DNA of 62,837 nt from Macrostomum lignano. Taxonomy: Eukaryota. The DNA lies in NCBI GenBank assembly GCA_002269645.1, contig NIVC01004048.1, positions 1 to 62,837 of the forward strand. Direction: 5' to 3'. The notes below the pieces were generated by a model. The model searched no databases, was not told where the DNA came from, and saw only the letters and a list, made by a program, of their open reading frames with translations. A program made the position numbers and the translations under genes. Shown here piece after piece: positions 1 to 62,837 of this stretch (position 1 is its first letter; every line of letters begins with the position of its first letter).

Positions 1-630
1 CACAGCTATTTATAGAGAATTAATGGCAGGCCTCTCAGAGTCTGCGAGCCCACGCCAGCACCACGCCAGCTCTCCGACACGCTCTCTCAGAGATTCAATT
101 TTACCGCGTCTTGAGCTCGAAAACATCTGCGGTTTTCAACCGGGGCCGGCCGCAGGAGCAGCAATCTGAAGCCGAGGCCAGGAGCCGCTCTCTCGGGCGG
201 GCCACGCCACGCCATGCACTTTATTAAACCGAGAGAACCCAGGGTCAACTCTGCTCGAAGCTCTGTAAAGCTCTATTCAATACTAGAAGCAATACTCGCG
301 GCTGAGCGGAGGTGCTCTGCCGGGCCTGGCCATCAATCACCCAATCACGCCACTGCACTGGAAATCAGAAGAACAAAATACAAGGCAAACAGGGACAGCC
401 GCGTAGCCAACTGTGAGTAATGTGGAGAATCCAAGAATTTATCACCCCAATATAACATTGCTGCAGAGGGCAAGAGGAGCACCGTGTGGGGCTGTAAACA
501 ACTTCTACAGTCATGTGACTGCATGGCGAGTGTATTAAGCGCTTGCCTGACTGTGTGCAGACGTGATTTACAGAATTGAGGATCTTCTAATGATTATTTA
601 GATAGCTTTGAGAGCTCCATATTTGAGACT

Positions 631-1212
631 TGAAATCTTACCTTCGAGGTCTGGATATCTCACATTTGATATCTAAAAATCTCACCTTTGAGATCTGGAT
701 ATTTTACCTTTAAGTCAAGAAATCCCACCTTCGAGGTCTGGAAATCTCAAATTTGAGATCAGGAAAAAATCTCACCTTGAGGTCAGTCTGGAAATCTCAC
801 CTTTGAGGTCTGGAAATCTCACCTTTGAGATCTGGAAATCTCGCATTTGATATCTAAAAATCTCACCTTTGAGATCTGGAAATCCCTTTTGAGGTCTGGA
901 TATTTCACCTTTAAGTCAAGAAATCACACCTTTGAGGTCTGGAAATCTCAAATTTGAGATCAGGAAAAAATCTCACTTTGAGGTCTAGAAATCTCAGCTT
1001 TGAGATCTGGAAATCTTACTTTTGAAGTCTGGAAATTTCACCTTTAAGTCAAGAAATCCCACCTTTGAGGTCTGGAAATCTCAAATTTGAGATCCGGAAA
1101 TCTCACCTTGAGGTCTGGAAATCTCAACTTGAGGTCTGGAAATCTCATCTTGAGGTCTGGAAATTTCATCTCGAGATCTGAAAGTCTCACCTTTGAGGAC
1201 TGAAAATCTCAC
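631..1212. repeat. Minisatellite, ~22-bp unit (GAAATCTCACCTTTGAGGTCTG), degenerate
   Basis: Unit directly visible and repeated about 25 times with variants. Confidence 0.9.
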
Positions 1213-1672
1213 CAACGTGGTCCCGAGACCCCGTATTAAACGTTAAAGGACTCTATTACCGGAATTAACCTTCGAACTTCAACCAAAATTTTACAAGGTT
1301 GACAAACGTAAAAAGATGGAGCAAAAACGTTCTGCCGCACACGCCAATCTTGTATACCAGTCACAAGCAGACAGCGGAGCGAAGCCCGTTCATTACAAGA
1401 GAAAAGAACAACAAACCGTGGCTGCCATAAAGCAGCAGACAGCGGCTCCACTCTCTCCCAGCCGCCCTTCCTCATATTTCACTGCACCAGCTGACCAGCC
1501 GAGTAATTATATTACGAAGTAGCACCAGGGCTAGTGGCAAGACAGCTCAAGGAGATCTATATACTCGTAGATTCTAACTCTGGAGCGGAAGCTGATTGAT
1601 TGGCCGAAGCCTGCTCTTTCAACTTGATTGAGCTGGCCCCAGATATTAAGTTGACAACAAAGATATTAAGTT

Positions 1673-2149
1673 GCCAGAGGGCGGCGCTGTTCCAGGCGGT
1701 GATCGAGACCGTCCTGTTATACAACGCCGAGACCTGGACGCTGACAGACTCGCTCGAGGCTCAAGTCGACGCGGCGCACGCTGGCCTGCTGCGCGCCGCC
1801 TTCAAGATCGGCAACGAGCGAGTCACCAACACGGCGCTCTATCATCGCGCCGGCCTGGCCCGTCCTAGCGATCTGCTGCGCCGTCGGCGACTCCAGCTGG
1901 CAGGCCACGTCATCCGCGCCGAGGCCTTCTGTCCGGAGCCGGTGCAGGAGGTGCTGCTACTTACGTTGCAGGCACCCTACCGGCGGGGACAGGCGAAGAC
2001 TCGGCGCTACGTCGACTGTCTGCTGGCTGACGCCGGCGCCCCGGACTCTGCCGGCGGTGCGGCTTTTGTTCGCGCCCAAGCTTTGAAGCGCGCCATCTGA
2101 CGCCGCTTTTGTGAACTGGCAGCGTACTCTGTTGTTGTTGTTGTTGTTG
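1673..2149 (+). mobile_element. 5'-truncated RTE-like non-LTR retrotransposon (3' end of RT ORF, 3' UTR and (GTT)n tail)
   Basis: Encodes QRAALFQAVIETVLLYNAETWTLT..., typical of the C-terminal part of RTE-clade RTs. Closely similar to 32587-33097. Ends in (GTT)n. GTTGACAACAAAGA is repeated at 1650-1663 and 2146-2159 (TSD overlapping the tail). Confidence 0.88.
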
Positions 2150-2928
2150 ACAACAAAGAGATCATATTGAATTGAGTATTTCAGAGCGCTAGTCCTCGCT
2201 TAACTAAAAGTAAGCGCCGTAACTTTCCAAGAAAGCAAGCATGGCACCAAGAACTATTAAGATCCTACAAGTTTCCTCTCCAGAACACTGTAACAAGAAC
2301 TTCATGACCAGGCCGTTATGTACACGCAAGCTGGCATTCCACACTGCAGCCGCAGAGGCTCCGATCTCCCTGCCAGATTCTCCAGCAGGCCAAAGCAGAA
2401 AAGTTCCCCAGGCCAAGCAAATCGTCAATTGGCGGGGGCCGCAGCAGCGGTGGCGCGGACGGGGCCGATCGAAATGTCGTTCGTTCGCCGCCATCCATTC
2501 GAAATCCCATCCGGCCTTTCGTCTCCCTTCCTCCCTGCTTGCCCGGCAGTCGGCAATTGTTCCTCTTTGCGCACAGCAGCGCGAAAACAGCCTTCAGTCT
2601 GGAACTGCACTTTTCCCTCTTGATGGGGCGGGGGGACTCTTTTTGCTTTAGATGACTGTGGAGCGCCATGCGTGGCGAATTCCTCCCTAGTTCAGCAGCG
2701 CAATGGAGTGAGCACGCAGTTTAAGTTTCAAATGTTTCAATGGTTTGTTGAAAATCACTTTAGAGCTCCATTTTCTCATATTGATTGTCAAAACCAATAC
2801 TCTAACTATCTTGTTTCATTTTAATACCCCATATCTCATTATTCACCAGCAAAACGGGTACTTTATCACGAAGTCAAATAGAGAACTTCAAACAAGACGC
2901 CACCATCTTCATCGTATATTTCATCCGG

Positions 2929-4677
2929 AATTTTTTTACATCTCGGCAGTGCACAACTCCCGGCGAAATGCTAAGCGATTGGGCCGGATCAGAAGGCAGT
3001 TCCGGTGTGATTGAATCTGATCATAAGGCAGTTCCGGTGTGACTGAACCGGATCATAAGGCAGTTCCGGTGTGACTGAACCGGATCATAAGGCAGTTCCG
3101 GTGTGACTGAACCGGATCATAAGGCAGTTCCGGTGTGACTGAATCGGATCATAAGGCATTTCCGGTGTGACTGAATCGGATCATAAGGCATTTCCGGTGT
3201 GACTGAATCGGATCATAAGGCATTTCCAGTGTGACTGAATCGGATCATAAGGCATTTCCGGAGATGTTGAATCTGATCATAAAGGTAGTTCCGGTGTGCT
3301 TGAATTGGATCATAAGACAGTTCCGGTGTGATTGAACCGGATCATAAGGCATTTCCGGTGTGACTGAATCGGATCATAAGGCATTTCCGGTGTGATTGAA
3401 TCGGATCATAAGGCAGTTCCGGTGTGATTGAACCGGATCAGAATGCAGTTCTGGTGTGATTAAATCGGATCATAAGGCAGTTCCGGAGATGTTGAATCTG
3501 ATCATAAAGGAAGTTCCGGTGTGCTTGAATTGGATCATAAGACAGTTCCGGTGTGATTGAACCGGATCATAAGGCATTTCCGGTGTGACTGAATCGGATC
3601 ATACGGCATTTCCGGTGTGATTGAATCGGATCATAAGGCAGTTCCGGTGTGACTGAATCGGATCATAAGGCATTTCTGGTGTGATTAAATCGGATCATAA
3701 GGCAGTTCCGGAGATGTTGAATCTGATCATAAAGGAAGTTCCGGTGTGCTTGAATTGGATCATAAGGCAGTTCCGGTGTGATTGAACCGGATCAGAAGGC
3801 ATTTCCGGTGTGATTAAATCGGATCATAAGGCAGTTCCGGAGATGTTGAATCTGATCATAAGGCAGTTCTGGTGTGATTGAATCGGACCATAAGGCGTTT
3901 CCGGTGACTGGACCTGGACCAGAAGGCAGGTCTCATGATGAGTCATCATGGGTAAGACATGGGTAAGACATACAAAAGGGTTTAAAATAATTGATTAATT
4001 AAGCAGACAGCAAAGCTGGCGGCATCCGATAATGATCAAGGGATGCGATAAAACCGATTATATTATAGCCAAACTATAATTTTTTTACATCTCGGCAGTG
4101 CACAACTCCCGGCGAAATGCTAAGCGATTGGGCCGGATCAGAAGGCAGTTCCGGTGTGATTGAATCTGATCATAAGGCATTTCCGGTGTGACTGAACCGG
4201 ATCATAAGGCAGTTCCGGTGTGACTGAACCGGATCATAAGGCAGTTCCGGTGTGACTGAACCGGATCATAAGGCAGTTCCGGTGTGACTGAATCGGATCA
4301 TAAGGCATTTCCGGTGTGACTGAATCGGATCATAAGGCATTTCCGGTGTGATTGAATCGGATCATAAGGCAGTTCCGGTGTGACTGAATCGGATCATAAG
4401 GCATTTCTGGTGTGATTAAATCGGATCATAAGGCAGTTCCGGAGATGTTGAATCTGATCATAAGGCAGTTCTGGTGTGATTGAATCGGACCATAAGGCGT
4501 TTCCGGTGACTGGACCTGGACCAGAAGGCAGGTCTCATGATGAGTCATCATGGGTAAGACATGGGTAAGACATACAAAAGGGTTTAAAATAATTGATTAA
4601 TTAAGCAGACAGCAAAGCTGACGGCATCCGATAATGATCAAGGGATGCGATAAAACCGATTATATTATAGCCAAACT
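2929..4677. repeat. 32-bp minisatellite (GGCAGTTCCGGTGTGACTGAACCGGATCATAA) inside a higher-order tandem duplication
   Basis: Arrays at ~2995-3910 and ~4143-4512. The same 5' flank (TTTTTTACATCTCGGCAGTGCACAAC...) and 3' flank (GACTGGACCTGGACC...GCCAAACTA) bracket both arrays. Confidence 0.92.
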
Positions 4678-4778
4678 AGCAATGCAACGGGCACGGTAAA
4701 TGCACGCACAGAATGGGCCAGATGGACTATCATATACTACTCATATTAACATAGTTCTTATGCACTGCTATCAGCCCG

Positions 4779-7409
4779 TCAGTCCTGCTCCGCATCCTCC
4801 TTCTGGCCGATGGCCCGGTCGGCGAAGCGCAGCCGCAGCACGAAGTTGCCGCCGCGCTCCTGCTGGCCGAGGCCGACCAGCTCGCGGTTGTTGGCCAGCA
4901 CCAGCGCCTCTGTGGACAGCATCGCGTTCGGCCACTGCGCCATGCCGCCCGAGGACTTGTCGGTCGCTCTGGCGTTGCTGAACCGCAGCGTTGAAGTTGG
5001 CAGCGGGCATTTGGCCTCGTCGAACACTCGGCGAAGCTGGTGCTCCTGGTAATAAAAGTGCGCGAAAAATACTGTTAGTAGGCTGAATTGCGTTTTCTTT
5101 CGATAAATGAAAAAATACAAAAAAACGGATTCGAAGTAATTACTATCAGATTGGAGACAACATGTATGATGAATGGATGCGGCATTTTTTAATAGCCATA
5201 GTTAGTTTGCGTCATGCATTTTGAGTCATAAGCAGTCTGGGTGAGTCATAAAGTCACCTGAATCTGAAAACTCACCTGAATCCCGGGCGGGCAGTTCCAA
5301 TAGTAGAGGGTGCGGAACGGTGGCGCCGGCTTGTTGCTGGCCGCCTGCCTCGGAGTGGTGAACCGATTGTTGGCGCAGTCCGAGTAGTCAACGAACCCGG
5401 GACTCTTGTCTGGCAGGGCCCGGTCCAGCGCCACTCCGTGCGGCGCCGAGTCCTTGGTCAGCCTGGCCAGCGGCGTCGGTGACACCCGAAGGCAGCTACC
5501 GAACATCCTGGCGCCGTCCAGGCAGCTGCCGACCCGGCAGGCTGAGGCAACGTCGCCAACTTCAACGTAGGCGCCAATCAGCGGACCGGGGGGAGGCGGC
5601 GGCTGTCCGGGTGGCAGCTGCTGGCCCGGCGGCCGGCTCAGCAGGCAGATGCCGATCACGTTGCCGTACAGGCAGATGAGGTTGAACAGCCGGTCGCAGG
5701 TGAACACGCCGGAGTCCAGGCCGGAGAGCAGCAGCACGGGAGTGACGCGGTGGGGCGGCCCGGGCTCCTGCTGAATGCTCGGGTCGCGGGTGAAGTCGAA
5801 GGCGTCCGGGGTGTTGCGGACTATCGTGAGCTCGGGGGGCAGCGCGAAGTCCACCTGGTGTTGCGGGGGTCGGGATGGTTTTACTTCAGCAGTAATTAAT
5901 CTGGACGGGTGAGAATGGATATCTTAGGTGAGAAAAGACATCCTAGATAGGTGAGAATTGACATCCTAGACAGGGGAGAATAGACATTCTATACAGGTGA
6001 GAATAGACATCCTAGACAGGTGAGAATAGACATCATAAACGCGGGTGAGAATATATAACATAGACAGGTGAGAATCGAAATTCTATACAGGTGAGAAGAC
6101 ACCCTAAACAGGTGAGAATAGACATCCCAGACAGGTGAGAATGGATAGCATAGACAGGTGAGACTGGACATCCTAGAGTTTAGAATAGACATCCCAGACA
6201 GGTGAGAATAGACATCCTAGACAGTTTAGAATGGGCATTTAAGACAGGTGAGAATAGACATTAAAAATAAGTGGGAAGGAATCCCAAATGCCAAGACCCA
6301 GGGGCTGAAATAACTGCCTCACCTTAACAGTACAGCAGCCGTCAAAGAAGTCCAGCCCATTTAGCCTGGCCTTGGCGGTCACCGCCTGTTCAATGTGAGC
6401 GAATTCAACCATAGCATGCAGCTGGCAACTCGGGCCCTTGCGAAACATCACAGCCCGGCACACCTGGCCAAACCGTGAGCAGGCGGCGTGCAGCATCTCC
6501 ATGCTGACTGGCAGGCTGGGCTCGGCCCTGTAGAACACCAGCAGCAGCACCCGGTTGGGAGCCGGGAAGCCGTCGCCGCGGTGCATGATGCGGATAATGG
6601 ACGACTCGACTACGTGGATGCCGCCAAGAGCGCCCGACCTGCGGGCGGGACGAGAGGGAAATATTGATGAGGGAAGGGGAAGAAATCACTTCCATGGGAA
6701 GACTGGGAGAGGAAGACGGGAAGAGGAAGACGGGGAAAGGGAGACTGGAAGAGGGAGATGGGAAGAGGGAGAGGGAAACGGGGAGAGGGAGACGGGGAGA
6801 GGGAGACGGGGAGAGGGAGACTGGAAGAGGGAGATGGGAGACGGGGAGAGGGAGACTGGAAGAGGGAGATGGGAGACGGGGAGAGGGAGACTGGAAGAGG
6901 GAGATGGGAGACGGGGAGAGGGAGACTGGAAGAGGGAGATGGGAAGAGGGAGACTGGAAGAGGGAGAAAAGGACGAGATGGAGCCCAAACACACAAGGTA
7001 AGCACCGCAGGCCCTCCAAAGCAGCCGGTGCCAGAGCTCACTTTGCCAGCTCGAAAGTCCTAGCAACGGATCTCTGCTCCTGGAATTCAACGAGGGCCCG
7101 CCGTTTATGCGGCATCGTCCAGATTCGGCTGATTCGGCCGATGCGGCCGAACGCCTCGGACAGGTCGGCCTCGGAGACGTTCGCGGGAAGGTCGCGGGCC
7201 ATCACCACCAAGGAGGACCGCTCTGAGCCCGGCCGCTGGTGCTGGGCCCGGAACTCCTCAGAGCGGCCCGCCGGGTCCGGCCGGTAGTGGTCACCGTACG
7301 GCACTCGGGCAGCGGGCCGGCCTCCGCGGCCGCCGCGACCTCTTGGGCCGCCTCTGGGCGGGCCGCCGCGAGACCCGCCGCCTCTGAAAGGAGCGCCGCG
7401 ACTTGCCAT
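4779..7409 (-). CDS. HNRNPL: hnRNP L / hnRNP LL-like RNA-binding protein with 4 RRMs and an RGG-rich N-terminus; 4 coding exons
   Basis: Exons 7409-7042 (alternative ATG at 7463), 6638-6323, 5854-5276 and 5045-4779, all GT-AG and phase-compatible (AA|G TCG; AAG|GTG; CAG|GAG). Motifs: NRVLLLVF, HAMVEF, LNGLDFFDGCCTVK|VDFA (cf. LNGADIYSGCCTLKIEYA), CDRLFNLICLYGNV, NNRFTTPRQAASN, FVLRLRFA. Confidence 0.9.
5905..6262. repeat. 23-bp intronic minisatellite (GTGAGAATAGACATCCTAGACAG) in hnRNP L intron 2
   Basis: About 15 degenerate units visible. Confidence 0.88.
6700..6975. repeat. Purine-rich low-complexity repeat (GGGAGA-based) in hnRNP L intron 1; pyrimidine-rich on the sense strand
   Basis: Directly visible; produces the spurious GE/PS-rich ORFs. 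Confidence 0.88.
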
Positions 7410-8127
7410 GGTTGAAGGCGAGTGCGCGGGGGTGGGCCAGTTAGACAATGGCAACTCTGTCATGGCTAAGGTGGCTGCAAACCCTCCCTGATGCTTCAGA
7501 TAGCTGGTGACTTCTCAGAAGTTACTAATAAGACTTCTTAACAAGCTTCAAAAAATAAAAGAAGCACGAACAAAAGAACCATTAAAGTTGTTCATTAGAA
7601 TACTTTATCTTAATCCGCATTGCAATCAGAGGCAAATTTACCTCCAGTCTACTAAAATAGTAGTAGTTGAGTAGGGTCCGCATACACACGAATGAGCCAT
7701 ATCAAAGGTTTTGGCAGCGAGAGCATAACGCAGTGAGCAACAACTGTCATTCTGTTAATTACGGCACCAAAATAATTAATTAAAGGCCACGAACATGATT
7801 AATTAAAAGCCTCAGTTAATGACAACCGGAAAACAAATACAGATAGCAATAGATTATATAATTCTTATACAATAGATTATTGATACTAATATGACCGTCA
7901 AACGTTATTCTCGACTAGATCCCGTGTTGCATTGATCTTAAAACTATAAAGGACCATTAAAAAGCAATGCGATAACAATTAATTCTACTTTAACCTTTTT
8001 GTTTCTAATGAACTCTTTCACTTTCTTTAGACAATAAAACTGGAAATCAACGGCATCTTTGGCAGCAAAAAAAGTACAAAGTCCCTGTAGAATGAGAAGG
8101 TTTAAAAAGGGTTCTATGAATTGACAT

Positions 8128-9177
8128 TCAACTGTCCTTCTTGGCCAGCGGCCGCTTTGCCTTGCGACCGCCGCTAGCCGTGGTGGTGGCGGCAGCCGCA
8201 GCGGCCGCAGGGTAGGCGGTGCGAATGTAGAACCGGACAATCAGGCAGGCCACGGCCGAGCTGACGCCCATCAGGTTCGGCAGCTGCAAACGGCAGGATG
8301 GGGCTGCTGGTTTAATTTAGAAAATTTAACTTACCTGGCTACCAATCTGCCTGTGGTAAAAAGTCGTCAAAAATTCAGTTCGAGCAGGCAAACAGACAGA
8401 CAGGGAAATAGACAGACAGAAGACAGACAGACAAACGACAGGACAGACAGACAGAGAGACAGACAGGCAAATAGACAAGCAGACAGACAGACAAGCAGAC
8501 AGGCAAACAGACAGACAGACAGACAAGCAGACAGGCAAACAGAGAAGCAGATAAGCAGACAGACAGACAGACAGGCAAACAGACAGGCAAACAGACAGGA
8601 AACTCACCACCACATTGAAGTCGCCAATGGCCTGTCCATAGAGACTCCACAGGCCGCTGCAGAGGGCGCCGGCCAGCAGGATCGGCAGATGGGTGCCGCC
8701 GGCGTCGCGGCTGGCCAGCATGCGGCCGATGTCCAGCAGCGGCAGCAGCATGAAGACGGTGTTCACCAGGCTGCAGCTGGCACCGAGATGGCGCACGAAC
8801 TCATCGTGGCTAGACAGCCAGTACAGGTGATAATACAGGGCTGAGAAATAGGCCAGCAGGGCCGTGAACTTGTAGCTGAAGCTGGTCTGCGGAAAATTAT
8901 TCAGTTAAATATTGACCACTATACTTGAAGTAGGCATGGCGGACTGTATGGCGAAATGACAGTATCGACGTTCAGTGTGCAGGTGGCTCCTCAGGTTGGG
9001 GCAACAGTGGGAACTCAGCCAGCCAAGTGTAGACGGCAAGTAAATAATAATAATTGATTACACCTGCCCGAATGGCCAGATGTGCAGCCGACAGCTCAGC
9101 CGCAGCTATTGCGCGGCACATCTGAAGGCGGCGTACGGCTGTTCAGTCCAAGGACTGGGGGTCGCCACATACACACA

Positions 9178-9220
<43 letters not shown>

Positions 9221-9756
9221 CCAATGCTGGCACCCATTTTACAGCTGGGTGAACTGAAGCAACGCAGAGTCAAGCGTCTTGCTCAAGGCCACAAATTGTT
9301 CCGAGTGGGGCGAGATTCGAACCCCCGACCTATCAGTCGTGAGTCCGACACTCTAACCACTAGGCTACAACCCCTGCCAGACAGCAAGGCATGGCCAGTG
9401 AATATCCTACAAGACCCAAGCTTTTTATGCCTGGTATGCCTGTGCATCAAAACGAAGTGCAGAGTGGAAACTCACCCAATCAGGGCTGTAAATCAGGTAC
9501 AGAATCACATAAGCCGAATTCAATGCCAAACCAATTCCATTTAAAGTTATAAGATTGAAGTTCCCAATTAAAGAGCCATAATGCAGCCAGCCAAGGCCAC
9601 TGAAAGTGAAACCATATATAGTAATTTTTTATTAAGTAGATTATTAATACAGAGCCATAATTATGAGTAGCAACTCACTTGGCAATTGAAAACAGAAAGA
9701 AAAGCACAGGAGCATTTGATGCGTCTTTAGTCTTGTAAACATGGTAGCTGGATGGC
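8128..9756 (-). CDS. SLC50A1: SWEET / SLC50A1-like sugar transporter (MtN3/saliva repeats); first exon (TM1) not confidently located
   Basis: Exons 9756-9679 (PSSYHVYKTKDASNAPVLFFLFSIAN), 9599-9476 (GLGWLHYGSLIGNFNLITLNGIGLALNSAYVILYLIYSPDW), 8886-8608 (...HLGASCSLVNTVFMLLPL...LWSLYGQAIGDFNVV) and 8283-8128 (LPNLMGV...KKDS*). Junctions are GT-AG and in phase. The 78- and 124-nt exon sizes match what I recall for human SLC50A1 exons 2 and 3. Confidence 0.88.
8386..8598. repeat. (CAGA)n-type microsatellite in a SWEET intron
   Basis: Directly visible. Confidence 0.95.
9041..9378 (-). mobile_element. tRNA-derived CORE-type SINE, copy 1, containing an internal (CA)n tract
   Basis: On the minus strand: A box TAGCCTAGTGG, B box GGTTCGAATC, a MIR/CORE-like segment (GGCCTTGAGCAAGAC...CAGCTGTAAAATGGGT) and a (TTA)n tail. 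Imperfect TSD AGAC(G/A)GCAAG at 9031-9040 and 9379-9388. Homologous to copies at ~19.4 kb and ~60.6 kb. Confidence 0.88.
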
Positions 9757-11274
9757 CTAAAATGATTTAGGATTTTTGCCAGAAGTTTTAGTTTCAATTC
9801 AATAAAATGACTCACATATGTCATTAATTTTAGCTAAACCTCCCTTGAACAAAGTATAATAGTTTGACTATAAAATGAACTCTCTATTGAAAAAAAATAA
9901 TAAAAATCTAAATGTTTTATTTTGTGGCATCCTTACCTTCGAAGCCCATTTTATATACCAAGTTTATTCTAAGATTACAATATTTTAAGTCTTTAACAGC
10001 CTTGATTTACATATGATGTTTGAAAGCCAAAAGGTTTGACAGCATTTTTTTAAAGACACAAGTAGTTAAGGATAGAAGCTAATGATTCTCAAGGGCCTAA
10101 GATTTAGCCTGCTAATAATTTTAAACAATGGCTGTGAAATAATACTAGGAATAGCCTTTAAGCCTTAGCTCTCATTGACTAGTCCTATATGTCATATTAA
10201 AAATCTGATTTGCTTATTGATTCTCTAACTTAAAATATGACCTTGTAATTAGTAATGTATATGTTTTTTTTCAGTAGATGGCCTTGGGTGATGAAGCCCT
10301 ATCCCAGACGATGGTGTCTAGGACACCAGTTTGTCCAGACAAACTTAACTAAATGCACTGGGTGCTGGTAGACTCGTCAACTTTTTATTCATCAACTGGT
10401 AATGTGCAAACGTATATTCAATTAGTATTCAATTACCTAAGCTCCTTTGTGCCACTGATCTGAGCACCCACAAAGTCCACTATTAAAAAGTGAGGAATTT
10501 ATTTTTCAAATATATTCAATATAATTTGATAAACTATACAAATTAAACAATGTTTCCACTAAAAAGAACGCATAGATTTTATACGTCATACGTTTCACAA
10601 AGGTGAATCAAAAAAGCACAGCAGTTCCACAAGAAAAATTTAGGTCAACAAATCCGTAACAAATTATAAATAGTAAAAGCGAAAATATTGGGCAACAAAT
10701 CAAAGGCCACAAACACTGAATGCTAAGCAAAATGCATAAAAAAGTTGCAAGAAGATGTACATCCTAAACAAATGCTATAAAAATCATTCTCTCAAGTCAT
10801 TGAAAGCGTCAATGCGGCAAAGGCCATCTACTGATTATGCTGCTTAGGTTTGCCAAACTTAGGCACATGACCAAGGCGCGAGAACTCCAGCAGAAATTCG
10901 CTGAGTACCAGACTGCGTGGCATTCTGGTACTGCTGCCACAGATCGTTGGTTTGCACTTGGAGACGCCTGTATTTAGGTCTGTGCTGGCGCTGCACACAT
11001 CCCCGTAGAACAAGCGAAGTGTGCACTGGCACCAGAAGGGCCTCGTCATTCAAGCGCTCCAGCAGGCAGTACAGACACAGCTTGCATTTCTCTTTAGACG
11101 GTTATGCCAGCCTTCAACCTTGTCATTCATCCGAATAGCCTGGTTGAAGATGCTGATCTCCTCCCTGCGGTGCAGTGGACTGTTTAGTCAGGTGCTGTCA
11201 ACGTACTCGGCCAAGTCCAGCAGTTGTGCATGAGTGACACCGTCTACAACCTTGCTGAAGCCGGCTTCCATGTG

Positions 11275-12419
11275 ACTACTATGGACTCTATTATCCGTTG
11301 ATTTTGGAGGTGGGGTGGGTGTCAACCCTCCTCGCCTCTCATTGGCTGGCGCCCCGATCACTAGGTGATCGATACGCGTATCGATATCACTATCACTATC
11401 GATATCGACCAGCCGCAGGCGCACCCCCCCGACATGCACACCCTCCTGAGCCGCAGGCTCATTAGGGTCATTAGGCCGTGAACCTCCCTTTTGGTTTTCC
11501 CAAAACCGCTGTGCACCTGTGGGCTAGACATTTGCAGCAATATTTACACCTGCGTTTGTATAGTTTTATTAATCTGATATGTTCTTTACGCTTTATACAT
11601 ATGAGTCTGTATTATAAAACTATATATTTACACCTGCTGATATTTGCACGCCTTGTAAACCTGCTTTATACATTAATCCGATATGTATCGAAAGTACACT
11701 TTATAAACCTGCTTTATACATTAATCTGATATGTTCTTTATGCTTTATACACGAAAGTAAGTCTGCATTATACTGTGTGTATTTCCACCTATGTTTTATT
11801 AGCGCTTACTACACTAATATGTACCGCTTTGTATTTTGTCTATTTCACCCACTTTTCTGTCAATATATCGATAATATGCACCTACATTGTGTGTTTTTTG
11901 CTGCCTATATGCTTAATTTTTTATGTCTGTACACCTATATGTTTTGTAATATGCATTATGCGTCATTATTCACACCTACCAAAATGTTTTATCTGCTTTT
12001 TTATGTAATTATACTCAATTTCACCTACTAAAAGTAGTTTTCACGAGCCTAATATCATTGACTACATATCGGGAGAGTGTACACACATATCGGGAGAGTG
12101 TACTGGGAGAGTGCACACACATATCAGGAGAGTGTACATCAGAGTGTACCTTTGGCTCGGGAGAGTGGGGCGCCTGCGGCATGGGCGCCTGCGGCATACA
12201 TATCGGGGTACATATCGGGAGGGTGCGCCTGCGGCATACATATCGGGAGGGTGCGCCTGCGGCTCAGGAGGGTGCACACATCGGGAGGGTGCGCCCGCGG
12301 CTGGTCGGCGCTTGGCGCGTATCGATCACCCAGTGATCAGGGCGCCAGCCAATGAGAGGCGAGGAGGGTTGACACCCACCTCACCTCCAAAATCAACGGA
12401 TAATAGAGTCCATAGTAGT
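11275..12419. mobile_element. Non-autonomous TIR element (1145 bp), ACTACT...AGTAGT termini, 6-bp TSD CATGTG
   Basis: TIRs match for ~105 bp with few mismatches, and with one interruption out to ~185 bp. TSD at 11269-11274 and 12420-12425. AT-rich noncoding interior. Confidence 0.9.
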
Positions 12420-13083
12420 CATGTGGTCCGCTAGAAGATATGGCAGCGCCATGAGCTTCCGACAGAAAGTGCGCATTCCAATGTCATTGAGGTATGCTTG
12501 CCGGAGGCCATTGTTCTGGATATGGCGATATATCGCTTGTGCGTAATGAAAAAGGCACCCCTGCAATCTTGCTGTCGGGAAGAGAGAGCGCAGAGCTTGC
12601 CACACTACTCCCTCGTAGTCCATGATGAATGCTTCAACGGCAGAGACTTCGCCTCAACAATTGCAGCAGCCAGCCTGAAGCACTGCCTCTTGGCTTCTTC
12701 TTTGATCTCGGAGATCATTTTCCGCTTGGCACATTCACGCACTCTGGGCTCACAGCTGTGCTGGCTTCTGCCCATCGAGAGAATGTCCCAGGCGGCTTTT
12801 CAATAAGTGTAGCAGAGCATTTGGCATTTCTTTTAGTGCACCGCCAGTAGCGTGAGCCATGCACAGGACGTGGATTCAAGCCAAAAACATACTCCGATAT
12901 GAACTGCATGAATCACAATATCTTTGCCTTGTTCACTTCCCTTTGGCACAATAGTAAATGCTTCCAGACACTCTGCCTCTACATCAATTTCCTCTATGAT
13001 GGGCTCCGGTGTAGGCAATGAGTCTACCAGAAGTCGAGGTGGCAATGGAGCTGGTGTCAGTGCCAGTGCATTCAGAGCAGTAA

Positions 13084-13226
13084 ATGATGGTGGCTCCCGC
13101 ACTTCTAGCTCTGGTAGTGAGTCCCCTAACAGTTGCGGCTCTTGCACTTCTGGCTCTGGCAGTGAGTCCCCTAACAGTTGCGGCTCTTGCACTTCTGGCT
13201 CTGGCAGTGAGTACTCCAGCAGTTGA
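13084..13226. repeat. 45-bp coding tandem repeat (PEPEVQEPQLLGDSL, ~3 copies) in the MULE N-terminus
   Basis: Visible in both DNA and translation. Confidence 0.8.
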
Positions 13227-16200
13227 GGCTGAGGTGGCAATGGTGCAGTGTAAAGATCCTGCATAAGTATTGGATAGGGTAGGCCTATATCAGTGTATGT
13301 TTAATGTAATATAAATAACATAAAAAATAAATAAAATAAAAATAAAATAAAATAAATAATAAATAAAATAGTAATAGGTTGATGATGCTTTACCCTAGCA
13401 ATAAAATTAAAAAGCAAAACATTCTTCATACCTGCAGTAGGCTACTAGCACTAGCTGCCTCTTCCACTTCAGCAATTGCTAGCTCTATAGCTTGCACTTC
13501 CACTGCAGCCTCTCCAGCCTCTGGCATGACTGCACATGAAGCACATGTGACACAAAGCCACGAAAAATTAGCACTGCTTTCAGCACAAAGATGGCGATAC
13601 TGAGACTGTCACTCCTGAATTGCAGGTCCTATGCTGTCACAGACTACAGTTGTTGCACTGCAGGGCATGTTGTCAAGGTTGTACAACAACAGTGCAATCT
13701 ATATAATAGTCTGCCATTAATCAAATTAAAAAGAACAAAATATGAAGCAATAGGATGCGCTTGTATCCACAATTGGGTCATTTTAGAAAAGGGCAGTCAG
13801 TTATATATATATATATGAATTTATTCATAGTGAATATATATTAATAATTAATTTACAATACCTTTTAACTCTATTTCAATGGCATACTAGTTTTATGAAT
13901 TATGTGGCTATACTTTTTTATACTAAACTGAAGTTGACAAATTTAACCAGGCTTACCTAGAAACATAGTAAACTTGATAACACAGTTCACGATTAAAAAA
14001 GTTGACAAATTTACCTGGATCCAAATGCACTAGATCATATAAAAACAAAAATAAATATTTTTTATTTTGAAATTTTATGTAGTTACTCATACTAATTGAT
14101 TTTTAGCTTAAAAATTTTGCAATATTAAACTGTATGTTTTAAAATAAAATAAAAACTTTTTTAATTCTTTACACTTTACTATTTTTACTTTTACATTAAA
14201 ATTATGTTCAGTTAAAATTGTATTACAGATAAGTGACGAAAGTAAAAATATATGTCAATGTTACCAGTATGTATGAAAGGTTTATAAGCCATGATTTTTT
14301 GTATACTAGAGTATATTCCAAGCCAAGTATAGCATAGCAAATGTACACCAGAGAAATCTGTTATGTAGGCCACCTTCTTGACTATGCCTTAGCTATACTA
14401 TACAAGAAAGTTTGAACATTCCTAAATATAAAATTAGTGATATCTTGATACCCAAGTCTAACATTGCCTAAACCTTAGTAACTGTATATATTTATCTAAC
14501 TATATATGTTTTCTACAATTTAAGACCATTCAAGTCAGTTTAGAAGCAGTATAAGCTGAGATATAGAGCTTTAAAAAATAAAAACATGCACACTTTTTAC
14601 TACTTCCTAACATATGATCCTAACTTTAAAGCTAGAATACTATATGAAAACATGTTTTTATGCAAATATATTCATATTAGGGGGCCCAAAGCTGAATAAA
14701 TAATCTAAAAATGATACCACACTCAACAATTAAAATTATAATTAAAAAGTTATTCATATAAAAATGAAAAATTCTTTTAGTTTTTCAAAAAGGTCATTTC
14801 TGTAGGCCTAATATATTTTGGCCATTAAAAATGTGACAATTTTTTTTTACAATATGTTAATAGGCCTAACTTTTTTATTACTGAACCAAATAACTAAAGT
14901 GAGCATTTTTTATGTTCATAATAACATAGCTTATCTATTTTGTTATGAACAAAACAGAATTTAAAATTTTCAAAATCTTACTGAAGTCTCTACTATTGAA
15001 GTTCAAAAATTTAACTTAATTATCTAAACAATCTTAGAGTCAAGTCTTAAATTGAATAAATTCAGTAACATGAATTGTCTCTAATGGAGAAGTTATAGTT
15101 ACAACTTAAGGGACATATATAATGATCTTCTCTATACTCTAGGAGCTAAAAACAGAAACAGCCAATTGAGAGAGATTGAAAACTAGTATGTGGTCATTTT
15201 GTTTGCTGCCCTTCTGTCTACCAGCAGACAAAATGACTTTTTAATAATAAGCAGCAAAATAGGTTTTATAAATGGCTAGAAGTAATTTATAGTTTATTTG
15301 TAATAATAAGAACTTGCAAATAATTTTTCAGATTAAGAATTATATATAATTGTTGTATTTTTTATTTTGTTTAAATTGCAATGTTTTTAAGAAATACATT
15401 TCTTCTTATATAAGCTTTAAATCTACATAAGAGTGAGATTTATAATTTGCACCATGCATGTAGGCCTAACCAAAAGTCAAGTCTTTCAAGCATTTTTTTA
15501 ATCATATTTTTATAGACAACTGAACTGCATTATTTGCCATCATGTTGTTAGACCTAATATTTAGAAATTGCTCATTTAAGTCATTTTATCACTAAGAAAT
15601 GGTCTTGATATCTTAATCACTGTTATCTTATAATCACTATCTCAAACTAATGACAACTGACATATTTACACTTATAAAACTTTACTAGGCCTATTTGTGG
15701 CAGATGAAATGACTATATCATATTCTTGCAGACAAAAGGGTGGCAGACAAACTGGCAACAGACAAAACAACTGTCAACCTAAAAGCTTCATAGGCCAATT
15801 AGAGCTGTGGACACTTTAAACATGCACCTAAGGCTAAGGCCTAGCCCTAGCCTTATACATGTGTAATACACATTAACACATATGATACAATATTAAAAAT
15901 GAAATAAAAACTAATAGGTCTAGGCCTAATAAGCATATAATCAATAAATTATATGCTTACAGTACAGGAAATTGAAGAATATAAGCCTATATAGACCTAG
16001 TTTTAACTATAGGGCCTAGGCCTAGACTAAGCAGTAGGCACACAAACAAAACTAAAACTTACACTCCAGAAAGTATCATAAATATTGTTGCAAAAAATGT
16101 AGCCCATTGTAGCAAGGTTAGAAGAAAGTAGTCCATAGCTGAATACTGAAACTGATGTCTGATTTAGACTAGGCCTAGTCCAACGAAGATGGACAAACTA

Positions 16201-17628
16201 GAAATTATTCAAATGACCAAATTATTGGATAAACTAGAAAAACTAGTCCTGATAAACTAGTTAGTGTAGTTATCTACGCTAAAAACTCAAGCTACGGCAC
16301 GCCGCACACCTGATCCTTAACTATATATAATAACTATATACAACTGTCGAAAAATATATAGTATGCTAAAATTTATAACTGAAATGGTTAAATAAAGTAG
16401 TATGAATTAGATATGCTCCCAACTAAAATTTAGAAAATCCACGGTATTTATCTTTTAAAATTGAGCACTGGTGAAGCCGAAATTAAAAAGACCGCCAAAA
16501 CGTGACAAAACATTACGAGGATTTACGATTAGGTATAGTAGACGAAGCCTTAAAACTTCATGAGTTCGTCAACCACATGTTTTCTGCATCAGCTCTGACT
16601 TCGTTCGTTACTGGCCTTCAGTGAGATGAAGCTTTTGGACATTCAACAGGTGACTATGGACAAACGCTGTTGCAGGGAACATCAAATTTAGTTCCAAAAT
16701 GGCAGTGATGTATTAGAGCGGTGCTTTCGCTGTCGGATCCCTCGATTGGACCGGCAATTAGTCTCTCTATCTCTCTATGTCTCACTTGACCACAAGGGGT
16801 TACTACGGGATAAATAGGGATCTTATTTCAACTCAAGGCTCCAGCTGGAAGTGCGATTGTACCACGCAGATGCACCAGATGTACGTACACTGTACGAGAG
16901 CTGCGCTTTCGCTTTTAGGTCACTAAGTTGAACTTAAGGCACCTAAAATTCACTTAAAAATTACTGTTGCAATCTGCGTGTAGGTAGTATTTTCTGTCTA
17001 GTGCACAGAAGTAGCTATATCATGCTTTTGCGCAAATTTTACTTGGTTTTATATATAGTTATTTTTATCTCAAGTTTTTTTTGCGTGGCAGTGAATTCAA
17101 TGCATTTTGTACTTTTTTAAAGAAAGACCATTTCTGTGTAAAAGTTCGGTTTAATTCAAAGTTTCATAAACTAAACAACTTGTCCAATAAAACTTATATG
17201 TATTGCGTGTATAGGAGGCAGCAGTGATCGAGTTAGAAAAACCTTATAGAGTATATATTTAAGAGAAAGAAAATCTACAGTGTAGCGCTTTGGGAAAACT
17301 CGACCTGATCTGGCAAAATATTGCTACCTACATGTATCTCGACTGTCCAGTCCAGAAGGCATGGCGACTCGGTTCTTTGTTTGAGATGGTTTGCAACAAA
17401 AAATAACCTGTATTCTCAAAGTTCAGGTGCCTTCGTTGCTCCATATTTTGCGCAGCAGAAGAAATTGCCAGGGGTTGCCAGAAATTGTCGTAAGTGACTA
17501 ATTGTGGTATTCCTACTGTTAATAAAAACCTGCACCCTGTGACGCACGTTATATATATTTGTCTTCATCTCTTCACTCCTGAATTTTGATATTTAGTACA
17601 GGAAAGCAATTAAAAACTTTGAATCATC

Positions 17629-18404
17629 TGTCACGATGTTGATGTTGGCGTAGCGGCTAACTATGGCTAGGACCCTTAAAAGGGCCGTTTTGACAAGCGT
17701 TGCAGTAAGTCGTAGTTCCAAAATAAGTTGAAGTCAACTCTTGCAAAGCGGATTGTGTAGCGGAGCACTTGGCAATAAAGGCAGGAAACTGCCGTAGTTG
17801 TTTTATTGTTAAAATCAATATTAGGCTTGGTTATTACTGTCAATACACAAACTATAGCTTCTGGGCACTGGCGGCTGCAACAATGGTTTTGAATATAATT
17901 GGAGGTGAAGTCAAGTGACAGACGAGTGATGCGATGGCGACGTAACGTAATGAGCAATGGCAATGAGCACAGTGAAGGCGGTGAGACACAGTAGGCAGGA
18001 TTGGCGTCAGCCGTGGCGTGAGATAAGGAGGCTCGAGGCAGCCAGACAGAGAACAAGGCAGACAAGCCTAAGGAGAGAGAGAGAGCAAAACCAGGAATGA
18101 AGGTGGAGACCCCCAGCTCGCCAGGCGAGGGTTAATAAAGGAGCGCAGAGGGGGGGGGTAGCACGAAGCACGAGCGGTTCTCATTGGCTGGCTAAAGAAC
18201 TTAAAATTATCGATCGTGCCAGTTTTCTACGGTCGCATGAAAGGATAGCAAAATGCGCAGTGAGTTAGCGATAAGTACAAATTCATTGGGCACTACTACA
18301 AGTAAACGTTAAAATAAACTATTGGAGAAATTAAAATGAGAAATAGCAAGGGAAACTATAGTCCAACGGCCCCTCTCGGGACCACTTAAACTAGCAACGT
18401 CACA
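17629..18404 (-). mobile_element. Probable solo LTR (776 bp)
   Basis: TG...CA ends with an imperfect terminal inverted repeat (TGTCACGATG / CAACGTCACA). 4-bp TSD CATC at 17625-17628 and 18405-18408. Minus-strand AATAAA near 17803. No internal domain. Confidence 0.55.
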
Positions 18405-19384
18405 CATCGGTCTGATCATCTTATCTTTCATAAGCAGCTTCTATTAAGGATCTAAGGATTAAAAGCACTCCGCCCCAGCTCAACATTCAGACAGCCGATG
18501 AAGAAGCCATTTTTGCAGAGCTACTGCAGCTGCATTATAAATGCATAGATTAGCTACTGACGCGAGATCTGAGTCAAAGTAAATAATGCAACGCTGCATG
18601 CCCAGCTTTGATTCTTGGCACTGTCTTTAATGCTTTTATTGTGATTTTTTTAGCAAAAGCAGTGGCTCAACACTGCAACGATCGGGAATGGAAATGATCA
18701 CACTCAGCTTTGGATTTTTTGCATCTTCTGGCGTCTTTGAAGTGCCACCGGGCTTGAAGCCAGTTCAGTTCTAGAAGCCTCAGAAAAAGATTACTAATTA
18801 ATCTGGAGCCATTCGCTTCCATCCATTTGCATCCATTCTATCTCAAGCAGTACGGCTTCTCTAGTCAAGAGTTTGAGTTCAAACAGCTCGTCTTACTCTT
18901 AGGCAATCATGTTATTAAGTGGGACCAATTTGATCACAGGGCCTTAGCATATTTTTTGTCGCTCGTACGACTTGATGGCTTGATTGGTGGCGGTATAAAT
19001 GAGTCTTTTGCTGAAGGTAAGAGGATAAACTACTTGTATTAGATTATGTACTTTTAAAGAAACTAACTAATACGCTCGCAGATACACTGTTGAGCTGGGA
19101 GGGATGTCATGGGAAAAGCATGACTGCAATCAATGCTAAGCTGCCCAGACTGCACTGCTGAGTTGGAAAAATTGACAGACATGTTAGAAAGATTAACGAT
19201 TGCCGGAAACAACAGACTGCAGAAGTTTCATTGTGTTTACCTTTACTCAAGTCATGGCTTTTATATTTTAGCAAAAGCAGACAAACACTGTGGGACCAAA
19301 CAAGACAATGATATAGGTAGAATTAAATATGTTCACAGTTGAAAAGGACCAAATTAGAAAACTCTGGGATAATTTAAGCGGCTG

Positions 19385-19696
19385 ATAATAATAATAATAA
19401 TAATTGATTACACCTGCCTTAATCAGCAGATGTGCAGCAGAATGAAGGATGCGTACGGGGCTGTTCAGTCCAAGGACTGCATGGGGTGGGGGGGGGGTCG
19501 CCACTCACCCCCAATTACCCCAGTCCCCAGCTATTGCTGGCACCCAGTTTTACAGCTTGGGTGAACTGAAGGGGGAAGCAATGCAGAGTTAAGTGTCTTG
19601 CTCAAGGACACAAATAGTTCCAATAGGATCGGGAATCGAACCCCCGACCTTCAAGTCGTAAGTTCGACGCTTTATCTACTGTAGGCTGTACAACCC
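19385..19696 (-). mobile_element. tRNA-derived CORE-type SINE, copy 2
   Basis: Homologous to 9041-9378, with B box GGTTCGATTCC and a (TTA)n tail. Confidence 0.87.
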
Positions 19697-20518
19697 GTTT
19701 ACAAGCGGATGAGAAAAATAACAAAGTAAGCTTGAAGCCTCACTGCAAAAATTCAATAGCAGCAGCAGACAGGTTACATCCTAGAAATAATGGCAGCTAC
19801 GTCAATAACCATGAAATCTTAACTTTCATTCGAACTTGTAGTCACAGTCCTACAAAGAAAATGTCAAATTTGTTCCTGAAAGGAAACGGCTTATTAAAAG
19901 TTTCTTTATCCCATTCGGCCATTCCACTATTGGACCAGTAATTATCGCAGAGTGTACGACTAATTAAAAATCTCATTTGTCCACGTTATCCCAACCAGGG
20001 CTGAGTGAGATGTAGCTTGATACTGACTGCGTGAGTGAGACGCTAATATATTAGGATCCAGTTGACACTCCATTTTGAGACGTTGACTTTTTTAACGAGC
20101 TGATCCCAATAGTAAAAACTGTATAACGGTATTTAAGATATGCATGCGCACAAAATACCAGGTAGTAGAAATGGTTGCATTGATACGGGTATACAATGTA
20201 ATACACGCTTGTAACATTATGAACATTTATTGTGCTAAGCTGTATTTCATAAGTTAAAGAGAACCGAAATTCATCTGCCTGAAAGCGACCGCATATGTTC
20301 GATTGAAACTATACAGGCTGAACAATGTCATTTTATTACTATAAAGGAACGCCACATCTGTAGACAGGGTTTCCTGCCTAGCAAAGACGCCATCGTTTAG
20401 AAAAGGACGTCGGTTTTTACATGTAGTTGATAATAACGTCACATGTTAGATAAAAACGCTTACTGTCAAATATTGTAGTTGAAACCAAATGTTAACCAAT
20501 GGTGCCATCCGATAGATC

Positions 20519-23500
20519 TCACCTATCACCGTTTCCTTTGATACAACGTGAGTTCAGCGGCATCGATTCTTTCACGTCTTCGTCGGCTTCGTCGGGGTGT
20601 CGCTGTGCATCGAACTGATCAGCGGTCTGCATCGTCTGCAGAGCCATGGAGCTGCCATCGTTGCGGCCCCGCCGGGAGCCACCAGCGGAGCAGCACAGCA
20701 GCTTCTGCAGCCGGTTGCCCAGCGGCGTGACTCTGAAGGCGCTCCGGAATTCGCTGTTGATGGCGAAGTAGGCCAGTGCGGAGGCCGCCATGCCGCTCTT
20801 GGCCATCAGCAGCGCTAGGGTGGACAGCACCCGGTACAGTCGGCCTTCGAGATGCAACAAACCGGCGAAGCTGCTGACTGCCATAGCAGAATAGGGCGTC
20901 CAGCACAGTAAGAAGGCGCCTGGAGTGATGTAGGGATTGGCGAATACTGGAGTTGGTGCAGTGCGACTTCTTGAGGTGCTGGATGAATCCTTGTACATAT
21001 GCATTAAAGTTTCCGAGATCGGAAATGGCCAACCCCCAACGGAGAGCCCAGTGGTCAAGACTTAGCATTGCTCATTTTCTTAAACTTAAGGTGCAGTCAG
21101 TCAGCGCTCTCGGCTAACTTTGAAATCTACTCCAACGCCCGTCGCCGAGAGGCTTTCGAGCTTTTCCAATTGCTTTTCCAGGCGCAATAAGTGCAGGGAT
21201 CTGCAGTTTTTGCACCTGCTGAACTTTGCCCTGACTCTGATTGACTTCTATTCGGACCAGACTCTCTCATCTTCGACCGCACACGCCTCCTGAGCGGCGG
21301 AAACCTTACGTTCTGAGGAGCGGCCCGTCGGCCGTCCAGGGGCCGGCGGAATGGGTGCTGGCCCCTTCCAGCTGCGTCTTTTGGCATGGACTCTCACCTG
21401 GGCCGTCTCTCAGAGCGCCCTGCAGAAGGCCAAACAGAGCCCCAGCTTAGAGTGTCTGCATGAGTGTCTCTTCCAATAGCGTCTTCCGGAGCGCATCGCA
21501 GAAGCCTCAGAGTCACCCCCTCAGCCTCAGCTATCCCTCTCGTGACACCGCCCTAAAATATACTCGTAGAAAAGTAAAACCCGATTTCGCCCAGACAGCG
21601 TACTAAAATTAGCAAACATTTTTTCTCTACAGCTGGCTTCACGGCTCTCACGAAGAAACTCGCAGCGCGATCGAAGCAAGCACGCCACGGAAACCATAAG
21701 ACGGCGTTGCTTTATAACTCGCCTGCACTTGAAAACACGTTATAAATGCAAACCTTTTTTTGTACGCCTTATTTTGCCAGCCATATTGATCGATTGAAGC
21801 TCGAAAGCTATACAAGCGTTCCGTTGTTCATGCCACGACAGAGCTTGGAATTCGACCCATGAGAGATGGTGTGGAAGAGAGAACGATAATTTAAGGAACA
21901 CCACTGCACTAGGCTATAGACGGGGTTGTGAGGCATAAATTCCGCCAAGTTTAGCATCAACTAAAGCGAAAGGTTTTACTTTAGGCAAAAACCAGGACGT
22001 GGCGTCCCATGCGGCCACACAATCCATGGGGATCGATATGTCTACCCAACCGATGCAATGCTCGGCATCGACAACTTAAGAATCTGAATGCTACAAACAA
22101 TCTCTTAGACTGTTTTAGCTCTCCTAGAGAGCCAAAATGTAATTTTAGAATCAAGTCTACTTCGTGCACAGACTCTGTATGCAATTCTTAACTTATCAAG
22201 AAGCAACTTGGTTTTAATAGGGGATACAACATCTTTTAAGACCATCATCGTTTGCAGCTTTGGTGCAATCCTGAAGCGAGACTAAGGCATATGGCGCATA
22301 GGCCTCTCGAAGCCATGATTTCAAATTCAAATTGTTCAATAGAATTGAGCACAAAGATACGTCGCAAACATAACGTCTTTCTCTTCTTTCACAACAATAG
22401 CGGCGTCTTCCAGTCTTTAAAAAGTTCCAGCCCATCCTCCTGGCAGCACTATCCTGCCCAGTTTGAGGAGCATTGCTGCCCCCCCCCCAGTCAAATACAA
22501 GTTGCAGCAAGTCAAGCAAAACGTAGCCACCTGCAGTAATTTCACTTATAATAATTACAGGCATTAACTGCCGTGGATGCGCGCTCAGTGTCTTGCCAAT
22601 GTCATCGACACGGCGCTTTGCGTTTTTATAAGTTCGCTCGGGCAGAGCGCGAAGTAGGATTCAAGAGCGCTCATCTGTTGTTCATCTGCCTGGAATACCA
22701 AGCATTGTAATAACTGCTCCAAGCCTAGTCTCCGTGTCCGTATCCGACATTACACGAGCTAGCTCGTATTTTACGGCATCGTTTTAGCTGACTGTTTCAG
22801 TCAGGTATGTCCGCTATGAAGAAACAATGGAAAAGGCAGGCGCTACATTAGATGGCGAACTAACGGTATTTTAGGTGCTGTTGGGTGCTGTTGGTGTTGT
22901 TGGGTGCTGTTGGGTGCTGTTGGTGTTGTTGGGTGCTGTTGGTGTTGTTGGGTGCTGTTGGGTGTTGTTGGGTGCTGTTGGGAGCTGTTGGTGTTGTTGG
23001 GTGCTGTTGGGTGCTGTTGGTGTTGTTGGGTGCTGTTGGGTGCTGTTGGGTGCTGTTGGTGTTGTTGGGTGCTGTTGGTGTTGTTGGGTGCTGTTGGGTG
23101 TTGTTGGGTGCTGTTGGGTGCTGTTGGTGTTGTTGGGTGCTGTTGGGTGCTGTTGGTGTTGTTGGGTGCTGTTGAGTGCTGTTGGGTGCTGTTGGGTGCT
23201 GTTGGGTGCTGTTGGGTGCTGTTGGGTGCTGTTGGGTGCTGTTGGTTCTGTTGAGTGATGTGGTGCTTTTGGGTGCTGTTATGTGCTGTTGGGTGCTGTT
23301 GGGTGTTGTTGGGTGCTGTTGGTGTTGTTGGGTGCTGTTGTTGGGTGTTGTTGGGTGCTGTTGGGTGCTGTTGGGTGCTGTTGGGTGCTGTTGGTGTTGT
23401 TGGTTTTGTTGGGTGCTGTTGGGTGCTGTTGGTGTTGTTGGGTGCTGTTGGGTGCTGTTGGGGCTGTTGGGTGCTGTTGGGGCTGTTGGGTGCTGTTGGG

Positions 23501-26500
23501 TGCTGTTGGGTGCTGTTGGGTGCTGTTGGGGCTGTTGGGTGCTGTTGGTTCTGTTGAGTGATGTGGTGCTTTTGGGTGCTGTTATGTGCTGTTGGGTGCT
23601 GTTATGTGCTTTTGGGTGCTGTTATGTGCTGTTGGGTGCTGTTATGTGCTGTTGGGTGCTGTTATGTGCTGTTGGGTGCTGTTATGTGCTGTTGGGTGCT
23701 GTTATGTGCTGTTGGGTGCTGTTATGTGCTGTTGGGTGCTGTTATGTGCTTCTAGGGTGCTTTTGGATGCTAATTGATTTAATAAGCCAAGTTTACATAG
23801 CATTGAAACGAGTATATTCGCCCAATAGATGTACTAGAAGGACTTTTAAAGCACGATTGAGATACCAAGTAAAGAAGCTCCTGTCTGCTGGTTGGTGCTT
23901 TATTATTTATATGTAAGAAGTCCCCGTTAATTGTTCTCTGTAAATTAGGCTGGAAATTGTCTGTGAAACTCTGAAGAGCTGCCTGAATTTCTCCCTGAAT
24001 TTCTCACTAACCAGAATTCCCTTTGTTCTACTGCTCTTAGCGTTGGGTTTGCCTACCTTAAACTGAAAGAGAAAGCTGCTCAGAGCTCTCCATACTTCCA
24101 GGAGTATATCCTCAGGGCAGCTCACCTGATTTCCCACTTTGAATGCAAGATATTTTGCTTGATAACATGACTTGTTTCTTGCGCAAACGAATCCAAAATT
24201 ATGGGTGTCTTTCTCTTAATTTTTAATAAATTATTTTTATATTCTAATTTCAAAATTTTATCCAACTAATTTATATCCACAATTTTTGTTATTCACAGTT
24301 AATGCAGGCTTATTGAGTTACTATTTTTTATTGCTTATTTTTTAAATTTCCTACCCGCCAGGCGAAATGTCCTACCCGCCAGGCGAAATGTCCTACCCGC
24401 CAGGTGAAATTTCCTACCCGCCAGGCGAAATGTCCTACCCGCCAGGCGAAATGTCCTACCCGCCAGGCAAAATGTCCTACCCGCCAGGCGAAATGTCCTA
24501 CCCGCCAGGTGAAATGTCCTACCCGCCAGGCGAAATGTCCTACCCGCCAGGTGAAATGTCCTACCCGCCAGGCGAAATGTCCTACCCGCCAGGCGAAATG
24601 TCCTACCCGCCAGGCGAAATGTCCTACCCGCCAGGCGAAATGTCCTACCCGCCAGGTGAAATGTCCTTCCCGCCAGGCGAAATGTCCTACCCGCCAGGTG
24701 AAATGTCCTTCCCGCCAGGCGAAATGTCCTACCCGCCAGGTGAAATGTCCTACCCGCCAGGCGAAATGTCCTACCCGCCAGGTGAAATGTCCTACCCGCC
24801 AGGCGAAATGTCCTACCCGCCAGGTGAAATGTCCTACCCGCCAGGCGAAATGTCCTACCCGCCAGGTGAAATGTCCTTCCCGCCAGGCGAAATGTCCTAC
24901 CCGCCAGGTGAAATGTCCTACCCGCCAGGCGAAATGTCCTACCCGCCAGGTGAAATGTCCTACCCGCCAGGCGAAATGTCCTACCCGCCAGGTGAAATGT
25001 CCTACCCGCCAGGCGAAATGTCCTACCCGCCAGGCGAAATGTCCTACCCGCCAGGCAAAATGTCCTACCCGCCAGGCGAAATGTCCTACCCGCCAGGTGA
25101 AATGTCCTACCCGCCAGGCGAAATGTCCTACCCGCCAGGTGAAATGTCCTACCCGCCAGGCGAAATGTCCTACCCGCCAAAGCGCATTTGTTCTTGGGCA
25201 AATTATCTTTGGTAATTCTGCATAATGAGCTCCAGTTTTCATTACGTCAAGCAACAATATTAGGGCAGTTCGAGTAAATTTTTAAATCCGATCGCGTCTA
25301 AAAACCGACTTTGCTGAAATTTTTAGAAGAATCCATTAACCCTGTCTTTCCTTTTGTTTCCTTTCATGACGAAACTGAAATGTGTGGGCGATGGCAGCCA
25401 CCCACAGTCAGCTGCACGCAAACTAGGTAAAGTCATCAAGCCGTCATTTATAATTTTTTGAGTCTAACATCTCTCTGTCACGGTCGTCAAGGAAGTTGAG
25501 ATGAAATTGAAATTTCTGTAGCGATCGCTGTGCAGCAAGGGAGCCGCTGGACAGTCGGCACGCAGCCATCCGGCTCCTGTAATTCTACACTTGATGATGC
25601 TCATGCTCCTGAAATTGTGCTTTAATTACAGAGCCATTTGCTTGCTTTTTTGTTTGAAGGCAGTTCTGCGTTAATAGCTACTCGAATCGCGTCAGCAGTG
25701 TTTGGCCTTTCAGTCTTCTTGACTGCGACAAGAATAAATCATTTTTTTGTGAGACATCCTAGCAAAGAGAAAGTAACTGTGGATACGTAGTTGTAAACTG
25801 TGATTTCTAAAATAGAGCGAGAGTGAGAGTGAGAGTGAGAGTGAGGGTGAGAGTAAGAGTGAGAGTGAGAATGAGAGTGAAAGTGAGGGTGAGAGTGAAA
25901 GTTAAAGTGAGAGTGGGAGTGAGAGTGGGAGTGGGAGTGGGAGTGAGAGTGAGAGTGGGAGTGAAAGTGGGAGTGGGAGTGAGAGTGAGTGTGGGCAAGG
26001 GTGACCCTAACACAGCCGGTCGGGAGGCCAGAGCCAGAGGCTGGCAGGCATCACAGCTCACCGATGATGGCGAGCACGTGAATGGCGAACTTCCTGTCCC
26101 TCCTGGCCTGGCTGGAGCTCGCGGCCAGCAGCCCGGAGCTGCGGTGCCGTCGGATCTGCAATGAATTTCCGGATGGTCATCTGTTGACTTCGGCTTGCTG
26201 ACAGTTTTAAAGTACATCTCTGACAGTCAGCCCAGTGCAGCCAAAGCGGATTAGCATTTAACGCAGAATCCATGCTTGTAGCAGCTTTGGCTTGTATCTA
26301 GTCCGGAAATTAATTGTTTCACCCCACGGAAAGTGACTCGTGCTTTGCCAGTGCAAAGCATTTACAAAGGCAATTTTCGTATTCACTAAGTCACTGTTTC
26401 AAATTATTGCAAAACTCCGAATAACAAATTTTTGTATGGTGAATCTGGAATCCTAACTTCAACTGACCATCGTTCTCATCCACTCAACGGAATTAAAATT

Positions 26501-29500
26501 TTTATCAGGTCCATCCTGACACAGCATCCATCATCTAGATCTCACCTGACACAGCTTCCTGCATCTCGATCTCATCTGACACAGCATCCGGCATCTCGAT
26601 CTCACGATCTCACCTGACACAGCATCCGGCATCTCGATCTCACGATCTCATCTGAGACAGCATCCGGCATCTAAATCTCACCTGACACAGCATCCGGCAT
26701 CTCGATCTCACCTGACACTGCATCCTGCATTCAGATCTCTGACACAGCACCCTGCATCTCGATCTCACCTGACACTGCATCCTGCATCCAGATCTCATTT
26801 GACACAGCATCCTGCATCTCGATCTCATCTGACACTGCATACGTCATCCAGATCTCACCTGACACAGCATCCTGCATCTCGATCTCATCTGACACAGCAT
26901 CCGACATCTTGATCTCACCTGACACAGCATCCTGCATCCAGATCTCACCTGACACAGCATCCTGCATCTCGATTTCACCTGACACAGCATCCGGCATCCA
27001 GATCTCACCTGACACAGCATCCTGCATCTCGATCTCATCTGACACAGCATCCGACATCTTGATCTCACCTGATACAGCATCCTGCATCCAGATCTCATCT
27101 GACACAGCATCCGGCATCTCGATCTCACCTGACACAGCTGCTGGTCTTTTTCTGAGGCAATCTTATCTCTTTTTAAAGAAACTCAGCCTAACTAATGCGC
27201 TGTCTATCCCAGATTTGCCATCTTGAGTTGAGAACTAACAGATTTAAAAGCGATAAAAATCAATTTTCAGAACTTATTTGAAACGTCCCTAAAATGCAAC
27301 GCAGACCAGGCACAGCTAAAAGCTGACGAGGTTCGAGGTTCCCATGATGAATCCTTAGCACTATTAAAGCAAGTAATTCTACCAGGCAGCTAGAATAGGC
27401 GAATAGATAAGCCAGAGGCTTATCTGTCACGGACTGTTCCTATATTAATGCCATCAATAATATATTTATTCACTCGGCGCGTCACCGGCAAAAGCCCTAC
27501 TCAAATTCCGCCTAGTAGAAAAGGAGCTCTGCTAGCTGTGAATGCTCCTGGGTCGGGCATCAGCTGGTGACTGAAGTTATTTAATCCTAAGAGAATTAGA
27601 CTTCGGAGTAAGACCATTGACTCTCTACTAAGGTATTACAATAAATCCTTGGAAATACTGACTTTGCCTTGCATGCTTTCAGCTCAAATGCTCAGAGCCA
27701 ATCTTTTACTAATGAGTAAGTACACTGTCTAAGTATCTTAATCCCATTATTATGCAATCCTGGACTAGCTATAGGGATCACTAGCATCAAAGCGTCAAGA
27801 CCTCAAGAACGACTAGAGGCTGTCAATCATACTAACTCTCACATTAAACCCACAACTGACATCCTCCACTGACATCCTCCACTGACATCCTCCACTGAAA
27901 TCCTCCACTGACATCCTCCACTGACATCCTCCACAGACATCCTCTACAGAAATCCTCTACAGACATCCTCTACAGACATCCTCTACAGACATCCTCCACT
28001 GACATCCTCTACAGACATCCGCAATTGCCATCCTCCACTGATATACTCCACTTGTTGTGTTCTAATTAACACAGAGAGTTTCTTTGATTGAAGCTTTCTC
28101 GGCGAGACACAAATCTCGCTCACAATATATTTATAGAGATGAAACTCCTGCTTGCACGTTGCATTGCCAAATCGATACGCAATCACCTACTCATTCTAGT
28201 CTGAGTACAGTATACGCCCACGCATTCAATAAGGTCAATAGTTAATTGTCAGTGGTCAGTTCATTGCGCAAGCATTGTCAATCACAACACCACTGACATC
28301 CTCACTGACATCCTCTACAGACATCCGCAATTGCCATCCTCCACTGATATACTCCACTGACATCCTCCGCTGACATCCTCCACTGACATCCGCAATTGCC
28401 ATCCTCCACTGATATACTCCACTGACATCCTCCGCTGACATCCTCCACTGACATCCGCAATTGCCATCCTCCACTGATATACTCCACTGACATCCTCCAC
28501 TGACATCCTCCACTGACATCCTCCACTGACATCCTCCACTGACATCCTCCACTGCCATCCTCCACAGACATCCTCTACAGACATCCGCAATTGCCATCCT
28601 CCACTGATATACTCCACTGACATCCTCCACTGACATCCTCCACTGACATCCTCCACTGACATCCTCCACTGACATCCTCCACTGACATCCTCCACTGATA
28701 TCCTCCACTAACATTCATAACTGACATTCCCCACTGACGTCCTCCAATGATATCCTCCATTCCCCATTGACATCCTCCAATGACATCCTCCATTCCCCAC
28801 TGACATCCTCCACTGACATCCTCCATTCCCCAATGGCATCCTCCAATGAAATTCTCCACCCTCCACCCACACCGGACAAAGCACAGCAGAACCTGTAAGC
28901 TTCACTACCGCCTTCAAGCACCTGCCCAGCCACGTACGTGCATGAAAATCGCCGCATAGGAGGCCGCGATGACCGCCAGAGGCAGCAGAAACTCCCCAAC
29001 CAGCAGGCTGACCAAGTAGGCCCGGTCGCCCGGCCGGCCGCTCTCCCAGTCCAGGTCGCAGGCGGCCACGTGGCTGACCCGACGGACCCCGGCGACGCCG
29101 AACATCGGTGGCAAACTCCAGGCGGCGCTGATGGTCGCGCAGGCTACGACTAGGGCGAAGGCGTGCCAGTTGTCGAACGGCCGGTTCCGGGTGACCATTC
29201 GGCACCGCAGAGCTGACAGCCCGGCCAGCAGGTTGATGTTAAACAGGCCGATGGCACAGGTGCTGAACACGTACCTGGAGATCGAAACTTGTTGATGGCA
29301 TCTGCAGCCGCTTCTTTATCCCCCCCAGCTTTGATTTAAGCAAGATTAAGAACAAGGACAAGGAGATTAATTTGATTGCGTTCACGATTGAATGAGGCGC
29401 GATTAGTTATAAAGCAAAGCTGCTTAAAGTCGGGATTAAGTCGAAGCTGCCTTTGATCGCGGGGTTGCAAGAAAAAATGGATCAGGTCGCTTGCGAGTCT

Positions 29501-30422
29501 TTGTCTTAGTGCGACCCCACGTGTCCTTTGTTACAAAGAAACTGCTAGCTTAACAAGAGCGCTTTAACAGTCTGGAAACCACTTACAGGTGGATTACATG
29601 GTTGGTTGAAGAATAGTATCATATGTTGCATTTTCCTAGCACAATTAGACTCGATGTTTTATGTAGTTCTGCTTTTACGGACTAGCTGCTGTTGTGAATT
29701 ATAGAACATGACTGACGCACATCAAAAACATACACAGTCCTTGACTTGTGCTCACTGGCTGTGTCGAGCTCCATTGCTTCTGCTCTCTGCGAGTACTTAG
29801 CTTTGATAGCGGTGAATTTAAACTGAAGGATGCCATCATGAGAATCTCATGAGAGCGGGGGGTCAAGAGAGTAATTCAGTACTTAATGCATCTGACTGTC
29901 GCTTATTTGGGCCAAACTTGAACTTATTCATCTGTGTGGCCAGCCCCCAAGGCACAAATTGTGTACATTCCCCACGATGAGAAAGTAAAAAGTGCTGTTG
30001 TTGGCTGTGGGTCGACTATATCGATCGCTTGCTGATTTGTGGCAGTGCCCAAGGAAACCCTCAAACTAACTACCTCGTAATTGTCTGACAGGGAAAGGTC
30101 GTGGTTTGCCAGCTGCAGCTCACCAGTAGCACCAACCGACGTGGAAGGCCCATTCGCCAGCCAGCCAGGCGGAGGTGAGATTCAGCGACGCGGCCACCAG
30201 CACGCAGATGCAGTTGCCTAGGAAACCGGCGCACAGTACCAGCATGGATGGATTGCGCAGCGACTGCGAGGCCAAGATGTTGTACGCCGACAGAGCGTTG
30301 GAGGCGAAGCTTACGACGAACACGACGGTAAACCAGATGGCGTTGGCGCAGTGACCCCAGCTGATGTTGGTTGAAAAGTCAGTGTAGTTACTAGGAGGAG
30401 TTGCTCCGTTTGCCGAACTCAT
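20519..30422 (-). CDS. Opsin-family GPCR (retinal-binding Lys retained), highly divergent; subfamily unresolved (xenopsin- or tetraopsin-like); 4 coding exons
   Basis: Exons 30422-30124 (upstream in-frame ATG at 30584), 29274-28938, 26155-26062 and 20919-20519, with phase-compatible GT-AG junctions (TG|G, CAC|ATC, G|GC). Seven hydrophobic segments, LRNP before TM2, disulfide cysteines, [30 protein letters not shown] (K296 equivalent), NSEFR. Confidence 0.9.
22873..23750. repeat. 9-10-bp GT-rich tandem repeat (GGGTGCTGTT / ATGTGCTGTT) in opsin intron 3
   Basis: Directly visible; source of the [10 protein letters not shown] ORFs. Confidence 0.95.
24347..25178. repeat. Homogeneous 21-bp minisatellite (GAAATGTCCTACCCGCCAGG[C/T]), ~39 copies
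   Basis: Directly visible; the 3n unit keeps several frames open. Confidence 0.97.
25815..25992. repeat. Hexamer microsatellite (GTGAGA/GTGGGA)n
   Basis: Directly visible. Confidence 0.92.
26505..27137. repeat. 30-bp minisatellite (GATCTCACCTGACACAGCATCCTGCATCTC) in opsin intron 2
   Basis: About 20 units visible. Confidence 0.95.
27855..28860. repeat. 12-bp minisatellite (ACTGACATCCTCC-like) in two blocks, ~27855-28050 and ~28290-28860
   Basis: Directly visible, with the recurring variant CATCCGCAATTGCCATCCTCCACTGATATACTCC. Confidence 0.92.
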
Positions 30423-31631
30423 TGCGCCAGCTTCTCTGTGATGGGTCTCAAGATGACCAGCATGACAATAGCTGCAGATCAGGCGATGGCCCAGAAGAAG
30501 AGGATATTCAAAGTCAAGACCAATCCGGCAGTCTTTAGAAACACTGCCATCTGATTGGCTGGCCGATGCAGTTAGGATGGACATTTTCCATAATATGCCT
30601 TTCCCTCCGGGGCCTTGAAGTTTTTAAACTCATCCCAAGGCCCGAGATGGGTCTTTATCGAGATCGGCAAAAGGGAAGTAAGAAATTTGAAATGGAAGAA
30701 AAGAGGAGAAAACTCTGATATGGGAGATTGGCACACCTGTTAAGAAATCCTAGCTGCTTGGGGCACTAATACCAACAACTTTTCTTCCGTTTTGAGGTAA
30801 GGCACCCTTGGGTCCTGCTTTCCCAGCCTTGTGTTTCCATGCAGCAAATAGGCAACTCTGATCGAGAATAACTTTTATTTATTCTTGCCATTCCTTCAAT
30901 CCGACTTATTTCTATGTGTACTTTGCAGCCTGAACTTTTCAGTGGTCATTCTGTCCAATATTATAACCCTCAAAAAATAGCCAAAAACGTGTCGAAGGAA
31001 AGTTATACTACGTCGTTGTGTAAGTGCAGCTCTGTTGGCTAACAGTAACATGTCTTAATTATGTGTACGTGGGTTGCCTGTAACCCATCTAATCCACATG
31101 CATTTCCTGCTAAAAAAATTGTAGTCAGCAGACTGCTTAATTTGATGGCACTTGATTTCGAAGCAATTTCAAGTCCTGGAATATTCGATTTAATAAACTA
31201 TTTTACATGCGAATATGAGCACATGTTCAAAAATTTCAAGTTGTGAAAATTTATTTGATGAGTCAATAAATCCAGAAAAAAGCTTCATGTACAGACAGAT
31301 AAAGTGCATTTAAATATTTATTTTTTAATTGGTTTATCGGAGATTAAGAAATTTGGGTTCGACCCGCTATCGTTGAATGAATCTGTATCGTGTAGTTACA
31401 AGCAAAGGTCTACTTGGTTACCAATTGTACGTATATACTGTACGTTACGTTCACTGTAAAACAAAATCTGTACCAAACCCTTGCGTGTACATATGCATGT
31501 ATGTACATATCCAGGCGCGTCGCCACCGGGGGGGGGGCATGTCCCATCCCCAGTAAAAGCTATGGGGGGACATGCCAATGCTTCGTCCCCCCACCCCAAC
31601 TACATATGTAATTGTGACCCGTTATGGTAAT

Positions 31632-34600
31632 TGATGTAGAGACTATTGATTGACTGAGATGTCTATGGTGTAAGCTTTTATGCTATCGTTCAGTGCGCGG
31701 CATCGCTTTTATTTCAATAAAATATACATATGCAACAAAATATAAAACATGGCGTCCCATAGCAGCGATTAACTGCCAAACGCTTTCGTGACAGCTAGCT
31801 CGTACTTTGCGACCATGATGTCGCCAACTAAAGCCCCACAGTAGTCACCAACCAAGGCACCACCATCGGAACCAACAAAAGCTCCTCCACCGGAGAGGCT
31901 AACGAGCCAAGATGAGTCAGCGCGGAGAATTTCACTCCCGGGTCTACAGATCCCTCGCTTAGACCTATCCACAGACACGCTGGATGAGTTCGACGCATGG
32001 CGTGCAACATTTGAGGCCTACTTCGAGGCTATTAGAACAGCTGATCTCCGCCATAATGGCGTTGTACTGTGCTACGAGAGCAGCTGTGAAGACGCCGGAC
32101 GGCCTGTCGGACTCCTTCGAGACATCCTCCGGGGTGCACCAGGGGGACACTCTAGCGCCGTTCCTGTTCGTCCTGGTGCTTGACTGGGCGCTATGAACTG
32201 CTCTTCCTACCGACGAAGACGGCTTCCTACTGCGGCGACGCGTGGGTCGACGTCAACCGGAGAAACGGCTCAGCATGCTTGGCTACGCCGATGACCTCGC
32301 CCTGCTGTCCTCGACCGTAGAGGGTGCCCAGCGTCAGCTGGACAAGCTGGTTAGCGCTGCAGCGAGCGTCGGCCTGGTGGTCAACATGAAGAAGACCGTT
32401 GTGCTCTGCGTGCCGGCGACATCGAGGCCGCAATTTTCTGCCAAGGCGCTGGCGGGCAGGTAACGGAGCTTCCGCGCTGTCAGCAGTTCGTCTACCTCAG
32501 CGGTCTGGTACCTGACGTCCGCGAAGATCTGCGGCGTCGCTGCGGGCTTGCCTGGGCTGCCTTTCACTCTGTGAGGGCGGTCCTGCAGTCCGAGGCCCTA
32601 CCTGACCGCCAGAGGGCGGCGCTGTTCCAGGCGGTGGTCGAGACCGTTCTGTTGTACAACGCCGAGACCTGGACGCTGACGGATTCGCTCGAACAGCAAG
32701 TCAACGCGGCGCACGCTGGCCTGCTGCGCGCCGCCTTTAAGATCAGCGACGAGCAGATCACTATCGCGGCACTCAATCGCCGCGCCGGCCTGGCCCGTCC
32801 AAGTGAACTGCTGCGACTTCGGCGACTCCAGCTGGCAGGCCACATCATCCGCGCCGAGTCCTACTGCCCGCAGCCGGTGCAGGAGGTGCTGCTGCTAACG
32901 TTGCAGGCACCCTACCGGCGCGGCCAGGCCCGAACTCGGCGTTTCATCGACTGCCTGCTGGCCGACGCTGGCGCCCCGGACTCTGCCGGCGGTGCGGCCT
33001 TTGTTCGCGCCCAGGCTCTGAAGCGTGCCCTGTGACGCTGCTTTTTTCCACCTGACAGCGTACTTTGCTGTTGTTGTTGTTGTTGTTTTTGTTGTTGTTC
33101 GAGGTTATGGACATTAACAACCTCGCAAGTGACAGCCGGGCTATTGCAGGTCAGAAAAAAGCCAGTCGCAGAGCTTGCATGCTCAGCGAATTCTCAGCAG
33201 CCACGTTCTGCAAATACCAGAACCTTGCCCTGTCCGAAAAAAGAGCTGAAAGACCCCGAAAAAGTCATCAAAGCGCTTCGAGAGCATTTGACGGGCCAAG
33301 TCAATATAATAGTAGAAAGAAACCGCTTCTGGAGACGACAGCAAAAGGACGGAGAAACATACAACGAATATTTTCTTGAGCTACGAAATTTAATGAGAAC
33401 ATGCCAATCCTGTGAACACTCAGACGACCTTCTGAGAGATAAAATCTTACTCGGAGTTAACAACTCAGAAACAGTGAAGAAGCTACTGGCTGAGCCGACC
33501 CTCACTCTCGCAGGAGCCCTACAAGTATGCAGAGCCGAGGAGGCGAGGATATTGGATCCTAAGCTTGAAATGGTACGCAACAGCTACAAATCCGCACATG
33601 CAAGACTTGATTAGTGTGATAATGGCCGGATTTCCTCAAAATAAACAGGATTTACTCGAGCACCTAAGACCATACTGGCAAGTACGTGAAAAGCTTTCAG
33701 TGGAAAATGGTGTTATACATTTGTACTATATGGATGCAGATGCGTGATACCGAAATCACTGCGCCGAGAAATGCTCTCACTGCTGCACTCCAGTCATCAA
33801 GGTACCGCCAAGACAAAGCAAAGAGCTCGCATGATCCTTTTCTGGCCGAATATGGATAAAGAAATTGAGGACACCGTCAACAATTGTAAATCATGTCAGA
33901 AAGTTTTGCCATCACAAGTACGAGAACCAATTAAGATTAGAGATCTGCCAACGCGATGTTTTCAAGAAGTCCATGGCGATATTTCTGCGAGTATGGTGGA
34001 AAAAAGTATCCCGTGATCGTGGATGGTTACTCAGGCTGGCTTAGTATCTTAATATCTTAGTATCTTAGAAACAACCATGCACCAACACACAAATTGTTCA
34101 ACGCTTGCAGGGAACTGTTTAGCCAAACATCGGTACCCGAAAAATTTTGGTGTGACTCAGGACCACTGCAATTCAAACCGAAGTATTCCTAAACTTTCTA
34201 AAACGATGGGGAGTTGAGGCCTGTTTCTCCTCTCCGCACTATCATTAGAGTAGCGGCAAGGCGGAAGCAGCAGTCAAAACAGCCAAGAAGATCATGCGTA
34301 GATCCTGGGACAAGAACTGGTACGTGACATAGACAAGGACGAGTTGGTCGAGGGGATATTGCAATATCGGAACACGCCTATGTACGACGGGCGATCGAGT
34401 CCCCGACATTCTCGTCTTTGGTCATCCAGCACGGGACTCGCTGCCTGCTCACCGCAGATATTTTACTCCCGAATGGCACAAGACTGCAGTCGAGCTGGAA
34501 GCCAAAGCAGCGGAAGTGCATGAAAAAGTTGTTCACAGCTACAACAAGCGATTCCTGTCAAGGATGCCTAACAACATCGCTTGCCAAGAACAAGCGATTC

Positions 34601-35032
34601 CTGTCAAGGATTCGGATTGGAACCGAAGTCATGGTGCAGAACCAGGCGAATAAGCGTAGGGAACTGAAGGAAAGAGTATTGGAGATCGGAAAGAACAGAG
34701 ACTATCTGATTAAGATGGTCAGCGGTTGGATTCTGCGGCGTAACCGTATATTTTTAAGAGTCCCGCTCCCTGAGTGAGAATTTTCGATGCTAGACTCAGA
34801 CCAACAAGACGCAACTTCTACCCAAAGAGAACCACGTTGAACAACGACCGATGTTAGTCGACCCTGTCAGACGGAGCACAAGGCAGGCCGACCAAAGGAG
34901 TTCCCCCACTACGTCTGGAGTACCAGAAACTTGGAGAGTCGAAGACTGTACGGTTTCGCAAGAGCTAAAGGGGGGAGGTGATGTAGAGACTATTGATTGA
35001 CTGAGCTGCCTATGGTGTAAGCTTTTATGCTA
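31632..35032 (+). mobile_element. Ty3/Gypsy LTR retrotransposon, internally deleted (gag and integrase remain; PR-RT-RH missing), 3' LTR truncated
   Basis: 5' LTR 31632-31749 (TG...CA, 118 bp). PBS TGGCGTCCC at 31750. Gag motifs (WRATFEAYF; RQQKDGETYNEYFLELRNL..C....LRDKILLG). Integrase zinc finger LHSSHQG...CKSC and core remnants (VIVDGYSGW, GKAEAAVKTAKK, LQYRNTP). PPT AAAGGGGGGAGG before the 3' LTR at 34979, which matches the 5' LTR for 54 bp. Confidence 0.9.
32033..33097 (+). mobile_element. 5'-truncated RTE-like LINE nested in Gypsy gag; RT pseudogene
   Basis: RT motifs GVHQGDTLAPFLF, GYADDLALL and LLYNAETWTLT, with a stop and frameshifts. (GTT)n tail. Imperfect TSD TTCGAGG(C/T)TAT at 32022-32032 and 33098-33108. 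Confidence 0.92.
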
Positions 35033-36854
35033 GTGAAAAACTATAGTGCTAGTATTTTTTCTATTAGAATAACAACGTAAAAAAATTAATATCCATACAT
35101 ATCCTTTAGGTAATTTTTGACTGTCTTAGTTAAAAAAATATTTGTTTGTCACGAAGCGTTCATAATTCAAAATTTTCATAATTCAACCTCGGATCATGCG
35201 ACGACGCACGTGCGTTGCCGTTGCACACATCACCCTTGGCGGCCTTGGCCTACCTACCTAGCGCTAGCCGCTAGCATAGCGCACACTCGCGTAAATTAGC
35301 CCCTGAGCAAGCCTAGAAGCAAGACTTGCGACTTGTGTAGCGATTGGATAGCTGTAATTTTGGTTAACTGCATATTATTCTTGAGCTTTTCGCTTGCACT
35401 TGCAACAAAAAATCTAAACACAAACAGTTTTTTGGGAAGCAGTTAGAAGTTTGCGACTAAATTAGAGGCCTTTATTTTCAGTTTTGCCTTTTCACTGAAT
35501 AGTCAAAATAAAGCATAAGGCTAGGCCTAATTTTGGTAAGTCTAATTGCCATTTAATTTATAACCATAGGCTTATCTTCAGTTTGTAACAACCAATTTAA
35601 TTATAGGCCTATTGATTGCAGAATCCCAACCTGGAAACCATGTTTTCAAATTTTCAAGCCTGCTGCCTGGTATTACTATTATTAGGCCTAGTGGAAACTA
35701 TGCCTAGGCCCTATATGTAGTAGGGCCTAATTAATTAATAAATGTAGGCCTAGTCTGGTATAGGCCCTATGCAAATTTTGATTTAATAAAGAGTAAAGTC
35801 AAACTCAAAGATAGTAAAATAATTAGGCCTTTTGATTAAGCTAGAGCCTGTAGGGGCCTACTCACCCTACTGTTTGATTATTTCATGATAATGATTAAAA
35901 CATGTTAGGGTCCAAGCCAATGGCCATGCAATTAATAATGGATTCTAATTTAGAGTCAAAGTCAGGCCTAAACTAGGCCTAGGGCCTAATACATGTGTAA
36001 GCTAAAGTTTAAAAAAATCAAATGTAATAGGCCTAATAAAATAAAGCAAAAGTTTTGTACTACTGAATGATTCAAATATTCTAGGTAATTTGATATTTAT
36101 AATTTGTAATATGAATTACAGGGTATGGCATAAAAATTTGACCCTTCAGAAAAGAAATTTATTAGCATGATTTATTATTAGTTATATTGCACTTATGATG
36201 ATAAAAGTGAATTCATAATAAAGCATGGACCTGCTCTGACACAAGCTCACATTTGAGTCTCTCCATTGAAGTTGGCAATAGTTATGAACTTTAGCTGATA
36301 GCAAGGGCTTTTTCATACCTTTATGCAACCAAGGATTAAATATTGTACACATTGGTTGTATAATCAACAACTAATGGAACATTTTCATACGGGGTTGGAT
36401 TTTTATGCTGCACCCTGTAGGGGCTAACAATTTGATGTTATTGTTAGGGGCTTATATTGTTAATAGGGCCTGTTTATATTTAGTCCCTATTTATAAATTA
36501 TATTCTATATAAACAAAAGTAATAGTAGGCCTAGTAGGCCTATTAGACCTATTAGTACTTAGTAGGCTTATTAAAAATATAATTTATAAGGCTAGACCCT
36601 AATAATAAACTCAGTATAATTTTAGTAGCACAATAGATTAGTATAACTGAAGATAAGCACTATTTTAAAGAAAAGGTCCAATTAGGCCCAAGCTATATCT
36701 AATAAAGCATAGGCCCTAGGCCTTCTAAATATTAGTCCAACCAACAAAAAGAATCTTTTTTTGTCATTTTTGATAAGGCCTTCATATTTACATAGGCTAG
36801 GATAGAATTGTATTAGAATAGGCCTAGTTATTTTTGCTAGGCATAGGCCTAATA

Positions 36855-38919
36855 CACCATTTTACCCTCAATTTTGAACAAGGAGAACTTCGAAACTGAC
36901 AAACTCCTCTTCAATATTGACACTCTATGGTTGGGCACTCAAAATCTACAATCAATATTGACAGATCAAGCTTCAATTTTGACAAACTCTGTTTAATTTT
37001 GACAATGCACGTTTAGTCAACTTCTCCTGGGAGAATTCGGTAACAAAGTAATCCAATGAAAGGCTGAATGGGGCTGAAGTGAGCTGTGCAAAATCAGCTT
37101 ATTCTGACTTTGCTTTTTGGATCTACAAGTATTGATAAAATTTATTTTTCTCTATCCTTTACACACAGACTAAAATAGCCTGACTGGTTGGGCTGCAAAG
37201 TCTGATTCTATTTTGACAGAGTTGCTTCAAAACTGACACTCTATGGTTTGTGTACCCAAAAAGTCCACTTCATTTTTGACAACTCCGAATCAATATTGAA
37301 CAGTTAACAATCAATTTTGACTAAGACATTTTTTGAAATAGATTTTAACAATTTTTACTAAGATTTCTCTCTTGAGGGGGGGTACTTGCTATTTGGGAGA
37401 AGGGGTACTGGCTGCATGTATCTACGAGTACATGTATGGGGATATTTCTATCCAGGGATGCTTGCTATCTGGGTGGATGTTTGCTACCTGGATGATGCTT
37501 GGTATCTACAAGATGCTTGCTATCTGGGGGATGCTTGCTATCTGCAGGATGCTTGCTATCTGGGTGCACACTTGCTATCTGGGTGGATGCTTGCTATCTG
37601 GGTGGATGCTTGCTATCTGGGTGGATGCTTGCTATCTGGGTGAATGCTTGCTATCTGCAAGATGCTTGCTATCTGCAGGATGCTTGCTATCTGGGTGTAT
37701 GCTTGCTATCTGGGTGGATGCTTGCTATCTGGGTGGATGCTTGCTATCTGGGTGCACGCTTGCTATCTGAGTGCACGCTTGCTATCTGCAGGATGCTTGC
37801 TATCTGGGTGCACGCTTGCTATCTGGGTGGATGCTTGCTATCTGGGTGAATGCTTGCTATCTGGGTAGATGCTTCTATCTGAGGGATGCTTGCTATCTGC
37901 AGGATGCTTGCTATCTGGGTGCACGCTTGCTATCTGGGTGGATGCTTGCTATCTGGGTGAATGCTTGCTATCTGGGTAGATGCTTCTATCTGAGGGATGC
38001 TTGCTATCTGCAGGATGCTTGCTATCTGGGTGCACGCTTGCTATCTGCAGGATGCTTGCTATCTGGGTGCATGCTTGCTATCTGGGTAGATGCTTGCTAT
38101 CTGGGTGCACGCTTGCTATCTGGGTGGATGCTTGCTATCTGGGTGAATGCTTGCTATCTGGGTAGATGCTTCTATCTGAGGGATGCTTGCTATCTGCAGG
38201 ATGCTTGCTATCTGGGTGGATGCTTGCTATCTGGGTGGATGCTTGCTGTCTTGGGATGTTAAATGACCGGCCTTTTGCTAGAGTCGTTTGAGAGAGCAGG
38301 GACTCTAGCAAGCATCCCTGGATAGAAACATTCCCACACATACACTCGTAGATACATGCAGCCAGTACCCCTTCTCCCAAATAGCAAGTACCCCCCCTCA
38401 AGAGAGAAATCTTAGTAAAAATTGTTATAATCTATTTCAAAAAATGTCTTAGTCAAAATCGATTGTTAACTGTTCAATATTGATTCGGAGTTGTCAAAAA
38501 TGAAGCGGACTTTTTGGGTACACAAACCATAGAGTGTCAGTTTTGAAGCAACTCTGTCAAAATAGAATCAGACTTTGCAGCCCAACCAGTCAGGCTATTT
38601 TAGTCTGTGTGTAAAGGATAGAGAAAAATAAATTTTATCAATACTTGTAGATCCAAAAAGCAAAGTCAGAATAAGCTGATTTTGCACAGCTCACTTCAGC
38701 CCCATTCAGCCTTTCATTGGATTACTTTGTTACCGAATTCTCCCAGGAGAAGTTGACTAAACGTGCATTGTCAAAATTGAACCAGAGTTTGTCAAAATTG
38801 AAGCTTGATCTGTCAATATTGATTGTAGATTTTGAGTGCCCGACCATAGAGTGTCAATATTGAAGAGGAGTTTGTCAGTTTCGAAGTTCTCCTTGTTCAA
38901 AATCAAGGGTAAAATGGTG
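36855..38919. mobile_element. Foldback-type non-autonomous DNA transposon: ~610-bp TIRs, CACC...GGTG termini, TA flanks
   Basis: 36855-~37467 is the reverse complement of ~38307-38919 with scattered substitutions. TA lies on both sides (36853-36854, 38920-38921). The loop is a satellite. Confidence 0.88.
37455..38250. repeat. ~18-19-bp satellite (GATGCTTGCTATCTGGGT[G]) filling the foldback loop
   Basis: Directly visible, about 40 variant units. Confidence 0.95.
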
Positions 38920-39949
38920 TAGTAATGAAACTTTGATGTATAACTATAAGTCAACTTAAGTTAAAATTTGCTTTTATTTATCTAATCTTTACAACTTAAT
39001 GTGCTATTATAGATTCAAACTTAGCTAAACTAATAAATTCTATATTATTTTTTAGCTAAATAAATGTACTCATTTCCTAGTACAAATTTTTAAATTGTTA
39101 GTTTATAAGGATATTGATATATTCCAACATAGTAGGTTTAACTCAATTAGAACAATAATAACTATATTATTGTTACTTTTATGCTCTTATGCAATTAGTT
39201 ATACCACTTAAATTGAGCTAAATGTTCTATTTTTATTTTGCTATGGGCTAAAATGCAATAATTTCTATAGATCAGCTTTATTGCAATGATATAAATTGCA
39301 AATTCTACTTTGAAAGTAGCATTCACTACTCAAGTAGAAAATAAATTTTGCCATAGCTAAAGATATAGTTCAAAGCAAATAAAGTTTTTATGAAAGTTTT
39401 ATATAAGGCTCTTCTTTGAAATAGGACAGTGTCATTTAAAATTGACTGTATTTGCTAGGTTGATAGCCTCTGAGCTGCATTCATATGAAACTGAGTTAAT
39501 GCACATCTTATCTCAATTTTATCTCAACTAACTTAAAAAACTTTTGCCTTGCAAGTAGGTATATTTTTGTCACACTTTTATACTTTATCAACTTCAAAAT
39601 GTAACTTTGTTCATATGATTGGAAACAATATTCTCAAAGATAAGTCTAAACAAAGTATGCTAACAATTACTACACTTAGTATATAATAGCCAATTATGCA
39701 GATTGGCAGAACTAGTGACCCAAACCTATTCTGTTATTCTGTTATGCTGTGTATTCTGTTATGGAGCCTCAAGATTATCCCAAGGCTCTGCCTTAGTGTA
39801 TGAGTATGAGTTATAATAATATGAGCACCATTCTCAGAGAAGTGGCCAGCATTCTTGTTACTCGTTTGGGTATGGGATTGTAAGCTTTTCTACTTTAGTA
39901 GACAGATTTCCTATCTTTTCTTCCAGCAAACTCGCCAATTTGTTAATCA

Positions 39950-40787
39950 ATGTCGCAGCAGCAGGACGTCAAGAAGGACCTGTGCCAGCAGCTCATGACG
40001 CTGTACGAGATGCGGCTCCGCACCTTCGTCAAGTGGCCGTTCTCAGCGCCCAGCCGCTGCACCGCCGAGCGGATGGCGCGGGCCGGATTTTATCGGATCG
40101 CCACGCCGGAGTGTCCGGATGCTGTGCGCTGCTTCTACTGCGAGAAGGTTGGCCGAATCTTCAACGTTAAACTGCCCGCTGCGCCTGCTGCCGGGTTCTG
40201 GGGGGTCATTATTACCGTCTTTATTATTGGTCTATTGGTCTTCACTTTGCGTAACCTAGTCAGTTAGCTTAATTAGCTCCCAGATCCTCAGTTGCTGGGC
40301 CAGCCTGTCAGAGCGTCAGTTGCTGGGCCAACCTCCCAGATCCTCAGTTGCTGTGCCAGCCTCCCAGATCCTCAGTTGCTGTGCCAGCCTCTCAGATCCT
40401 CAGTTGCTGGACCAGCCTCCCAGATCCTCAGTTGCTGGGCCAGCCTCCCAGATCCTCAGTTGCAGGGCCAGCCTCCCAGATCATCAGTTGCTAGGCCGTC
40501 GTCACCTATCCAAGGTTTCTCAACGACTCCCGCAGGAACTGGACGGCTGGGACGCCAACGACGACCCCGTGGGGGAGATGCGGCGTCACGCGCCCCACTG
40601 TCGCTACCAGGATCTGCCGAATGCCTACGATGACATGTCCGTGGAGGAGGTGCTGAGCAGCGAGGCGGAGCGGCACATCCAGGCCTTGGAGCGGAGCCAC
40701 TCGGCCTGGCAGGCCAGGGTCGACTCGGCCTCGCAGGAGCTGCTGCGGGAGATCGACCGCCAGATTGAACGGATTCAGGGGAAGTGA
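39950..40787 (+). CDS. BIRC5: Survivin/BIRC5-like single-BIR protein with a C-terminal helix; 2 exons
   Basis: Exons 39950-40147 (YEMRLRTFVKWPF...CTAERMARAGFY...DAVRCFYCEK) and 40536-40787 (ELDGWDANDDP...HC...helical tail). Phase-0 GT-AG intron. About 149 aa, a survivin-like size and layout. Confidence 0.88.
40272..40495. repeat. 28-bp minisatellite (CCTCCCAGATCCTCAGTTGCTGGGCCAG) in the BIR gene intron
   Basis: About 8 units visible. Confidence 0.9.
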
Positions 40788-40979
40788 GGCGTTGGCTGGC
40801 TAATTGCCATCTGCACGATTTCTGCATTGAAACCCTTGTGACTGATGGAGAATTGAAAAAAAATTCAGCTTCAGTTTGATTTTCCCGCAATCTTGATTTG
40901 GTACCGCCCATGTCGTGTCCTGGAACTGAGTTTTGCTTCCATAATCCGACTGCAATTTCTGGAATCTAAGTGTAATTTC

Positions 40980-42215
40980 CAAGAAATTGGTAGCCGGTGT
41001 CAGATTCTGAATGCCATTTCCAAGAAATTGGTAGCCGGTGTCAGACTCTGAATGCCATTTCTAAGAAATTGGTTGCCGGTGTCAGATTCTGAATGCCATT
41101 TCCAAGAAATTGGTTGCCGGTGTCAGATTCTGAATGCCATTTCTAAGAAATTGGTTGCCGGTGTCAGACTCTGAATGCCATTTCCAAGAAATTTGGTTGC
41201 CGGTGTCAGACTCTGAATGCCATTTCCAAGAAATTGGTTGCCGGTGTCAGATTCTGAATGCCATTTCTAAGAAATTGGTTGCCGGTGTCAGATTCTGAAT
41301 GCCATTTCCAAGAAATTGGTTGCCGGTGTCAGATTCTGAATGCCATTTCCAAGAAATTGGTTGCCGGTGTCAGATTCTGAATGCCATTTCCAAGAAATTG
41401 GTTGCCGGTGTCAGATTCTGAATGCCATTTCTAAGAAATTGATTGCCGGTGTCAGATTCTGAATGCCATTTCCAAGAAATTGGTTGCCGGTGTTAGACTC
41501 TGAATGCCATTTCCAAAAAATTGGTTGCCGGTGTCAGACTCTGAATGCCATTTCCAAGAAATCGGTTGCCGGTGTCAGACTCTGAATGCCATTTCCAAGA
41601 AATCGGTTGCCGGTGTCAGACTCTAAATGCCATTTCCAAGAAATTGGTTGCCGGTGTCAGACTCTGAATGCCATTTCCAAGAAATCGGTTGCCGGTGTCA
41701 GACTCTGAATGCCATTTCCAAGAAATCGTTTGCCGGTGTCAGACTCTGAATGCCATTTCCAAGAAATCGGTTGCCGGTGTCAGACTCTGAATGCCATTTC
41801 CAAGAAATTGGTTGCCGGTGTCAGACTCTGAATGCCATTTCTAAGAAATTGGTTGCCGGTGTCAGATTCTGAATGCCATTTCCAAGAAATTGGTTGCCGG
41901 TGTCAGACTCTGAATGCCATTTCCAAGAAATCGTTTGCCGGTGTCAGACTCTGAATGCCATTTCCAAGAAATCGGTTGCCGGTGTCAGACTCTGAATGCC
42001 ATTTCCAAGAAATTGGTTGCCGGTGTCAGACTCTGAATGCCATTTCTAAGAAATTGGTTGCCGGTGTCAGACTCTGAATGCCATTTCCAAGAAATCGGTT
42101 GCCGGTGTCAGACTCTGAATGCCATTTCCAAGAAATTGGTTGCCGGTGTCAGACTCTGAATGCCATTTCCAAGAAATTGGTTGCCAGTACCAGATTCTGA
42201 ATGCCATTTCTAACA
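40980..42215. repeat. 41-bp minisatellite (CCAAGAAATTGGTTGCCGGTGTCAGACTCTGAATGCCATTT), ~30 copies
   Basis: Directly visible and highly homogeneous. Confidence 0.97.
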
Positions 42216-45200
42216 TGTGACCATAATTTTAAAGATATTGACGGTCTTTTCCAGGATCTTGAATGCCGTTTTTTAAATTTCGAATGAGAGTTCCAGGACC
42301 TGACTGGAAATATCCATAGCGAGGGTGCCATTTAAAGGTTAATACGACATAAACCTAAGTGAAATAGTAATTACTTGTAATAGCTGTGAATTAAATAATA
42401 ATTTTGGTAGCTTGTTGCACTCTGACTGGCTTTTATCCTAAACCACTTGCGTTTATAATCTACTTGGTGCTGCGATTCTTTACATGCCATTTGTTTTATT
42501 TTTTTAATCTCGTTTTTATTTCTGCAACGAAAATTTATATGGGTCAGGTTGTTAGTTTGCTGAATTTATTAAACGCATTTTTATCAATACTGGACAGTCT
42601 TTTGTTATTCTGTAACAGCATGTTTTTCCTTTTTAATAATTTCCAATTTGACACATGAAACAAATATAAATTACACAACGCAATCTGGCACGAAAATTAA
42701 CATATTTCAGCTAGTTAAAAATGTGTTGTTTCTCTCTTACTACTGTGTCAGTAGTGTAGTTAGTAGTCACAGTTAGAGTATTGTCACATTAATTTCGAAG
42801 GATAAATAGTGAAAAATCCTTAGAAATGACTTCCCATCTCGTTGAATTCCCCAAAGCTCCGTCTTGCTGTAAGCTGGCTTGGCAACACTGAAGCCGAATC
42901 CCCGGAATATTTCAGTGTCCGCAGGATTCTCGCGCACCTCCCGCATCGCTTAGAGAAGATCAGACAGTCAAAATCAAACAGCGATGGGCAATTCGCCATC
43001 CGTGCGGCCCAGCAGCGTTGGAGGCGAAGGCCTTCGTCGGCTGAGCGCCTGCAGCAGCAACGGCGGCTGCGATGATGTCGGTGGCGATCAGACAGCGGCG
43101 CCGGCGCCTGTTGCTGATCGACACCGTCTGCAGCTGGCCGCCGCCGACCCGCGGTCGCCCACCGGCGGCATCCGGCGCACGCCTGTTGCAGTGCCGCTTG
43201 GCGGGGCCTTGCGCTCCAGGTGGCGGGCGAAACTACTGGCTGATGGTGAGCTTGCCGGCTAGCTTAATGACAGATTTGAGTGCGAACCAGGGACCTCCCG
43301 TTGAAACTGTTACCGTGATAAGAATTGCTAGAGTCGTTGCAACCAACTCACCAGTGACTCTAGCGACTCTGGTGACTTTTTAACGACCTAAATGACTGCA
43401 ATGCGACGAAACAAAGAGGCGATTGTTGAGTCACGTGAGTTTGTAGAATCGTAAAAGAGTCGTGTTAGTGCGTAACTTCCTACTTTAGACGCAACTCAGT
43501 GATTCTGCAGCGACTCCAGCACGCCTCAGATAGGACTCTACGGCCCCAGAGTCGTTTCGAAGTCGCAGACAAAAAAACGCCTCAAATTGATTCTTAGGCG
43601 ACTTGCCTAAGAATTCTCTCTGACTCTGAAAGGACTCTGAAACAACTCTGGGGCGACACAAGTAACTTTGGGACGCTTCTTGGCCTGAGTGCCGTTTTCA
43701 TGGGGCCTTTGGTGCTAAAATTTTCTTCCTGAAAGACAACTTCCTATTTTAACAAATCGACTCTGCATTGTGAGCATTCTGGTAGGCTAGGACCGGTTTT
43801 TTCAGTTCCTGCCCTATGGGAAATAGTCGATGTCTTGTGGAGTCATCTTTGCTGCAGCATTGCAAGCTGGGTTTTTTTAAGCGGCAGAATCACAATGCCA
43901 TCTGGAATCCAGGGTCCAAAACTGCATGTTAGTGTTTACAGATGACTCAATTTTGATCAATTGATATAAAAGTCTTGAAATCTCAGGAGTTACATAATAA
44001 TTGCTGCTTTAAATGAAGTATAAGTTTTAGCTAAGTATGCGCTGAACTCGATTGAAATAGCCATCTAGCCTAAAAAACGTAGTATGCCAAAATTAAGTCA
44101 TGACACGCGCTATGACAGCCCCAGTGAGTCGCTTTTAAGAGCTCGAAATTTCACATCATCAAGGAGACTGACTTCATAAGCTCGAATCTTCATTAACTCG
44201 AATCCCCATAAGCTCGAATCTTCACATCGTCAAAATTTCTTGTCTGCCATATTCAGAGGCTCGAAAACCAAAAAACCCGGAAGCGAATAGCCATAAAAGT
44301 CTCCATTATTGCTTGGCATTGGCTTTACAAAGTTTCGAGCTGGTGAAATGCCCCCAGCCCAGTGTTCAAGCCAAAGATCATCTGTATGTCTCTGTGCCAG
44401 TAATCTAGCTGGTATTTTCCATGGTCAGCTATGATCTGCTCTCTTGGGTAGTTCAGCTTTAGGTAGCAAGCCGCCAGCCGAGCCTGTCTGAAGCATCTGC
44501 TAGGGGATGCGAGGAAGGTCAAGCACTGTGTGGGCGGGTTTATGCCTTTGTCCCAAGCTGGCAAACTGCCTGCAGTCTGGGCCTAACTTTGCCGCATAAG
44601 GATTTATGACGCAGCTGGCCTTAGTCCCTGTATATGTGTTCGCAGGCCCCCCGCACACACTCATCCAGTGTTTGCGCGCGCGTGTGCCATCATTGCGGAA
44701 ACTTTAGAAAGTCCTGGCCTTTCTTCTTTTAGAAGCAGTACAATTGCAGTGAACCAGCAGAATTGTTTGCTTCAGCTTCTCGGAGAGGGAGCAGAAGCAG
44801 CACTTCAAATATGGGGATCAAATCATTGGTGGCGTCACATTCTGCCACCTTTCAGCTCAAATGTTTTAGAATAATGTGTTGCGGGGGTGTGCCCCTCTGA
44901 CGATGACTATGATCGTTGATGTTGCTGTTGAATCAAATAAGTCGGAGGTTCGATTTGTTTCTCTCGATCTCTAACCTTCAACAAGATGTTTATTACTAAT
45001 CAATGTTAGTAGCAATTCCTAATAGGATATTGATCACGCAATTACGCAAATTTGTTAAGCAATTCAGTGAAAATGGAGCCACAGGCTACTTATCGATATT
45101 GTTGCACGAATTGACGTTTGTCCGGATTTATCTCTGTTAAATCGGGATATTAGAGTTCAGGCCCGATTGTTGGGGCAAGCTAGCGGAGCAGTTGGGAGGC

Positions 45201-46184
45201 AAAGAGGCGGAGAGCCGAGAACCGGGAAAAAACTGGAGAGAGGCTTCATTCTCACTGAACGCTAGTATATATATGATTTCTATAACGCATTTCATTGGTG
45301 TTCGCTTCACGCAATAGGATCTTTACTGGTGCACAAGCATGTGCTGTACTTTCCTGATAGAAAAACCTTCTGAAGTTCGCATTCGACTAAAAAATAACAT
45401 TGGGCATAACATGCTTAAATTAAGATCACTTCACAGCCTCTCGGTCTGTCTGACCTTCTGTCTGAGGCTGCAGCAGCTGCCAAATTTCTGCAGCAAATAT
45501 TTTAGGGGGGCCTCGCCGTTGATTACTTTAATAATTCAAATTCCCTCGGCTCTCTCTACTTTTAGAAGCAATATATATATTAGAAGCCAGGAATTTCACA
45601 TTTTTTTATAGTTTTAATGGTTCAAATATTAAACAAAAATTCAAATTGCAATTCGGTTAGGATAGGATGGAGGATGAAGGAACAGCAGACTCAGGTGTAC
45701 AGCGGCGCTGAAAAAAGATTTTTATTTAGTGCCCGTTTTTAGTTGAACATCGTCTGTTTATTGTCTATATATGGAATTTCTGCTTTAGTACCAGTCCCAG
45801 TCATTGGTCCCATTCCATCAATGGCCTTTGTGAACTTGCTGTCCCTCGCTCTGTGGACAAAATCGTTCTATCGAAATTGCAATCTCCTGTATGCCGTATC
45901 ACTGATTAGCTTCCGTCTGCCGTGATTCCCGTGTTTTTTGGGTGCATCAACGAATCAGCCTTTTAGATTAGTTTATTGTTCTATGTAACTTCAGTAAACT
46001 TTGTTTATCCAACTTCCAGAATGCCCCAATAAATTTAATTGATTTGTGATTTCAATGCGTCTTGCCGAGACATTTTATTAGTACATGTGCACTTTATTGT
46101 GAACTTGAAAACCTCACAATAGCCGCTGTTATCGTGCTGCATCTAGTAGTCTAAATTGTTCTATTATATAAAAAGCCTAAGAGC

Positions 46185-47400
46185 TGTCATAACAGTGGCC
46201 TAAAGACTGTCATTTCAGTAGCCTGAGAGCTGTCATATCAGTAGCCTAAGAGCTGTCATACCAGTATCCTATTGACTGTCATATCAGTAGCCTGAGAGCT
46301 GCCATTTCAGTAGCCTAAGAGCTGTCATATCAGTAGCCTAATCGCTCTGTCATATCAGTAGCCTAATCGCTCTGTCATATCAGTAGCCTGAGAGCTGTCA
46401 TACCAGTAGCCTATTGACTGTCATATCAGTAGCCTGAGAGCTGCCATTTCAGTAGCCTAAGAGCTGTCATATCAGTAGCCTAATCGCTCTGTCATATCAG
46501 TAGCCTGAGAGCTGTCATACCAGTAGCCTATTGACTGTCATATCAGTAGCCTATTAACTGTCATATCAGTAGCCTATTAACTGTCATATCAGTAGCCTAA
46601 TCACTCTGTCATATCAGTAGCCTAAGAGCTGTCATACCAGTATCCTATTGACTGTCATATCAGTAGCCTGAGAGCTGTCATATCAGTAGCCTGCGAGCTG
46701 CCATTTCAGTAACCTAAGAGCTGTCATATCAGTAGCCTAATCGCTCTGTCATATCAGTAGCCTAAGAGCTGTCATACCAGTAGCCTATTAACTGTCATAT
46801 CAGTAGCCTAAGGGCTGTCATATCAGTAGCCTAATACTCGTAACTGTCATATCAGTAGCCTAAGGGCTGTCATATCAGTAGCCTAAGGGCTGTCATATCA
46901 GTAGCCTAATACTCGTAACTGTCATATCAGTAGCCTAATAACTGTCATATTAGTAGCCTAAGACCTGTCATATCAGTAGCCTAATCACTCTGTCATATCA
47001 GTAGCCTAAGAGCTGTCATACCAGTATCCTATTGACTGTCATATCAGTAGCCTGAGAGCTGTCATATCAGTAGCCTGCGAGCTGCCATTTCAGTAACATA
47101 AGAGCTGTCATATCAGTAGCCTAATCGCTCTGTCATATCAGTAGCCTAAGAGCTGTCATACCAGTAGCCTATTAACTGTCATATCAGTAGCCTAAGGGCT
47201 GTCATATCAGTAGCCTAATACTCGTAACTGTCATATCAGTAGCCTAAGGGCTGTCATATCAGTAGCCTAAGGGCTGTCATATCAGTAGCCTAATACTCGT
47301 AACTGTCATATCAGTAGCCTAATAACTGTCATATTAGTAGCCTAAGACCTGTCATATCAGTAGCCTAAAGGCTGTCATCATTAGCCTGAGAGCTGTCATC
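46185..47400. repeat. Variant minisatellite: constant CTGTCATATCAGTAGCCT plus short variable linkers, with a ~384-bp higher-order duplication
   Basis: The block starting TAATCACTCTGTC at ~46598 recurs at ~46982 with the same order of variants. Confidence 0.92.
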
Positions 47401-47852
47401 GGTAGCCAAAGGGTTGTATTGAATTATCTAATAGTCGATGATTCGTTGTCCAGAAATATGTAGTTAACTGGAATAGTAGCTCTATAAGTGATTTATTCTA
47501 TTGTCTTTTTAGGCCTACTGCCTACCTTCTGTTCTACTCGTATCATGTAGCCGACACGTGTAATCGTGCTCTCAATAACTTTTTCCGAAATCGTTCTAGT
47601 ATGCAAGTCACCGGAGGATTCTATTTGTCTAAGCTTTGTGAACTACGAGTATACACTGTATTGGCGCGATTCTACAGAAAGCTCAACAAGCAATGAAACT
47701 ATTAATTTTGCTAGGCATATAAAGTCATAGAAAGGAAGCTACTAAAATGTTCATAAAGCGCTGTTATACGAGCGAAAAACAGCCTGAGCGTCAATCATCA
47801 ATGTTCGTTCTGCATGAAAAAAAACTTAAAAAGACTATAGCTGTAAGCGGCT

Positions 47853-49523
47853 TTACAGTTCCGCGGTCAGTAGGGCGCCATCTCCTTGCATCTCGTCCGT
47901 TTCCCCATCCATCACGATCCTGACTCTGTCTGAAGCAGCGGCCGCTTGAGTTCCATTGCTGGTCTCCTTGAATTCGAAGACTCTGGAGTCGGTGTCTCCG
48001 AGTCTCGCCGTGTATCCGATCAGCCGGATCTGCTCCAGCTCGCCTCGCTCTATTTCCGCTCTTGCAGCCACTTGTCCCGTTGCTAATGCGCCAGTTGCAC
48101 TCTTACCGCTGCCCAGTTGGGGCGAAGCGGCCGGACATCCGGTTATGACCGCCCTGCCGGTCAGCTTTAAACGCGCCGCCGCGGCCATCCGCCGACGCGA
48201 ATGACAGCAATATGCGGCTATCAGGGCTCCGCCTAGAAAAGCGCCTGCGGTTAGCAGCGTGGTGCCGATGACGCCCTGCCGATCCATGCCCGGACCGTTG
48301 ACCTCGACAGTTTTACCTGTCTTTTTTGTCAAAATATTTTCGGTGTTGTCTCGTTGATTCGGCTGGATATGAGCTGTTGCATTCTTGCTGTTTGTAGGTG
48401 TAGTTGAAGCAATAGTCGATGGACTTGGCGATATTTGTTTTTGAGATTGACAGACATCAGCACAAACATTGTCCTGACTGTCATTGACTTGACCACACCG
48501 TTGTTCAGCCCGAGCAGTGTATTTAATGACAGCATCGCCAACATCTGCGCAGAACTCATCAGCGTAATCCATTGCTAGTTGATCAGCCACGAGATTGGCA
48601 ATTGAAATGCCGTTCAGTTGCAAGTGGCCGCTGGGCCATACGGCGCACAGTGCCACTTGCTGCTTTAAGACAAGTCGCTGCACTACTGCCTCGACTGCCT
48701 CGCCAGGCGATGGCTGAACGCGCAGGCTAGTGATGTTAGCGAGACTGATCAATGGTTGCCATAGAAATGCTAGACTGGAATCAATATCAAGGTAGCGCAA
48801 TGAGGCGCCCACGCTGCAAAATATGACATCGGCATTGCCTCGTAGCGTTGCTGGCGTTTCGGTTGGTAGTTCTAGCCGCACCAGTGCCGGCAGTTCGGAC
48901 GCTCCACCAAGAGACTTGAGACGCGGGCTGCCACTAATTCTTAGCTCGGTTAGTCCGACCAGCTCATCCAACGCGCCCGTTTGAATGCAGACAAGGTCAA
49001 AGTTGTCAGTCAGGCGTAGGCTGACAAGCTGGTTTGCTAAGCCCGAATCCGAAGACTCCATCCACGAAGGAGTGCTAAAGAGGCCGCGCTGCAGGCAGGT
49101 GGCATTGCTCTCTGCCAGCTCCAGCCTGTTCAGCTGGCGCAGCCGGTGCAACGCCGTCAAGTCCAGACTGTCTCGCTGGCGCAGGCGGCGCAATGACAGC
49201 GCGTCGACTTTGTCTGAGCTTTCGACTTGAAAGGCGTCAGGCTGCAGATGGTTGATGGCCTCCTCCTTTGTCAGCGGCGGGCTGAGTGTCCACACCGGCC
49301 GGCCGTGCCAGGCGGTGGCGCCACTCACCGGGATGAAGATTTTGCGCTGAACAGTGTACCCAGCGGCTGCGTAGGCTTCTACGGCGCTTGATGTTCGACA
49401 GTCCAGGATGCTTGCGTTCTCTCGTCCGCGTTGGTAGAAGCCGCAGCCAAACGCGTCTGCGAATGGCTGAGCAATCGCTAACACGAGCAGCTGCGAAGCA
49501 ATGATAATGCCTAATTTCGGCAT
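47853..49523 (-). CDS. Type I transmembrane leucine-rich-repeat protein, single coding exon
   Basis: Uninterrupted 570-aa ORF. Signal peptide from Met at 49523 (MPKLGIIIASQLLVLAIAQP; upstream ATG at 49565). LRR motifs (LRQLNRLELAES, LVSLRLTDNFDL.CI..GALDELVGLTELRISGS), S/T-rich stalk, TM segment VIGTTLLTAGAFLGGALIAAYCC. Acceptor TTTCAG at 49607 implies an upstream 5' UTR exon. Confidence 0.85.
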   Translation of the reverse strand: MPKLGIIIASQLLVLAIAQPFADAFGCGFYQRGRENASILDCRTSSAVEAYAAAGYTVQRKIFIPVSGATAWHGRPVWTLSPPLTKEEAINHLQPDAFQVESSDKVDALSLRRLRQRDSLDLTALHRLRQLNRLELAESNATCLQRGLFSTPSWMESSDSGLANQLVSLRLTDNFDLVCIQTGALDELVGLTELRISGSPRLKSLGGASELPALVRLELPTETPATLRGNADVIFCSVGASLRYLDIDSSLAFLWQPLISLANITSLRVQPSPGEAVEAVVQRLVLKQQVALCAVWPSGHLQLNGISIANLVADQLAMDYADEFCADVGDAVIKYTARAEQRCGQVNDSQDNVCADVCQSQKQISPSPSTIASTTPTNSKNATAHIQPNQRDNTENILTKKTGKTVEVNGPGMDRQGVIGTTLLTAGAFLGGALIAAYCCHSRRRMAAAARLKLTGRAVITGCPAASPQLGSGKSATGALATGQVAARAEIERGELEQIRLIGYTARLGDTDSRVFEFKETSNGTQAAAASDRVRIVMDGETDEMQGDGALLTAEL

Positions 49524-50822
49524 TGTTGAATCCTTTCGTACTCGTTGATGCAGTTGCTTTGTCAACAGTTGCTTAGCAATTACTTTTCATTGTCGGTATT
49601 TCTCTCCTGAAATGGGAAAAAGCACATGGCTGTTTTAATTTGTTTTGGCTGTAACGGTGCAACACCAGTCATGCATACAGTGAATCTTTAGCATAGAAGC
49701 TTTCCTAGTCGTAACTATCCTGGTCTCAGGAATAAAATCAACTTTTGTTATGTCACATTGGTTCGTGTGCACTATTAAATTCCTTTGGCTACGGCCTCGC
49801 CTTTTATTTCTTATACTTTCTCTGCAGAATTTTGTCTCGAGGAACTAAGTACAGACTCAAGTTTGCACAGCTGTAACCCTAGTTTTGTGTTCAAGTGCCA
49901 ATCAATTTTGTGAATTTGTCGAGTAATTCTAGTTTAGTTTGGCCTTATATAACTATCGAGGCGTGTCTTGCTTACCGGCTTAGTTATTGTCAGAAGGCTT
50001 CGTTTATAATCCAAGGTAGAAAAGAATGAGGGCTGGAACTCTACCTTCAACTGAATAGAAGACTTTACAGTGGCTTCAGAATTCTGCCACTTAAATATGC
50101 GGCCATTGTTGAGTCTGTATGTCTGCACTCTGATTGGGCCGACACTTTGCCGAGCCAATAGCCAAGTCGCATTTAACCTCCAAAGATTTCTCCGCTGGCA
50201 AGTTTTTTACCCTATGAAGAGGCTGGAAGATTTTGGTCAGCAAGCATCATAATTTGCGTGCTTGTCAGTCAGATTTTCATTATCCATTTTGCAGCTTGCT
50301 GTCTGCTAAGTTCCCGTCAATCAATGTGCCAGCTGGGGGGGGGCATGCAACAGAAAATTGCAATTTTCCTGGCTCCAGTTTGCAACCACTATGGGAATTC
50401 TTTCGCTTTCATTATTGCTTGTAGCACCGATGTACTTTTAGTCTAAGATTTTGCCATCTCGGATCGCAGCCGATGCGATGCACTCTAATCTGATTCATTA
50501 GCCGCCTTAATCAGCGTTTTTGGCTGTGAGACCCGGCCAAAGTTGCTCCTCTGGGTTTTTTTGCCCCCCCTTCTACTGCAGCTGAAAGATCCGGACCCTT
50601 TGAGTCCGCGATTTGGCTTGCTTTGAGGATCGGCTCAGCGGGACTTTGCTTTGCATCTCCGCTTGATTTATCTTGTTCTGCGCCATGCATTTTTATTTTT
50701 ATTTATCACTATCCACCATCTCTGTGCTGTGCGCTCTCCATCATGCTCAGCTGCACTCTTGCGCTCCTGAAGACTTTCAACTACGAGATCTTACGGCTTG
50801 CCTTCCCTTCTCTTGCTGCATT

Positions 50823-50883
50823 GGAGCTTAAAAGTAGCTTCTGCCTGTCTGTCTGTCTGTCTGTCTGTCTGCCTGTCTGTCTC

Positions 50884-50954
<71 letters not shown>

Positions 50955-51065
50955 GCCTGTCTGTCTGTCTGCCTGTCTGCCTGTCTTCCTGTCTGTCTAT
51001 CTGTCTGTATGTATGTATGTCTGTCTGCCTGTCTATCTGTCTGTCTGTCTGTCTGTCTGTATGTA

Positions 51066-51106
<41 letters not shown>

Positions 51107-51137
51107 GTCTGTCTGTCTGTCTGCCTGTCTGTCTGCC
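50823..51137. repeat. (CTGT)n microsatellite
   Basis: Directly visible. Confidence 0.97.
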
Positions 51138-53372
51138 TACCATCTTTTCCATTCCCCGCTTTCAGGATGTAGCTACAAATTTCCCGCTTTAGCGATGAAA
51201 ACTGAAATGATTCAAGCGTATAGAGAATTTATTCCGTCAATTTGTGTTTCGTGGAGACAGATCGCGCTGCTGGCTAAATAAGTTTATTGCGTTTTTTTAC
51301 AAATAATCGCGCAAAATTTATTTCCAGTTTTCCATGCACCCGCAACCGGGGAAGGGCATTAATCTCCCTATCATTTATTTCAAGCGCTCCGCAAGTCAAG
51401 CCCCGTTCGACCTCGCAGCCGGCAACTCATCGGTTCCTGCGCCAATTCTGTTCGCGCCTGCTTGCGCGTTGCTTATTTTGATGCAGCACTTTTGCCGCCA
51501 TGTCCGTGGAGTGCCGGATAAAGAGTCTGTCTGGAGTGAAATACAATGTAGCTAGGTGATGCTTCTGATTAATGAATATTAATGGATTTCTCTTTCACTC
51601 GGTTTCGAATTTGGCGGCACGGAAGCGATGTTCAAACCGATGGTTTCCTATCCAGATGCTCTATTTAGAAGTCCATGCCTGTGCCGTATCAAAGTTCTGC
51701 AGCCTCGCAGTTCGCCCTCCTCTCTCCACTCCTGCCAAACTCTCTCGACTGCGCCTATTCGCTCAATTAATTATTGTGCCGGGAACCCGCCTGACGGGCA
51801 CTAAAATGTATTTTTATTTCTGGGAAAATGTTTGCGAGTTTTTAATTGCTGTGTTCTCTCTCTGTTTCTCTCGCTCTCTCTGACAGACCCGCCCTGTTGC
51901 TCGCCGCTAAATGCAGCGCAATTCACTCAATGCCCGCAACGCATGCGCAGTCGCACGCTTTCTCTCGGCCAATCTCAGAGTACACCATGTCACTCTTAGT
52001 TGTTGAGAATTTATTTGTTTGCTGTTCAGCCTGCTCAAGACATACAGGTCAGAACCGGTGGGGTTGATGGGACAGAGTTGCCAATTTGTGCTCATTGCTA
52101 ATTAGCCAAGGAATTACTAGGAATTCCCGGGTTCGATTCCTTACAAATTGGTTAGAATACACGCACACAGAATATGCCTCATGATGAAGTTTTACTTGTG
52201 CTTAGAAAGAAGCTGACTGCTGTATCGGCTCTACCGATATGTGTCGCGTATAATTTAATAAATAAACTCTCTATTTATTTGCAGATTGTAAAATTCAATT
52301 CAACAGTCTGTGAATAGCTCTTTTATATATCCTAAATATCTGGGATGTAATTTATTAATCTGGGGTGGGGGGACTCGCCAGGAATGCAAGAATTCGTTCC
52401 ATGGCCGGTTAATTCCGGTTTCGCTACATCGCCAAGCCCTCTGGCTGCGGGTCAGATGAACAGGCGAATATCATTTTTTTCTTAGCGGCTGCTTCGCTTA
52501 ATTTTTCGGGTGTCAGTCTGCGGCTGAACGATGTGCCGATGTGCAGCTGATGTAGCTTGGAAGCTGCTGGACACAAGTGGAAAGGATTGTAAAGTGTTAA
52601 AAAAGGTAAATGAGGGAAGTGTTGTTATCCCCGGCCTGGTGGTGCTGCCCGGGCGCTGTGCTGGCATTCCACTCCCCTTCCCAGTTTCAAACAGCTGGCA
52701 CTCAATCTTCTGCCTAATCTTCAGGCTTCATCCTGAAGCTGAGTGGCCCGACCTCTCCATTCAGCCCAGGTACCATTCAGTCTGGGGGTTGGGCAATCGA
52801 TATGCACAGGTGTACGGGAGCAGACAGAGTGAATTGCAGTTTGTCTGGCATGCATTGTCCTGCTCTTACACTCCCATCCACTCAATTAGTCTATTGTGCT
52901 CATCTACGGCAGTACTGCTGCATATTTGCGCCTCAATTTGCCTTCTCAGTGCTGTCCTCAGTTGCCCTCGCGTATTTTGCTGCTCTATTTGAGGTTGTCT
53001 GTCCATTGTTCAGCTTTAACTGTAAATTTTTGATACGCTGCACTTGCTACTTGAAGTACTCGTAGTTCAAGTAAACTCTTTCTACAATTCAATGTTTTTA
53101 ATGCAGCGTCGAGAACGCCGCAATTTCCTGGACCGTTCACCGCGCAGGACGAGCTGCAGCGGTCAGCTGACTGCCAGCTGAACACCTCCGTCAGTGGAGC
53201 CGCAGTTCACGCCTCGTACACCTTCGCCGAGTTTGCTAGCTCAACTGCCGACTCGTCGGTAGCTGCGACCTCCACGACTACCGAACCGACGGAGAACAGC
53301 TTGGAAAGTTCTGTTAGGTCCGATACGGAATTGATGACCAAGAGTGAGTTCGAGTTTAGCGAATAGTTCAGT

Positions 53373-53592
53373 CTTCCGATATGTGTCGAAACTAGCTTCT
53401 CCCTCTACCCGATATGTATCGAAACTAGCTATTCCTTCCATCCGATATGTATCGAAACTAGCTGTTCCTTCTATCCGATATTTATCGAAACTAGCTGTTC
53501 CTTCTATCCGATATGTATCGAAACTAGCTGTTCTTTCTACCCGATATGTATCAAAACTAGCTGTTCTTTCTACCCGATATGTATCGAAACTA
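53373..53592. repeat. 33-bp minisatellite (CCGATATGTATCGAAACTAGCTGTTCCTTCTAT-like), ~7 copies
   Basis: Directly visible. Confidence 0.9.
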
Positions 53593-56263
53593 GCTTTACC
53601 TCTTACAAGTTCGTGAACCAAAGGCGCTGTACTGTCATTTAACTTATTATTATACAGACGATTCATCGCGAAAGACGCCGCTGGCTCGAATCCGCGCCTC
53701 ATTTCGAAGTTTCATGGGCGGCGCTGGAGGCGGCGGCAGACCGACGGCGGCATCCTCAGCGCCCCCCAAGCTGGCCCGCGATCAGTGGCACCGCCGGGCT
53801 TGTCGCAGGCGCCGGGTCAGAAACCGAAATGATGGGGACGGACTCTGCTGCGACTTGTATAACAATGAGCAATAAGTACTTGAAATGCTGTTTCCTAAAT
53901 AGCCATAGCTCTGTCTAATCTGAATATTGCATTTTTATTTCCTTTATTAATATTTACAATATCTTCTTTTCGTCTACAGGTGAACTGCTTTTTTGATTGA
54001 AAAATTGCAGTTGAATCCAGTTTTACGATTCCATTGTTTTTGTTTTTCGATTTTTACAAACCATTTTTCTCACAGAGAGCATATTGAAAATAATATAAAA
54101 CTGCATTGTGGACGGTGTAGAACTTAAATAGAATAACAATCAATATTCGATTCTGTAGCCTCGAATCCCACATGTTTGTGCTTGTGATTTTCTTATTTTA
54201 AAGTGACGCAGTGACAGTTTTAAAGGACACTTCAAATCGAAAACTGCCATCAGGAAAAGCTCATACATGTATTTATTTATGTATTTATAAAGCGCTTAGG
54301 TGTTGTAAAGTCAAGTTTTTTTAAATGACTAAATGCGCTTACATGTAACGAATAATTAATGTACTGCTTACAATAGTCTATATCTAATTAATACTATAAA
54401 AAGTGGTGCATGCCTAATGTTCGTACACCGTACACGTGCTTGCACTGTATGAGCGCCAACGGTTAGAGGTTAAATCAAGATTGCCAAAAAAAGTCTGCCT
54501 AGCATTGCGATGAGTTTACATGTACACCTCAACCTTATGTCACAAACACAAATGACCGCGAAAGTAAACGCGATGAATATATGGACCAGGAAAAACTATA
54601 TTACTGTTGCCAACAGAATCGGCCGTTGCGAGGATTCCGAACTTCGTTGAATATTTGTCTTCCGGAATTTTTAAGGTTAGCTTCGGCTTCAGTTCTTTTT
54701 TTATAAAACTCTCTAGCACATGTATCTACACGCTAAATTTTTTAAATTATTGCAGAAAAATTAAAATTGTAATGATTTGATTAATTGTTAGTATTGATTA
54801 GTTGCATTAAAATATTGCTTAAATCCAGATACAGATCCGGTAAAATCATAACTATGTATTATAGCAAAAAGTAGTAATAAATTGTCGCCCTTGTTATTTA
54901 AAAACTCTACAAGCTATTTTGTGATTGCAAAAGGTAATTTTATTCTGTTTTTTATATTTAATTATCACAACTATATTTTATGTTTTTGTATTGATCCTAT
55001 AATTTATTCTACAGAAATAAGTACAATTTTAAGGGCATTCTAGAATAGAACTCTCCAAGGTTACTTTGGCTTTGTATCAAATTACATGGGTGTGGCAAAT
55101 CGCTTCTTACTAAATTCTTTCTACTCGGTAAAATATCTTGTTTTCACATTTCCAGTGCTTTTAAATATCATTGTTCTAGTAACATTAATTTTAGATTTTT
55201 AAATTTTTTTTACTACTTTGCTTTTAGGGTCAAATTGTAGCGATCTGTATTGTTTTCTCAAATGTAATTACAATAGTTTATAAACTTACTTGCTAAACAT
55301 TGAAGAAAAAAGCAAACTCGCGATTAACCTTAAAATGAAAAAGCAGCATCTGTAGAAGCAATTTTTAAATAGGAAATGCATTTTGACTTTTTTAATTGTT
55401 GTTTCTGTGTTCGAATGGATTATTTCGTGTTAAACCTACAGAAATAAGATGCGTTTTTACCTTTATTAACAATAGATGTTAGAAATCACTGAACTAAAAT
55501 AAATTGTTAAATTTAATGTTGAATAGACTTATCAATATATCTACAGCTTATAATATTTCATACATAATATTTTATAATATGTAGAATTCAGTTAAATCCT
55601 CTATTTTATTGATATCATTGATTTAATTTTTTGGGATGATGATACAGTATAGTTTATCTCATAATCTGTTATTATTAGAAAACTTCCAAATAAAGACAAC
55701 AAAGAATAAACGAGATGTCCTGTAAAGAAGGTTGATGCAGATAAAGAGCAAAGGCGGTGGTTCTGTGTTTGCTGAATGAAAAGAATCACTTAAAGAGTTG
55801 AAGTACATAGGTTACGTTTATTTATAGTACTGAACTGAGTATAACCGGAAATTTCTAGAAGTTTCGTTAGTTACAACAAAATTAAATATCTTAAATGCTA
55901 TTATGCAACACTACCGTACAAATGCATTAGTAAATATGACAACAATAAATTTTATACTTAATATTAAGCAGTAAAACTAACATTTAATTAAACTAAAGGA
56001 AATTTCTGGGACAAACTTTAACTTTGCACTAAAAAAGTAATTTCTCGAAAAATCTAATTCTAAAAATAAATCTAGCGTACATGTACTTTCTAAGATTGAT
56101 ACTTTACGCTACAGTCCAAGTCTTTGTAAGATAGTTTCTTTGGAAATTTGTGACCTAATTTAAAAATGAGCTGAAAAAATTCAACTGTCTTTTTCTATTT
56201 AATTTTTTACTAAATAAGCATCTTAATTTTTTTACAGACATCTAGAAGTGCACTTGACTGCCA

Positions 56264-59200
56264 ATGACTTCAGCATTTTATGATATCCAGCTTGAGCAGA
56301 TTAATTTTGAAATTCAAGAATGTGAAAATGAGTAAGTCAATGTTTTTGTTGCTCTTTTGGCTAATGTGAAAATGGCTGAACACTTGTAGTGACGCTTAAA
56401 AACCGGCAGGATAGAGGAGGTGCTGGCAGGGCTGCTGGAACATGCTCAGGCCGAGCTGCCGACAGCCCGTCCCTCGGACAGCCTCCTGGCGGTGATGGAG
56501 TCCATGACGCTGCAGAACTCCGTGGAGAGGACGGCCTGTCACGACACCAACGCGCAGCGGGTCGGCGAGCTGCTGGAACAGCTGATTGGCGGGCTGGACC
56601 GGGGCGAGCTGACGCCTCTGCAGGTGGGGGCTTCGCTTCTTTTTTGTTTATTTAACACCGCTCTGCACTTTGTGCAAGATTCTAAAAAGCAGCGTTTGGA
56701 AGTTTACTCAAGTTTGTTAACATTAAACGCATCTGATACTAACAAAGTACTGTGAATAGTGCACTTTAGGGCTGCTGACTTCGTAACCTTGCCCGTTCAT
56801 TGGCCAAAAAGTAGGGAATATTCATTCAAGATTTTGAGTTGGCCCGTCCGCGTGCTCTAGTTTTCAGCCGAAGCAGTGTTAAAGCACATAATAGATTCGA
56901 AGTTCGCTATAGAACCAACCCGCAAATGTAGACACATGCTCAGAGTTCTGTTTAACGATCAACCCTACCGGTACGCAAAGAAAAGATCCGCTTCACATTT
57001 TTGTCTCGCTACTCGTTAGTAGTCAGTAAATCTCTTGTTTGGCGATTCCCCCTGCTCCAATAGGCGGCTCACGGCCTCATCTTCCTCACCGCCGAGCGCG
57101 GCGTCCTGCTGCCTTTCTCCACCGCCGTGAAGTCCACCTCGGCGGACTCGGACTCGCGCTCGGTGTCCACCGTGTCGCTCAACAGCGTCGAGGACAGCCT
57201 TGAACGGAGCAACGACGCCCTGTGGAACAGCCTGGCTGGCAAGGTGACGCGGCACCTCATCACGGCGCTGAGCGCGGAGCCTCCGGCCGGCTCGAAGCTC
57301 GACGAATCTTTCAGCGAAGCCGCGGCCAGGCGGCTGCGGTTCCAGCAGGGCATCGAGGTGCTGCAGCTGTTCAACTCTGCGCAGCGGTCCTGGCAGGTAG
57401 GCCGGATTTCAACTGGGCCAATTGTATCAGTGGGTCAGCCAGCCGCATCCATTGCAGGGTGGTTCAGTTCAAGCACTTGAACTCGCGCCCTCCCGCAGGT
57501 GTTCAAGCAGATCCGCATGAGCCACCTGGAGCGGCTGATCGACCGGCTCTTCTACACGCAGCAGTCCGGCGGGCACAAGCGCCGCACCCTGTCCGAGGTG
57601 TCCGCGAATTTCCCCACCTTCGCCTCGGCGGCCGTGGCGATGATGCGCGAGGACTTCGACCTGATCCGGGCGGACTACTTCCCCACCATCGGCAACTCGC
57701 AGGACAGCGTCATCAACATCTACCTGGACTACGTGTGCCAGGAGCTCGCCGACTTTGCGCACACGCTGGAGCGGACGCTGACCGAGTCGTCGCTAAGCAA
57801 TCGGGTGGCGCTCGGGGCGGCGGCGGTGGCACAGTGCACTTCTTCTCCAACTTAGCTAACGATGCGCTGAGCTTGGAAACCCTGCTGCAGGTGTGTGCGG
57901 GTGAATGTGTGCAGAGGTGACCCTGCTGCAGGTGTGTGCGGGTGAATGTGTGCAGAGGTGACCCTGCTGCAGGTGTGTGCGGGTGAATGTGTGCAGAGGT
58001 GACCCTGCTGCAGGTGTGAATGTGCTCAAGGCTAATGAACCTTACCACGAGGCGAAACCTGGAACCTAATGCCAGGACTCCCTGATCCCTTGAGTACGCT
58101 ATTCCCCAACGCGCCATCCCAGATCACAGACCTGCTGGCCACCCTGGCGGGCCTCGAGCGCGACTTCGTGTCGGTGGCCAACGACTACTGGTCGGCCAGC
58201 ACGCACGGGCTGGACCAGCTGCAGCTGAGCAGCCTGTCCTCCATCGGGGCGGAGAAGCCGCGCGGGGTGCTCAAACGGCGCCAGTCGAATCCGGCGATGC
58301 TCGGCGGCGACCGGCGGATGAGCATCGCCTCTGAGCAGGTGAGACTGGCCTCAGCTCAGCAACAATTTAGTTGAGAGTGACCGCTAAGTCCTTTTATTCG
58401 TTCTACTTTAAGAGGCAAGGTGTACATTTGAAGGTTACATTTTTCCCGCTCTCCCAACCAACTTGCAGGGCATCCTTGTGGTCTCGCACGACGAGAGCAG
58501 CGTGGTGCTGGAGACGAGCAGCCAGCTGCAGCCTCTGCTGCAGTGGCAGGCCGAGCTCGAGCCCTACTTCCCCGTGCTGGCCCGCTCGCTGGAGCACCAG
58601 CTGCACCAGAGCTGGCAGCGGACCTACTCAGACCGGATCCGCTGCTCTGTGGACGAGTCGGTGCGGCAGGGCCGGTTGGATTTCCCGCAGCTGATCCACA
58701 AGTCGCTGCAGGACTACACCCAGCTGGTGCAGCGCCTCATGCGCCTCGCCGTGTTCTGCACCGACGGCGGCGGCTCCTCCGGCCTGCTGCTTAAGTCGCT
58801 GGTGGCCACCGTGCAGCTGCACTTCCACGCCATGGTCAGCGCGCACTCCGCCCTGCTAGACGGCAGCGGCGGAGGCGACGGCGGAGGCGGCGGCGGAGGC
58901 TCGCCGGCCCCGGCCGACGGCATCCCGGACGCCGAGTTCCCCATCCGCATCGGGGACGCCGCCTACGCCATGCACGTGTGCGGCCACCTGGCGCAGAGCC
59001 TGGCCGGCTGCCACGCCGAGTCCAGCAGCGCCATGTACGCCCTGCACAAGACCTTCTCGGCCCTGCTGCACCGGCTGACTGGGGAGGCCGAGCTGCGCTA
59101 CTCGCAGAACTTTCTCACCTGCCTGCTGTTCGACGCCGGCTCCAACTACTGGGAGGACGGGCAGGAGTTTCACGACGAGACCCGCGTGTCCTTCAGCGTG

Positions 59201-61443
59201 GAAAGGTGAGCTGGCGTAGCTGCAGTGCACTGTATGAGTGCATGGCTGCGCTGCTCCGGAGTCAGCTTGTCACACTGTCACCTGGATTTTTGCAGCTGCT
59301 CAGGGGTCAGCTTGTCACACTGTCACCTGGATTTTTGCAGCTGCTCAGGGGTCAGCTTGTCACACTGTCACCTGGATTTTTGTAACTGCTCAGGGTCAGC
59401 TTGTCACACTGTCACCTGGATTTTTGCAGCTGCTCAGGGGTCAGCTTGTCACACTGTCACCAGGATTTTTGCAGCTGCTCAGGGGTCAGCTTGTCACACT
59501 GTCACCAGGATTTTTGCAGCTGCTCAGGGGTCAGCTTGTCACACTGTCACCAGGATTTTTGCAGCTGCTCAGGGGTCAGCTTGTCACACTGTCACCAGGA
59601 TTTTTGCAGCTGCTCAGGGGTCAGCTTGTCACACTGTCACCAGGATTTTTGCAGCTGCTCAGGGGTCAGCTTGTCACACTGTCACCAGGATTTTTGCAGC
59701 TGCTCAGGGTCAGCTTGTCACACTGTCTCCTGGATTTTTGCAACTGCTCAAACCCCCCTGCAGCAAATTTACCCCAACCAACCATGCTGCTGCCAGGTGG
59801 TACCTGGAGCTGCGGCGCATCTGGCATTCGCTCAGCTCAACCTGCCCGCACGAGATCAGCCGCTGCGTGCTGCTGTCGCTGCTGGAGAAGACACTCGGCT
59901 TTCTGCTTCAGCGATACGCGCAGGCGACGCCCTCGCACAGGCGGGTGAACCAGTACAGAGCTGACATCACCGCGATCCTCATGATGACGGAGGACCTGCT
60001 GTACGCCGTGTGCGAGCACGCTGAGCAGGTAAAGTGGCTTTTGGCAGGGTCAGTTACCGATCCGCACCCTCTAACCCGAGCCCACAATTGTGCATCCACC
60101 TGCCTACTCAGGAACCCCCAGCCCACAATTGTACACCCGCCTGCCTACCCAGGAATCCCAAGCCCACAATTGTACAGTCACACTTGAGCAGTCATAACTG
60201 CAGTCAGAAAATGCTTCCAGGTCACGAACCCGGACCAGCTGGAGGACGCGAGCATCTACTTTGTGCACAACTGCTGCAGCGGTTTGCTGGCCTGCTTGGC
60301 CGTCGTGTCCTCGCCGCTGGCGGACCTGCACCGCGCCTTCCGCAAAGGGCTCGGCGCCGCCGACGGCAAGTCCTCCTCGTCGAAGTCATCGGATCGGCAG
60401 ACGGCGGCAGGCGGCGAATCCGTCAGCGGCTCGTGCACCTACTGGCTCAGCGTGGTCCGGCCTGAGATGTACTTGCCTGACGCTGTGACGTGAGTTGCTG
60501 ACGATGCGAGCTTTTCTAAAACTACTCAAGCCTGAACTAAATTCAGGCAAGGCTGATAATAATAGCTCGTAATAATAATTGATTCCACCTGCCCCAATTG
60601 GGCCAGATGTGCAACCGACAGCTCAGCCGCAGCTATTGCGCGACGCATCTGAAGGCTGCGTACGGCTGTTCAGTCAAAGGACTGGGGAGGGGGGGGTCGC
60701 CACACCCAGCCTAAATTACCCCAGCTAATGCTGCCACCCATTTTACAGCTGGGTGAACTAAGGCAATGCAGAGTTAGGTGTCTTGCTCAAGGACACAAAT
60801 TGTTCCGAGTAGGTCGAAAATCGAACCCCCGACCTTCCAGTCCAACCCTTTAACCACTAGGCTAAAATCCCTATCTACGCTGCAAAACCTATAGAAAGCT
60901 GAGAAGAGTGCTCAAAGTGCTACTCTGGCTTCAACTCGCACTAAAGACACTTGTCGAATTCGAACTTCCAGCCTGGACGCCATGCCCTGCCAGGTGGCTC
61001 TGCTCATGCAGCTCCGGCTGCTGCAGGAGTCTCCAGCCGCCAGGCACGAGCACGTGCTCGCCGCCCTGCTCATGAAGCAGTTCGCCTTGTCCGTGCAGCT
61101 CGTCTCCCGCGCCTGCCTCTCCGCAAGTGGCAGCGACTCCGGCTGCGAGGCCACGCTGGCCTGCCTGCTGACCGTGCTGTCGCACTGCCGCGGCGCCCAG
61201 CTCGAGGGCCCGCTGCGCTGCCTGCTGCCCGTGCTGGACCGCGGCGGCGGTGGCGGCGGCGGCGGTCCCGACGATGAAGGCCAATGGGAGCATCTGGACA
61301 GGCGCCGGTTTCTCGGCTTGGCGAAGGCGTCCGACGCGCCGCTGTGGCTGCGCGCGCTGGGCCGCCTGCTGGAGCCGCACCTGGAGACGGCGCTTCGGGC
61401 TGCCGTGAGCGAGGCGGCGCAGAGGAAGGCAGCGGAGCTGCAG
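56264..61443 (+). CDS. KIAA0825: KIAA0825 / DUF4495-family protein, multi-exon, continues beyond the window
   Basis: Exons 56264-56331, 56410-56623, 57064-57396, 57499-(57804 or 57890), 58123-58338, 58469-59205, 59797-60028, 60221-60489 and 60972-61443, with phase-compatible GT-AG junctions. DAGSNYWEDGQEFHDETRVSFSVERW...LEKTLGFLLQRYAQATPSHRRVNQYRADITAIL matches my recollection of the DUF4495 core (DAESHHW.D.KAFYEGERCSFSIQMW...RYARAHPSRKR..QLR.D). Also SLNSVED. Confidence 0.82.
57879..58015. repeat. 41-bp tandem repeat spanning a candidate exon-intron junction (ACCCTGCTGCAG|GTGTGTGCGG...), ~3.3 copies
   Basis: Directly visible. Confidence 0.88.
59238..59755. repeat. 45-bp intronic minisatellite (GGGGTCAGCTTGTCACACTGTCACCAGGATTTTTGCAGCTGCTCA), ~11 copies
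   Basis: Directly visible. Confidence 0.95.
60570..60871 (-). mobile_element. tRNA-derived CORE-type SINE, copy 3, antisense in a KIAA0825 intron
   Basis: Homologous to the copies at 9.0 and 19.4 kb; (TTA)n tail; internal deletion in the tRNA head. Confidence 0.85.
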
Positions 61444-61519
61444 GTTAGGGACACCAGTAAACTGGTGAACTGGTACTAAATTTACAGCTGTTTTATCATT
61501 TTACTGCTAATCAGAGAAG

Positions 61520-62630
61520 TTTATTGGCTTTGTGGGGCTTTTGGTTCTATTGACTTTGGGGGACTGTTGGTTTTATTGGCTTTGGGGGCTGTTGGTTTTT
61601 TTGATTTTGGGGGCTGTTGGTTTTATTGGCTTTGCGGGACTGTTGGTTTTATTGGCTTTGGGAGGGACTGTTGGTTTTATTGGCTTTGGGAGGGGCTGTT
61701 GGTTTTATTGGCTTTGGGAGGGACTGTTGGTTTTATTGGCTTTGGGAGGGGCTGTTGGTTTTATTGGCTTTGGGAGGGGCTGTTGGTTTTATTGGCTTTG
61801 GGAGGGACTGTTGGTTTTATTGGCTTTGGGAGGGGCTGTTGGTTTTATTGGCTTTGGGAGGGCTGTTGGTTTTATTGGCTTTGGGAGGGACTGTTGGCTT
61901 TATTGGCTTTGGGAGGGGCTGTTGGTTTTATTGGCTTTGGAGGGACTGTTGGTTTTATTGGCTTTGGGAGGGGCTGTTGGTTTTATTGGCTTTGGGAGGG
62001 GCTGTTGGTTTTATTGGCTTTGGGAGGGGCTGTTGGTTTTATTGGCTTTGGGAGGGCTGTTGGTTTTATTGGCTTTGGGAGGGGCTGTTGGTTTTATTGG
62101 CTTTGGGAGGGGCTGTTGGTTTTATTGGCTTTGGGAGGGACTGTTGGTTTTATTGGCTTTGGGAGGGGCTGTTGGTTTTATTGGCTTTGGGAGGGACTGT
62201 TGGTTTTATTGGCTTTGGGAGGGGCTGTTGGTTTTATTGGCTTTGGGAGGGGCTGTTGGTTTTATTGGCTTTGGGAGGGACTGTTGGCTTTATTGGCTTT
62301 GGGAGGGGCTGTTGGTTTTATTAGCTTTGGGAGGGACTGTTGGTTTTATTGGCTTTGGGAGGGACTGTTGGCTTTATTGGCTTTGGGAGGGGCTGTTGGT
62401 TTTATTAGCTTTGGGAGGGACTGTTGGTTTTATTGGCTTTGGGAGGGGCTGTTGGTTTTATTGGCTTTGGGAGGGGCTGTTGGTTTTATTGGCTTTGGGA
62501 GGGGCTGTGGTTTTATTGGCTTTGGGAGGGGCTGTTGGTTTTATTGGCTTTGGAGGGGCTGTTGGTTTTATTGGCTTTGGGAGGGCTGTTGGTTTTATTG
62601 GCTTTGGGAGGGGCTGTTGGTTTTATTGGC
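61520..62630. repeat. 28-bp intronic minisatellite (TTGGTTTTATTGGCTTTGGGAGGGGCTG), ~38 copies
   Basis: Directly visible; source of the spurious 355-aa ORF. Confidence 0.97.
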
Positions 62631-62837
62631 TTAAGGTTTTGTTTTTATTACAATTTTTAATGCTTATTCTTGTACAAGCATTACAGGCATTACGTAACCT
62701 GATCCTGTTACGCATTTGTCTCCATGCTAACAACACAGGTGCCAAGTCGGTCTGTCTGTCCCGCACTGCACGGCCCGCTGCCCTGCGGCTGCGCCGCCCC
62801 TGTCCCTGCCAGCCGCAGCAGCGCAGCGGCCGCTGGT

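Follow-up and report, generated by a model that had tools for sequence, protein, structure and literature searches.

The window analysed here, a stretch of 62,837 nt from Macrostomum lignano, contains a divergent opsin gene on the minus strand, running from an ATG that starts at position 30422 to a TGA that ends at position 20519; no second opsin was found in the window. The coding sequence comprises 4 exons (299 + 337 + 94 + 401 nt, 1131 nt in all) separated by GT-AG introns and reads without stops into a protein of 376 amino acids (Table 1). A sequence-only reading of this DNA had proposed an intact, four-exon, in-frame opsin with the retinal lysine K296 at this place, and its limits are the exact ends of the coding sequence; the strings that it quoted (C-Y-W-Y, a further 22 protein letters, and SALAY) are all present. 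The short exon 3 was placed by means of the 93%-identical fragment P0001. Another candidate for this exon at about 21.6 kb, with a translation of 16 letters, offered perfect E6.30-W6.48 spacing but was rejected for lack of a GT donor.

Table 1. Layout of the M. lignano opsin gene within the window; residues carry bovine rhodopsin numbers
Feature	Position	Strand	Length (nt)	Description
Exon 1	30124..30422	-	299	ATG at 30422; N-terminal stretch (N-glycosylation sequons NYT and NIS), TM1, TM2, start of TM3; 3' end in phase 2, within the W112 codon (split TG/G by intron 1)
N83	30215-30213	-		exon 1
N94	30182-30180	-		exon 1
C110	30131-30129	-		exon 1
Intron 1	29275..30123	-	849	GT-AG, phase 2
Exon 2	28938..29274	-	337	TM3 to TM5
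Y113	29273-29271	-		exon 2
L134-R135-C136	29210-29202	-		exon 2
V181	29078-29076	-		exon 2
C187	29060-29058	-		exon 2
D188	29057-29055	-		exon 2
D190	29051-29049	-		exon 2
E211	28994-28992	-		exon 2
Y223	28958-28956	-		exon 2
Intron 2	26156..28937	-	2782	GT-AG, phase 0, six residues past Tyr223
Exon 3	26062..26155	-	94	intracellular loop 3 and start of TM6 (32 protein letters)
D at 6.30 (bovine 247)	26098-26096	-		exon 3
Intron 3	20920..26061	-	5142	GT-AG, phase 1, in Gly six residues ahead of W265
Exon 4	20519..20919	-	401	TM6 (FLLCWTPY), TM7, helix 8, CC palmitoylation pair, tail, TGA
W265	20902-20900	-		exon 4
L292	20812-20810	-		exon 4
K296	20800-20798	-		exon 4
S302-A303	20782-20777	-		exon 4
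Y306	20770-20768	-		exon 4
N-S-E (310-312)	20758-20750	-		exon 4

A second, syntenic copy lies at the PAA90994.1 locus (L001), with all four exons, all six splice sites, and the open reading frame intact; P0152 and P0151 are both M. lignano proteins. The product is a class-A 7TM GPCR (Pfam 7tm_1, E = 1.4e-21), and this score combined with a second copy in which exons and splice sites are intact takes the observation far beyond chance. Exon identity between the copies ranges from 97.3% (exon 1) to 100% (exon 3), and their coding sequences differ by 12 synonymous and 10 non-synonymous changes (dN/dS = 0.27, binomial P = 0.003). The non-coding DNA has diverged by 3.8% substitutions and about 96 gap openings per 7.2 kb (roughly 1 gap per 75 nt), a rate at which about 15 indels would be expected in the 1131 coding nucleotides, where there are none. 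The low dN/dS, the indel-free coding sequence, and the intact exons and splice sites therefore argue against a decaying pseudogene, for which dN/dS would lie near 1, and we are highly confident that the locus is a real gene under selection. The two copies could be uncollapsed haplotypes instead of duplicates.

Existing database models are either truncated, starting at M126, or continue past the donor of exon 3, and orthologues are lacking elsewhere, which is what a pseudogene or a gene-prediction artefact might look like. Against this highly improbable reading stand not only the intact frames and substitution pattern of both copies but also exon 1, which is absent from the deposited models and yet has 5 synonymous and 3 non-synonymous changes between the copies. 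The sole support for expression is the GenBank model of the sister copy, which begins at M126, has the same exon 2–4 joins, and bears a transcript-style locus tag. No transcript-derived members (Logan, ENA) occur in the protein's cluster, and we found no mention of Mlig015728 in the literature. Since no orthologue of 35% to 90% identity exists among 1.84 billion representatives, conservation of the unusual residues is judged solely from the two near-identical copies. A word-indexed protein search gave 0 matches with the single sequence and only five xenopsins with a profile; its silence carries no weight because it missed the 97%-identical paralogue as well.

The best sequence matches in the PDB are opsins, with the protein's lysine aligned to K296 (HMMER). 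An AlphaFold2 model (pLDDT 84.8, pTM 0.81) contains 7 transmembrane helices, an ECL2 hairpin, and helix 8, and the top 16 Foldseek matches to it in the PDB are all opsins, the first being squid rhodopsin (E = 2.4e-13). Two specific intron positions are reported to be common to all xenopsins (Vocking et al. 2017, PMC5648526). Introns 2 and 3 coincide exactly in position and phase with this pair in Lingula and Mya xenopsins and in Owenia xenopsin3 (intron 2 in phase 0 at Y223+6, intron 3 in phase 1 within the Gly codon at W265-6), and the pair is absent from an amphioxus c-opsin and two Tubulanus (nemertean) opsins. The opsin matches and the intron pair therefore make this very probably a xenopsin-lineage opsin, and a fast-evolving, very divergent one. 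Comparison of intron positions and phases, which the sequence-only reading had recommended, proved decisive and names a family that it had left open.

In an NJ tree of the 107 best matches, made without flatworm xenopsins, the gene joined cnidarian GPCRs; because these lack K296, the grouping was ascribed to long-branch attraction and discarded. Cnidarian non-opsins were also joined in 11% of the replicates of a tree of labelled opsins. A non-opsin class-A GPCR with a coincidental TM7 lysine would account for such placements, but is barely credible given the xenopsin-specific introns, the opsin matches in both sequence and fold, and the presence of the A-K-S motif, the ECL2 xCxxDW hairpin, FxxCWxPY, and the NxxFR helix 8. 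The lysine is thus not coincidental, and none of the findings that the sequence-only reading had named as fatal to it (dN/dS near 1, an acid at a standard counterion site, a coincidental lysine) emerged.

Residues were assigned to bovine rhodopsin sites by 3 independent alignments: HMMER against PDB opsins, MAFFT with bovine rhodopsin and 107 homologues, and L-INS-i with the labelled opsin set. The retinal lysine is K284 in the protein's own numbering and aligns to bovine K296 (HMMER, MAFFT). The other sites read N83, N94, L134-R135-C136, V181, D188, D190, L292, S302-A303 through Y306 (S-A-L-A-Y, 302–306), and N310-S-E312, with Tyr at 113. None of the positions that hold the acidic counterion of animal opsins (113, 181, or 94) is acidic here. 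Earlier hand alignment without gaps had given Y113, V181, N94, and L292, along with the changes of D83 to N, (D/E)RY to LRC, and NPxxY to SALAY, all of which the 3 alignments reproduce. Neither Asp nor Glu occurs in TM2, in TM3 over its N-terminal half, in the first strand of ECL2, or in TM7 before the lysine, so no other alignment can put an acid at a standard counterion site, and the claimed counterion loss holds.

Along with the lysine, the protein keeps the C110-C187 pair, the beta-hairpin of ECL2, and a retinal pocket that largely resembles that of xenopsins (G121, W167, W191, F212, F261, W265, Y268, A295). It has lost D83, the (D/E)RY acid, N302-P303, and NxQ, and loss of P303 and N302 is rare among signalling GPCRs. 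To say that the protein lacks the G-protein motifs, as the sequence-only reading did, is correct for D83, (D/E)RY, and NPxxY but overstated as a whole, as R135, Y223, Y306, the acid (D) at 6.30, helix 8, and the palmitoylation Cys pair remain. With some motifs gone and others conserved, signalling has probably been modified rather than abolished.

Comparison with xenopsins reveals both affinity and marked departures. The M. lignano protein has both family introns, K296, C110/C187, Y113, the W167/W191/L122 pocket, xWTPY in TM6, AKS in TM7, NxxFR in helix 8, and a lophotrochozoan host, as xenopsins do. It departs from them in having V181, where 21 of 21 labelled xenopsins have E or D, and D188 in place of S188, in lacking DRY, D83, NPxxY, NxQ, and the distal VxPx, and in carrying an extra phase-2 intron in W112 and 3 additional ECL3 residues; identity to any xenopsin does not exceed about 29%. 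The hallmarks of clade-A xenopsins, NxQ at 310–312 and a C-terminal VxPx, are missing: the tripeptide is N-S-E, and the sole V.P. match is VTPL straight after helix 8, outside the distal tail.

These absences recall flatworm xenopsins of "clade B", in which the lysine is kept and NxQ and VxPx are lacking, and for which Rawlinson et al. 2019 (PMC6805122) suggested a role as photoisomerases. To date, clade B is represented by polyclads alone, with sequences from Prostheceraeus vittatus (B1 and B2), Stylochus, Echinoplana, and Prosthiostomum (DAB27257-9 and others). Besides the combination of lysine kept and both motifs absent, the M. lignano protein has in common with them E211-F212, L207-L208, A272, an aliphatic residue at 292, loss of P303, and a flatworm host, and its L134-R135 occurs in P. 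vittatus B2. Clade-B sequences differ in still having D (four sequences) or E (one) at 181, in a hairpin two residues shorter, and in D302-S303 rather than S302-A303. Of the 22 columns that discriminate clades A and B, the protein agrees with B in 5, the rare E211 among them, and with A in 3; the other 14 fit neither clade. The NJ tree of the labelled set places the protein within xenopsins beside clade B in 137 of 200 bootstrap replicates (68%), although this is a distance method applied to a long branch, and the grouping joins two long branches and may reflect their attraction. Because phmmer ranking against the labelled set, in which c-opsins and xenopsins are mixed, does not favour clade B, we regard this alliance as tentative, with the chances about even.

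The sequence-only reading had listed five functional possibilities (a UV pigment, an anion counterion, use of D188/D190, a photoisomerase, and a light-independent sensor), which are ranked here by likelihood. If the protein were a non-signalling, retinal-handling opsin, it would bind all-trans (or 11-cis) retinal and regenerate chromophore for other pigments. The missing D83, (D/E)RY acid, N302-P303, NxQ, and distal VxPx would suit such a photoisomerase, as would its frequent position in the NJ replicates beside clade B, where this role has been proposed on the same grounds of retained lysine and absent NxQ and VxPx (PMC6805122). RGR, retinochrome, and peropsin likewise combine degenerate G-protein motifs with a retained lysine. 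They are, however, Group 4 opsins: the M. lignano protein does not group with peropsin-labelled sequences, and the gene structure of the Tubulanus "peropsin" differs from its own. The known photoisomerases RGR and retinochrome use E181, which is missing here, and a pure isomerase would have no use for the features that remain (R135, Y223, Y306, D6.30, helix 8, and the CC palmitoylation pair). Moreover, an isomerase would have no recognised clade-A xenopsin to serve in M. lignano (PMC6805122; PMC10097855), and coral opsins signal despite missing E(D)RY (PMC12401545). The photoisomerase reading is thus unlikely, and we prefer a counterion-less xenopsin-lineage opsin with altered signalling.

The position of the counterion governs visible versus UV sensitivity, dark stability, and activation of opsins, and the only solutions that we know of are E113, E181, E94, and, in corals, chloride with E292. 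The coral pigments in question, the anthozoan-specific opsins II (ASO-II), lack the canonical counterions and E(D)RY (Sakai et al. 2025, eLife, PMC12401545). They are the only characterised animal opsins without an acid at 94, 113, or 181 or an E(D)RY motif, and they form pigments and signal (PMC12401545); a protein with such losses can therefore function. The factual core of the sequence-only reading stands, but the phenomenon that it described was already known from ASO-II (PMC12401545). Membership in ASO-II, to which the identical motif losses had pointed, is ruled out by L292, taxon, tree, and introns. Site 292 is E or D in all five Acropora/Nematostella ASO-II sequences and also in P0110 and P0131; ASO-II also keep NPxxY and D83 and form a separate cnidarian clade in the tree. 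ASO-II is a functional analogue by convergence and no relative.

An environmental chloride ion near the Schiff base might nonetheless hold the proton, as the combination of losses seen in ASO-II (PMC12401545) recurs here and ECL2 offers R-R-V-S-H around position 181, from which R179, R180, and H183 could form a site. In favour of such a site, L/M cone pigments bind chloride through H181 and K184. This arrangement is improbable: chloride binding in ASO-II depends on E292, where the M. lignano protein has Leu; D188 and D190 adjoin the basic residues and may just pair with them; and tree, taxon, and gene structure deny any kinship to ASO-II.

Our preferred explanation places the change within ECL2. 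The ancestral xenopsin counterion would have been lost through E181V, together with its partners Y178 (to V) and S186 (to A), while residue 188 on the neighbouring strand, a Ser in 14 of the 16 other xenopsins and nearly always so in the family, would have turned to Asp. D188 is the likeliest replacement because, by the geometry of other opsin structures, a side chain at this position is directed towards C13 of retinal, beside the Schiff base. Squid rhodopsin is the case in point: its Ser187 (bovine 188) makes contact with the C13 methyl group of retinal, Asn185 (bovine 186) forms a hydrogen bond to the Schiff base in LUMI, and Glu180 (bovine 181), the counterion, is 5 A away (PMC4449009). By this analogy, D188 is a possible, somewhat doubtful, displaced counterion. 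Should the adjacent R179 and R180 neutralise D188, the Schiff base would carry no proton and the pigment would absorb in the UV, an outcome that we rate a little lower. Equally speculative is the broader proposal that the counterion occupies a site unused in any characterised opsin, whether Asp188 on the second ECL2 strand across from E181 or an anion held by ECL2 Arg and His.

Whether the pocket holds retinal bears on all of these proposals. Relative to xenopsins it carries Y178V, E181V, S186A, G114V, M117T, and F/Y118C, several at (near-)invariant positions, and the joint loss of Y178, E181, and S186 with the other three changes could mean that retinal is no longer held. Opsins with light-independent roles are known, and on a branch this long an ex-opsin without retinal might be a GPCR that senses chemical, thermal, or mechanical cues, or it might act as a scaffold. 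That outcome is nevertheless rather improbable, since K296, A295, W265, Y268, F261, G121, W167, W191, and F212 are kept under purifying selection, and the lysine is usually lost where a lineage gives up retinal. Pseudopsins are an example of such lysine loss (PMC10097855). Binding of retinal at K284 is likely, as read from the residues kept. Taken as a whole, the preferred account, a functional M. lignano gene in two syntenic copies that encodes a counterion-less xenopsin-lineage opsin with a tentative link to clade B, is favoured with some reservation.

A bilaterian opsin kept by selection without any known counterion would be a second, independent natural experiment beside the corals, and a natural test case for opsin function without counterions and most G-protein motifs. 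If correct, the D188 or anion solution would constitute a further independent displacement of the counterion, within the xenopsin family. The case is tractable: the nearest relatives, ordinary xenopsins, carry E181 and S188, the protein is small and has no obvious obstacles to expression, and Macrostomum lignano is a transgenic, RNAi-amenable model. Surveys of transcriptomes and genomes have reported neither a xenopsin nor a c-opsin-like gene from macrostomids (PMC6805122), and only r-opsins and retinochromes have been reported from platyhelminth genomes (PMC10097855). The gene would fill this gap in opsin distribution and, if the account holds, may encode the pigment so far missing for the putative ciliary photoreceptors that macrostomids have despite the negative surveys. 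Unusually coupled opsins that are bistable or absorb UV are also of interest as optogenetic tools.

The introns have features of their own. Intron 1 appears lineage-specific, its position not being common to any opsin examined. Intron 2 is rich in minisatellites with 13-nt and 30-nt units, and intron 3 carries tandem arrays of 6-, 10-, and 21-nt units.

The opsin-like gene lies on the minus strand and consists of 4 exons that join in frame to 1131 nt (376 codons followed by TGA), free of internal stops, and its coding ends match exactly the interval 20519-30422 that an earlier sequence-only reading had given for such a gene. All introns have canonical GT...AG boundaries, with phases 2, 0, and 1, and the protein from the 4-exon model matches Pfam 7tm_1 with E=1.4e-21. 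Exon 3 was located through a 134-aa database fragment running on from exon 2, recovered by exhaustive HMMER search. Another candidate for this exon, inside intron 3, mimics the start of opsin TM6 with perfect E6.30-W6.48 spacing; it lacks a GT donor and was dismissed as a chance resemblance. Two N-glycosylation sequons, NYT and NIS, are found at the N-terminus, as is typical of opsins. Going by the sequence, a start at ATG 30422, with the sequons then following, is more plausible than one at the in-frame ATG upstream at 30584, which would lengthen the protein by 54 residues devoid of opsin-like features. Introns 2 and 3 are filled by minisatellite arrays (units of 10, 21, 6, 30, and 13 nt; up to ~90 copies) that yield long spurious ORFs on both strands.

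Positions of the opsin exons and of other features in the window
Feature	Position	Strand	Length
Opsin exon 1	30422-30124	-	299 nt
Opsin exon 2	29274-28938	-	337 nt
Opsin exon 3	26155-26062	-	94 nt
Opsin exon 4	20919-20519	-	401 nt
Possible upstream extension	30423-30584	-	54 residues
Rejected exon 3 candidate	21575-21640	-	
Minisatellite arrays, introns 2 and 3	22874-23771, 24344-25179, 25814-25993, 26515-27138, 27855-28052, 28290-28858		
Similar ORFs, first	1600-2100	+	
Similar ORFs, second	32571-33035	+	
ORFs with RRM domains	5246-7463	-	
ORF with MtN3/SWEET domain	8326-8796	-	
ORF with weak LRR_8 match	47853-49565	-	570 aa
ORFs, one with weak DUF4495 match	56420-61479	+	
33-nt-type tandem repeat	~59.2-59.9 kb		

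The nearest database proteins are from the free-living flatworm Macrostomum lignano itself. UniRef A0A1I8J5A0 is identical to exons 2 and 3 in the window, with read-through of exon 3, and PAA90994.1 (BOX15_Mlig015728g1, 251 aa) is 97% identical, joins exons 2-3-4 as modelled, and starts at M126. The latter is encoded at a syntenic locus, L001 (NIVC01000099.1), which is collinear with the window over >23 kb and has all 4 exons and splice sites intact. Intron lengths differ strongly between these copies, intron 2 being 2782 nt in the window versus 5242 nt in L001. Across the 1131 coding nt, the copies are separated by 22 substitutions (12 synonymous, 10 non-synonymous) and no indel, which yields dS=0.043, dN=0.012, and dN/dS=0.27 rather than the value near 1 that the sequence-only reading had named as the mark of a decaying pseudogene (binomial P = 0.003 versus a neutral expectation of ~3 non-synonymous to 1 synonymous). 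The 7TM core has 4 replacements versus 9 silent changes, and the last 55 residues hold half of all replacements (5/10). Exon 1, which is missing from the deposited models, has 5 silent and 3 replacement changes and is therefore coding. Unique non-coding DNA around the exons shows 3.8% substitutions, close to dS, and ~96 gap openings in 7.2 kb, a rate at which ~15 indels would be expected in the coding sequence. The dN/dS ratio, combined with the lack of coding indels, argues that the gene is kept by purifying selection, and we regard it as almost certainly a real gene. Neopolyploidy has been reported in M. lignano, and the 2 copies could be either duplicates that arose from it or uncollapsed haplotypes.

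Outside M. lignano, the best match in the exhaustive HMMER search has 32% identity (E=4e-18), and no relatives of 35-90% identity occur among the 1.84 billion representatives. Public databases label the sequence only as a hypothetical protein or generic GPCR-domain protein; the named best matches are amphioxus c-opsin, Owenia xenopsin3, opsins of Lingula, Mya, and Tubulanus, and a TMT opsin. A confident AlphaFold2 model (pLDDT 84.8, pTM 0.81) has 7 helices plus helix 8, with an ECL2 beta-hairpin formed by residues 163-166 and 171-174 (178-181 and 186-189 in bovine rhodopsin, whose numbering is used below). In a Foldseek comparison with the PDB, the 16 best matches are opsins without exception, squid rhodopsin first, and the retinal pocket is mostly xenopsin-like (G121, L122, I125, W167, C187, W191, F212, F261, W265, Y268, A295, K296).

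An affinity to cnidarian GPCRs in a first neighbor-joining tree was discarded as long-branch attraction, those GPCRs lacking K296, which shows that the protein's placement needs more than distance trees. It is gene structure that decides the family. According to Vocking et al. 2017 (PMC5648526), 2 introns recur in all xenopsins with position and phase conserved; the first lies near a c-opsin intron without coinciding with it, and the second is unique. Exon-intron structures were rebuilt from genomic loci for 6 relatives, and Lingula XP_013397676, Mya XP_052814072, and Owenia xenopsin3 have 2 introns in common: one in phase 0, 6 residues past Tyr223 (GNIFHK/F, GGLFNR/L, TFLFIK/V; slashes mark introns), and one in phase 1, in the Gly 6 residues ahead of W265 (LMI/G/CFLASW, LMI/G/AFFISW, VML/G/AYLVSW). 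A comparison with xenopsin introns had been suggested for the Macrostomum gene, and it has both at the same positions and in the same phases (AAIFMH/I and AII/G/AFLLCW), flanking a small exon of 94 nt versus 103 to 112 nt in these 3 xenopsins. The amphioxus c-opsin introns lie elsewhere (Y223+9 and after NSQ), the positions in 2 Tubulanus opsins are wholly different, and Macrostomum intron 1 (phase 2, in W112) is common to no opsin examined. On this structure, the gene very probably belongs to the xenopsin lineage. A 273-aa opsin-like sequence from ENA (P0008), with LRY and E181, degenerates exactly after Y223+6, as if reading through the first xenopsin intron, and is probably an unannotated xenopsin.

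Within xenopsins, there is about an even chance that the protein is allied to clade B, the flatworm-specific xenopsins defined by the absence of NxQ and VxPx (Rawlinson et al. 2019, PMC6805122). Neighbor-joining bootstraps on labelled sequences from the supplement of that study put it inside xenopsins; of 200 replicates, 137 had it beside clade B and 22 among non-opsins, both it and clade B being long branches. Like clade B, it has E211-F212 (E211 being rare elsewhere), L207, L208, A272, an aliphatic side chain at 292, and the L134-R135 pair seen in P. vittatus B2; it has also lost P303 and NxQ and lacks a distal VxPx. Clade B is not ranked first by raw phmmer scores, and 14 of the 22 discriminating columns match neither clade B nor clade A xenopsins.

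Residues were assigned from 3 independent alignments: phmmer against PDB chains (best matches SWS1 and rod opsins), MAFFT with bovine rhodopsin and 107 homologues, and L-INS-i with labelled opsins. All 3 give N83, A90, N94, C110, Y113, L134-R135-C136, V178, V181, A186, C187, D188, D190, E211, Y223, D247, W265, P267, Y268, L292, K296, S302-A303-L-A-Y306, and N310-S-E312. The gap-free hand alignment of the sequence-only reading (K296, Y113, V181, N94, L292, D83N, LRC, SALAY) thus proves correct throughout, and none of the alignments places an acid at a standard counterion site. The absence of a counterion holds whatever the alignment, because TM2, the extracellular half of TM3, the first ECL2 strand, and the stretch of TM7 preceding the lysine are all free of Asp and Glu; close to the pocket, acids occur only at D188 and D190, in the second ECL2 strand, and at E211, on the ionone side in TM5. 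Among the 45 MAFFT homologues listed, all but 2 have E or D at 181, one exception lacking the lysine and the other truncated in TM7. Clade B keeps an acid at 181 in 5/5 sequences (D in 4, E in 1), so that a total lack of counterions is particular to the Macrostomum protein. Two eukaryotic opsin-like GPCRs from ENA/Logan that carry Ser113 and Ser181, P0036 (truncated in TM7) and P0062 (Leu in place of K296), may represent another counterion-losing lineage.

An opsin without a canonical counterion is not categorically new, since in the anthozoan-specific opsins II (ASO-II) of corals every canonical counterion is missing, as is E(D)RY (PMC12401545). They are the best functional analogue of the Macrostomum protein, for which membership in ASO-II is ruled out by L292, a separate clade, and a flatworm host with xenopsin introns. 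What is new is an opsin, very likely of xenopsin lineage, that has lost every known counterion. Rawlinson et al. recorded no xenopsin-like sequence in macrostomids, though putative ciliary photoreceptors are described there (PMC6805122), and De Vivo et al. 2023 reported platyhelminth genomes with only r-opsins and retinochromes (PMC10097855). In a literature search, the locus tag Mlig015728 appeared in no paper, and none paired Macrostomum with such an opsin.

On its Schiff-base side, ECL2 departs from the xenopsin consensus by Y178V, E181V, S186A, and S188D, with R179, R180, and H183 gained. In squid rhodopsin, which has an E181-type counterion and an ECL2 numbering of bovine minus 1, Asn185 (bovine 186) becomes the hydrogen-bond partner of the Schiff base in LUMI, the counterion Glu180 (bovine 181) lies 5 A away, and the side chain of Ser187 (bovine 188) is touched by the retinal C13 methyl (PMC4449009). 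By this contact, the carboxylate of Asp188 would lie only a few angstroms from C13-C15=N. The loss of E181, coupled to the gain of D188, could represent displacement of the counterion across the ECL2 hairpin, with D188 as the displaced counterion, a reading we tentatively prefer by analogy. If D188 or D190 were instead salt-bridged to R179/R180, the proton would be unstabilized and the dark-state Schiff base neutral and UV-absorbing, which we consider only slightly less probable. An anion site made of R179, R180, and H183 is improbable, as the E292 needed by coral ASO-II opsins is absent.

On its cytoplasmic side, the protein has changes (D83N, L134, S302-A303, and N-S-E) that argue against canonical Gi/o coupling, which has been shown for a Maritigrella xenopsin. 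Action as a photoisomerase, the role put forward for clade B, is a serious if rather unlikely rival. R135, Y223, Y306, the acid at 6.30, helix 8 (NSEFR), and a pair of palmitoylation cysteines (CC) are all kept, which speaks for a conformational switch still in use, and signalling in ASO-II opsins does not require E(D)RY (PMC12401545).

Elsewhere in the window, 2 similar plus-strand ORFs (...AALFQAV[IV]ETVLLYNAETWTLTDSLE...QAPYRRGQA[KR]TRR...) look like remnants of one retrotransposon family, the first having no Pfam match. Three ORFs with RRM domains (RRM_5 E=1.7e-12, RRM_1 ~1e-6) probably belong, as exons, to a gene for an RNA-binding protein of PTB/hnRNP-L-like type, and in another ORF an MtN3/SWEET sugar-transporter domain (E=4e-8) is followed by a low-complexity CLSV repeat. 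The single ORF with the LRR_8 match has a signal-like N-terminus and a C-terminal TM segment and may encode an intronless LRR membrane protein. The several ORFs nearest the end of the window, interrupted by the tandem repeat, probably belong to a multi-exon gene.
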